From the NCBI RefSeq assembly GCF_001194135.2, contig NC_068990.1:49275677-49339676 (forward strand): a DNA stretch of 64,000 nucleotides, written 5' to 3'. This document shows positions 1 through 64,000 of this stretch, in pieces (the first letter of the stretch is position 1; every line of letters starts with the position of its first letter). The position numbers and the translations under genes are program-made. Origin of the DNA: Octopus bimaculoides. Lineage: Eukaryota. Below the pieces are notes generated by a model that was not told the DNA's origin, ran no database searches, and worked only from the letters and a program-made list of their open reading frames with translations.

Positions 1-214
1 ACAATCACATTTCGATACTGTAATGACAGATACTTTCAGAGAAAGAGAGAGAGAGATGTATATGTATACATATAGATGTATATGTATACATATAGATGTA
101 TATGTACACGTTATTCCACTAATTGAAACAATCACATTTCGATACCGTAATGACAGATACTTTTAGAGAGAGAGAGAAAGAGAGAGAGAGAGATGTATAT
201 GTATACATATACAT
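1..214. repeat. Tandem duplication (~127-bp period) with (GA)n and (ATGTAT)-type microsatellites, next to a gap
   Basis: acaatcacatttcgata(c/t)..gtaatgacagatactt..gagagaga..atgtatatgtatacatat starts at 1 and again at 128. Confidence 0.7.
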
Positions 215-2394
215 NNNNNNNNNNNNNNNNNNNNNNNNNNNNNNNNNNNNNNNNNNNNNNNNNNNNNNNNNNNNNNNNNNNNNNNNNNNNNNNNNNNNNN
301 NNNNNNNNNNNNNNACAGAAGACTCTTTACTACTCAATGTACATATTGTCTGAATTCTAACAAATGAGAAAGCATTTACTTCAAGAAATGTGTAGAAACA
401 TAAAAACAATAAGAAGTACGTTTGAATGACATCCGTATATATATGAGAAGATGTGTGCATGTGTGTGTACGTGAATGTACTTTATGCACGTCCACGAATT
501 AGCACGCATGTCGCTCCAATTGTAGGAGATTCGTCATGACCCTATCTGCATTTTCGTCAACTTTTTCTCTCAGAGGTACCCGCATATAGCTATAAAAATC
601 GATTTTCAACCATAACTTTTACCAATTTTGAAGTTTGTTGACATGGCGAAGTCAAACTGCGTATGCGCATGAAGAAGTGGGGGAGATACAGAGTGTTTGC
701 TAGCGTCTAAAAAAAAATAATGGAAAGAAAAAGTGGAAGAGGAAGAGAGAAAGCGTTNNNNNNNNNNNNNNNNNNNNNNNNNNNNNNNNNNNNNNNNNNN
801 NNNNNNNNNNNNNNNNNNNNNNNNNNNNNNNNNNNNNNNNNNNNNNNNNNNNNNNNNNNNNNNNNNNNNNNNNNNNNNNNNNNNNNNNNNNNNNNNNNNN
901 NNNNNNNNNNNNNNNNNNNNNNNNNNNNNNNNNNNNNNNNNNNNNNNNNNNNNNNNNNNNNNNNNNNNNNNNNNNNNNNNNNNNNNNNNNNNNNNNNNNN
1001 NNNNNNNNNNNNNNNNNNNNNNNNNNNNNNNNNNNNNNNNNNNNNNNNNNNNNNNNNNNNNNNNNNNNNNNNNNNNNNNNNNNNNNNNNNNNNNNNNNNN
1101 NNNNNNNNNNNNNNNNNNNNNNNNNNNNNNNNNNNNNNNNNNNNNNNNNNNNNNNNNNNNNNNNNNNNNNNNNNNNNNNNNNNNNNNNNNNNNNNNNNNN
1201 NNNNNNNNNNNNNNNNNNNNNNNNNNNNNNNNNNNNNNNNNNNNNNNNNNNNNNNNNNNNNNNNNNNNNNNNNNNNNNNNNNNNNNNNNNNNNNNNNNNN
1301 NNNNNNNNNNNNNNNNNNNNNNNNNNNNNNNNNNNNNNNNNNNNNNNNNNNNNNNNNNNNNNNNNNNNNNNNNNNNNNNNNNNNNNNNNNNNNNNNNNNN
1401 NNNNNNNNNNNNNNNNNNNNNNNNNNNNNNNNNNNNNNNNNNNNNNNNNNNNNNNNNNNNNNNNNNNNNNNNNNNNNNNNNNNNNNNNNNNNNNNNNNNN
1501 NNNNNNNNNNNNNNNNNNNNNNNNNNNNNNNNNNNNNNNNNNNNNNNNNNNNNNNNNNNNNNNNNNNNNNNNNNNNNNNNNNNNNNNNNNNNNNNNNNNN
1601 NNNNNNNNNNNNNNNNNNNNNNNNNNNNNNNNNNNNNNNNNNNNNNNNNNNNNNNNNNNNNNNNNNNNNNNNNNNNNNNNNNNNNNNNNNNNNNNNNNNN
1701 NNNNNTGTGTGTGTGTGTGTGTGTACACACATACATAAAATGAAAGTAAATATTACATGTCTCTGACATTTTTTCCTTCACAAAAACCAGAATTTGTCAT
1801 TCTTATGGAGAAACTCCCTATTTAGACAAACAATAAAAAGTACCTTTGAATGACTAGCTTTCTGTTAGACCTTCAATGGGCAGAGAAAGTTCAAAAGGTC
1901 AACTTATTCTCATTAATCTGTAAGTGCTGAGAGAAGAAAACAAAAGACTTTAAAAATATTTTTTTAAATGCTTTTTCTGCGACCAAAAATTCTTTCAGCT
2001 GGTGCCCCAGCATAGCCACAGTCCTATGACTGAAACAAGTAAAAAGATCTTTAGAAAAGAAAAAAAACCGAGAGGGTTTATAAAGAAATTTTAATAGATT
2101 TGGTTGTTATTTTTAGCATGTGGAGATACCTTCTAGGCTTAAATTCATGTGCTGATTAAAAATCATTAAAAAAAAATTCTGGGGTCATTACATTTGACTA
2201 AAAATTCTTCAAGGTGGTGTCCCAGCATGGTTGCAGTCTAATAACTGTAACAAGTAAATAGGAAAAAAAAATTCTGGGGTCGACACGTTCAACTAAAAAT
2301 TTTTCAAGGCAGTATGGCTGCAGTCTAATGACTAAAATGAGTAAAAGGTGAAAAAAACGAAAAAATAATCAAAAAAATATAACCATGGGGCTTT

Positions 2395-2810
2395 TGTTCT
2401 ACACTCGGACGTGAGGGAGGCCATTATTGTCATCCCCAAAACTGCTGAAATTGTTCTTTGCACCAACTCTGTGTCAAATTGGATGTATGGGCCCCGTCTT
2501 GAGTGAATATGTAACGGTCACCCAGGGTAACACTTTCTCATCCAACGTTTCCATATAAACTTCACTGCCTCCACAGTAAAGATCTCATTGGACCAGATCA
2601 ACACTTTGTTAGCGGTACACTTCATCTCAGTTAATATGGTTTTACCCCTGTCAAACCGTTTATTCTTGCAAGCTGCTGAAATTTAACTACCGGTATTGTT
2701 CCTTGTATGCAGCACACATTCAACTGTTTTGTTATGTCCTTGTTACTTACTCCAGCTGTTTTCAAAGCAACAATCTGGTCACGTTTTACTTTTGATGCCA
2801 TGTTTGTTTA
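2395..2810 (-). mobile_element. Internally deleted Tc1/mariner (maT/DD37D-like) transposase remnant
   Basis: Minus-strand translation gives MASKVKRDQIVALKTAGVSNKDITKQLNV (HTH), VLIWSNEIFTVEA, LDEKVLPW and YIFTQDGAHTSNLTQSWCKEQFQQFWG**WPPSRP, with stops and frameshifts. Confidence 0.6.
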
Positions 2811-3374
2811 CAAACTTGTTATAGACAAACAAAATAAAAGACACATGAACAAAAAAAATATATGCAAATCTTTTTGCAAAATGTAGATAATATTACTTGA
2901 ACCAATATTCTTTAGAAAGAAGTTTAAACATAGGTAAATCTTTCTGGGATATCCCTGTAGAATATTCTCTTACCAGACAACAAAAAAAGGCTTTGTTGAC
3001 GTTCAAAGCAACGGCATTGCTTTCAGGAACATCTTAAAGGTGAAGGTAAAGGACAAAAAACAATGTTTCGAAAAATGGATTTGCAAAGAAAAATTTCTGG
3101 GTAGACCACCAGTCATCAATATCTTACTGAAGATACTTGTAAAATAGGTTAAAACATATCTATCTATAGTGGACTTCTACTCAGTTCAGAGATTATGATA
3201 TATTAAGTTTAAGGCATACACAGAAGAAAGTATTTATCTAATTAGTTGAAAGTCCATAGATTTAAATATAACGTTTTATTTATAATTTTGGATCAGATAT
3301 GTTGTGAGGATAAAAGTGGAAAGTTAATAATTGAGTTACTTATTATTTAGAAATGGCTGAGTCAATTCATTGCA

Positions 3375-3545
3375 GTAATTGCATTTCAAACTGACCACCT
3401 TTCGCCTTGATCACAGCCTGCAAATGAGTGATCATTAAGTTGCATGAACACCATACCACCTCTTCATCCAACTTAACCCATGAAATGGTTGTGGTTGTCT
3501 ATACTAATCATGAATACAGTATTGATGGAGTCAGCTTTCGAAAAA
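3375..3545 (-). mobile_element. C-terminal fragment of a Tc1/maT-type transposase
   Basis: Minus-strand SWVKLDEEVVWCSC...HLQAVIKAKGGQFE resembles the typical RL.AVI.A.GG.FE C-terminus. Confidence 0.5.
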
Positions 3546-5793
3546 CATTCTAACTTCTAGAGTCCAAAATAAAAACAACGTTTTAGTACTAATGTATCAT
3601 TGAGGGCAGACCATAAATTAGATTCAGATCTGAAAAAAGCCCTTCCTGGTTTGTTTTTTTTCCCCTCCAGTTCCCCTGATATTTGAAAGCAGATCAACAG
3701 GGATTGTAAACATCACCTCACTGCTTCACCCAGGCTGTAAGAGACATAGAATGTCACAAAATTAGTGTATATGAATAATGCACATACACGAGCTTCCCTA
3801 CAGTTTCCCGTCGCTTTGATTCCACTCACAAGGCACCTGTGGTTGGTGAAGGTACTTATCTTTGGTAACACACAAATGTGAAATGATAATTAAATTCATT
3901 TAGCTCCATCTTTCATGACAGCTTCCTAGATTCATCATTGCAGCTCCTATTTTTTTTTTTTTAGTATCACAAATATAAAGCATTGAGGCAATCATGTTTG
4001 CTATATATGCAGCTTTTTTTTATGTATGAAGATGTCTAAACTACAAATAATCCAAAACTATAGATTTCAGTTTTCATTGCTCAAATCCCTTTGCGTAAGG
4101 TACAGATTTCACAAGTTAACGATTGTGCCTGTTGCCATATTAAATTTAACAAAGTTACTAATCTCACTATCAAGAGAGAGCAACTGCAAAAGCAAATAGA
4201 TTTTGTGCATGCAATGCTGGCCTATTACGTTGAGAACTACCTCATAGAAATGAAGGTTAATGCCAAAAATGAAAAGACATAGAAAGTCATTTGGTTTAAA
4301 ATAATATGGAAGCAATGATCCAAGCAAGCAGCAGATATGTCAACATTCTTGTTGATAGAGGCCAGTTTGTAATGTTTTTAGAGAAAAATTGTCGGAAGCA
4401 CTAAAACTGCAACTGACAAAGGTATTGCTGAAAATAAGTGCATTAGGCTCATTGTTTTAACATCTAAATGTTCATGTATGGATTAGATAGGATTCATTGG
4501 GGAAGATCTAAGGTTGGATACACTCACCTATTTCCAAATAAGAAAATATTCCCTCCCACCAAGTCTAAGCCTGTTTTCTTAGATGACTGCAACAAACCAC
4601 ACTGTTTATGGACAAGTGATGCTAGAATTAAGACAAAAATACACAAGTGTTTTCAGTTTCATCTACCAAATTGACTTACAAGGCTTTGGTTGGCTCAGGT
4701 CTTTAATATAAAAGACATTTGCCCAAGATGTCACACAGTGGGACTGAACCTGAAACAAACTTCTTAAACACAACCATTCTTGCAACACTGTTGTGTTGCC
4801 TGAGAAGCAACACAAGGACCATAATAGGGAAGATTTCAACACTTTACAAGAGTGTACATGTGTGTGTGCGTATATATATTTGTATGGAACACGAGAAAGT
4901 TATTTTATTGCAATGTCATGATATTTCATGACATTGAACAACTCTCAAAATAAAGATCTAAATTCAATATTATTCTATGTTGAGTTAGTCACCACTCCTT
5001 AACCTAACAGAGTACCCTATTAAAAAAAAAAATATTGCTAAAGTACTAATAGTCTGAAAACATGGACTGTTCAGAAAAAATAGAAGCAAATAACTGCAGA
5101 ATTAATCAGAGACTTGTCCCTTTCATAAACATTTTACATCCACTTTCCATCCCAGCATGGGATGGATAGGTTGTCACAGTCCATCATGGTCCAAATTCTT
5201 ATTCAGAGTTACTACCTTCCTACAGGGATAAAAGGACAATGTCTCATCTGTTTCATTTCATGTTTGGTTTCTACACTGGATGCTCTATCATGATACTGTA
5301 TATTTTTCAACTAAAGAGGTTGGTTATGAGAATTTTGTGTAAAAGAGGGTAGAGGAGACCTTACTGCCTTCTAGTTCAATGCTGAACTCAGAGGTTGTTC
5401 AAACAACTACTAATTATACTTAGCTACCTTGGAAAAAGCCAAGACCCCTTAAAACAGAACTATTTGGAATAAAGTGGAAGGCCTCAGTTGCAACATATTT
5501 AATCAACGATCTGAAGATAAAATACATGCAATATTGTACTGTAGGCTATATATATNNNNNNNNNNNNNNNNNNNNNNNNNNNNNNNNNNNNNNNNNNNNN
5601 NNNNNNNNNNNNNNNNNNNNNNNNNNNNNNNNNNNNNNNNNNNNNNNNNNNNNNNNNNNNNNNNNNNNNNNNNNNNNNNNNNNNNNNNNNNNNNNNNNNN
5701 NNNNNNNNNNNNNNNNNNNNNNNNNNNNNNNNNNNNNNNNNNNNNNNNNNNNNNNNNNNNNNNNNNNNNNNNNNNNNNNNNNNNNNNNNNNNN

Positions 5794-8700
5794 NCTTTGT
5801 TCCTGACTAAGAAGAGATTTATCTTTCATTCCAGTTACCCATTGACATTTGAAATGGATAACCAAAAATTTCATATCTGCGTTGTAACACTTTTTTTAAA
5901 AAGGAGAATGCAAGACTTGCAAAAACATTTGTGAAGTTTCTGGTGAGGATGCTATAGAAAATTTAAAGCTGGAGAGTTTAGTTTGGAAGATGAGTAGCAG
6001 TGGAAGACCTTCAAAATTGGATGAAGATGTTTTGAAGGCAAAAATCAAAGAAAACTCAGATATTATTACAACTAGAGAACTTGCACAGGAGTTAGGAGTT
6101 TCTCAACTTCAGGAAACCTGCGTGTCACCTACCGTTTCGGCAGACACACAAGCCAAATTGACTACATCCTCACCAGAAATAGAGAAAGAGGACTGCTTAT
6201 AAATGCCAAAACCTTCCCAAGCAAAGAATGTACCCCTCAAAACTGATTAGTAGTTAATGACTTTGGGATCAAGGCTAAATGGGTGCCCAGAAGTAGACCA
6301 GCTTGGAGGAGAGGGGTGTGGAAGCTTAAAGATCCTGCAAATGGACAGAGATTTAGAGATGTCTTACTCGAAGCCTTTGACAAAATAGAAGGGGATATAG
6401 CATCACACAATGTGAAAGACAATTGGAGGTTTCTACAGGACAACCTGCTGAGAGCCACTGACCAGATCTGTGGTTGGTGCAAAGTCCCCTCTCGACCCAA
6501 AGTAACGTGGTGGTGGAACAATGTTGTTGACAGGGCTATTAGACAAAAGAAACAGGCTTGGAAGGACTGGAAGAATGGAGGTAGCAGGGAATTGTAACAG
6601 ACTGCCAGAAGGGAAGCTAGGAGACAGGTTTACTTAGCCAGAGGGGAAGCAGATAAGAAAAAATTTGCCAATGTTCTGCACCGTAAGAACCAAAGACTTG
6701 AGGTATTTCGTGTTGCAAGACAGTGTGTGAGAGAGAAATGTGATGGTACACTTGCACGAAATGAGGCTGCTAAGAGAGAGAGGTTTGGAGACGCCACTAT
6801 GAAAGTTTGCTTAATAAAGAGAATGAATGGGAGGAAGAGAGTCTGCCGCATGTCGACCCAAAAGAGGAACCAGCTATCCTGATTGACAATACCTTGGTAG
6901 ATAAAGCAATCAAGAGTATTAAGGCAGGGAAAGCCCCCGGCCCATCAGGAATCACTGCAGAAATGCTCAAAATACCTGGCAGTGTTGGCTATAGCCTAGT
7001 CACCCGTATAGTTAATCAGGTGATACACAAGTCCTACCCAATGACTGGTGTAGCAGCAACATAGTCAACTGCTACAAAGGTAAAGGTGACGCTTTAGACA
7101 CAAACAATTACAGAGGTATCAAGTTGTTGGACCAGGTAATGAAGGTCACGGAGAGGGTCATAGCCCAACTAATTAGGGAGCGAGTCAGTTTAGATGAGAT
7201 GCAGTTTGGGTTCATTCCAGAGAAAAGTACCACTGATGCTATATTTCTGGTAAGACAGCTGCAGGAGAAATACCTAGGCAAAGAAACCTCAATACCTGGC
7301 TTTCATTGACATGGAGAAAGCCTTTGACAGGGTCCCCTGATCCCTTATCTGGTGGTCAATGAGGAAACTAGGGATAGATGAGTAGTTAGTGAGAGCTGTG
7401 CAAGCCATGTACAGGGACGCTGTCAGTAAGGGGAGGGTTGGAAATTAGTACAGGGAAGAATTCTGGGTAGAGGTAGGGGTCCACCAAGGTTCAGTCCTCA
7501 GCCCCCTCATATTTATCATAGTCCTCCAGGCAATAACACAGGAATTCAAGACATGCTGCCCCTGGGAGCTCCTCTTTGCTGATGACCTTGCTCTAATTGC
7601 TGAGTCACTATCAAAACTAGAAAAGTTTCAGGTGTGGAAGCAAGGACTAGAATCAAAGGGCCTTAGAGTCAACCTAGCTAAAACCAAAGTCTTAATAAGT
7701 AAGAAGGTAGACAAAACACAAACCCCTTCAGGTAGATGGCCCTGTTCAATCTGTAGAAAAGGCGTAGGTAGAAACTCCATAAGATGTACCCAGTGTAAGA
7801 TATGGACACATAAGAGGTGCAGCAATATCAAAGGAAGGCTAACTAGCAAGATAGTTTTTGTATGTTGCAGATGCTCAGGAGCAATAAACAATGAAAATGG
7901 GCAGAAAACAACCTTTGCCACACTCCAGAGAGAAAAACTAAAAGTAGTTGATAGCTTCCGCTACCTAGGTGACCAAGTTTGTAGCGGGGGAGGGTGCGCT
8001 GAAAGTGTAGCTGCTAGAATAAGAATAGCCTGGGCAAAGTTCAGAGAGCACTTACCTCTGCTGGTGACAAAGGGCCTCTGACTCAGAGTAAAAGGCAGAC
8101 TGTATGATGCATGTGTACGAACCGCAATGCAACATGGCAGTGAAACATGGGCCGTGACTGCCGAGGACATGCGTAAGCTTGCAAGAAATGAAGCCAGTAT
8201 GCTCCAATGGATGTGTAATGTCAGTGTGCATACTCGACAGAGTGTAAGTACCATGACAGAAAAGTTGGACCTAAGAAGCATCAGTTGTGGTGTGCAAGAG
8301 AGACAATTGCGCTGGTATGGACATGTGGAAAGAATGGATGAGGATAGCTGTGTGAAAAAGTGGCACACCCTAGCAGTGGAGGGAACCCGTGGAAGAGGTA
8401 GGCCCAGGAAGACCTGGGATGAGGTGGTGAAGCACGACCTTCGAACTGTAGGCCTCACTGAGGCAACGACTAGTGATTGGGACCTTTGGAAATATGCAGT
8501 ATGTGAGAAGACCCGGCAAGCCAAGTGAGAGCATAATCTGTGGCCTCTGCCAGAAGTGTAGCCAGCTCACTTATTCGTATCCTTACTTCATTAGACACTA
8601 AACTCTGCTTGTGAAGACCTGTTGCGGCAAGTGAATTTGAAATCGAACCAAATTCGACGACTGGCACCCATGCCAACCTCTCCTTCATTGAACACTAAAC

Positions 8701-9930
8701 TCCTTGCGAAGACCTGTTGGGGCAAGTGAAATCGAAATCGTAATTGAACCACATTCAATGACTGGCACCTGTGCCAGTGGAGTACTAGCAGCACTGTCCA
8801 AGCGTGATCATTGCCAGAACAGCTGTCTGGCTTCTGTGCTAGTGGCCTGTAAATAGCACCATTTGAGCGTGATTGTTACCAGCGTCGCCATACCATTTTG
8901 AGTGTGGCTGTTGCCAGTACCGTGTAACTGGCCCTTGTGCCGTGGCACGTAAAAGCACCCACTACACTCTCTGAGTGGTTGGCATTTAGGAAGGGCATCC
9001 AGCTGTAGAAACTCTGCCAGATCAGATTGGAGCCTGGTGTAGCCATCCAGTTCACCAGTCCTCAGTCAAATCGTCCAACCCATGCTAGCATGGAAAGCAG
9101 ACATTAAACGATGATGATGATGATGACAACTCATGAATACCGAGTGAAGCTAGGATACATTTCTCACTGTAATATATGGGTCCCTCACAAACTATCAAAA
9201 AAGAATTACTTTAAGTATTCTGTTTGTGATATGCTTTTGATACGGAATGAAAGCTTGCCTTGTTTTGAAACAACTTGTGACTGGACATGAAAAATGGATT
9301 ATGTACAAAAATGTGCAAAAGATCCTGGATTTTGCGCAAGGATCCCCAAAACAGCAACCAAAGACAAATATCCATGCCAAAAAAAAAAAAAAAAAGCTAT
9401 ACTTTGTGTTTGGTGAGATCAAAGGTATTTATTATGAGCTTCTCTCACAAAACAAGACCATTCTTATGTGTACTGTCATCAGCTGACTAATTTGAACAGA
9501 AAAAAAAATAATAAAGAGACCTAAGAATTGAGGCCAGAGATTGCCAACAAGAAAGGGATAGTGTTCTAACATGACAATGCCCAACCTTTTGCTAACCAAA
9601 CAAAGTTACATGAACTTGGCTGAAATCTTTTACCCCATCCACCATATTCTCCTGATATTGTGCCATCTGACTACCATTTGTTTTTGTCACTACAGAACTC
9701 ATTGCAAGGAAAAACATTTAAAGATTTAGATGGAGTCAAAATGCATCTAGATAACTTATGTTCAAAACCAGTCAAATTTTATGGTGGTGGAATATTTAAA
9801 TTGCCTGATAGATGGGCAAATGTCATTAATAATAAAGGAAATTATTTCATTGAATAAAATTTGAGAGATCATTTAAATCCCCTTTTGCATATTAAAAAAA
9901 TGCTCAGAACTTTCCAGACAACCTAAAATA
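5794..9930 (+). mobile_element. Decayed mariner transposon split by an RTE LINE insertion
   Basis: 5' part: MDNQKFH... from 5853 and SGRPSKLDEDVLKAKIKENSDIITTRELAQELGVSQ. It resumes after 9127 with KLGYISHCNIWVPHKL, LVTGHEKWIMYKNV, HDNAQP and HPPYSPDIVPSDYHLFLSLQNSL...RWANVINNKGNYFIE. Right TIR-like cagaactttccagacaacctaaaa+TA at ~9905-9930; the left TIR probably lies in the gap. Confidence 0.85.
6109..9126 (+). mobile_element. 5'-truncated RTE-clade LINE, pseudogenised, with 3' UTR and (GAT)n tail
   Basis: RT motifs [65 protein letters not shown] and RLRWYGHVERM..GRGRPRKTW are spread over ORFs 6283-8528 with stops and frameshifts. The tail ends ...catgctagcatggaaagcagacattaaacgatgatgatgatga. 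Candidate TSD caact at 6104-6108 and 9127-9131. Confidence 0.92.
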
Positions 9931-11251
9931 TGTATAAATTTATTCACGCACACTATGGTTAAATCACTACTAATCCAAACAACTAGTAATATAAAAGAAA
10001 TAAAGTTGAAAATGCAGAAAATATATACATTTTCAACTTGATTCTTCTGTACATGCACTTGATATTTTATATTAGATTTCAACTATTAACTTTCATGTCA
10101 ACAGCCACATTCTAATTTATGTACCTATAAATAGTTCAAGAAGCTCATTACATTTCTTTTATTAATATTCCATGTAGTCTTTTCTAGCATGTACTTGTGA
10201 ATTTGATTTATGTCCAAGTCTTTTTTCCATGCTAAAATGGGTTGAATATAATCCAAGTTTTACAAGTGGATACCCATTGTCACTAAACTTTACCTAGTTT
10301 ACATTTTTTTTTTGTTTGTTTTACTCTTGTCTCTGAAAACAGAGCAAGAGAACAATTCATAGACAGTTAAATCCAACTTTTTGTCTTTAGCTCAATGCTT
10401 TCATGCAAAGACAGAGGACAAACATTGAGATGCATGTATACAATCCTATACATGCAAACACACAACATGCACACCTAAGCTTTTATACAGTTTCTGCCTC
10501 CCAGTTTTACTCAAGGCATTGGTCAGCAGATGCTACAGCAGAAGACACTTGCCCAAGGCACCACACACTGAAATAGTACTCAAGATCACTTGGTAAAAAA
10601 GTAAACTCCACATTGATGCAAGCATACTTGCACAAATGTAAACTTAATATGAATAATAAATGTGATAGAATAACAACACACATCAATAATAAAAATTTAT
10701 TAACAAAATAGAGGCGTATACTTTTCACTTTCTATACATCTTATCCTGCTCAGTTCAAATTAGTTGGGGAGTAGAGAAGGAATATTGTGGCCTGAAACTG
10801 GGATGTGGATTATTGATAAAAAGATCTATAAATAGAACCTAGCTAAGTTTTGTAAATTTATATAAAGATTAAATTTCAATATTAATAGAGAAATCCGACT
10901 TCAAAAATACAATTTTACCCCACCTGAGATACATCTTAAGTTTAATATATGGATATATAAAAAAAATAAAAAATAAATTCCTTTATGTTATAGAAGAACC
11001 TAAGGCATTATTGAGAGGGAATTATTAGTTGCAAACAAAATTAGAAAAAATATCTAGGGAAATAAATATTACTGAATAAAATTTTGAAAAAGCAAAATTT
11101 CCCTTTTTGATAAGTATCAAAACTGATATTAAAAGACAAAAAAATAACTTGAACTTTTGTGTTACATGTCACCACACAACCCTAATTTAAAACATTTATG
11201 CCCATCTTAAGAAATTGACTGGGCTGGTGTTTACAAGAACTGAAAGTGAAA

Positions 11252-11297
<46 letters not shown>
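11252..11297. repeat. Compound (TC)n(CA)n microsatellite
   Basis: Read directly from the sequence. Confidence 0.9.
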
Positions 11298-11301
<4 letters not shown>

Positions 11302-12454
11302 AGCATAATGCATACATGCACTGACGAACTGTTGAACTAAATTTTTTTAGCTACATTGGTAATTTCAAGGAGACTAGATAGAAGTTTTATAAAATTTAAT
11401 ATTAGATTAGACATATTCAGAAAGGGAATTTCTATCAGGCAATAGTCACTGCTAGAGAATTATTCTCTTGTGAAAGAGAACCCATAAATAGAATGTCAAC
11501 AAAATGTTGGAAGATAATAAGTTTCAGCAAGAATGAACCAAATTTAAACAAACAAAACATACATATTGGTTTTACTGTTTGTACATACTAGCTCAGACAA
11601 GTGTTCAATGTAATTGTCTCCTGTTCATTTCATTTAACCTTGCTCTACTAGTCCTTGTGTTATTACCTATTTGGTGAGCTACAGTTATAAAGGTCATCAA
11701 ATCCAACCCTAAATATTATGTCAACAGACTAAAGGGTAAACATGAGAACATTTTGAAACAATGGATCACTAAATAAGCATCTAATCCAAATTGGTTTTTA
11801 CTAACTGCACCATATAACTACCTTGAAAAATAAAAGATGCAACAATGCTTTCTACAAACAAAAACAAGTCATGAAGCCAAAGTGCAGAATTCGAAATCTG
11901 AGTTTGCTTTTTCTCTCAAGATGTTCTAAAACAATCTTGTACAATATTTATTTCAATAATTGTATGATTAAAAAAAAAAAAATCTTTAAATGGAAAAAGC
12001 CAAAAGTCAAATCAGACAAAAAAAAAATCCGAGCCTGAATATAATCTATTAAAAATAAAGACTTTTCTAGTGTGCGTCAAACTGCTGAAATAGGTAAGAG
12101 GAGAAAAGTTAAATAAGTAAAATTTGAAACTAGGAAGAAATCAAAAATCCTATTAGAAACAGGTAGTAATCAGTTTTACTCAAACTAGGATATATTCTGT
12201 ATTATTCATATCTACCTTAAAAGAAAATGTTTTCTTAGAAAACAAGAGTGTCAAGATTGGGAAGTACAAAAGTTGCTTACATATAATATATACACACACA
12301 CACCCACCCACACACACACACATGTATAAAGATATATACATACATATACACATATATACAAATATGCATGTATATACATACACATATGCAAATGGATACA
12401 TACACACACTACCATCACAAATGCATGTGCACACAAACTCATACGCATTACTTT

Positions 12455-15400
12455 TTAAACGGATTCATAGCCTCTCCTGCTTCGTTTTCTACCGATTAGA
12501 TAGGCAATAAGGACAGTGATTACTAAGCCAGCTAAGGCAGCTCCCACAGCAATAGGAACAATGCTGCTTGTCTTCATATCTTCAACGCAAATGTGTCCTG
12601 AAAAAGAAAATAAATATCAGCAGGCATGACAAACTTTTGTTTTCAGGTAATTAATAGACAAACTTCAATCATATTGATAAAGTTTGTATAGGAAGTTGGC
12701 AAAAAAAAAAAAAAATCTTAACAGACTAAGGTAAGTGTATATCTGGTAACCATTGTGTTAATGTATATAAAAATCATTCAATAACTGTTGGTTGGTCTAA
12801 ATACTAAATGAGCCATTGATTTCTAGTATTCAGATTGTCACTGTTTTGAATTAATCAGGTTGAAGATGGGTACCAATAATGTAACTCTACACACTCACTT
12901 GAAATTTTATCAGTATGTGTTTAAATACCAATAATTGACTAAGCATTTTTCGATATAATGAGGAATACATAGTCTGATGAATAAGTATCCGGACAGTTGC
13001 TATAGTAACAAAGCTAAAGCATGCAGTGTAAAGCCACTTGGCCCCGATTGACTGAACTTTGCTGTGCATGCACACTAAGTTTTAATGTTCTAGTTCACTT
13101 TCACTGTTTACAGCAATGCTTGGAAGGAAGGTATGTAGCATGTGGTTGTTACATTGACCATGACAGAATCTGTATCAAATTTTGCCAAAAGCTTGGCAAT
13201 ACCTACTTAGAGGCCTACACAAAGTTTTCAAAAAGTTTTCATTGTTCTCGACACAATCAAGATCTTGAGCAACACAAACCAGAGTGTCTTTTAGTCAGTG
13301 AAAGCAGTTTTGGCACAAACTTGGCAGACAAGCATCTCATACCCAAATCTTCAGTGATAATGGACTGAACTGAACCGTAACTAATCTGCACATCCTCTGG
13401 TAACTCATGGATGGTGATTCAACGATTTCCCATCACAGCTGCATGCACATCTGCGATAATTTTCTCAGTCCTGCTGGTTGCAGGTCTCCCAGAATGTTCG
13501 CCAATATCAACATTTATTCGGCCATCTTGGAAACATCTGAACGACTCGTAGACTTGTGTACAGTTCATACAATCTGCTCCAAACACTTTCTGCAACTTTG
13601 CATAGGCCTCTGAGCATGTATCACCATAACAACTGTCAGTCAATGCAATAATCACATGCTACACACCTTCCTTTGAAGCAATGCTGTAAACAGCAGAGTT
13701 CAAGGTCAATCTGTGCCAAGCACCTTCACTCTGCATGCTTTAGCTTTGTTACTATGGCAACAGTCCGGATACTCATCAGACCTCGCATGTATTGATGTCA
13801 TATTGTTCAACCATGTCACCATACTATTTTGAATGGCATCCATCATGACATGATGAACAGGTTTTCCTTGGTGGTGGCAGTTACAAGATGTCCAGACCTT
13901 GGGTTCTCCCCCACTCATCCACCCAACCTCCAAAAACTCTTGCTCGTCCCTGCATATACATGTACAGATCAACCTCGACCAACAGAGGCCATAAATGGAT
14001 TTAAAACCATACCTCATTAATCCATCTGAGAACGTTTTGTTGCTCAGTGTGATCATCTGTTTTTGTTCAAACAAGATGTTACTTATTTGACATACGTAAT
14101 AGCCAAATATCCAATAAAATGAGAAGTTAAACTGAGACCATTCCTCATTCTTTCAGTGCCATAAGAAATAATATATCCAGGCCATTGCAGCAGTTGAAAG
14201 CTATAAGATAAAACTATTCTCCATCCAAGATAGAAAATGGTCTCAAACTTTAAAAAACATAGGCATGTTATGTCCTGCTTTGGGCCTCCAACTCCTGATG
14301 CTGTGATAAGAGTGTCACTGTGATATATGGAGTATTTTGGGCATTTCTAGGCCAGACAGAAAACATTTCTCTGAGTCTAACCATAGTTGATTTCTTTCAG
14401 AAAGGAGTTCAAGAATCAACCCAAGTACAAGACTGCTTTTCAACCTATTGGGATTAAATAAAATACCAAAGTTGATTTTGGAGGTATCTGAACTGAATGC
14501 AGAGAGCTGGAAAAAATACTACAAACTCACTCAGTTTGCTGCCTTAGTTTGAAAAACTATATGCTACATTAGAATTCTAAAACTCATAACAAAAAACATC
14601 AAAATTTAGAGTTAAAAAAGATATACCAAACCTAAAATTCCATTTAACATAACTATGAAAGACCAAGAAATTTGAAAAGAAATTTTCAAGTCACTCCATA
14701 GACACTCCAAAATAATTTGGCAATGTCACACAAATCTACTATAATTATCTACAACTAAAACTATCATATGTTATTAATTACTATATAAATTGTACTAAAG
14801 ATTTATAGGGCAATTCTAATAACTCCTGAAACATCTAAAATATTCAGTTATATTTTTTCCATTCACAAATTCAAGATTTATTTTGTGTATTATCTTTGAT
14901 TTCATAAAATTTTTACACAACTAGAATCACAAGAATTACAAGCATTTGAATAAGTTTTTTCCTTGAAAAGTTAAAATATTTGTAAACATTTGTATGTAGA
15001 GTAAAAAAGAAAAAAATACTTACGTGATCCAAGAGTAGTTGTATTAGTAGCATTTCTGAAGATATCCAAAGTCAGGTCTGAGAAGGTAATAACTGAGTTG
15101 TTCAAAGTTATCTTTTTACTTGATTTACAAATAAAATATTCATTATCCTTCAATAGTAATTCATTCATATTGTCTTTGGAATCAGCTATTAAAAGAAGAA
15201 ATTAAAATTAGCACCCTAAATATATCACCATCTTGAACAACTTAATATTTTGTTTTGCAAATAAAGCTTGACTTACTTAAATTTTGATCCCCAAATGATA
15301 GTACAACCTTCTTCAAAAACTTTGTAGATACATTTTTTGCAAAAACTAAGTCTAAATGAACATTTGATGAGTAAATTGACAGTTCATCAGCTGTATCATT

Positions 15401-18400
15401 GCAAGTGCCATTATGTGTCGCATTTGAAAAGATTGACCCATTTTCAGAAATATTCTGCAAGAAAAATTACATCTAAATTAGCCAAGACAAAAAAGAAAAG
15501 CATTAAGCAACAGTTAAAACGGTAGAAAATTGCAGTAATCAGCTGGTTCCAAGTTGATGAGATCGAGCTTTTCTGATAATGAAGATTTTTATACTTTCAT
15601 TTCAGTTAATAATCAAATCTACCTTCAGATAGATAAAAGACAACTGAATATTTGACTAGCTTATAAATAAAATAAAACATCACAAGCTTGGTTTGAGATT
15701 TTAGCATTGATCAGGCCATACAAAATATCCTATAATATTTAGTTATGTTCCTTTACATTTTAAATCAAATCCCATGGACAACTTGCTCTTTCATCTAATT
15801 AAAAGGAATTAAGTATTATTCAAAGGTATAGCTGATTCAATCAACTGTTTGACATCCAAAAGTATGCCAAAACACTAAAGACAGAAATCATAATTCAAAG
15901 ACAGAAATCGTAATTCATTAGATATTTAAATATACTTGACATGCATTCTGTTCATGATAAGGGATCAACAGTTGCTTTAAAAAACATTACCTTATAAGAA
16001 TATTTATAAGATATCTCAGTAGTTATAACAATACAACGTTGTCCATTAGCTCCAGTCACAACATACTTAGTTGATCGTTTTGGAATTGGTATGTGAGTGG
16101 TTGGCTTCTCAGTTGTAACATTAGGGGTGCTTGGCTTCTCAGTTGTAACATTAGGGGTGCTTGGCTTCTCAGTTGTAACATTAGGGGTGCTTGGCTTCTC
16201 AGTTGTAACATTAGGGGTGCTTGGCTTCTCAGTTGTAACATTAGGGGTGCTTGGCTTCTCAGTTGTAACATTAGGGGTGCTTGGCTTCTCAGTTGTAACA
16301 TTAGGGGTGCTTGACTTCTCAGTTGTAACATTAGGGGTGCTTGGCTTCTCAGTTGTAACAGAGGTGGTGCTTGGCTTCTCAGTTGTAACAGAGGTGGTGC
16401 TTGGCTTCTCAGTTGTAACAGAGGTGGTGCTTGGCTTCTCAGTTGTAACAGAGGTGGTGCTTGGCTTCTCAGTTGTAACAGAGGTGGTGCTTGGCTTCTC
16501 AGTTGTAACAGAGGTGGTGCTTGGCTTCTCAGTTGTAACAGAGGTGGTTGGCTGAGTTATAACAACTGGGTTGCTTATACTGCCGGTAGTAATGTTTGAT
16601 ACTAATATTACAAAATAAAAACAAAGAAAAATATCAAACATCATCATTATGTTTAAGTACCAATTCAGAACACAAAAATATAGCCCCCATAACCTGAAGC
16701 TGCACAAACAAAGAATATATTTGGAGAAAGTTAGGAATGCTTTAAAATTTAGATCTATTAAGAAAAAATATATAATGCTACCAATCTAATCATTCTCTTA
16801 ATCTATTTAAGAAATAAAGTTGTGTTAAGCCATGTGATATATCCATAACATTATCTTAATCATTTGGATTCTTTTTAATCCTTGTTACCACATTTATGCT
16901 GAAATATATTGCTTTGTTCCAATTAATGCTAAAATTGATAAAGAATTTATTAGAACAATTTTGCCATTATTAAGTTGGTATTTAGAAATTAAAACATGAA
17001 ATTTTGCTGGAACATTGTTTAGATAACTTTAAAACAGAGAATCTATATCATAGAACCATGGACCGTTTCAGGTAGGTTGGTATCGATAGGGTAATATATC
17101 ATGCCAACAGAGTGGGAGTTCACACAAATATAATTTCAAAGCAACTAACTGATGGTGAGAATGAATAGATGGCTTACTGAAACTTATAGATAAGCTCTCA
17201 TAACCATCTGATATAAAATAGTAGACAATCAATAAAGTTAAAATTTAAATGTACAAGTTTTGCCAGGAAAAAAAAAAAAAAGCAACTAACTGGAGAATCA
17301 ATAGCAATCAGTGATTAAATGAAGCAGGTAAGATGAATTTAAACCAAATTTGATCATTTGTTTCACATGTTTTTCCATTTTAGCATGGAATCAATAGAGA
17401 CATGAAACATTTGATGACTGCCTAACTCCACCCCTCACTTTTCAAAGACAAATGTTGAGGAAACAAAAATTTACTTAGAATTGTAATTACAAACTAATGA
17501 CAGATACTGGATATGACTTGGAAGGTAACCACTCTAAGAATAAACCAAAGATAAAGAGAAGCAGCAACTAGGAGAGAATACAGATTGCTGGGTCTAACAA
17601 AAGAAGGAATGAGAGTTTAAGATGCATGAAAAAGGCTATTTTGTTATTTGGGATGGTTAAAATAACCTAGCAGCTAATAATTTTCTACTTCATTAAGTCA
17701 TTAAAGAAAAACTGAGCTGCCAAACCAGCAAATACAAGCTTAAATTTTTACTGTTATATATCAAGATACACTGCAAGTTTAAATATTCTACAGTTATGAT
17801 CAATAACTAAGAACCAAATGGTTTTCAATCCCAAAGTCAGATAATAGCTCCACACTAGAGTAGATCTAGACAAAGTAGCTTACAATCCTAAACATCTTGG
17901 CAAAATTCATTAAATTTTTCATTATTATTAGAATTAATATATTATAAATTCCTTACTACCCACAAGGGGCTACACACAGAGGGGACAAACAAGGGCAGAC
18001 AAACGGATTAAGTCGATTATATGGACCCCAGTGCGTAACTGGTACTTATTTAATCGATCCCGAAAGGATGAAAGGCAAAGTCGACCTTGGCGGAATTTGA
18101 ACTCGGATCATAACGGCAGACAAATTACTGCTTAGCATTTCGCCTGGCGTGCTAACGTTTCTGCCAGCCTTTTTTTTTTTTTTCTTCACGTTTACAGCAC
18201 CTAGGTTTCCCAAGCAGTCACCCATCTAAGTACTAACTAGGCTCGACTTTGCTTAACTTCGGTGATCGGACGAGAACTGGTGTTTTCAAAGTGATATGGC
18301 TGTAAATTCTATTATTAGAATTAATATATTACGAGATAAAATAATTCACTTATAATTAGCATTGATTTTCTCATGTCATAGGTGCTATCTGACAAAAGGT

Positions 18401-20526
18401 AGGGTTATTTTAATGTGCAATCTTGTTCTTGCAAATTCAACATTCTAATATGTTACCTAATTTCTGAATTCTTTCTTTGTCACTGTCACAATTAACTTGA
18501 CCTAAGACAAGTGCCTTCTACTATAGCTCCAAGGCTGGCCAAAGCCCATGCAAACAGAAACTGAAAGTCTATCTTTGTACATATGTGCCACTTGACTTGA
18601 CATTGCATGATAGTTGAAAAGTGTCACCATCATACACTTGTTTCCAATATTCCATGAAAGCATGTTCAGTTATGGGGAGATATCTAGGTTGGAAGCAGGT
18701 GACAGTTGATCAAGGAAAGGCATCCAACCATAAAAAATCTACCTCAATGAATTCCATTTGACCCTTGCAAGCAAGAAAAAGTGAGCATTAAAACAATTTC
18801 AATCCTTCTGATTCATGGTGTGTTGTGCATAAAATGTATATACCATTAATCCTTTGTTAGATAGCATGGGTAGAACTAAGCCAAAGTTGATGCTTATTCA
18901 AACTAGAAAGATGAAGACAACTAAGAACACAAACCAAATCTGAATATGTTTCAAGGAAAAAAAAACTGCAAGATCCATATCTTTTACTTGCTTTGTCAAT
19001 GGACTGCTGCCAAGCTGGTGCACCATCTTAAAGAGTGTGGTTGGACAAACCAAACCCTGCACTTATTTTCTTTTTGAGCATGGTACTTAGAATAGGTTTC
19101 TTTTTGCTAAACTAAATTATGTGGATGTAAACAAACCAACACAATTTGTGAAAATGGTGGTGGGGGTAAAAATATACATATACACACAAAGGGATTCTTT
19201 CAGTTTCCATCTACCAAATCCACTCACAAGGATTTGACCAGCCCAGAGCTACAACAATTTCCACACAGTGGGACTGAACCCGGAACCATGTTGTTAGGAA
19301 GTAAGCTTCTTGCCATACAGCCCTACTTGTGCCTAGATAAAGATTCCAAAGGGATTCAAACCCTTGATTTCCAGTTTACTAGACTGGTATGTTGAGGAAG
19401 AGACATTTTAGCCAGTTAAGTACACAAAAAATTTACGTTTTCATACAAAAAAAAAATAAAAAAAGAAAATTGAATAGAAGTTTTGTGTTCTTAAATGGCT
19501 AAAACACTTGTGTGATCTAATAATTTCAGATTCTACAGTCTCATCAAGACACTTGTCAAACAAATACAACTCCAAAATTATCTTATTTGTTTTCATGTCC
19601 ATATTTCCATATTAGCATGGGTTAGATAAATATACTGAAGCAGTTTTACAGCTAATGCCCTTCCAGTCACTAACCCATGTTTTTCAAAGGGATCATTTCA
19701 CTTATCTATCATGAAGATACAAAACCAGCAGATGATCTGTTGAGAGGAAATGATATGATTGTGAGCAATTCTAAGATAAGAACAAATGTGAATACACAAG
19801 TATACAACAGATTGACACACATTTCTTAAAATGCTGAGATATAAAATTATGATATATGTAAACAAAGTTTGCTTTTTTAGAAGTATTGAGATGTATTGAA
19901 ATATATAGATATGGAAATGTTTTATTCTCAAACACATAATAATGCTGAATAGCATAAATAGCATAGAACATCCTTATATTGCAGAAGAATTTATTAGTAG
20001 CCAGCCATGAGACCCAAACTCACATCTCTGTGATTACTGGTCATAGTGCTTTACCTTTAAGCTGAACTGTCTACAAACAAATTCTTCTGCAATTTTTGAA
20101 CTTATAAATTTAGCTTTTATAGATGCTATATGTGAAAGTACGATATATGTAAAAAAATGTAATTTCACATATAGCGTCTATAAAAGCTAAATTTATAAGT
20201 GCAAAAATTGAAGAAGAATTTGTTAGTGGGCAGTTTAGCTTAAAGGTAAAGCACTGACGGGTAATCACAAGGATGTGAGTGAGTCTCATGGCTGGCCGCT
20301 AACAAATTTTTCTGCAATATAAGGATGTTCTATGCTATTCAGTATTATTATCATGCATTTGAGAATAAAATATTTCCATATCTGTGTGATAAGAAGCTTG
20401 CTTCCCAACTACATGTTTCTGGGTTCAGTCCCACTGCATGGCACCTTGGGCAAGTGTCTTGGGCCAACCAAAGCCGTGAGTGGATTTGGTAGACAAATTG
20501 AAAAGAAGCCTGTTTGTGTGTGTGTG

Positions 20527-20563
<37 letters not shown>

Positions 20564-23500
20564 TGTCCCCATCTTTGCTTGACAACTGGTGTTCATGTGT
20601 TTACAAAGTCCTGGGGTTGATTTCTTCAACTAAAACCCTTTAAGGCAGTGCTCCCACATGGCTGCAGTCAAATGACTGAAACACGTAAAAGAATATATTT
20701 AAACATGGAAATGTCAAGAATGCTATGCAAAGGTAGTAGAATATAATTCTGTAAAGTGATGGATGCAACCATACAGAAAATACTATCATTGTATCAAGTT
20801 TGTATCCTGCCATACAAAAATTTAAATATAATGCACAAAGAAAGTCTTCAAGCACAGATGTGCACTGGTCAATGCTAATAATTTTGACCAGCATTCTGAC
20901 AATGCTATCAGATTATGTAATGAGAGCTGGTAACTAATCAACTGTGGATTAAGTACTTAGGAATCAGCCATTTGACCCTTCCCACTCTACATTAACAAAC
21001 TTATGATTGCTAACTACACATTGCCCTTTGACATTAAAGTCATTCTACACTCCATGAGCCAAAAAAAAAAACAAAACTCAAGTCAATCAACTTTTAAGAA
21101 ATAGCAACCAAGTTTCTCTTAAATCACACTTTATTATAGTAAGGAATAGATAATTTATATCTGATATAATTTATGTCAGAATATAAAAAGTGGGAACGAT
21201 CAGAATTGGAGCTCATTTCTCATAGTTCTGCTCAGAGTTGGGCTGGGGCAAAACTGTAATACACTCCATTCAGTTTCCAAGCATCATTGCACAAAACTTC
21301 AATAGCCTTTTATTTTTTTAAATTTCAGCATTTATAATAAAACTCAACAATCTTCAAAAAGTGTCAAACTACATAACTAAAATTCGCAATACTTCATTGC
21401 TATTCATGAATAGAGTTAAAACCAAATATCTCCACCTTAGAAATTTGCTTTTTCCGGTGGAGCAGCTCAAATTATTTATACAGGAAAAATTATCACCAAG
21501 AATGAGTTCACTTCAGAGATAAAATTCTTCTAAACAATAATTTACAAAAGATATTTCTTTGTTCCTTTTGTATCATGTTTTTCCATGCTAGGATGACTGA
21601 GATAGTGACTGAGGAAGAATTCTTTTTACAGTTGGATGCTGTCACAAACCTTTACCCATTTCTCAAGTAAGATATTTGAAAGTGCAAAGCTAGCAGACAA
21701 TTTATTGACAAGAGAATTTGACAAAACAAGTTGCAGCCCAGCTACAAATAGTAACATTACCGTTTGTAGCTGTAATTCAGCAGAGATTGTAAACATTCAG
21801 ACACACACGCACATATCCGAAAATGAGGACTTTTGGCAAAAAAAAATTACAAAAATAAACAAATTTGGGAGAAAATAGGGGAAGGTCTTTCCACATTTTC
21901 ATTTCAAACTTGTTTGAATTTTCAATCTAATGTAATCCACACTATCTCGAAATCGTATTTCTGCAAAATGTCATCTAAAATTATGGGTAAAAAAAGAAAT
22001 AGCAAAAAATATTTGAAAATGGGGGTGAAATATCCGAGGATTCCACCTCACTGTTTTCCGGACCCAAAATGGGTTTTGTAGCATATTAGGTCACCGGAAT
22101 TCAGTCAACGAAAAAAATTTCCAATGACTCCAGGATATAGGGGGAGTCCAGTTTCCCCTGAACAAAGGAGTATATTAGGTCAGGGTACTTGTTGATTCCA
22201 TGCCAAAAAATGAGTGAAAATCGTGCAGGTGAAAGATCAATGGAGGCGAGGGAGTGAAATTCCGAGGCTTCCACCTCACCTCGTTTTGCGAACCCAAAAA
22301 AGGGTTTTGTAGCATTTTAGGTCACCGGAATCAATTCAACGAAAAAAAATTTTCCAATGATTCCGGGATATGGGGAGGGGTCCGCCCCCCCTTTTTTCGA
22401 ACAAAAGGAGTTTGCAGCATATTAGGTCAGGGTACTCGATTCCACGCAAAAAAAACCGAGTTTTTCTTTTTCTTAGTGAAACTTCGTGCGGGTGAAAGGA
22501 TCAAATACCTATTTTATTTTTTTCCACTTTACATTCCCAGGTAAACGTTTCTAATACAAAGGCAGAAGACACCAGTTGCAAAAATAAGGAATATACACGC
22601 ACAGTTAAATATAGAAGTGTAAAGTATAATTTGTTACATAATCTATAATAAACATAGTATTGAATGAAAATTCCCCGTTCGAACTTTTTTTTTAATTGTG
22701 TATAGAAATCTACGGATGCACAAACGCACAAAACAGAAAATGAAAAAATATGGACGACTTGTTCCGAAACATCCCTGAGTGGGGAACGGTTCTCAAAAAT
22801 AACTCTCAAAATTCCTATGTCCACGGAATCTACATAGTCCGAGGTATATTTGTATAAGATATTAAAAAATATCCATTTTCTTGAAAGACGAATTGAAGTG
22901 GACTCCGGTGAATTTTTCGAAATTCCCTGCCCTCCTAAAGCACTTTCTCCAAAAAGTTTTGTATATTCGGAATCTACATGATATAACACATTCGTAGAAA
23001 ATTTAATTTAAAAATATCCATTTTTCTGAAAGTTATGATCATCCAAAGTCGGGGGCAGAAAACGGCATAACTACAGATTTCTGCCCCCGCCGACTTTGGA
23101 TGATAACTTTCAGAAAAATGGATATTTTTTCATGAAATTTTCTACGAATGTGTTATATCATGTAGATTCCGAATATACAAAACTTTTGGTGAGAAAGTGT
23201 TAATAGGGGGTGGGGCATAACTACAGATTTCTGTCTCCCCACCGACTTAGGATCATCATGACTTCTAGAAAAATGGATTTTTTAAAAATGAAATCGTCTA
23301 CGAATGTGTTATATCATGTAGATTTCGAATATACAAAACTAGTGGGGGAAAGTGTCTTAGGAGGGGGTGCGTAATTTCGGAAAATTCACCGGCGTCCACT
23401 TCAATTCGTCTTAACTTTCAAGAAAATGGATATTTTTTGACGAAATTCTCTACAAATATACCTCGGACTATGTAGATTTCGAGAACAGGAATTTTGGGGG

Positions 23501-23896
23501 AAAACTGGGGGGTTATTTTTGAGAACCGTTCCCCACTCGAGGGTGTTTCGGAACAAGTCGTCTATATTTGTTTCATTTTATCCGATTTGTGCATCCGTAA
23601 ATTTCTACCACACACACATACACGTAATTAAAAAAGTTCAAACGGAGAATTATTTCATTAATGTGTTTATAATAGAGATTATGTAACAAATTATACTTTA
23701 CACTTCTATATTTAACTGTGCGTGTATATTATATTAGCTTCTGGTGTCTTCTGCCTTTCTATTAGAAACGTTTACCTGGAAATTTACTTTACCTTCATCC
23801 CTTAAACCACTGGGGTTTACTAGTCACCTAGCAGACAGATTTTTCGTTTAAATTTTTCACCGACTCCAATAACCCATTAAGTTTCAATCCAGTACA

Positions 23897-23941
<45 letters not shown>

Positions 23942-25184
23942 CGTTGAAACTCAAGTTGATTAAAATAAAAAATCTAAGGCAAAAAAAAAAAAAAACTATG
24001 TGTAATAAAAGAGTATGGATAATAGAGTGATAAATCTGGAAGATAGATAAATAACCAAAGGTCAAGATTAAGAAAACAATTGTAAAGAGAAAGGAAGTCA
24101 TCTGAATGTGACAGTTAATCTTATCTTCAGAACTATTTTATGACTGGCTGGGAGGGGATTATCTATCACTGCCTTTTTAATAATACATTATTACACAAGC
24201 ATACGACACAATAAGCTGGGAACACTCCAAAAGAAATCTAAAGAACAAAAAAAAAAAAAAGAAAGCTAATATGTCAACCTAGCACATTTAAAATCATGTT
24301 TCTGCTGTATTACATTGTAATTAAGGAGCAAATATACAAATGTGATCAAGGAAAAGAGAGTTATAGAAATTAAAACAATATTTAATACGGATGCGGTGGG
24401 GGCAGGAGAGTAGATTCTACAAAGTAGAGAAACTGTCAGCTGTGTAAACTGTGTCCAGTTTAAACCGTATTAAAACTTGCCCACACAAGTTAGTGTAGAA
24501 CACGTGATTTAAATCCCATGACAAATGACACCTGCTTGCTTTGAAAATGACGTTGCAAAGATAAGCCAGCTTAACTAAAAAAAAATTTTTCAACCACCAA
24601 ATTTTATTTACAACCGGGATATATTACAAACAATATCTTTTATTTACGAAGTTACAAAGTCGAAATAAATTTTCCGCAGCCAAGTTGATTTTATCAAGTT
24701 AAATCTAAACAATTAAGAAAATTTTTTATATGTATATATATGTATATAAATAAATAAATCAATCTGCAACAAAATTAATGAGAATTTTAGAAGTGATAAT
24801 AAAAATATAGGCTCAACGAGTTTTCTGTATTATAGACAGAAGTGTGGGTGGGTGTTAACAATAAACTAGTTGTAGGACAAATGATAAATGCGTAATTAGC
24901 CAGCAGGCAGGTCATATTACATAAAATAAAGTCAAACCAAGGCTGGCCTATTACATAGCATAAATATGTAAGCCAGTATGAAAATATAAAACAATAATTC
25001 TCATTAACAATCTTGATTTTAAATAAAGAAAGCGTTTACATGTTTTGCTGTTGTTATTTTTAAATCTAATGACTCGTTTTTTTTTTTATATTATAATTAT
25101 TATACCCCAATAAATGAAGAAAAAAAAAAGATAATTGAATTACTTACAAATCAAAACAGCAACACATATTAGGATAGACTTCAT
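12455..25184 (-). CDS. LAMP1: LAMP-family lysosome-associated membrane glycoprotein (LAMP1-like, CD68-type architecture), 5 coding exons, 376 aa
   Basis: Exons (minus): 25184-25148, 16601-15991, 15454-15277, 15185-15024, 12597-12455; GT-AG introns, phases 1/0/1/1 consistent. Protein: signal peptide MKSILICVAVLILSNITTG; Thr/Ser/Pro stalk; one LAMP domain with four Cys (QRCIV, GTCND, FICKS, HICVED) and many N-x-S/T sites; TM IVPIAVGAALAGLVITVLIAYLI; tail GRKRSRRGYESV* with the GYxxPhi lysosomal signal. The symbol is family-level; orthology was not tested. Confidence 0.92.
12968..13789. mobile_element. Non-autonomous mariner made of two inverted 5' halves (LAMP intron 4)
   Basis: TA-flanked ends both read TA-CAT..GTCTGATGA(ATA)AGTATCCGGAC.GTTGC.ATAGTAACAAAGCTAAAGCATGCAG. 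The left half (+) encodes RICIKFCQKLGNTYLEAY. The right half (-) encodes EAYAKLQKVFG...SGRPATSRTEKII...LGMRCLSAKFVPKLL. Confidence 0.8.
16101..16552 (-). repeat. Coding 30-bp minisatellite, 15 units, encoding the mucin-like stalk
   Basis: 7 units of TTSVTTEKPS followed by 8 units of TPNVTTEKPS (one reads EKSS); units are nearly identical at DNA level. Confidence 0.97.
17945..18169 (-). mobile_element. tRNA-derived SINE lacking ~7 nt of its head; 3' half of a 5S-SINE chimera
   Basis: Reverse complement ggctggcagaaacgttagcacgccaggcgaaatgc...gagttcaaattccgccaaggtcgactttgcctttcatcctttcggg...aagtaccagttacgcactgggg aligns with the copy at 53773-53997. Confidence 0.85.
18190..18309 (-). pseudogene. 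5S rRNA retro-pseudogene followed by gtgaag+(A)14
   Basis: Reverse complement tttacagccatatcactttgaaaacaccagttctcgtccgatcaccgaagttaagcaaagtcgagcctagttagtacttagatgggtgactgcttgggaaacctaggtgctgtaaac is colinear with metazoan 5S rRNA; helix I tttacagc/gctgtaaa is intact. Several changes are consistent with CpG decay. Confidence 0.92.
19341..19427 (-). pseudogene. tRNA-Thr(AGT)-like pseudogene or SINE head with a ~15-nt insertion
   Basis: Reverse complement shows anticodon arm ccagt-ctAGTaa-actgg, T-arm aaggg-tttgaat-ccctt and a D-loop-like cttaactggctaaa; extra tcttcctcaacatac lies between the D and anticodon arms. Confidence 0.55.
19908..20382. repeat. Palindromic element with ~230-bp arms, each holding a tRNA-like sequence
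   Basis: Left arm 19908-20137 is the reverse complement of right arm 20163-20382. tRNA-like units lie at ~19999-20071 (-) and ~20229-20297 (+). Confidence 0.85.
22020..22500. repeat. Diverged tandem dimer (~235-250-bp unit), probably part of a non-autonomous DNA element
   Basis: cacctcac..cccaaaa..gggttttgtagcat.ttaggtcaccggaat..caacgaaaaaaa.ttccaatga.tcc.ggatat.ggg..tattaggtcagggtact..gtgaaag.atcaa occurs twice, from ~22045 and ~22272. Confidence 0.7.
22537..23779. mobile_element. Foldback-type long inverted repeat (~1.24 kb, non-coding)
   Basis: Ends ccaggtaaacgtttctaata (22537) and tattagaaacgtttacctgg (23779). Arms align throughout to a ~16-nt loop at ~23062-23077; the right arm carries a 150-bp tandem duplication (23064 and 23214). 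Confidence 0.85.
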
Positions 25185-25560
25185 TTTGGAGTGCAATTAT
25201 CAAATCAGTGGTGACAGGCTATCCGTGTCGTAGCAAGCTAACGCCTTCAATTGGTCTACGAGGAAACAGAAGGGTTAAAATATGTGTATTAGCAGTAGTA
25301 GAAAAATAAAGGATTTTTTTAATAATGTCGACAAAGGTTACATCATTTCAAAGAGAAGGTGAAATATATTACAGGAGAAAAAAACCCAAACAAACTACTA
25401 CTACCTTTTCCTGATTTCACTACAAGTCCAGAAGAGATTCGCAGACCAACTACAATGAAAGCAGCTAAATCACATGAATATTTATTTTCACGTGACAGTA
25501 CGACTGCGCACGCATCTACTTCCACTTCCTCTCTAAATGTCTATAACTTCCGGCGTAGCG
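25185..25560. promoter_or_regulatory. Bidirectional promoter region shared by LAMP (-) and COPS9 (+)
   Basis: 376 bp between the divergent ATGs, CpG-enriched relative to flanks. M-box TCATGTGA (minus, 25470-25477), CLEAR-type GTCACGTGA (minus, 25488-25496), NRF1-like TGCGCACGCA (25505-25514), ETS ACTTCCGG (25546-25553). Confidence 0.75.
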
Positions 25561-26777
25561 ATGAATTCTGCGGTCGTTGCTGATGAAATGTTTCCCGAAG
25601 GGGTCGGCACATATATGGATATTGAAGAGGTATACTCCTTACAAAGAAGCACTTTTTATCTTTTGTTGTTCGTTACGCTACTATAACATTCGCTTATAAA
25701 GAGTATCTCCAGATGGTTTTCTAAGAGTCACCAAGTTACATGACTAAATGTGCTGGCAAAAATTTTATATTTTGTACAAATCCTTGGGTAGGAGAAATGC
25801 AGTAACGGTTTTGTAATAGGTCTGATGAAATTAAGAAACACCTGATTGACATTAGCTTTGGTTGATGGCATTAAGGCTTGTATGGGTTCAAAAATAAATG
25901 TCAACAAATAAGAGTTATGTACCCTTCGATAAAATGTGTTTGGTAGGACAATATTTTTTAAGTAGCTGGCTCCGTGCCGTCAAAAATGACGGCTAATTGT
26001 GGTATTTTATATATAAATATGAATGGTAAATCAAATTGATACACTTGCCAATGTTCACATACATTCACATCGTTCCCTTGTACACATAAACATTTTGATT
26101 TGTTTTTTTCAGTGTTGAATGTTCACCATCCCGCTTCCAGTTTGATATCACCCCTTCCTTTCTAATTCATGTTGTGACGGAGAAAAAAACATAAGAGTAT
26201 TATTATAGTAGATTATAAAACCTACATACATGTCATCATTTTTGTCAGTAATTAACAGAATTACGTCTTACTTTCTCATGGTTTCCAACCATACGGTCTT
26301 ACAACTCGTGTTTTTTTTTTTCTCTGGAAGGTGAGGGACCTTTATTGTTTTCTTTCTATGGCCGAGTGAAAAAATCAAATTGTCGAACCTTGGATTTTCG
26401 ACAACTGTGATATATTATTAATTGAAGTGTTTGTTAATGTTTGGTAACAGAACTGCTGAAACTTTATTACTAGTTATTTATTCTATTACTAAATTAGGAA
26501 GTATAATTCACTCCTATTGTTAGCCATATAAGAATTTAAACTAAATGTAGCACCTCCATTTTCACATGCAATTGTTAACTATTATTGGTTTCAAATTTTG
26601 GCACAAGACCAACAATTTCGGTGACAAGGATCAATCGATTATATCAACTCCAGTGCTCAACTGGTACTTATCTTATCGATGACCCGTCCTTGTTTTCTTT
26701 GTATCGTCTATCTGGATGTTTTGTTGTCACTTTCTTGTATCATTTGTCTGGATGTTTTGCGTTCTTGTCCCATTTCG

Positions 26778-26808
<31 letters not shown>

Positions 26809-28645
26809 AGCATAACTATACAAGAATGCTTCACGTTAACTACCGTAATAAACACATTTTTACCGAATGCGAGGGAATGTAACCTTCAAAGAATCGGCGA
26901 TCTATAGTTAAGTCTGTTTTTAAAAGGCTAGCTTCTTTGAAGGCTGCATTTCCTCACATTCGGTAAAACACATATATATAAATACATACATATATATATA
27001 TATAAATACATACATATATATNNNNNNNNNNNNNNNNNNNNNNNNNNNNNNNNNNNNNNNNNNNNNNNNNNNNNNNNNNNNNNNNNNNNNNNNNNNNNNN
27101 NNNNNNNNNNNNNNNNNNNNNATGTATATATATATATATATATGTATATATATGCATATATATATATGTATGTGTAAATTGGATAAACTGGATAAATTTG
27201 GTGTTATGTTTATCATTGATGTTACGAAACCAATCTACTACCTGTAATGAGTTTGACCACAAACTAAGTTTTAATTTTTTGACTAAAGTAGGTATATATT
27301 TGTCTAGGATGTTTTTACTCAGAATACCTATGTCCGATTTAGATGGAGAAATAAGACGTAATTTGGGGCTATTCCAAAAGTTTTTCTTATGGACCTTTAA
27401 AACAAATCGGGGTTGCTTAGGGTCCAAAGGTTCAGTCCTCTTTTGTAAGTTATATTTCTCCATGATTTTTTTTTGCTTTCAGGTTAGCTTTCCTAAGTGC
27501 TGTTTTACTTGTGATTCGATAGTTTTTTTTCTATTTCTCTTTTGAGGAATTCGTTATGTTCCTTAGATAATTTATACATGTTTCCTGTTTTATCGGACGG
27601 AAGTAGTATGCCATCAATGTTATTAATTTCCTTCGTGATGTTGTTGAAGTATCTGAGGTGATTATTTCTTAATGGTGATTTATGGAACTTCACATTTTTC
27701 ACTATTGACCAAAGATCTTCTACGAATTGCTACATATATATATATCATCGTCGTCGTCGTCATTTAACGTCTGCTTTCCATGCTAGCATGGGTTGGACGA
27801 TTTGGCTGAGGACTGGTGAAACCAGATGGCTACACCAGGCTCCAATCCGATCTGGCAGAGTTTCTACAGCTGGATGCCCTTCCTAATGCCAACCACTCAG
27901 AGTGTAGTGGGTGCTTTTACATGCCACTGGCACAAAGGCCAGTCAGGCGGTACTGGCAACGGTCACGCTCAAAATGGTGTATTTTATGTGCCACCCGCAC
28001 AAGAGCCAGTCCAGGGGCACTGGCAACGATCTCGCTCGAAAGTCCTTACACATGCCTTGGGCACAAGTGCCAGAAAGGCGATGCTGGGCACACGTGCCAT
28101 CACGATTTCGCTTGCCCCATGATTATAAAAATTTAGTACTATCCCTATTAGGAGATGAGACATACTACGAAAGAGCCCAACATTATAATCAACCAAAAAT
28201 AATGAATAACCTCAGGACATTACTCAACTCATACCGAGAAGGACTCACAGACAAGGAGTACGATTACATCACCAACTTCAAGTGCAAGTCAAGTTTATTC
28301 TACGGTATCCCTAAAGTCTACAAAAGCAAAGTAATTAGTGAAGCATGTAAAAAAGCTACTGACGTAATCATGCTCTTAGTTTAGTTTTTCCTTGGGCAAT
28401 CTCGAGTATAACCAGCCGAAATTGCAAAGATAATCTGGAACTCGACTGAGGAAAGAAAACTCTGAATGACTCCTCCTTGTTTTCTTTGTATCGTCTATCT
28501 GGATGTTTTGTTGTCCCTTTCTTGTAACACCTAACTGTCTGGATGTTTTGCGTTCTTGTCCCATTTTGTATTTTCATATATATATATATATATATATAAA
28601 TATATAGCGGCGTACGTATTGGTCTCTTATATGTANNNNNNNNNN

Positions 28646-28694
<49 letters not shown>

Positions 28695-31600
28695 CAGCAG
28701 TACTCAACTCTGCCTAGGTTTTGTACCTAAAGTAAATTTAATCACAAAATTTCACTATATTTTGAATAAATTTCTTTGAAAAGATGATGCACACAATCTT
28801 GAATTGGTCTGAGAATATTGGTTAACAAAGTATTGGTTGTTGTATCCAAGCAGTTCAGATGGTTCAAATCATATTTCATTAAGATTGAAAAAAAAAAAAA
28901 TAAAAAATAGAAAGAAAAGGAAAAAATATATAGAACCAGAAATAAATTTTTTTCCAAGTACTTAGTAATTTACATAATTAAACAATTCAACTGCACTGCT
29001 GGGGATTATAAAACAAGAACTAAACGCAGTGTGGTCTACAACTTGGATCATACATACCAAGAGGATGTGCACATGGAATGTATTAGTTTGATGCTCGGTA
29101 AAGGTGGAAAAAAGAGAATACCTATATATATGAGAAAAAGAATGATATGAGTGTGCTTTAAATTGAAAGAAATTATTGTATATCTTGTTAATAACTTCCG
29201 AAATGACAATTTTGTTTTTGTGTACCTTAATGATGCACTTAAATAGACAATATTTCTTGTTACATTATTTGCTTTATATTCTAGGCTGGTGGATCTAGTG
29301 CTCTTTTGATGGACTTAGCTGCTAATGAAAAATCAGTGCACCGTGATTTTTATAATGGTATGTTTAATGCTAGTTATATTGTTTAAATTTGACCACATTG
29401 TCATAAATATATACAAATTATTTTATAAAGTGCATCAACACTTTTATTTTGAATACCTAGAATCCATTTCTTTTAGAAATTGTTTTAACTTATATTGATA
29501 ACTTTATCTATTTTTGAAAATTTTGAAATTCATCTACATTTGAACAGAGACTCTGTTTAAAAATGGGATGATTTGGAAAACAATCATTTTTATCAATTAC
29601 TATGTTTTGTGCAGTTTCATACCACTGATATTGATTTCTTTCATCACTACAAAGTCAAACATTTATAAAGAGTACAGCATCACTCGCTTAGATGAATTAC
29701 ACAGGTCTGCCACATCAAAGCCCTATTTGTCTTAGTATTCCATTAACTCATCTATGTGTTTGAGCATCCTTAAAGGTCTCTCACCTCATCACTTCTTTCA
29801 CAAGTATACTTCATTTATGAAACATGGCCCTTGTACATCCAGGGATTACGCTCTATTCATATCACGCATCCCTAGCCATAATATCAGCCAATAACTTTTA
29901 ATGTCTAGTCACTCTTTCAGTTCACTTGTAATTTGGTTTTCATGCAGATATTATGACACTTATATTGTATCTCTACTTCAAATACCACTACTGTAATGGC
30001 TTTTACTTATTGGAGCTGGTTAGACTCCTGTCACTTAAGTATTTCTACCCCGCTCACTTCTATCAAATTAATCCTAATGCCCAGTTTGTCCCTGAACATT
30101 GACTCTCTGAAATTCCCTTTCTATTCATGATTTTTCTGCAGGTACTGTTTTACAAAGGTTCAAAAGGAACATTAATTTCACCTGTCTAAGAGGGCCTGTG
30201 AAGACCGTAGGTACTGCTCCTTCTTCTAGACTCAACAGGTGTGGGTGTGGTTAAAAAGTTTGCTTACGTCTCTTAACCATTTGGTTTTCAGTTCAATCCC
30301 CCTGTGCAACACCTTGTATGTGTGTATATATAAATGCACACACACACACACACATAAATCATCATCATCATCATCATCATCGTTTAACGTCCGCTTTCCA
30401 TGCTAGCATGGGTTGGACGATTTGACTGAGGACTGGTGAAACCGGATGGCAACACCAGGCTCCAATCTAATTTGGCAGAGTTTCTACAGCTGGATGCCCT
30501 TCCTAACGCCAACCACTCAGAGAGTGTAGTGGGTGCTTTTACGTGTCACCCGCACGAAAACGGCCACGCTCGAAATGGTGTCTTTTATGTGCCACCCGCA
30601 CAAGCCAGTCCAGGGGCACTGGCAACGATCTCGCTCGAAAATCCTGCAGGAGCCAGTCAGGCGGTACTGGCAACGGCCACGCTCAAAATGGTAAATGTAT
30701 ATTATTATTTATTAATAACAGTTTGATTCAGCTCTATGCCATGTAAAGTTTCATAAGTTCATTGATCAACTGCCTATGCATGACAAGTATAGCAAGCCTA
30801 TGAAACTGTAAGTTGTATGGAACCAAATCAATTATCATCATTTAACATCTATTTTCTGTGCTGGCATGGATTGGACTGTTTGACTGAAGCTGGCCAGCTG
30901 AAGGCTCCATGTTTGTTTTGGCATCGTTTCTATGGCTGGATGCTCTTCCTAATGCCAACCACTTTACAGAGGGTACTGAGTGCTTTTATGTAGTTCTGGT
31001 ATGGGTACTTTTTATGTGGCACCAGCACCCATGGACCTGCAAGATTAGGATTGCTTAGCTAAAGAGGGATGCAGGGAACATGCCTGTATACAAAGAAAAC
31101 CACAGCAAACTGCCAGGAGTCGCGATGCCTTGTCATCCCCTCTGTGAGGCCTGATGTCTCAAGATCCTTACTCACTACTTCATACCACATCTTCCTGGTT
31201 CTACCCCATCTACATGTTCCTGCCACAATTAGAGATCAGCACTTCTTGATGCAATAGTTTCATTCATATGCATTACATGTCTGTACCAACTCAGTCTTCT
31301 CTCTTACACACTACCTCTGATACCTCGTATACCTAGTTTTTCTCTCAAATCATTTACACTCTTTCATATATGCACACCAACATTACCCATCCATCGGAGC
31401 ATACTGGCTTCATTTCTTTCAAGCCTTCGCATGTCTTCAGTAGTCACAGCCCATTTCTCTCTACCATGTGGCATAGCTATTCATACACAGGCAACATACA
31501 ATCTGCCTTTCACTCTGAGGGAGAGGCCCTTTGTTACTAACAGAGATAGTAACCCTCTAAACTTTGCCAGCCTATTCCTATTCTTGCAGCTATGCGTTCA

Positions 31601-33039
31601 GAACAGCCTCCATCACTGCTGACTTGATCACCTAAGTAACAGAAACTCTACTACTTCTAAGGATCCCCCTTGACATTTGAGGGAGTCTATTTTTTTTTTA
31701 TACATTCTTGATGTTTAAATGTACCTGCACATCTGCCACATGTAAAGGACTACTTTCTCTATTAGTTTTTCACCTCTTACGTGTCCATAGCTTGGACTGA
31801 GTACACTGTATGGAGTTTCTTCTGACACCTTTTCTACATATTGAGCAGGGCCATCTCCCTGAAGGGATATATGATATGTCTGTTTTGCTACTTATTAGGA
31901 CTTTGGTCTTTGCTAAATTAATTCTAAAGCCCTTTGATTGCAGTCTTTGTTTCCATACCTGAAATTTCTTCTCTGGTAGTGATTCAGCAATAAGAACAAG
32001 CTCATCAGGGTAGAGGAGCTCCCAAGGGTAGCCAGTCTTGAATTCCTCTGTTATGGATTGGAGAACTATGATTAACAAGAGGGGGCTAAGGGATTACCCT
32101 AGTGGACTCCTACTTATACACTAAATTCCTTGCTATACTCATTGGGAACTTTCATCTTACTAACAGCATCTCTGTACATGGCTTGTACAACTCTCACCAA
32201 TCATTCATCTATTCCTAGCTTCTGCATTGCCTACCAGATAAGCAAGCAGGGGACCCTATCAAAGGCTTTCTTCATGTCAACAAAAGTCAGATACAGTGGT
32301 TTATTTTTGGCTAAGTACTTTTCCTGCAGTTGCCTCACTAGGAAGATAACATCAGTGGTACTTCTACCTGCACAAATTCAAACTGCATTTCATTTATGCT
32401 AATTCTGAGACCTTTGGCAGTATGCTGTGCTTGAGAAGAAGACCCATCAAGCCAAGTGAAATCGTAGTCATGGCAGATACTGGTATCATGCAACTGGCAC
32501 CCATTACACTCTCAGAGTGGTTTGCATTAAGAAGGGCATCCAGCCTGTAAAAATCATGCCAAATTAAACTGGAGTCTAGTGCATCCCCTCAGCTTACCAG
32601 CCCTAGTCAAACTGTCCAATCCATGCCAGCATGGACAACAAACATTAAATGATGATGTAACAAAAGCAAAGTTTTGAAAGAAATATTAGCAAATAGGAAA
32701 TAACAATTGCTACACAAGGACAAAAATCGTGTTAGTTTTATTTAATGTCTATTTTCCATGCTGGTTTGACTTCTATCTTACTGGGTCCCTCTCTCTTACA
32801 AAACCCATCCACTAAGTTATGGGGATGTAAACAAAGCAACACCAATTGTGAAGCAGTGTGGTAGGTACTAACCTCAAAGACAGATACACATTCACATGTA
32901 ACAGGCTTTTGCTTTCTGTCTCCAAAATTTTAATCTGAATATTTTTCTTTTGATCTTGTCACATTCTCTTTTAACACTCATTTTTTTTCTTTGCATTTCA
33001 GATTTTGAAGATCTCTTTGATGATGATGATTTAATCTGA
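25561..33039 (+). CDS. COPS9: COP9 signalosome subunit 9 (CSNAP/MYEOV2), 3 exons, 59 aa
   Basis: Exons 25561-25629, 29285-29357, 33002-33039; GT-AG, phases 0/1. Protein [59 protein letters not shown] is colinear with human COPS9 as recalled ([50 protein letters not shown]). AATAAA at ~33123. Confidence 0.95.
25962..26532 (-). mobile_element. Possible non-autonomous Helitron-like element
   Basis: On the minus strand a 5' TCTTATAT start, and near the 3' end a hairpin gccgtc-attttt-gacggc followed ~10 nt later by CTAC (canonical CTRR). Termini only; no coding evidence. Confidence 0.3.
26680..27720 (-). mobile_element. Penelope-like element fragment (RT N-terminal part plus terminal repeat)
   Basis: ORF 26954-27463 [41 protein letters not shown]...[25 protein letters not shown] resembles PLE RT. 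A ~90-bp repeat tccttgttttctttgtatcgtctatctggatg... at ~26688 recurs at ~28474. Confidence 0.65.
27745..28115 (-). mobile_element. Short retroposon copy consisting of the RTE 3' tail
   Basis: Reverse complement of the 8900-9126 tail (catgctagcatgggttggacgattt...ctacagctggatgcccttcctaatgccaaccactc). Confidence 0.8.
28120..28630 (+). mobile_element. Second Penelope-like fragment with terminal repeat
   Basis: LLGDETYYE...[28 protein letters not shown] resembles the PLE FYGLPKxHK motif; followed by the repeat shared with 26688-26775. Confidence 0.6.
30357..30690 (-). mobile_element. Short retroposon copy consisting of the RTE 3' tail
   Basis: (ATC)n then gtttaacgtccgctttccatgctagcatgggttggacg..., near-identical to 27745-28115. 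Confidence 0.8.
30830..32400 (-). mobile_element. Older 5'-truncated RTE LINE in COPS9 intron 2
   Basis: Minus-strand [45 protein letters not shown]...[19 protein letters not shown] is the same family as 6109-9126. A plus-strand RTE tail abuts at ~32405-32660. Confidence 0.85.
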
Positions 33040-33901
33040 CCCGTTGCCGACTTGTAAAATATTTATTTCCATTTTTAACTTGCTTTTTATTAAAGTATTT
33101 GAGAAATTCAATGTCTTTCCTCAATAAATCCTGAAAGTCTTTCCTTACTCTATCAAAAGAAGTTAATTTTTAGAAATTAAGTCAATCATTTTGCTGCTGT
33201 TTATATGATGGATATGAAAGATTCAAACTTCAAATATATAGAACTCATCTGCAAAGTTAAATTTTCAAAATAAAATCAGAAGGTCAATAATATTTTTAAG
33301 TTTCTTTTGGTTATTTAACACCTGCCTAATAAATTATGTTAATACAATATGGTTGTTTAGAATTTCCTTTTTAATATTGTTATGAGCTCTTAAGGTTATT
33401 ATCAAGATTCATTAATGCATATTTGCCTCTTAGCCTATTATGCCAATTCTAAATGTAGAAGCAGCTGCCACATATTTAATTGAGCTATTATTTCTCACTA
33501 GAAAATGCACTTTAGGAATATAATCAGTCACTTAGATTTGTCTTATTCACCAAACAACTTTCCCTGGAGAATGCAAACAGTTTTCTAGAATTGTATCATT
33601 ATCAGTAATAGATGAGATTAATCTTAGAAGCTATTTGGAGCATTTATTGCTACATTAATTTCTTATCGAATAAAAACTGTATAATTTCAGTTTCTGTCAG
33701 AAAGACATATCATGACTATTGTATTTCCCCCTTTTCAGAGGTCATATGTTAATGTCTTTCTTTCTTTGCCTGTTTTTAGCTATTTTAAATACCTTGACAT
33801 TTCATGGCTTGTGAGCAGCCTTCAACTTTTTCTTTTCCCCAACCCGATATTTACATGTTACTATTTATAGCTCTATGTACTTTGAGATCCACTGTTCAAA
33901 A

Positions 33902-33944
<43 letters not shown>

Positions 33945-34662
33945 CCTAAGAGATCTTATCAACATGTCCAATGCTGGATTTTCTAATTATTAAACTAAAG
34001 AGAACTTTCATAATTCATGAGTAAAACTACTGTAATCAATTAATCTGGACAGCTTTACTATTTTCTCTTTCAACAGTTTTCAGATATTCTCAATGTAACA
34101 CTACATTTACACATTAACAATGTTCCTTAATTGATGTATAATGATGCCAGCTGTTCTGTTAGTGAAGTACTTCAAAAACTGTAGTTTTGTCGGGGGTGAG
34201 ATTCTCTTTTCCTAAACACATTTATATTAAGTACAAATTATTTTGAATATTTTGATAGTTTCTCTAATATATTTTCCCTTATTATTAGTAGTAAACACTG
34301 AGCTATCAAACAATTTATTTAACAAATAGTATTTGCTTCACTGTTATTTCTTTCTCTGAGGTGGAAGATTTCTCTCTATTTAGAGTTAATAATTCTATCC
34401 CACCCTTGTATCGATAATGATTTTGACATTTTATAAGTTCATTTAATTACATGTGTATGAATAAGCAAAAATTAATTCCTTATTGACAATGAAGTTGATA
34501 TATTCTTTCGGTGTCATTTTAAGACAAGTATGAGGTCACATAAAAATGTTAGTTTGTTCTTTAACACCAGGTCAACTGTTTAAGCAGATCTGTAATCAAA
34601 AGCTTTCCCAATGTGACCACCCCACCTTACCTTGTTTTTAGGAATTTTTTTTTTTTTAAATA

Positions 34663-37600
34663 TGTTGTAAAGTAGGTTCCTCCCACTGGTGTGATGTGTG
34701 ACTGCCATTGTACTGTAGTTGCTGTTTTACGCTAGTAGCCACAATAGCTACTAGTCATCGGATACCATTGTATCTCTTTATATCTGAATAGTAATACACT
34801 GACTAGAACTGTTGACTCTCTTGACGACTGGCTACTGGTCTATTTATAATGGCTGCTTCCTACCACACATCACACCAGTGGGAGGAACCCACTTTACAAC
34901 ATATTTAAATTTTAAAAAAAACATTATTCCTAAAAACAAGGTAAGGTAGGGTGATCACATTGGGAAAGCTTTTGATTACAGATCTGCTTAAACAGTTGAC
35001 CTGGGAGGGGTATACAGTTTCACTACACATCTCCCCTTTTAATTATTTAATTTAACAATCAATTTCTTTTATTCACCCCACCACCTCCTACTTTTTTTCT
35101 TTCTTATATATATATTCAATATCTTTTCTTCTTAGGGTCTACTTTTAGGAATTCAGTGTTTTTTCCTTGTATGTGTGATTTTGGCTTGTACCAGGGTTGG
35201 AACCTGAAAAGTGTCATATAGCCAATCCATCGGTATTTCTACTCTTGTTGGTTCCTTTTCTATGACTCTTTCCTTAAGCTGATTTCTATGTCTCCTTTCC
35301 ATTCCATTTCTGCTTCTTACATCATACATCATTCTTCCTACATATGTTACAATTTCTCCTTCCCAGTATTACTTGCCATTTTTGTACATTCTTACATATA
35401 CCTTATCACCAATTCTAAAGAATTTTGGCATGTCTTTACTAGCACGTATTTTTTCTCTTCACTGGTAACAATTTATCAAATACTGATTTCACCTTTCTGG
35501 CAAACATTAATTCTGTTGGAGGGCTTCCTTCTGATACATTTGGGTTCAAAGTTACCCTGTATAGCCTTAAGAATTGTTGGATCGCAACCTTGTCCATAGC
35601 TTCCTTATTAGCTTTCTTTAAAGCTTTGTTAAAGGGGTCCACAAACCATTCAGTCTTTCCATTCGATCTAGGGTGATACGGTGCTATAATTTTATGTTCT
35701 AACATAAACATCTCACAGGATATAAACTGTGTTCTGTTATCAGAGACAATTATATCCAGTACACAAAATCTTGTGAACAGCTCATGTAAGAAGTTCATTA
35801 CTGTAAATAAGGTTGGTCGTTTACAAATCGCGACCTCAGGCTGTTTTCTGTAGCTGTCTCACTACTATTAAGTAGTAATATCCATTTACTGGCCTGTAAT
35901 TGGGACCATGGTATTTTCACTTCCAGCCAAGGTTCACATTTTGTAGAAAACTGGTTGATAAAAGTAAATAAAGAAAGGTTCAATGCAAAGAACTGCTAAG
36001 ATAGTTTTACTGCCAATGCACATCCTCTGCAGCCATTTTCCAGGTTATCAACTTCTTTGTCCATGCTTGGCCAGTATACGAAACTTCACATCAGCGTTTT
36101 CATTCTAGAGATACCTGAGTGTCTCACATGGAACTCTTTTAGCATTCTCTTCTGTAACATCTGTGGTATGACCACCCTCTTAGTGTACATTAGTACACCA
36201 TCACATCTTAGTACTTGCTCACATCTTGGCAGTTCTTTGCATCAGACCTTTCTTTATTTACTTTTATCCACCACAGTTTTCTGTTTGTCTCATTAATAAA
36301 TTTGTCATTTCTTTTTATTTCTTCTAAAATTACTGGTAGTTTACGCACAATGTTCCACATTACTTTTATGTTTCTGCTTTTAGCGCTGCTATTATGTTGT
36401 CCTCCAGCAGTTCGTTATTTCTCAGAATTAACCTAGACACACCATCTGCATGCCCCAACTTCTTTGAAGACAGATATTCCATTCTATAATCATAGTTTAA
36501 TAGAATGGTACCCCACCGCTGCAGTCTGTTTGCCATATATGTCAGGATTCCTTTCTTGGATCCATATATCATTATTAGATACCAAAAATGTCTGCCATGA
36601 ATGAGCCTATGGAACTTTTTCATGCCAAATATAATAACCAACACCTCTTTTTCAATCTGGCTCTTGCTCTTTGCTGCTGGCAATAATGTCCCTGATGTGT
36701 AAGCTATAGCTTTTCTCCTGCCATCATAATCCTTGTGTAGGAGCACAGCTTCTATCCCATACTCACTAGCATCTGTAGAGTATTATCTCTAACTTTGGGT
36801 CAAAATGCATAAGATACAAGTCTGAAGTTAATACATCTTTTAACTCAAATGCTTTCTGACATTTCTCTGTCCAAACCCATTTGGGATATACACTTGGTAA
36901 TAAATTTACCAAGCCTAGGAATGCTTGTAGCCTTGTCACGTTCATTGGGGACAGCATATTTTGTACTGTTATTGCTCTTGATGGTTCCAGTCTGTGTTCA
37001 CTTTCATCAATTACTTGACCTAGGCATTTTATTTTTTCCATCAAAAATTTGCATTTTCCTTCTGCCAGTTTTAGCTCATATTCACTTATTCTCTTGAATA
37101 TTTTCTTTATCAAAATGTCATCAAGGTATACGATGGCGAAGTCACAATCACTTAACATCGCATCCATTATTTGTTAGAATATGGCAGGTGCCACTTTTAC
37201 TCCAAACAGCAATCATTTGAATTTGTACAATCCACAGTGTGTTGATTGTTAATAGATGTGTGTAATCTTCCTCTAGCTGAATTTGAAGGTACATCTTTTT
37301 CTTTATGTAGATCGCTGGTGCTGCCCAGTCTGCATAATCTTTACAATTATATTCAGGCTTTCCAATCTTTCTAGTTCTTTATTGACCTAGTCTACTGCCA
37401 CAAATGGCCCATTCCATTTGGGCTTGAAAATAGGTGTTGAATTTTCTTTGATAATAATCCTTGCTTTTGTTTTTGTGCATCAGCCTAACCCTTTCAAAAA
37501 ATCTTTTGGGAAAGTTTCTCTCATTTTTTTGTCTCAGTTCATCAACCTCGTTCAATCATTTGACTGCTCCATTTACATTATTGCACAAAACGCTTATGGG

Positions 37601-39191
37601 TGTATCCCATAAATTAAATTTCTCCACACATTCTGTGCCAAATAAGTTTATGGATTTTTTCAACACATAAGCATTCAATTTTTTGGTTCAACCTTTGAAC
37701 ATTATATTACAAATGCGTTCGCCTGTGAAATATAATTTTCTTCCTGTAACACCATACACTGTTTTGTTTGGACTACATAATTGGTTTACCCATTTGTACT
37801 AATGTGATGTCACTTCCTGTGTCTAATTCTCAAATTCACGAATTTTCTGTTTGTTGTAGTCACAACTCTCCCTACTGACAAACTATTTATATTTTCTTGT
37901 TTGTTCTATTTCCCTATCATTCTAGTTTTGCAGTGCAGTTTTATATGCCCTGTAAACCTGTAGTGAAAAAACTTTGCTTTTTTTATACAATCTTTTTTCA
38001 GGTGCATCCCACCACATGCCATACATGGGTCTACATCTCAATATTTTTTCTGACTTTTTTTTGCACTGGTCTTATAGGAAAACACACTTTCCATTGAATT
38101 TCTTCCAAGTCATGCTTTGATTCTAATATGTCACACTCTTCCAACAATTTCTGCAATGTTAAATCCCAGTTCATTTCCAGTTTTGCTAGAATTTTCATTC
38201 GGATTTCTCCATTCCTGTCAATCCTTGTGCAAAAATCAAACACTTGAAAGAATCTGGAGTAAGCATATCCAGTCTAAGTTTTTCACATTCTTTGTTGGCT
38301 TTGCCTGTATAAGTAGTGAATTCTTCGTCTTTGCTCTTTTCTATGTTTAAACATTTCCATCTAGTATTAAACAGTGAGTTCTTTTCACTAAACATTTTGT
38401 ACAAAATGTCAACTATGTTGGTGAAATTTGTTAAATGCTTTTTTGTGGCAATATAAAGTTACTATAGTTCTCATGCCCTGTTGTCACTAGTTTTCTTAAA
38501 ACTAGACACGTTTGCATTTTGTCTGTCCAATCCCAGCATTCTTTTTCAAACATTTGTTCAAATCTTTGAAAGTAAGCTTTGAAGATTATTCCTTCTTCAA
38601 GATCATATTTGAATTCGCTTATGGAATTTGCTACATGGTTAGGTGAAAATATATTCTCCAGTTTGGTTATCAACTTCATTAGTTGTAACATTTGCTGCTA
38701 CAATCCTTGTTGTTGCTGTTTTTGCAACTCAACTACCCCAGCTAACAAGTCTTCCATATTTTATGCTTTTCATAAGTTTGCATAAGGTTTTTGTTTCTTT
38801 TTTGTCGAGTTATTTAATTTTCCACATGAATTAGTTTAAACTCTCCATGTGAATGTTTTTTTTTTTTTCACTGCGTAAATTTGTTTTTCCTCATCACTGC
38901 TGTAGTAAGGTGGGTTCCTCCCACTGGTGTGATGTGTGACTGCCATTATACTGTAGTTACTGTTTTACGGTAGTAGCCACAATAGTTACTAGTCATCAGA
39001 TACCATTGTATCTCTTTGTACTGTAATAGTAATACACTAACTTCTTCTGTCTTACTACCGCTGATAGCTCCACAAGACACTGACTAGAACTGTTGACTCT
39101 CGACCCTCTCTTTACAACTGGCTACTGGTTTATTTAGAATGGCCGTTTCCTACCACTTTTTACTGGGAGGGGTATACAGTTTCGCTATACA
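34663..39191 (-). mobile_element. Decayed Gypsy/Ty3 LTR retrotransposon (K02A2.6/Mag-like)
   Basis: LTRs 38901-39191 and 34663-35029 (TG..CA); PPT aaaaggggaga next to 35030; degenerate PBS at ~38885-38900. gag NHVANSISEFKYDLEEGIIFKAYFQRFE, RT AIVYLDDILI, RNase H SQIEKEVLVIIFGMKKFH, integrase IIVSDNRTQF..PYHPRSNG; many stops and frameshifts. Confidence 0.9.
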
Positions 39192-39817
39192 ACAAAATGG
39201 CACATGTTGTTTGAGAGAAATTTGCTTGCTATTTCTAGCAGATTGAGTGACTGTAGTAGGTACTCATAAAATTTATATATATTGATAGTTACAACTTTAT
39301 TTAAATGATACCAACTACAAACATGCAAGACTTTTGTAGATAAAAATATAAATAATCAATATCTTATCTTATTTAGTTATGAAGTATGTAATCATATTCC
39401 TTATCTTTGATGTATTTTATATTGTCATAGCAAATGCTCTTTCAGACATCAATATTTTATATTTGAGCTAAATGTCTCTGCTACTTTTACAACCTTGCAT
39501 TCACTTGCTATTGACAGAGCACAAACCTGGCTTTAGTTAATGGATTGTAGCATAATGTAACACTGCCATGATGAGGTTGGTCTATCACTTTTACTCTAGT
39601 ACATATTTTTAAGTCTAACAATCTCTTTATCAAAATACTTAATTACAGGGGGTGTCAGGAAACCAACTCTTGGTTGTCCAGCTGACACACATGCACAGAT
39701 CATCATCATTTTAATGTTCACTTTTTCATACTTGTATGGGTCAAACAGAATTTGTTGAAGCTGATTTTCTATAACTTGATGCTTTTCCTGTCAGCAACTC
39801 TTTCACCTGTTTCCAAT

Positions 39818-42638
39818 TGTCGTAAACTAATTTAAAAGAAGGTTTTTGCTCACCGTCTAATCCATTAATCATGGCTGTCCAATGATTAAGACTCGTTTTA
39901 TATTAGGTAAAGAAAGCATCCATCTATCAATGTCATTCTACACTATGCTGCATTTTCGTACTCAGTACAAAATATATCTATATTTTTATCTATTATTTAC
40001 TATTGTAGAAAGGAATTAATGATAGGATATTATAATTCATAACACTCTTCCCTGCTGAGTGAAAAAGTCAGTCATGGTGCATCCGAAACATATAGTCCTT
40101 TAGATAAAAAGGGGTCTTGATAATTTGTCCCAATCTGAGTTTTCACATCTCTTTTTGTCCTTGAATAGCTGATGTTTGTTACTCATATTATTCTCATCCA
40201 GGTACACTTTGCCAGTTTTGTTGCCCATAATATTCTCATTCAGGTACTCTTTGCCGGTTGCTAATCTACTCGCGTTTTCATGTGCCGGACTGTGAACTCC
40301 ATTTCTTTATGTTGGTTCTATTGGTGCACTGTTGTGGTCGGTTCTTTGTTTATTGATTATTTGTGGATCTTGTAGTTCTGTGTCAAACTCTGTCGAGTTG
40401 ACTCTAGTTGTGTTTGTGTGCTATCGTTGCTTCCTTGATTGATAGATTGTCCTACTGGAGCAAGATTGTGTATTGACACTGTATCTACTCATCCATTTCC
40501 AAATTGTACGGAGAAATCGTCTCCAACAATTTAATGTTTTCTACAAGAGGATCCTCCTTATTTCTGAGATGTCAACAATGCAGGATTGTGCTTCCAGTAT
40601 TCTGGAGGAATTCAGGTAGAATGGTTCTCACTGTTGATGAACTTGAAAATTTAAACATTCACTCATGAAGGGTTGTGTTGGTAGCTGTACAGAGGATTCT
40701 TCTCATGACTGCTTGTGCCATAGGAAGGGCTGTCAACCATTGTCCTTTATCGAGTTGTAGAGAACTAAGTGCTAGATTTATGGTCTTCATGAGGGTTCTG
40801 TTGGTCCTTTCACATTGGCCATTGCCTCAAGATCGATAGGGGGATGCAGGTGGGAAATTACTGTTTCAATACTCGTGTCTTTGCATGGGTATGCAAACAG
40901 GAACCTTGAGTACTCATCAACTATTACCAATAAGTCGCAGTATTGTGTGGTTGATGTCAGGGGACCAACAAAATTGATTGAGAGGCATTCCCATAGTCTC
41001 GGTGCCTGTATTAACTGACCCATAAAGGGCTTGTGGAAGTTGGGTTTGTTTGTCGCATGTAGAGCAAGCAAGTGTCATTTCACAGATTTCATAGAGGGAG
41101 AACGGCAGGTCACTTTTGTATGGCACAGTTGTGATGAGTTACCGGTGTTGTAGTGTCTCTTGTTGCTGCACATCTTGATAGCACATTTGCTTTGTTTTGA
41201 GTTCCTGATCTGTAGTAGATTGTGTAATTTATATCTGAGAGGTCCAAGTGCCAGTATATAAGTTTTTGATTTTTGACATCCCTTGCTTATTGAAGACCAT
41301 TGCTAATCAGTGTTGATTGGTGATGGTGTTGCAGTATGGGGAAGCATGTATTAGGTGGTCCCATTTGTGACCTCATTCTATGATTGCACAGGCTTTTCTC
41401 TTGATGATGGATTGGTGTTTTTCTGTCTTTGAAAGGGACCTTGAATAGAAGGCCTCTAAGCCTTCCTTGTGATGGCATCCCTCCCAAGGCTAGGTTGGAA
41501 GCATCTGTTCTGATGGTAAGTGGTATTCTGAGTAGTGGAACGGCCAGTATGACCTTTACCAATGCAACTTGAGAGATGCAATTGTTTTTACTTCTTCTGG
41601 CAGTCCTACTTTGTTGATATTTTCTCTGGTTCTTGAAAGTGGAATGGTGAGTTGGGAACACTGAGGTATTCACTTTGCATAAAATGCAAAAATGCCTATC
41701 ATTCAATTTAGTTTTCTGTGATATGCAGCTGACATGTTGTTGAAAAACCTTGTTTGCTGCTATTTCATTTAGAAGATCATTGATCTGATGGGTAGTGTAG
41801 GCATCCAGTTGTATTTAGATATTTATAGTGTTTGAGTAGTTGATCACCAGTCTTTTCTTCCTTCCATTAGATGTCACAAGGCATTGAGCTTGCCAAGGAC
41901 TATGGTTTTCCTGAATATCCTCTGAAAGTAACCTGTCTATTTCGTGCTTAATAAACTCTGTGTCTCTAGGTCTGCATCTTGAAGTTGTAGTAATTGGTTT
42001 CAGCTTAGAGATCTTAATGCCTGGAAATAGTTCATACGCGATGCATTTGAGGCTTGACATAGACATGCAGAATGACACAGGCTTGTGTGTGACTACCGAG
42101 TGTTGACAGAGGATATCGACTCCGATGGTGATTGGAGTTACAAAGTAGTCAACCACAAGGAAATTAATGTTGTGTTATTTCCTAGTTGTAGTTTGCTACT
42201 GAATTTGCCTTTAGTCTCCAGTGCTGTGTTGTTGACTAGGCTAACTTTTTCTGGAGTGGTATGATTGTATGGTAATCCCCAGGCTGCAAGAAGATTCGTT
42301 TCTATAAATGTCCTGTGCATTGTTGCCCTTAGTCTAGTAGAGTCCTCTCAAACACCTTGGCATCCATTTAGATAAAGTTTGAATAAAATTTGTTGTAAAC
42401 CAATTCAAAAGAAAGCTTTAATTCAAACTTTGTTCTGCTCGCTGCCTAATCTGTTAATGATGGCTGTCAAAGATTAAGAAACATTATTTTATATTAGGTA
42501 AAAACAGCATCCTTTTATCAAAGTCATTCTACATTACACCACATTTTTGTACTCAATACAAAATATGATATCTATATTATCATCTATTATTTACTGTTGT
42601 AGAAAGGAATTAATGACAGGATATTGTAATTCATAATA
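39818..42638 (-). mobile_element. Second, internally deleted Gypsy LTR retrotransposon
   Basis: Diverged direct repeats 39818-40044 and 42391-42638; PPT agggaagag at 40045-40053. RT FIKHEIDRLLSEDIQENHSPWQAQCLV..KKRLVINYSNTIN, RNase H IRTDASNLALGG, integrase WECLSINFVGPL..LLVIVDEYSRFLFAYPC. Confidence 0.8.
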
Positions 42639-43221
42639 GTAATATTTCTACATGACCAAGCAGGTTTTCACAGAAGATTGCAAACAAAGGACATCACTTG
42701 CATGATAGTAACAATTGTTTACAACTACCACAAGTTAAAGCAAGGAGATAGTAACACACACATATGATGGGCTTCTTTAAGTTTCCATTTACCAAATCTA
42801 CTCCCAAGACTTTGGTCACCCTGGGACTATATAAGAAGACATTTGTCCTAGATACTGTGCCATGAGGCTGAATGCAGAACCATGTGATTGTGAAACAAAT
42901 GTCTTAACCATATAATCATTTTTGCACCATAAAACTTCTTTTGAAAATCCAACCAGAACAGACAATTTTTATGCAATCTGTTTGCCACCAATGATATTGG
43001 GTTTCTTTCTCTAAGCCTTGGACATCTGAAAGGGAACTTAATCCAGAGATGTTAATCTGTCACTTTGTTGCTTGCTACCAATGGATCATCTCAAAAATGT
43101 ATCTATGGGCATAACAATTATTTTTTTTAGTTTCAATATAAAAAAAAAATTAAATATAAGTTATTGCATTTAATCTTTTTGTTTTGTCAATGCTTTCTAA
43201 GTGAAGGTGCTAAGAATAAGG

Positions 43222-46200
43222 TGATTTTTTATTTTCCACAAGTGGACAACATAGAAAGGGACAACACAATCTGATTTTGGGTCAGATGAACGAATGGTTG
43301 ACATAAATATGAGGTTAAAAATTCACAAAATAAGAAAATATAAAGAAATCGAATGATAGGACAGACCAGACCGGAAGACATTACGGATGGAGTGGGGGGG
43401 TTAATATGGACCCCACAAGCACCACCTTACCACCGATACCTGAGATACGTCGTGTCACATTCACGAGGTTACATTCACACGCAACATCCATGCTACATTC
43501 TTCCATCGATTTTCGAACATTTTCACAGTCAGGCATTTTCTCTCTAGCCCTATTTTCCTTTTAAGGTGAAAGGTGAAGTAATTCACCAATTCAGGGCCAG
43601 AGGTGAAGGTGCTTGACTTTAACCCTTTCAGCCTCATCTTCCAAATCACCTCTCTCGCAATTGCTACTACAATGAGAAAACAATTCTTACCTTCTTTCAA
43701 AATGAAATCAGGCGGGTCAATTTTTACAATAGACTCAGTCGATAGCTGTACTCTTCCTGCACTTGACAACAGCTGTTCAGCATAAACCCACACGTCTGAC
43801 ACCTCCGAACACTGAACAATAGTGTGCAGGACAGTTTCCCTATCCCACTCACATCTTGGACAGGTCGAAGGGCTGTGGCCACTATGCCTTGTGAGCTGGT
43901 CCCAAACAGGTAAGGTTCCTCGTTAACACTGCCATGCCAGAGACTTCTGAAAGTTGTTCAGGGTCTTCAGCCCGAATGTACGTTGGAACAGACTGGCCAG
44001 TTGATTATTGTCAAGACCTAGGGTTTCTGCTAAGGTATCGTCACATTCCACCTCCACAAGCCCTCTATTAAAGAATGTGGTGGAACCTCCACCGCAGGCA
44101 TTGCCCAAGCAACGGAGTAGCAGAAGAGCCTTGCAACACTCCGTAAACAATGTACCTAACTTCGATCTTTGATAGAACCAGGTTTCCCGTCCACTGAAAC
44201 TAGTGAACTTGGGAAACATCCATTTCGCCAGCAAAGACCACCCAGATAGAGCCACAGATGCCTCAACCTAAATGCATATCTGCTCATCAACAGCCAAGGC
44301 ATCCCTAGCCCACCCTTTAACAGTTGTTGGCAGCAAATAGAGTGTTTCACAGGCGGTTTCGAGCCCTTCCAGCTTAATCAACCACAAATCAGGGCAAGGA
44401 ACGACGGTTAGGCGGTAGTTAATGACCAATAGGATGAACACATTGGCTACCTCCGCCCTCCCTTTCAGGGATAGCCACTGCCAAGACCAGGTCTTGACTA
44501 TATGGGTCACCCTGCTCGATACCTCGGCCCAGTTCTCAATTTGGAGGTCTGGTCCAAACCAAACTCCTAGCAACTTAATCGGACTCTCTGTCCAACGTCT
44601 CACGACGCTGTCAGAAAGCATCAACTTGCCTCTCCAGGTGCCGACTGACTTTTCATGATTAACTTCTGCTCCTGCCACCGTCTTGTAAACCTTAATGGCC
44701 TTGCCTACCCACCCTCTGTAGGTGATCTATTTTGGTTATGATGATGATGATGTCATCCGCATAAGCTGAAACCGACTTTCCACAACCTGGCTGTCTCGGG
44801 ATACCACTCAATTTTCGCAGTAATGGCTCAAGAGCCACTACATACAAAAGCAGGAAGAGCAGACACCCTTGACGAACCAAGCGTTTGATGTTGAACGGCC
44901 TCGATAAAAAGCCGTTCACCTGAACTACCGAGTTAATATCATTAATCTGAATGATCCACCTGAAGAAGCCAAGACCCAGGCTGAACTGTGCCAGAACGGA
45001 CACCAGGTAGCAATGGTCAACCCTATCGAATGCCTTTGATTGGTCTAAATGGACTAGTACCCCACCCTTGCCAGAATCACTATTAAACCCCTCTAAAGCG
45101 TACTGTACAAGATGGAGACTATCCTGGATGGTTCTGCTGGGAACGGCACATGTCTGTGCCTCCCTGATCAGACCATCCGTGATACACACCAATCTTTACG
45201 ATAACACTTTGGTGAAAATCTTCAACCCTGCGTTTAGCAGAGTAATGGGCCGAAAATTATCAATGGAATCCCCCTTGTCCGGATCCTTTCTGACAAGTGT
45301 CACCACTTGTCAGAATAAACCCATTCTGCTGCCAGTTTGCATAGACATTCACCGCAGTCTGCCATAGCCTCAATTACCTCCTCACGCGTGATCGGCCCTT
45401 CACAGCACTTGTGTCCCACCCTTATAGGCGCAGCAGCCCGGCGAGGAAGTCTGTTAGGTCCCTCCTACTATCCAGTCTGCCACCCCCACTGAAAAGCCTC
45501 ACACATCTCCTCGGGTTCGTCTATCAACTTACCTTGTTGGTTTGTCAAAGATCGGATTATGGCATCATTACCACATTGGGCTTCCACCACTCGGACCCAT
45601 CCTGCGGCCCTGATTCCCTCACAACCCACTGCATGAGGCCTAGTCCTGACAATGCAACCCATGAGTTTGGCTTCGAGGTGCTGGTTTAATGCCAGTCTCT
45701 TGACCCTCACCTGAGCCAGTTTTCATTGCTTCCTCTAAATCCTCAACTAAAGCTGATTCCCTCCTTGCCACTAAACCTATGCTATATCTAATAGACTCAA
45801 ATTTAATGGCTCGCTTGAGGGTATACCACCATTTATCATTAATAATAGAACGGGTTAATGCCCTCTGAATCAATGACTTAATCCGGTCTCTGTACTCCTT
45901 AATTGCCAAAAGGGATGTATTAAGTTTCCAGTCGCCGGGACCTCAATTATATAGCTTATCTATGTCAAGCTTACAGGTGACCATTTTATGATTACTGTAG
46001 CTGACTGGGTGAAACTGGACACCTAGCTATATTGCTATCTGCTTTTCTAATTAACACTCTAAGTACGACTGGGAAGATCCATCGCTGCTTGACCATGTCC
46101 ACAATGGAGTGTTCAGAAATTCCAGCCTATATGGATCTGCCAGCTCAAAGCGGCTTAGCAGTTCCAGGAAGCAAGGATTACCATTTCTATCTGTACGCAA

Positions 46201-47732
46201 GCCAACATAATCTATGCGTGCGTCGCAGATTGTGTTATTGTCTCCTAGTAGAACTAAAGAATGTGATGTACCAAGAAACTACTCCAGATTCCGAAAATAT
46301 TCACTTTGCCCAGTTGTCGTGGGTGCATAAATTGCAACCAGTCTGATAATCTTACCACGGCTGAACGTCAAGTCCATGATGACCAGCCTACCTTCTGGAT
46401 CTGAAAAAATTAACTTTTTCTCAGAAACCCAGTTTCTTTTAAATAGGACCAACACCCTGCTCCCGCTAAAAGGACAGCCCAGAGAGAAAAAACTCTCATA
46501 ACCATCCAACAGCGGGAGCAGATATCCAAATTACACGACCTGATGTCATTAAGGAAGTGACCTTGCTTCCAGCTTGAGACCAGATCACGCACATTTATAC
46601 AACCTATATGAATGTTTGACATTGACTTACCTCCCATCAGTGGTTTGAGGGGGATTCACCTTCTTCCTCTTGGGCTCATGGGTTTTTTTTACATAGGCCC
46701 TCATAGACATTTGAAGAGTAGTCCATCTTGAGAGGGCCCATGTCATGAAAAATTTCGGACTTATTCTGTCCAGCCTATCCTGTAGATGAGAAAGTCTTTT
46801 GATGACTTTTTTCAACTCGTTTGGCAGATGAAATAGCTGCCAAACGGTTAATCAGTCTATTATTTGATGCCTTAATGGCGATGTAATTAACTTCGTTTTC
46901 TTTTTCATTTTTCTCTTTTTTTCAGTTTGGTAAGGACAGTCTGTTTTTTTTTTTTTAAAAACAGTTGACCACCCCTCCCCTTTTTCTTTATCCTCACACT
47001 CTTCCGATTTTGATGGTAGTGGTGTCGTCTCTGGTGATGTAGGTGACGCTTCCACCATCACTACTGCCCCTCCTTCCCTTTCTTCCTGCACATTTTTTGC
47101 AGGTTGGCATTCGGACTTTATATGGCCCTTTAAACCTCAGTTAAAACATCTTGGTTTCATGCCTTCTACGAAGACGATCAGCTTCTCGTCACCAATATTT
47201 ATTATCTCTGAAATTTCTTCTAGCGTAGGGACCTCTGCCTGAATCAACATGTTCAAGCGTTGTCCCTTCCAATTCACTTCCTCCACCACTGTAGCCTGGA
47301 GAATGATGATTTCTTCTTTCTAGCCAGGCAGCATCTACTTCTGGAGGAATATTTGTAATTTTTATTTTCGATGTTCTTCTTCCCATATGTATGCGAAGAA
47401 GAACCACCTCCTCAGTTATCAAAGTTTCAGAAGAGTGCTGCCTGGCCACCTCCTCTGATGTGAACCTCACTTCAACCGTTCTTTTTTTTAAACAGAATGC
47501 AATTTATGGCAAAACGCTGAACACAAAGATTTGGACTTACGTCCCACAAAATCAGCTCAAAGCCGCACTGTCCAACAATAATTCCCCCGCAGGGGGCAAC
47601 TGAAAACAAGCTGCTTCAACGAAGCAATAAACAATCTTTAACAAAAACAACAGCAACTCACCGCAACAATATAACAATCCAACAAATGACACAGAAAGCA
47701 CTGGAAAAACGTTCAACAACAAGAGACTTGCA
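43222..47732 (-). mobile_element. Near full-length decayed L1/Tx1-clade LINE (ORF1 + ORF2)
   Basis: ORF1: RRM-like region plus zinc knuckle PRCFN*GLKGHIKSEC (~47110-47170). ORF2: endonuclease IGCINVRDL and LVAIYAPT; RT LDQSKAFDRVDH, VRQGCLL..LYVVALEPLL and AYADDI; C-terminal CPRC..ETVLHTIVQC. 3' end aataaaaaatca; candidate TSD ctaagaataagg at 43210-43221 and 47733-47744. Confidence 0.88.
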
Positions 47733-47870
47733 CTAAGAATAAGGACAAGGTAAAATTACTAATTGCTTTTATAGCAAGTTGATGCAAATAGTTTATCCCG
47801 CCCCCTCTGACTTTTAGTTCATGCAATTGAAAAAAGATGCATTATTTATGAGATGACCTAATATATATAT
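47725..47870 (-). mobile_element. Solo terminal fragment of the mariner family seen at 49050-50240
   Basis: acttgcactaagaataaggac..gcttttatagcaagttgatgca..ctctgacttttagttcatgcaattgaaa..attatttat..gatgacc.aata matches 50102-50240. Confidence 0.75.
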
Positions 47871-48176
47871 ATTTTTTCTGTAAAGCGGTTGGCATTAAGA
47901 AGGGCATTCAACCATAGAAATAGGAAATATATAGGAAGAACAGATTCAGTAGCAAATTCCCACGAATATCTATTAAAAAAAATTTTTTTTTTTTAAAGTT
48001 GTCATGTCTGGTATACCTTCAATCATACATCTGGGACTAAACAGTCATCATGATTTCTATCAAATTAATGGACAAGCAAAATATTGCAAAAAGAAAAAAA
48101 GTTTTCATTTTTTTTCAAATTCATTTATTAAATATATATGTATGAATATACATGATGCATGTTATTAAACATGACA

Positions 48177-51100
48177 CTATTTGCCAATTGTTTTAAATAC
48201 TCTTCGGTTGAATTTGGGCTTTGCAAAAGATCTGTCAGCTTTACTTCTGGGCAAAGCTTTTTGGCCCTTTGATTTCTTCTTTTGAAAATCTGAGACAAAA
48301 AGTTAAGGAAATAGCTCTTTGAAGTAAAACATTCTGAAATAATTTCAAAGATATAAATTAAGCAAAAAAATTAGATCATTAAAAAAGATCATTTTGCAGC
48401 CTCTCTGCTATACTTGCACAGGTGAAGCAATCATTATTATAGCTAAGAAATGAAACTTGTGTCCCCACCCCACCAAGTTCAACCATGCAGGCTCAACAAC
48501 ATAAGATCTAAACTTGTGAGATAATAGTGACCAATCTTATCATGGTAGTCATCATTTAATGTTCATTTTTCCATACTTTTACCATAGGTCAGGTGGAATA
48601 TGTTAAGACAGATTTCCTACAGCTGGATGCCCTTCTTGTCATCAACCCTCACCTGTTTTTAAGCAAAGTAACAGTTTTCATGGAAAAACTGGAAACAAAC
48701 AACATGCTATGTTTGAGTGTATGTCTATCAAAATAAGGGAACATACAAAACTTTGCTTGACCTGGAGTTATAGAAGAAGACACTTATCTGGAGTGCTGTG
48801 CAATGTGACTAAACTCAAGATCACATAGTTGGGAAGAAAGTTTCTTAACCATACAATTGAGTTTAATATATAAATTAGTGGAGGTATAGTGGTATGGTTA
48901 AGAACATTACTTCACAACTAAGTGGGTTCAGGTCCAATTTCACTGTGTAGCATTTTGGGCAAGGGTCATCTACTATAGACTTAGGTTGACTAATGCCTTA
49001 TGAATGAAATGGAAGCCTGTCATGTGTGAGTGTATGTATCTGCATGCATCCCATATATGTTTTTTATACTTTTAATTTTTCAAAATTAAGACAAACAAAG
49101 TTCTCTTTTTAATCTAAAATATACTCTCCTTCATTTTCTACAATGCTCTTCCATCTATCTGATAGACTCGCAAGGCCCCTCTTCCAAAATTCATTTTGTC
49201 TGTGATGAAAAATACTCCTCCAGTACTTTTCTGACCTTGTCTACAAAATTCATTTTTTTCCCGTCCAAGTGATTTTGATAACTGCAGAATAAATAATAAT
49301 CAGATGGGGCAATGTCCAGCGAATTTGGAGGACGGGGCATCATTTCTCATTCAAACTGCTCTAGCCTTTGGAATGTTATTCTCGCTGTATGTGGCCGAGT
49401 ATTATCTTGATGGAAGAACACCTTTCGTCTTGAAACCAAAGATGGTCATTTTCCTTTGCTTGCAGTAGATCTCCTTTGTAATAAAAGTTCAGAGTGGACT
49501 AAACCTTTCATATCCCACCAAACAGATAACATCTTATGTGGATGAAGACCTTCTTTAGCCTGGGGTTTCTCCTCCCCCTACCCAGTCTTCGGCTCTTGAG
49601 ATTTTTATAGAGAACCCATTTCTTGCCACCAGTCACTATTTGGTCCAAAAAAAGGTTCATTCATGAGACGTGGCAGCAAAGAAGAGCACACATTCACTCT
49701 CTGCATATGATTAGACTCAGAAAGTTTGTGAGGAACCCATTGACCTTATTTCCTGACTTTTCTGATGGCACACAAATTCAATGAATGGTTGAATGACCAA
49801 ATCCAAGCTTCTCTGCTAGTTCCTCAGCAGTTACGGTGGGATTTTGTTCCACCAGGGTTTGCAAGACTTCCTTGTCAAGCTCTACAGATCTTCCAGGATG
49901 GGGCACATCTTCTAGGCTGTAGTTTCTGGCTCAGAATTTCTGGACCCGATATTGACATTGGCTTATACTTACTGTACAATCCCCATATACTGCATTTGTT
50001 GCCTTTATTGAACTCATAAAGCAACATATGGTGAATATGCTTTGTCACTTCCATTATAGCTTTGAAAAAAAATTACTTAAAATCAAACTGCACTCTTCAA
50101 AACTTGCACTAAGAATAAGGACACGGTAAAATTAATACCTGCTTTTATAGCAAGTTGATGCAGGTAGTTTATCCTGTCTCCCTCTGACTTTTAGTTCATG
50201 CAATTGAAACAAAACACATTATTTATTGGATGACCCAATATATGTATTTGTGTATAAATATAAGTCTGCCTCCTTCTCTTTACATTAATATTGCTTGGGC
50301 TACAGTGATATCTGTTTATGTTGTCTATAGAAAACAAGTCCTACAACTTAGTGGTTTGAAATGTGAAAATCAGTGAAATAAAGTACCTTACTTGGATCAA
50401 ATAAGGTTTGGCATGAGGAAGGACATCCAGCCACAACATACTGCCCCAAGAAGCCACATCCAACTCATGCCAGCACAGAAAAAAAACAATGATGATGATA
50501 TTACTGCAACTGAATTTATAACAGGATGACAAGTATACCTCAGTATAATGTGAATTTGGAGAGTGTAAAGCATGAGATTAAAGCATATAAGAGTAGCTTT
50601 CGTTTGAGCTCTTAGTGACTGAAATCATAAAATGTTCAGTGACAAATTGGTACATTTCTAATTTAGAAAAATACTAAAGCATCTTTCAGTTGACTTTTTT
50701 TCCCATCCCTGACAAAATATAGAAACAAGGGCTTTGTGCTGGCACCCCACTATTTCCATCTTACAGAGTAAGATGTTGGAGTATCTGGAGAAAATCTCCA
50801 GATACTCCAACATTATATAAATGCCAGGCAGTCATGCATCTTCTGTATAGCAAGGTGTCTATCTCTGCTTGTCACTTGCGTAATATCATCTCACTACATT
50901 CTCAAAAACTCACCTCACTTTCTTTTTTCTGTAAAGTGGTTGGCATTAAGAAGGGCATTCAGCCATAGGAATCATGTCAAAGCTAACAATAGATCATGAT
51001 GCAGCTCTGGGGATCACCAGATCTGGTCAAATAGACCAACTCATGCCAGCATGAAAAACATGTTAAATGATGATGAAACAGAATGAAAGAATAACAGCAG

Positions 51101-54100
51101 CAAAAAAAAAAAAAAAATTGATATAAATACTTGTTCTTTGATTGTGACATAGAACAATGGCATACACAAAAAAAAGGAGATAAAACAAATATTACAAAGA
51201 AAAGGATACCAAGGTCAACATAAATTGGATTAGCCATACCAAACATTGTTGCTACAGCCTTAACATCTAAGGAATTAACATCAAATATGTCCTTCATGCT
51301 ACTTGAAGCATAGGCTCTAATGTAGGATTTATATCCTTCTCGTGCTGCCTTATTCAAATGGTAGTTCTTTTGTATTAATTTCTCTAACTGAAAATGAAAT
51401 TTTTAAAAATACATGGAGGATGAAAAACCACTGTCAACATCCATTTCAATATCAACATAATATCATAAAGTTCACATTAATGATTCTTTTTAAGTCTCGC
51501 ACTTAGATCAACCTAATTCATTAAAGACTAAATTTTAAGAGACTACAACTACTCTGGGAATTTATATAACACCAGTTCACCAAACTTATTTACAATACAT
51601 ATTATCTTAAGGCAGTAAACTAGCAATCATTTGAGGCTTTGGATAGAATACCTCACATTCTTTATTTCAACTATCTACATACTGAGTTCAAATCGTGATG
51701 AAGTCAAGTTTGCCTTTCATCCTTTCAGGGCCAATAAAAAAGCACCAATCCAGGCAGTAGATTGGTTGAAGTGTTAGTAGATCAAGCAAGATGCCCTGTA
51801 TCTGTTCTGGCTCTTTGTGTCTTGACAGCAGTGCCTGCAATAATATTGGTGCCCAAGTTGGCAGCCTTTCTCTTGGTTAAAATCAGTGGCAAGGAACAGG
51901 GAGACTTGCATGCATAGCAACTGCCAGTCTTCGTTATAAAATTAAAAAAAAATTTGCCCAGGCTTATGCAAATAAGCAGCAGGTACATGGTCAACCTTGA
52001 TGTATAAAGGTCTTAAACCTATTCTCATAATAAATGTAGGTAAGTTTAATTTCTCAGATTTCCAGTGATTTTCAGTTTAGTTATCCTTAAAAATGTATGT
52101 TCAACACTCAACAGAAATTATAAAATACAGTTTTACTAAGAGTATTATATACAGTTTTTTATATATACTCAGTATACTAAATATGTAGTGACACAAATTG
52201 CCATGAAATTTTAATTCTCAATAATTTCACTTACACAAAACTACTCTGACAACACATAAAAACTATCTTTAAGTACAAAATGAATATATTACAAACCTGT
52301 GGTTGAATGTCAGAAATACTGCTCCAAGTAAATTCATACTCATTCAAAGTTACTCTGGCAGCTTTAAGGTATCTTAGAAATCCTAACTCATTAGGCTGTA
52401 AAATTAGCAAGGCTTTTCCAGTAGAGCCTTCTCCACGGGCAGTCCGGCCTACACGATGGATGTATTCCTGTGAAGAGATTTAAAAGAATTTTAATTTCAG
52501 AAAATAGAACATGCCTCTAATTACAATCTGAAATAAGTAACATGTTTTGTAAACAATACTGATTCTTTTTAAAACATTCATATTCATGGAAATTTGAGAC
52601 AAATCAATTGCTGGATTACATCAATAAAATCTGGTACTTCAGCTCACATTCCCCTAAAAAGAATTGAACTTAGCACTGTGATGCAATAAAATACAATTAT
52701 ACAGTATTTAACACTAGCATTTAAACTGGCCATATCGGCCCAAATATGATATCTGTTTTATGTTTTAGCCAACCAGATCCAGTCCATCACACCTACTCTT
52801 CAATATCATCATGAAATATACAATCAGACCATAATTTTAAATCTATAAAATAATGTATGATTAATTAAAAACGAAAAAGCATTACATTTGAGAGAATAAT
52901 TTGAAAGCTAAAGGAAAAATAGATGAGTGGCTCAAGGCTATAATGCTTTTAATCATAGATAAATTTATAACATCCTGGTTCACCTTATTACAGATAAGGG
53001 TTTAGGGCAAAAACATATAGTAGATAATAACTGAGAATTCAGTTTTAAAACAATTTCCTCTCTACACCAACAAATGTAACATTTTCTATACCTACAAAGT
53101 CATACAATCACTAACACCTCAGTAGATAAAGGAAAGATTACATTCCATTGAAAAAGTTTAATAATAATTTCCAGTGAACAAAATATACGAACCACCAACT
53201 AATATGTTTACTTTTAGCTACATAGCTGAATTTTTAAAACTTTTTTTTTTTATTGTGCTAAGCATTAGCAGTATTTACCCTCATTTATAATTTTTATGGT
53301 TTCTGGGAATTCTATAATTCTCAAACAATTCTTTTATCTCTAAACCAGTATATTGCACATACACACATCATCAACATCATCATAATTTTTTACATCCACA
53401 ATTTCCAAGTTGCAATGGTCAGATGAGATTTATCGAAAGCAACATTCTGTCACATGAAACAGCCAAACTACAGGACATATTGTTTATAGTAGACATACAC
53501 AAACACACACACAGTTTTTATCTACTTCAGCCCACAAGCAGACATCTGCCCAAGATGCTATACAGTTGAATTGAACCAGAAACTACGTAGATGCCAAGTA
53601 AACTGACAGCCATGCCTGTGCCTATTCAATTCTGTATTAATTAATTAGATTTTCAATTACTAACACATTAAGACGTATATGTCTGCTGATGATCTCTAAA
53701 ACTTAAATGCTGGAGTTATCTCCCATAATTGTCACTATTCAACAGAAATTTATTTCTTCCTTTCTATTTCTAAAGCGGTGAGCTGGCAAAAACGTTAGCA
53801 CGCCAGGCGAAATGCTTAGCGGTATTTCTGCCGCTACATTCTGAGTTCAAATTCTGCCAAGGTCGACTTTGCCTTTCATCCTTTCGGGGTCGATTAAATA
53901 AGTACCAGTTACGCACTGGAATCGATTATAATCGACTTAATCCTTTTGTTTGTCCCCTCTGTGTGTAACCTCTTGTCAGCAGTAAAGAAATAAGAAACTT
54001 ATTTCTTCCTTTCATTAGGTTTTAAAATGATTCCAGCCATTTATAGCTTAGTCAGAAGGGAAGGGCAATACCTATTACCCTTTTCAGGGATCTCTGAGAT

Positions 54101-57100
54101 TGGTAGTAGAGAAAGAGTGGAAACTGTCCTTTAGTGGAGTCTACTTAATCACAAGCGTTCTGGTCTAAGCTGAATCCTCGCTTAAATAAAACCATGGACC
54201 AGGTGGTGGTGTAAAACCAGTCAATGGATTAAGCGTACCAGTTAAGTAAGTCACAGCAGACTTGAATGCAAAGAGATGGAACATGTACCAGACGTTGTAA
54301 TGATCCACCATTAATTAGTATGTATAGCTATGTGGTTAAGTTAGTTTCTGCAACCATGTGGTTTCAATCTCAGTCTCTCTGCATGGTACCTTGACCAAGT
54401 GCCTTCTACTAAAACCTCTGGCTCACAAAGGCTTAGTGAGTGAATTTGATAACATCTTTCATGCTCTGAGTTCAATGAGGATTAATTCTAATTCTGCATA
54501 ATTTCTGGTGTATGGTTATATGATTTGATTCTACAAACCTTTCATTAAGACTTCCTTGATTAATCAGTACCCAAGCTATCTAGCAGTAATTGACAATACC
54601 AAAACTGTTGATGCACATCTCATTCGTTAAAAGATATGCAAAATCAAATACCTGAAGCAGTTTCTTTTGTAGGCACCTAAGTTTTGAATTCAATCCCACC
54701 AAATGATACCTTGGGTAAGTGCCTTCTACTACAACACGGAACTGACCATTGCCATTGAATGAAATTTGGTAAATGGAAAATATGTAGTAGTTGGCTGTAA
54801 GTGTGTGTATGTGTGTGTGTAGGTGTAAGTATACACACACATATCTCAGGTTGTACAGAAAGTTCTGTCTGATTACCAAGTTTGAACTAGTTCAAATTTG
54901 CTTTGTGTAAAAGCAATAAATATTGATTTATGGTCTGAATGATAGAAATAGCAGAGGGTAACATGAAAAATTCAGACACAGCAATTTCAATATGCTTGAT
55001 GAGCCTAAATTAGGACATCTTTTTGAACTAGATGATCAAATGCTAGAGGCAAAACATGCTGTGACAGTGAGAGCTTAGCTTTCCACTGAATTTAATGTTA
55101 GCATTATGACCATTTATTGTCATTTGAAGAAGTTATGAAAAAATTTTGAAGTTGGGAAAAAAAATTCCTCAAGCTCTTTCAGCAAAAATCTTCAACAAAG
55201 GTTTGACTGCTATGAATGGTTCCATACATGTAATCTCTAGCACCATTTTTAAACTGGATTGTGACCTAATGAAATTCTTTACAGCAATATCAGGAGTTGT
55301 AGATATAGACCATATCCAAATCAAAAACATGTACCAGATCTACAAAGGGGACTTCACCCCACCAAATTTTTTAATGTTTTGTGGGATATAAGGAATTATT
55401 CATTATGAGCTTATAGGGTCAAATCAAACAATACTTCTGAAATCTTAAATCTCATACAATCCATGCCAGTATAGAAAAAAAATGTGCAAACAGTAATGAT
55501 TATTCCCAACTAAAAAAAAATAAATAAGATCTATGTACAATAGATAGAACAAGGAGTAAAAGAATTTTAGTCTACTTACTTTTGGATCATCAGGAGGATC
55601 ATACTGTACAATCCAATCCACTTCTGGAATGTCCAAACCTCGAGCTGCAACATCAGTACACAGCAAAATAGCTTCCTTTGAATTGACAAACTGGAAAAAA
55701 GTCTGAGTTCTTTTGTTTTGTTTTTGTTTCCCCTGTATTGAAAACACATAACTTATGTCAATAGAAAAAAAAACAAAATTCATCAACAAAATATTATTTA
55801 GCAAATAAAAGGGAGAAAACAAAAGACACTCAATTTTAATGACACTTCCTTCCAGTATTGCTGGTCATCACCTTGTTCATACTGCTTGCCAATTTACTCT
55901 TGCTGCCTTTCATCTACACATCCTGGCTTTTACTGTCAACATTCTATCTACTGTGTCATACTGTCCTTTGCTATTGTTCTATCCTACTTGTCTGAGAAAA
56001 CTGAGTTCCTCTATCATTCATTCCATAAATGGACTTATCACTCTCATTGATTTGCTCAACAACAACAGCCACCGCCACTACCACCACTAAAAGAAGTTGG
56101 CTAGCAAGTAGAGATACCCAGTACACCCTGTAGAAGTAGCTAGTATTAAGAAGGGGATCCAACTATGGAAACCAAGCCAGAAACGAAACTCACAAGTGAG
56201 ATGTTGTTCTCCAGCTCATCTAGATGAACAGCACCACCAAATATGTGTTAACTCCAACTATGACAACTCACCCAACCCATCCCAGTACAGAAAATATACG
56301 TAAAATAATGATGATGATTACGAAGCTATTACGTTAACATCAAATAATGATTGCATGAATATGGAGTTTGCTTTTGTTACCAGATGGTCTTAAGCTCTAC
56401 CTTACAATATGGCAAGTGTCTATTGTAGTTTCAGGCTGACCAATACCTTGCAAGTAAAACAAAGACAGAAACTCTATCAAAGCTTGCTGTATGTGTGTTT
56501 GTACATATGAAAAGTAATGTTTATACACCACACCTTTGAAAAGTATTAACCCTTTTGTTACCAAACCACCCAAAGCCGCTCGAAAAAAATTTTGGTTCAT
56601 GTGACCAAGCTGCCCAAAACCGCCCGTAATCACCTATTCATATTTAAATGAGAATATCTGAGCAAATCTCGTTAGTACATTCGTGAAAACACGTGATTAT
56701 TTGTGTAAACAGTTCAGCTATAGTTTTGTACGACGATCAACATGTTTTTTTAATTTTGTGAATTTTGGGAGATTTTTTTCCAAATTTGTTCCTGTTGTGT
56801 TTTCAAAATTTGTAATCCTGACAAAAAAATGGATATGAATTTTATTCTGTCAAGCAGCGAGTCAGAATTCGAAGGATTTTCCGTTGAAGACCTTGATAAA
56901 TCTAACTCTGTAACNNNNNNNNNNNNNNNNNNNNNNNNNNNNNNNNNNNNNNNNNNNNNNNNNNNNNNNNNNNNNNNNNNNNNNNNNNNNNNNNNNNNNN
57001 NNNNNNNNNNNNNNNNNNNNNNNNNNNNNNNNNNNNNNNNNNNNNNNNNNNNNNNNNNNNNNNNNNNNNNNNNNNNNNNNNNNNNNNNNNNNNNNNNNNN

Positions 57101-60100
57101 NNNNNNNNNNNNNNNNNNNNNNNNNNNNNNNNNNNNNNNNNNNNNNNNNNNNNNNNNNNNNNNNNNNNNNNNNNNNNNNNNNNNNNNNNNNNNNNNNNNN
57201 NNNNNNNNNNNNNNNNNNNNNNNNNNNNNNNNNNNNNNNNNNNNNNNNNNNNNNNNNNNNNNNNNNNNNNNNNNNNNNNNNNNNNNNNNNNNNNNNNNNN
57301 NNNNNNNNNNNNNNNNNNNNNNNNNNNNNNNNNNNNNNNNNNNNNNNNNNNNNNNNNNNNNNNNNNNNNNNNNNNNNNNNNNNNNNNNNNNNNNNNNNNN
57401 NNNNNNNNNNNNNNNNNNNNNNNNNNNNNNNNNNNNNNNNNNNNNNNNNNNNNNNNNNNNNNNNNNNNNNNNNNNNNNNNNNNNNNNNNNNNNNNNNNNN
57501 NNNNNNNNNNNNNNNNNNNNNNNNNNNNNNNNNNNNNNNNNNNNNNNNNNNNNNNNNNNNNNNNNNNNNNTGGGTACTGCTCTGGATTTTAATTTTATAC
57601 TGGCAAAAGAGACAGTAATAAATCCAGTAATGTGCACAACTCTTCTATAATAATATTTTGTTGTATACCCAATTGAATATTAGCTAATAACCCATTTTCT
57701 ATAGCGATGTTTGAACAAAAATTTAAATAATTTTATATTTTGTTGAATTTACCTGTAATTAAAGTCACTTTGTGACAAAAATTTTGGTATAGAATTGGTT
57801 GAGAACCTTTCGTTAATTTATCTTCCAAAAATCACATTAATATGTTGATAAATAAAAAAGTTAGAGTTGTTTAATGAAACCAGCCTAAATTTATGATTAT
57901 GTTAGAAATTAATTGAAACACATAAGGGGTGTAATTTGGTTAGAAATATGGTAACGAAAGGGTTAAGTGAAAAAAAACAATGATGTTTGTTATCATTCAC
58001 TGCTAACAAATCTTTCCAAAACTGTATTTTTGAAGACAAATGGAAAAAAATCCATTACTGTAAACACGAGCGAAGGTTAACAACAGGAAGAGTTTCCAGC
58101 TGTAAAACAGCCTCAGTAAATATTCATTCAATCCATGCTAGCTTGGGAAAAAAAACGAACATAAAACAAATAAGTCAGGCATGGGAAACCTTTTCTGAGA
58201 AATGAGCCACATGAGACATGGTTTATCATCAGGTGGGCCACACTACTATAAAAATTCTAAATGTGCCATTCAGAAAGTCCTACAGTAGGAATTTGCCCAC
58301 AACAGCTCTAAGTTATTAATCAGGATTAGTTTTTGTTTCTTTTAATGGTTTACCCAAAGGAAGAAGAGGAACATCTATGACATATATTGGCAAGGCTTCC
58401 AAGATTGGTGGTAACAAACTACAGCTGGTTATCCTCAGGGCATATACTCGATCTCAATGCTTACTACATAGAGTACCTTTGTCGTCTCACATCAGTTCTT
58501 TCTACTACTATAAAAAATATTGAGTTGTTCAACAAGTCAACATTCATTAAATAAAAGACAGGTGAAAATTAATTTACTTACATGTATTGACATTACAGGG
58601 AGATCAATGTAATTAAACAGATCATGGTGGAATTTTACAGACATACATGAACTGAAAAACACCATTAATTTCTTCTTGCGATTTTTCTTGAGAAATGTGA
58701 AGAGCATAAGAAATCGTTTATCAGTTGGACATACAACATAGCCCTAAAAATGAACAAAAGGTATAGAAATAACCAGCAAGTTTAACTTATAAAACATCTT
58801 TAAAAATTAAAACAATCATACATATTTCAGTTTCTAAAATCTCAATAAACCACTTTACTTTTCCTTTACTTGTTTCACTTATTGGACTGCAGTCATACTG
58901 GGGTACCATCTTCAAGAGTTCAGTTGAACAAATTAACCCCAGTACTTGTTTTTTGTTTTAAAATCTGGTAATTATGTATGTTTCTTTTACCGAACCACTG
59001 AGTTATGGGGCTGTAAATAAAACACAAGTTGACAAGCTGTGGGTGGACAAATAGAGAGAGAGACATACACAAATATATATATATATATATGTGTGATGGG
59101 CTATTTTCAGTTTCCTTCTACTAAATTCACTCACAAGATATTGGTCAGCCCAGCACAAGGCATTGACTCCATAACAATGAAATAACTATAGCAAGAATGG
59201 TTATTTCCATTCAATGTCAGCTGTAGAGGATTCCCTACCTATTCATAGAATACACACAGCCATTGGAATGACGGGAAAAGTAAGGATGAACAACCCATCT
59301 TTTTTGTATACTGAGGAATACAGTAACCAATGTGCCCATCCTGTTTTAAGACAGTAAGGTTTTAAGTACTGTTTTAAGACATTAAGACATGAGGAAATCT
59401 AACTGCCATTTCTAATGGGTTACCTAAGTATACAGAAACCCCTTTAATTTGCTGGTATAAAAACTGATGTAACTCATACAGCAATGTGTGATATGTATAC
59501 ATGTGCTTCTTTGTTTGCACATGCACACACGAGCGCATGTATGTAAAATAAAGTTAGTTTTCTTTTTTTGAGAAACTTCCTCAGGAGTACATGAATACTT
59601 ATTGAAATTTTTTTTAATTTTGAGAAAGCAAATTTTCAAATTTCTTTCTCATGCAATAAGGGATTTGTGAAACTACACCTTGTCATCTACATAGTTCCAA
59701 CTGTTTCAAGAATATGCAAATTTTCATCAATTGCTAAATAAAGAACAACGCAAAAATAATAATTTCTAACATAGGCAAAATGCCTAAAATTTGTGATGTG
59801 GAGAGGTTAGTTAGTTAATTAACCTCAGTATTTGACTAGCACTTTATTTTACTGACTTCAGAAGGTACAAGATCAGAAATGGGGGGGGGGGGACTGCTAA
59901 TTATAACATATTGACTCAAGTATGTGACAGGTACTTAATTTTATTGAAACTGGAATGCTGAAAGACAAAGCTGATCTCAGGAGGTTTTGAACTCAGGACA
60001 AAAAGAGCTAGAGACAACTACCATAAAGCATTTTTTGTCCAACACACTAAAGATTTTAACCATAAATATTCCTAACAGTTTTTCTTCTTTTATTTGAGAA

Positions 60101-61041
60101 ATAAAAAGCATTATATTTACTTGCTCTAGTCCTTCAACTGTAGCCTGAATACTAGTGTCATGAACACCTACATAGATAGGTTCTTTCTTGAGAGAAATCC
60201 GAGCCAAATCTTCTGTTTTGTTTGTCTGAGTGGCTGAAAACAGCATTGTCTGTCTCTTTTCTTGTGAAGAGGAAAATATAGAAAACACAAGTAAATTTCT
60301 GTAGGTTTAAAACAATAAAATTATTTGTATATATACTTATGTAGAACACAATATAAAACAGGATACCTGAAACATGTATAATGTAGATGAAAGGATTACA
60401 GACAATGTAAAAACATCCTGCTCTTCTCTTAAGTAAACAAAAACAATAATTGAGAATCATCTGACAGAGAACTATTCCTCTAAATCACTATGTATAGCAG
60501 AAGCTTATTAGGATATAACATTAATAGTCCTCCAGATTTAGTCGGCCATGTAGTTAGCTAAACAGTATGTGTTTATATGGAACATAGTATAAATTAGGAT
60601 ACTTTAAACATGTGTAACATAAATAATTATGTTATCTTTGCGAAAGTCTTAGCTGTGGCGATTGCAGATGATGTGAAAACATCCTATTGTTCTCTTGGGT
60701 GAACAGAAATACAACTGAAAAATCTTCTTTTAGGATAATTGTCCCTTCAACGTAGAGGCTGCAGTTTTATTCTTCAGCTACTCAGGGAATCAAATCGCTA
60801 TACAAACAGATAACAAACGATAATTTATATCAACTTCATATAACAAAGGTAAGAAGCTAGACAGCAAGCAAGATGGAAATAATGGCTTAATCTACTAAAG
60901 TACAAGAAAATGAGAAATGTAATTACTTGGCAACACTCTAATGATTTTCTTCATTTCTTCTGCAAAACCAATGTCTAGTATACGGTCAGCTTCATCAATA
61001 ATTAAACATTGGAGATTCTTATACATAAAATTAGATGTGCT
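48177..61041 (-). CDS. DDX18: ATP-dependent DEAD-box RNA helicase DDX18/HAS1, 3' seven coding exons (5' part outside window)
   Basis: Exons (minus): 61041-60927 ([19 protein letters not shown]), 60260-60121 ([24 protein letters not shown]), 58743-58582 ([33 protein letters not shown]), 55732-55580 ([39 protein letters not shown]), 52467-52297 ([12 protein letters not shown]), 51387-51210 ([26 protein letters not shown]), 48289-48177 (basic tail, TAG). All GT-AG with phases consistent. AATAAA at ~48124-48129. Confidence 0.97.
49050..50240 (-). mobile_element. Decayed full-length mariner in the last DDX18 intron
   Basis: TA+ttgggtcatccaataaataat terminus; [48 protein letters not shown] and [15 protein letters not shown], with many disruptions. 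Confidence 0.85.
53765..53998 (+). mobile_element. Full-length tRNA-derived SINE with a 15-bp TSD
   Basis: Head aaagcggtgagctggcaaaaacgttagcacgcc, B-box-like gagttcaaattc, (aagaaat) tail; ttatttcttcctttc duplicated at 53750-53764 and 53999-54013. Confidence 0.85.
54950..55442 (+). mobile_element. Highly decayed mariner transposase remnant
   Basis: [49 protein letters not shown] and [14 protein letters not shown]-like segments. Confidence 0.5.
56550..57962 (+). mobile_element. Non-autonomous piggyBac element (contains a gap)
   Basis: TTAA-CCCTTTTGTTACC ... GGTAACGAAAGGG-TTAA (TSDs 56546-56549 and 57963-57966). Start of a transposase-like acidic N-terminus [18 protein letters not shown]; the left ~350 bp resemble 63209-63540. 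Confidence 0.88.
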
Positions 61042-62668
61042 CTGAATAAAAGAGTGATAAAAAATTTATGTAACAAAATTTGATATAGAAAAAAAAAATT
61101 AAACATGAACATTTTTTTTACTCAATATCATTCCACAAAGTGGATTTATAACTGATCCAGGAAGAAGGGATAAGTGCCCATTACTTGCGAATTACAGAGC
61201 ATCAATATTGTGAGCTATTCTCATGCAAATGCTTGCAACTGAGTAGACACTGATAAAAGCACTGAGAGTGGTGGTGGAAATTAAACCAGGTAGTGAATTC
61301 AGCTTAACCTCCAAAAATAGGTTATTGTCCAATGATCTTCCACAATTACTGCCTTCCCAGTTTAACTTACAAAGCTTGGGTTGGTCCAAGGATATGGTAG
61401 AAGTCACTTGCACATGGTTCTGTGTAACTTAATGAAACCTGGTGTCATGTGAAATAAAATTTCTTAATGCTTTTGTTACCATATTTCTTTTGAAATACAC
61501 AACCTTAGTTATAATTCATTTTTTTAGTAATGAAGAATTTAGTAAAATAGCTGATGTTTGAATTATAGATTAACAAAAAAGATTTTTCCTCTCCAAATAG
61601 AGGAAATTTGAATCATAGACAGGGGTTGGTATCAAGAGTTAACCATACAGCTCAACCTACACCCAATGAGAGATGGCAAACATTATCCTCTTTCTCTTTC
61701 GAATTGATTTGAATTTCAAGAATCTATATATTATTAATAGTAAATTCTTATTTAAAGCACTAGAAATGTTGAAAAGAATTAACACTGAACAAACTATATA
61801 TGGCTGCTTGATTTTACTAGAAATGACAGCAAAATCCTGCTTAAATTACATTCTACCATCTAAAGAAAAGGAAGACATTAGATATTGTAGCCCTGTGATG
61901 GGACAGTCACACTAGAATACCTTTGTTCATAAATGAACTTGATCAGTTGATTTGGGGGCTCAAAAAGAACAATTGAATAAAAATGTCGAAAGACGTAAAA
62001 GCTGTATATAAACAGTCATTCATTAGCTATAAAAATAGTAATTTTTTGACAATATTAAGGTTTTCCTCGACCATGCTGCTATCATACAGAAATTTTGATG
62101 GATCTACTCGAACTTTCCAATAGATTTTAGATATCAGCTTTGTGACTATATGACTACTAATCTTTCATTCTTACATCCTTTTACATATTCAGAAATCCTT
62201 TACATTAGCTCCTAAAATTTAAATGCAGTGGAACTTTCTCTTATAAATCAAGGATTATGTTATCAAACAATTACTGTTATTCAAACTAATATGTCCCAAA
62301 TATTTTTAGAACATTTTTATATCTTCTGTTTAATATTATCCACCAGTAATTGTTACCCAAAAGGTTCTGTTCCACTGTGATAAGCAACTGATGCAGTCAA
62401 CAATTTGAAATACATTTCTGTTCGGGTATTCATTCTCTTGGATATGTTGTTCTGGGCCAGCAGATGCAGCATAAAATAATAAGCACCCTTTAGTTTACAG
62501 AGCAGAAGTCAACCCACTAGTGTTGATGCCTTGATAAATGCTCTTGATACACTCTGTAAAGTGGTTAGTGATAGATCAAAGACAACTGAGGGTTGAGATG
62601 ACCCTTTATCTATGTCAAGGACATAGCAACCTTTCAGTTGCTGGTGCCATGATAAAATGCACTCAATA

Positions 62669-63204
62669 CTGTAAATCCTCGAGTATGGTCCGCCCTTGAA
62701 TATAATACGCAGGGAATTTTTAGGGGCCTGTACCTCTGAAAAACCTAAACCTTGTGTATAATATGTACCCTTTCTCTAACTTGAGTCAAGGAGGTTTATA
62801 TAACGTCCTTGGTAAACATATATCCGGTAATGTCCTTTATTATTATTGTATATATACCATAATGCAAAAGTGTAGCTTTTTTGTGCACTTCGCAGAAAAT
62901 AAAGAAATAACAGCAATAACGTCAGTGAAAAATAAATATTAAGTAAATTGCCTTTACATATTTATCTCTATCAGTTATAAAAGCAAAAACATTTATTCAA
63001 ATCCTTCAAATTCAACGTCACTTTCAGCATCAAATAACTGTTCCATTTGTTCCTCCATAAACATGTCAGCATCACTGTAGTGTAAATCTCCGTCATCATC
63101 AGATTCATAGTCAACATCAGAAGATTCACTTTCATTTATTTGATCTTTCGATACAATGTCATCCTGAGTACCATCCAGTGCAGACGATATACAACACTTT
63201 TATT
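62669..63204 (-). mobile_element. 3' end of a pogo/Tc2-like transposon, interrupted by the piggyBac
   Basis: TA+ctgtaaatcctcgagta terminus; minus-strand KCCISSALDGTQDD...LFDAESDVEFEGFE* resembles a pogo-type C-terminus. Confidence 0.65.
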
Positions 63205-63208
63205 TTAA

Positions 63209-64000
63209 CCCTTTCGTTACTAAGCCGGCCGAAAAAATTTTTAGTTCATAAGACCAAGCCGGCCGAGAGTACCCATTGTTATTTAAATGTAAATTTCAAC
63301 CCAAATCTGGTTAGTACATTCGTTAAAACACGTGATTTCACTTTGCAAACAGTTGAGTTATTGTATCCAACATTGTTTGGCGTGATATTTGAACTCAGTG
63401 AATTTTGGAAGATTTTTTTTCCACATTTTTTGCGGCGTTAATTTTTTTCAACTTTGAAGATGGAGAGGAGTTTCATGCTATCAAGCAGTGATTCCGAATT
63501 TGAAGGTTTTTCAACCGAAGATATGAAGGTATCGAAGAAAAGAATGAATGAGCTACAAAAGCATGTGGTGGACGAAAATGAATCAGATATATCTGTATCC
63601 AAAACTGAAAGCAGTGACAGCGAGGATGATTTTACACCAGAATGGAGTAAAGATTTTTAAAATATTTTTATTAACAATTTTTCTGAGGAGACAGGGTCTA
63701 CCCATAGTCTTTCTCAGGAAGCAAAACCTTTAGATTTCTTTTTCCTATTTTTTCCAGCAGAATGTAAACAAGCCGGATAAAAAGATAGCTTGTGGTTTCC
63801 TGCAACCATAGATGAAGTACGGGCATTTTTTGCCATAAATATTATTATGGGTATTAGACAGTTACCCAGAATAACAAATTACTGGAGAAATCAGGAACCT
63901 TTTGGTGATCAGTATGTTTCCAGTATAATGACGAGAGTACGATTTGTGAAGCTGAATCAATATTTACATGTGAGAGACACTAGCAGTACCCCAGTACATG
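63209..64000 (+). mobile_element. piggyBac element with a pseudogenised transposase (runs off the window)
   Basis: TTAA (63205-63208)+CCCTTTCGTTAC terminus. One frame with two stops (63658-63660 and ~63778): MLSSSDSEFEGFS...PLDFFFLFF...WFPATIDEVRAFFAINIIMGIRQLPRITNYW...VSSIMTRVRFVKLNQYLHVRD, piggyBac/PGBD-type. Confidence 0.88.

What the first reader, a model, noticed from the sequence alone, without database searches (positions are those of the whole stretch)
17923..18331. 5S rRNA-(A)14-SINE chimeric retrocopy inside one perfect 22-bp TSD: possible proto-SINE3
Seen: on the minus strand a full-length 5S rRNA copy (18309-18190) is followed by gtgaag, 14 A's and a nearly complete tRNA-SINE (18169-17945). 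The whole 365-bp unit sits between identical 22-mers tattattagaattaatatatta (17923-17944 and 18310-18331). No SINE head remnant lies upstream of the 5S, so this looks like one insertion rather than 5S landing in a SINE. The sister SINE at 53765 has a 15-bp TSD, so long TSDs suit this machinery. No TTTT terminator occurs until ~17905. Established: template-switch chimeras (U6-L1 type) occur in mammals, and 5S-headed SINE3 families exist. Inference: the RT copied SINE RNA, then jumped onto an oligoadenylated 5S RNA. A 5S internal promoter could read through to give a ~400-nt RNA with a retrotransposable tail. Caveat: box C reads TTAGATGGG rather than TTGGATGGG and may be weakened.
Basis: partly seen in the sequence, partly recalled or inferred. 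Interest (0 to 1): 0.8.

Follow-up and report, generated by a model that had tools for sequence, protein, structure and literature searches.

The report
5S rRNA–SINE chimeric retrocopy in octopus
An intron of an Octopus bimaculoides gene holds a complete 5S ribosomal RNA copy, a run of 14 A's and a SINE, inserted together as one piece; this kind of reverse-transcriptase template-switch product is already known, and here it is seen as a single, fresh-looking locus.

Summary
On the minus strand, a full-length and structurally intact 5S rRNA copy (Rfam 105 bits) is followed by TGAAG, 14 A's and a nearly complete SINE. The whole unit sits between exact 22-bp direct repeats, which are far longer than chance gives. 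Neither half has a target-site duplication of its own, and no SINE head lies upstream of the 5S. One LINE-type insertion of a composite cDNA is therefore by far the best reading.

The window is O. bimaculoides chromosome CM046610.1. The unit lies in sense orientation in an intron of the LAMP-like gene LOC106883513.

The most likely origin is a reverse-transcriptase jump from SINE RNA onto an oligoadenylated, 3'-extended 5S RNA. This is the mechanism already proposed for chimeric retrogenes and for 5S-headed SINEs such as SINE3/AmnSINE1 and HaSE3.

I could not tell whether the jump happened at this locus or in a progenitor that has since multiplied. No searchable collection here holds cephalopod DNA. 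The giant squid genome is reported to have about 24,000 5S-derived loci, so a family is a real possibility.

The "proto-SINE3" idea is untested. The "weakened box C" caveat is unconvincing. The SINE's tRNA origin was not confirmed. This is a new member of a known kind, of moderate-low interest.

The parts
18310..18331 (-). 5' target-site duplication. The sense-strand sequence is TAATATATTAATTCTAATAATA.
   Evidence: Exact 22/22 match to 17923-17944, and the flanks differ immediately. The maximum in 200 shuffles was 15 bp.
18308..18309 (-). Two extra bases (GA) between the duplication and position 1 of the 5S model.
   Evidence: Sequence. The Rfam alignment starts at 18307.
18189..18307 (-). Full-length, structurally intact 5S rRNA copy. 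Box A-like motif at 18259-18245, IE-like at 18242-18237, box C-like at 18230-18213.
   Evidence: RF00001, 105 bits, model positions 1-120 of 120. 32 of 34 model pairs are standard pairs. Seven pairs changed on both sides relative to human 5S and still pair. Motif coordinates.
18184..18188 (-). TGAAG: a 5-nt extension beyond the 5S model end. No T-run terminator follows the 5S.
   Evidence: Sequence.
18170..18183 (-). Pure A14 linker between the 5S copy and the SINE.
   Evidence: T14 on the + strand at 18170-18183.
17945..18169 (-). SINE copy lacking at least 7 nt of the head seen in the sister copy. Box-B-like motif GAGTTCAAATTCC at 18104-18092. Conserved core GGTCGACTTTGCCTTTCATCC at 18086-18066. 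Tail ...GTAGTAAGGAATTTA, not poly(A).
   Evidence: 84% identity to 53782-53989. Coordinates. The core is also found in metagenome contig L001.
17923..17944 (-). 3' target-site duplication.
17902..17905 (-). First TTTT on the sense strand downstream of the 5S start. This is the earliest possible Pol III stop for a transcript started in the 5S copy, about 405 nt from its start.
53744..54013 (+). Sister SINE of the same family, flanked by a 21-bp duplication with one mismatch (53744-53764 and 53993-54013). Ten filler bases lie before its head. It serves as the comparator for head, tail and duplication length.

Best explanation
The unit is a bipartite chimeric retrocopy made in a single LINE-driven, target-primed reverse transcription event.

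Proposed steps:
1. The LINE enzyme nicked the AT-rich target with a 22-bp stagger.
2. It primed on the 3' tail of a SINE RNA. The tail is of the non-poly(A), stringent type.
3. It copied the SINE almost to its 5' end.
4. It then jumped onto the 3' end of a 5S RNA that carried a short 3' extension and an oligo(A) tail, the kind of species made by nuclear surveillance.
5. It copied that RNA to its 5' end, and the cDNA was joined to the other side of the target.

Shown:
- The anatomy: full-length 5S, TGAAG-A14, SINE, all in one orientation.
- The single 22-bp duplication around the whole unit.
- The absence of separate duplications for either half.
- The structural integrity of the 5S copy.
- Youth of the insertion: 58 unchanged sites in the two 22-mers plus A14 imply under about 5% divergence since insertion.

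Inferred:
- The template jump itself.
- The oligoadenylated acceptor RNA.
- That the jump happened at this locus rather than in a progenitor element.

I put about 0.85 on 'one LINE-mediated insertion of a composite'. I put about 0.45 on the stricter claim that the chimera was born at this very locus.
For: - Full-length 5S, model 1-120, 105 bits.
- 32 of 34 pairs intact, with 7 double-sided compensations relative to human 5S. The source was therefore an intact 5S RNA, not an old pseudogene.
- Exact 22-bp duplication brackets the whole unit, against a maximum of 15 bp in 200 shuffles.
- No duplication around 5S-A14 alone (longest shared string 4 nt) or around the SINE alone (6 nt).
- No SINE head upstream of the 5S.
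- The SINE is slightly 5'-truncated relative to its sister.
- The sister SINE has a 15-21 bp duplication, so long duplications are normal for this machinery.
- 22 bp is far longer than the duplications of DNA transposons or LTR elements (established knowledge).
- Published criteria for chimeric retrogenes are matched on four of five points, and a WEIRD-MgSINE precedent exists for a SINE as the 3' part (PMC2104539).
- Age bound of 5.2% from 58 unchanged sites.
Against: - The two parts are not directly joined, unlike classical U6-L1 chimeras. The TGAAG+A14 linker needs an oligoadenylated, 3'-extended 5S RNA, which has not been shown in octopus.
- A and T runs of 10 nt or more are common in this genome (28 in 64 kb). 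A14 could therefore be templated from a genomic source locus.
- No U-run from Pol III termination is present at the end of the 5S copy.
- In human, 5S/L1 chimeras are mostly truncated and antisense (bioRxiv 10.1101/2025.02.02.635956), unlike this full-length sense copy.
- Meeting such a unit in one 64-kb window hints that these units are common. That fits an amplifying family at least as well as a one-off event.
- About 24,000 5S-derived loci are reported in giant squid.
- There are no genome-wide or cross-species data.
- The window and the only retrievable record are the same assembly contigs, so the junction has no independent support.
Confidence: 0.45

Rival explanations
1. The unit is a daughter copy of an already composite, multi-copy element. 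In this reading, a 5S-headed dimeric SINE (5S monomer, A-rich linker, SINE monomer) arose earlier by the same kind of template switch. It is transcribed from the 5S internal promoter or as part of longer transcripts, and is retrotransposed through the SINE tail. This locus would be one of many copies.
For: - Giant squid is reported to have about 24,000 5S-derived loci, 'many likely SINEs' (PMC6962438).
- 5S-plus-tRNA-SINE chimeric families exist, for example HaSE3 and SINE3/AmnSINE1.
- An A-rich linker between monomers is the usual architecture of dimeric SINEs (established knowledge).
- The copy starts at the 5S 5' end, as a Pol III transcript from the 5S promoter would.
- There is no TTTT inside the unit, so read-through into the SINE tail is possible.
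- Finding one copy in a single 64-kb window is easier to explain if thousands exist.
Against: - Only one 5S hit and one such junction occur in the 64 kb, against two or more plain SINE copies.
- The 5S part is intact along its whole length, including helix I outside the promoter. In established 5S-headed SINEs mainly the promoter region stays conserved (PMC10886601).
- Retroposed 5S promoters are thought to be weak without upstream signals (Kapitonov & Jurka, as cited in PMC3272025).
- The junction pattern search found nothing. That null is uninformative, because the collections lack cephalopod DNA.
Confidence: 0.35
2. Two independent insertions. Either a SINE landed first with the 22-bp duplication and a polyadenylated 5S retropseudogene later landed exactly at its 5' boundary, or the order was reversed.
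For: - 5S-derived copies and SINEs may both be very numerous, so a few exact adjacencies per genome are expected by chance (own estimate, inference).
- The A14 looks like the tail of an independent retropseudogene.
Against: - A second target-primed insertion should carry its own duplication, and none exists. The longest shared strings are 4 nt for 5S-A14 and 6 nt for the SINE.
- The second insertion would have to fall exactly at the boundary. It would have to leave no SINE head upstream and leave the old 22-bp duplication intact.
- The SINE's own machinery gives 15-22 bp duplications.
Confidence: 0.08
3. Assembly artefact, or a DNA-level capture without reverse transcription. For example, a fragment of a 5S rDNA repeat could have been joined to a SINE during assembly or during double-strand-break repair.
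For: - The assembly is short-read based, with many N gaps.
- The chromosome-level record reuses the same contigs, so the junction has no independent confirmation.
- TGAAG-A14 could be genomic spacer sequence following a 5S gene.
Against: - The unit lies inside a 21-kb gap-free stretch, 5795-27021.
- A misjoin would not create matching 22-bp repeats exactly at the outer ends of the two parts.
- The 5S copy begins within 2 nt of the RNA 5' end and carries no upstream spacer, as expected for an RNA-derived copy.
- A14 is shorter than typical assembly k-mers.
Confidence: 0.05

Closest known systems
LINE-mediated bipartite chimeric retrogenes (Buzdin, Gogvadze and co-workers: U6-L1, 5S-L1, WEIRD-MGL and WEIRD-MgSINE)
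   Same: - The 5' part is a full-length copy of a small cellular RNA.
- The 3' part is a 5'-truncated retroelement. A SINE in this role has the WEIRD-MgSINE precedent.
- Both parts have the same orientation.
- The whole unit is flanked by one 10-25 bp direct repeat (PMC2104539).
   Different: - The parts are separated by a TGAAG+A14 linker instead of being fused directly.
- The host is a cephalopod.
- The 3' partner has a non-poly(A) tail of the stringent type.
- Human 5S/L1 chimeras are mostly truncated and antisense. This one is full-length and in sense.
5S-headed SINEs thought to come from a SINE-to-5S template switch: SINE3/AmnSINE1/OS-SINE1 (DeuSINEs), HaSE3 of Helicoverpa, MEG-TR of fruit bats
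   Same: - A 5S-derived 5' module with box A/IE/C is placed upstream of the body and tail of a co-resident SINE.
- The proposed genesis is the same.
   Different: - Those are multi-copy families in which the tRNA-related part has been partly lost and the 5S part trimmed to the promoter region.
- Here a complete 5S, an A14 linker and a nearly complete SINE are seen at one locus.
- Copy number and transcription are unknown here.
Dimeric SINEs with an A-rich linker (Alu and others)
   Same: A left monomer derived from a Pol III RNA, an A-run linker, and a right monomer that carries the tail used for retrotransposition (established knowledge).
   Different: There is no evidence that this dimer has propagated. 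The left monomer is 5S rather than 7SL or tRNA.
Genuine 5S rRNA gene (RF00001)
   Same: Full-length sequence and secondary structure, with internal control region motifs.
   Different: - Solitary and intronic.
- No T-run terminator; it is followed by TGAAG-A14.
- Flanked, together with a SINE, by a target-site duplication. It is therefore a retrocopy and not a gene of the rDNA array.

Membership tests
5S rRNA (Rfam RF00001) sequence | Covariance-model score above the gathering threshold over the full model | tested here: met
   105 bits against 38, model positions 1-120 of 120.
5S rRNA (Rfam RF00001) sequence | Helices I-V maintained | tested here: met
   32 of 34 model pairs are standard pairs.
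Functional 5S rRNA gene | T-run Pol III terminator directly after the 3' end, and a tandem rDNA array context | tested here: not met
   TGAAG-A14 follows the 3' end, and the first TTTT is at 17905-17902. This is the only 5S hit in 64 kb. It lies in an intron of LOC106883513.
LINE-mediated chimeric retrogene (criteria listed in PMC2104539) | (i) The 5' part is a full-length copy of a cellular RNA | tested here: met
   Only 2 extra nt lie 5' of model position 1.
LINE-mediated chimeric retrogene (criteria listed in PMC2104539) | (ii) The 3' part is a 5'-truncated retroelement copy | tested here: inconclusive
   The copy lacks at least 7 nt (GCGGTGA) that the sister copy has. No family consensus was available to fix the true 5' end.
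LINE-mediated chimeric retrogene (criteria listed in PMC2104539) | (iv) The parts are in the same transcriptional orientation | tested here: met
   Both parts are on the minus strand.
LINE-mediated chimeric retrogene (criteria listed in PMC2104539) | (iv) The parts are directly joined | tested here: not met
   A 19-nt TGAAG+A14 linker lies between the 5S model end and the SINE.
LINE-mediated chimeric retrogene (criteria listed in PMC2104539) | (v) The whole chimera is flanked by one short direct repeat, and the parts have none of their own | tested here: met
   22/22 exact repeat. The longest repeats around the parts alone are 4 and 6 nt.
SINE3 / 5S-headed SINE family | 5S-derived head with box A, IE and box C | tested here: met
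   Motifs at 18259-18245, 18242-18237 and 18230-18213. Their function was not tested.
SINE3 / 5S-headed SINE family | Many dispersed copies sharing the same head-body junction | not testable with these tools
   One copy in the window. The junction pattern gave 0 hits in metagenome and genome contigs. The SINE-core control shows that those collections hold no cephalopod DNA.
SINE3 / 5S-headed SINE family | Pol III transcription from the 5S promoter | not testable with these tools
   Needs small-RNA or Pol III ChIP data from octopus.
SINE3 / 5S-headed SINE family | 3' tail shared with a partner LINE | tested here: inconclusive
   The tail is shared with the sister SINE. No LINE 3' end in the window matches it.
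tRNA-derived SINE (SINE2), for the 3' part | Head recognisable as tRNA-related | tested here: not met
   ARAGORN finds 0 genes. The Rfam tRNA model gives no hit at E <= 10 on either copy. Only a box-B-like GAGTTCAAATTCC is visible by eye.
tRNA-derived SINE (SINE2), for the 3' part | Short, repeated, flanked by target-site duplications, with a non-coding body and a conserved core | tested here: met
   Two full copies plus fragments occur in the window. The duplications are 22 bp and 21 bp. The core is shared with an unrelated metagenome SINE.

The most novel reading that the evidence does not exclude
The unit is the founder, or an early member, of a 5S-headed dimeric SINE family that is active in octopus. 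A complete 5S, landed by chance behind an AT-rich, TATA-like target sequence, would drive Pol III read-through across the A14 linker into a SINE whose tail is recognised by the partner LINE. That would be the still-intact 'dimer' intermediate of the pathway proposed for SINE3/AmnSINE1/HaSE3. It would also help explain the very large numbers of 5S-derived loci reported in cephalopod genomes.
Probability: 0.25. Interest if true: 0.55.

Novelty: new member of a known kind. Interest (0 to 1): 0.35.

Why it matters
The origin of 5S-headed SINEs by a reverse-transcriptase jump from a SINE RNA onto 5S rRNA has been inferred only from family consensus sequences that are already remodelled. A young single locus shows what the immediate product of such a jump looks like: a complete 5S, the acceptor RNA's oligo(A) tail, a nearly complete SINE and one clean duplication. 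It also suggests that the acceptor was a surveillance-tagged, oligoadenylated 5S RNA.

The locus could be a useful marker, since presence or absence in other Octopus species would date the event. It is also a starting point for asking why cephalopod genomes hold so many 5S-derived loci. On its own it does not change the current understanding of retroposition.

Tried and rejected
1. I searched the 5.8-billion-protein collection with the 59-aa ORF that spans the 5S/A14/SINE junction, hoping to find other junction copies through called ORFs. There were no hits.
2. A gapped junction pattern (GATGGGTGAC N35-65 GCTGGCARAAACGTTAGCAC) found nothing in metagenome or genome contigs. The control with the SINE core found one unrelated metagenome contig and nothing in genome or viral contigs. 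These collections therefore hold no cephalopod DNA, and the null says nothing about copy number.
3. I tried to reach an orthologous or independent copy of the locus.
 - Exact look-up of the neighbouring 251-aa ORF found nothing on record.
 - A DDX18 exon search returned only short non-octopus fragments.
 - The last protein search found the O. bimaculoides LAMP-like protein P0121, and its locus L002 was fetched. L002 turned out to be the same contigs as the window: 100% identity with the same gaps. It identifies the species and host gene but is not independent evidence.
4. A reference cephalopod 5S sequence could not be obtained. Walker & Doolittle 1983 (PMC326244), Buzdin 2003 (PMC169886) and Albertin 2015 (PMC4795812) are not held. 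Sequence-string searches of the literature gave only irrelevant hits.
5. Minimum-free-energy folding of the 5S copy is no better than that of shuffles (z = 0.62). Thermodynamic folding is uninformative for 5S, so I relied on the covariance model instead.
6. I searched the window for a partner LINE by similarity to the SINE tail. Nothing exceeded chance.
7. I considered a second template jump to explain the 7-mer GAATTTA, which occurs both at the start of the 5S copy and at the end of the SINE. I rejected it. The 5' copy is part of a compensated helix I (UUUACAGC/GCUGUAAA), and the 3' copy aligns with the sister SINE's tail. Chance in AT-rich sequence is the simpler explanation.
8. DNA-transposon and LTR-element mechanisms are rejected. 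The unit has no terminal inverted repeats or LTRs, and a 22-bp duplication is far too long for them.
Full report
**What is there**

Read on the minus strand, the region runs as follows:
- a 22-mer, TAATATATTAATTCTAATAATA (18331-18310);
- two bases, GA;
- a 5S rRNA copy (18307-18189);
- TGAAG (18188-18184);
- fourteen A's (18183-18170);
- a SINE copy (18169-17945) ending ...GTAGTAAGGAATTTA;
- the same 22-mer again (17944-17923).

Rfam's 5S model matches from position 1 to 120 of 120 with 105 bits, against a gathering score of 38 (E = 5.6e-22). It is the only 5S match in the 64 kb, even at E <= 1.

The SINE part is 84% identical over 221 bp to a second copy at 53782-53989 on the plus strand. Shorter fragments of related elements lie at 26623-26680 and 51684-51747.

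**Is the 22-bp repeat more than chance?**

The two 22-mers are identical, and the neighbouring bases differ on both sides. Among all 22-mers that recur in the window, this is the only pair less than 500 bp apart that is not part of a tandem array or a dispersed repeat. In 200 dinucleotide-preserving shuffles of the local, AT-rich 6 kb, the longest direct repeat at 100-1000 bp spacing was 15 bp. The repeat is therefore real. Its position exactly at the outer ends of the 5S and of the SINE marks it as a target-site duplication.

**One insertion or two?**

A separate insertion of 5S-A14 or of the SINE should have left its own duplication. The longest string shared between the 41 nt upstream of the 5S and the 40 nt downstream of A14 is 4 nt. 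For the SINE alone it is 6 nt. No remnant of the SINE head lies upstream of the 5S: alignment score 7, against a control mean of 7.9.

The sister SINE carries a duplication of 15 exact bases, which extends to 21 bp with one mismatch. Long duplications are thus normal for the enzyme that moves this SINE. A 22-bp duplication is far beyond what DNA transposons or LTR elements make (established knowledge). The unit has no terminal inverted repeats. One LINE-type, target-primed insertion of a composite cDNA is by far the best reading; I put about 0.85 on it.

**State of the 5S copy**

- 32 of the 34 base pairs of the Rfam model are standard pairs.
- 20 of the 21 transitions run from G/C to A/T.
- Seven pairs differ on both sides and still pair, three differ on one side and still pair, and two are broken.

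Random decay would break many more pairs. The source was therefore a structurally intact, AT-shifted 5S RNA. It may be the species' own 5S or a functional variant.

That concern is doubtful. The partner strand reads CTTGG where vertebrates have CCTGG, which looks like a compensated pair of changes in helix IV (sequence, inference). As far as I recall, Drosophila 5S carries the same variant (memory, not tested).

**Age**

The two 22-mers and the A14 give 58 sites without a substitution. This bounds divergence since insertion at about 5% (95% level). The insertion is young relative to the 16% difference between the two SINE copies.

**The linker**

The 5S copy does not end in the U-run of a normal Pol III transcript. 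It ends in TGAAG followed by A14. [quoted passage not shown] An oligoadenylated, 3'-extended 5S RNA is therefore a plausible acceptor, and reverse transcriptases of LINEs are known to jump to the 3' ends of other RNAs (established knowledge; model summarised in PMC2104539).

This step is inferred. There is also a caution: runs of 10 or more A or T are common in this genome (28 in 64 kb). The A14 could instead be templated from a genomic source locus.

**The SINE**

- Its head is not recognised as a tRNA by ARAGORN or by the Rfam tRNA model at E <= 10. Only a box-B-like GAGTTCAAATTCC is visible by eye. The 'tRNA-SINE' label is unconfirmed.
- Relative to the sister copy, the head lacks at least GCGGTGA. 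Without a family consensus the true 5' end cannot be fixed.
- The tail is not poly(A). No LINE 3' end in the window matches it.
- Its core, GGTCGACTTTGCCTTTCATCC, recurs in a metagenome contig (L001) inside a different SINE whose head mixes tRNA-like and 5S-like segments.

**Where it is**

The last protein search, made with the neighbouring 251-aa mucin-repeat ORF, found 'uncharacterized protein LOC106883513 [Octopus bimaculoides]', a LAMP-family protein (P0121). Its genomic locus L002 comes from GCA_001194135.2, chromosome CM046610.1. It is 100% identical to the window over 21,227 bp and has the same gaps.

The window is therefore this assembly, with window x equal to record position 49,275,676 + x. 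The unit is at 49,293,599-49,294,007. It lies in the intron upstream of the repeat-rich exon (window 16641-15991) and in the same orientation as the gene. Because the record reuses the same contigs, it gives no independent support for the junction.

**How it most likely arose**

The anatomy matches four of the five published criteria for LINE-mediated chimeric retrogenes (PMC2104539):
- met: a full-length small-RNA copy in the 5' position;
- met or inconclusive: a 5'-truncated retroelement in the 3' position;
- met: same orientation;
- met: one flanking duplication;
- not met: 'directly joined', because of the 19-nt linker.

A SINE as the 3' partner has a precedent in WEIRD-MgSINE. The same jump, from SINE RNA to 5S rRNA, is the accepted proposal for the origin of SINE3/AmnSINE1-type heads (PMC4824008; PMC4758252) and of HaSE3 in Helicoverpa (PMC3272025).

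The unit differs from human 5S/L1 chimeras, which are mostly truncated and antisense (bioRxiv 10.1101/2025.02.02.635956).

**What stays open**

I could not decide whether the jump happened at this locus or whether the locus is a daughter of an already composite, multiplying element.
- The junction-ORF search found nothing.
- The junction pattern found nothing in metagenome or genome contigs.
- The SINE-core control shows that these collections contain essentially no cephalopod DNA, so these nulls carry no weight.

The giant squid genome paper reports about 24,000 5S-derived loci, 'many likely SINEs' (PMC6962438). This raises the prior for a family. Meeting such a unit in a single 64-kb window points the same way.

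Against a mature family stands the fact that the 5S is intact over its whole length, whereas established 5S-headed SINEs conserve mainly the promoter region (PMC10886601). In addition, retroposed 5S promoters are thought to be weak without upstream signals (cited in PMC3272025).

My estimates are:

| Explanation | Probability |
|---|---|
| Birth event at this locus | about 0.45 |
| Daughter copy of a composite family | about 0.35 |
| Two-step insertion | about 0.08 |
| Artefact or DNA-level capture | about 0.05 |

**Verdict**

The 'proto-SINE3' extension is untested. The finding is a new member of a known kind, a chimeric retrocopy in a cephalopod that is tidy and young. Its interest is moderate-low unless a genome-wide search shows that it founded, or belongs to, an active 5S-headed SINE family.

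Noticed in passing
L001 6400-6613 (+), metagenome contig Ga0066187_1002493: A SINE-like element of an unknown marine host. Its head combines three segments: a tRNA box-A-like stretch (GGCATAGTGGT), a 5S-like stretch covering the box A/IE/box C region (GAAGTTACTCTACATCGAGCCCAGTTAGTACTGGGATGGGTGAC), and a tRNA box-B-like stretch (GGTTCGACTCCCGG). These are followed by the same core, GGTCGACTTTGCCTTTCATCC, as the octopus SINE. Rfam gives no hit at gathering score.
   Followed up: partly
window 15952-16707 (-), tandem repeat 16101-16518: Exon of the LAMP-like gene LOC106883513 with about 17 near-perfect 30-bp (10-aa) Thr/Ser/Pro repeats (TTEKPSTTSV / TTEKPSTPNV). It is a mucin-like domain that looks like a young VNTR.
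   Followed up: partly
window 50983-60288 (-): Exons of a DDX18/HAS1-type DEAD-box helicase lie at about 60246-60120, 58743-58582, 55735-55580, 52470-52300 and about 51300. The gene continues beyond the window end.
   Followed up: partly
window 18303-18309 and 17945-17951 (-): The 7-mer GAATTTA is both the first 7 nt after the 5' duplication (start of the 5S copy) and the last 7 nt before the 3' duplication (SINE tail). This is probably chance in AT-rich sequence. No mechanism was found for it.
   Followed up: partly
window 23903-23940 and 33903-33942 (+): Two long pure A runs (38 and 40 nt) start exactly 10,000 bp apart. This could be coincidence or an assembly or scaffolding oddity. I did not examine it.
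   Followed up: no
window 19000-19420 (-): A near-threshold tRNA-like hit (19346-19411, 27.1 bits against a gathering score of 29) lies directly upstream of what looks like another, different tRNA-related SINE (...GGTTCCGGGTTCAGTCCCACTG...), 1 kb from the unit.
   Followed up: no
window 6200-8530 (+), 31770-32080 (-), 35400-37200 (-), 40800-42200 (-), 43400-45200 (-): Fragmented reverse-transcriptase and integrase ORFs of LINE and LTR retroelements. None has a 3' end matching the SINE tail, so the partner LINE is not identified in this window.
   Followed up: partly
window 53765-53774 (+): The sister SINE carries 10 filler bases (TATTTCTAAA) between its 5' duplication and its head. They resemble part of its own target site, which suggests untidy, microhomology-type 5' joining by this machinery.
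   Followed up: no
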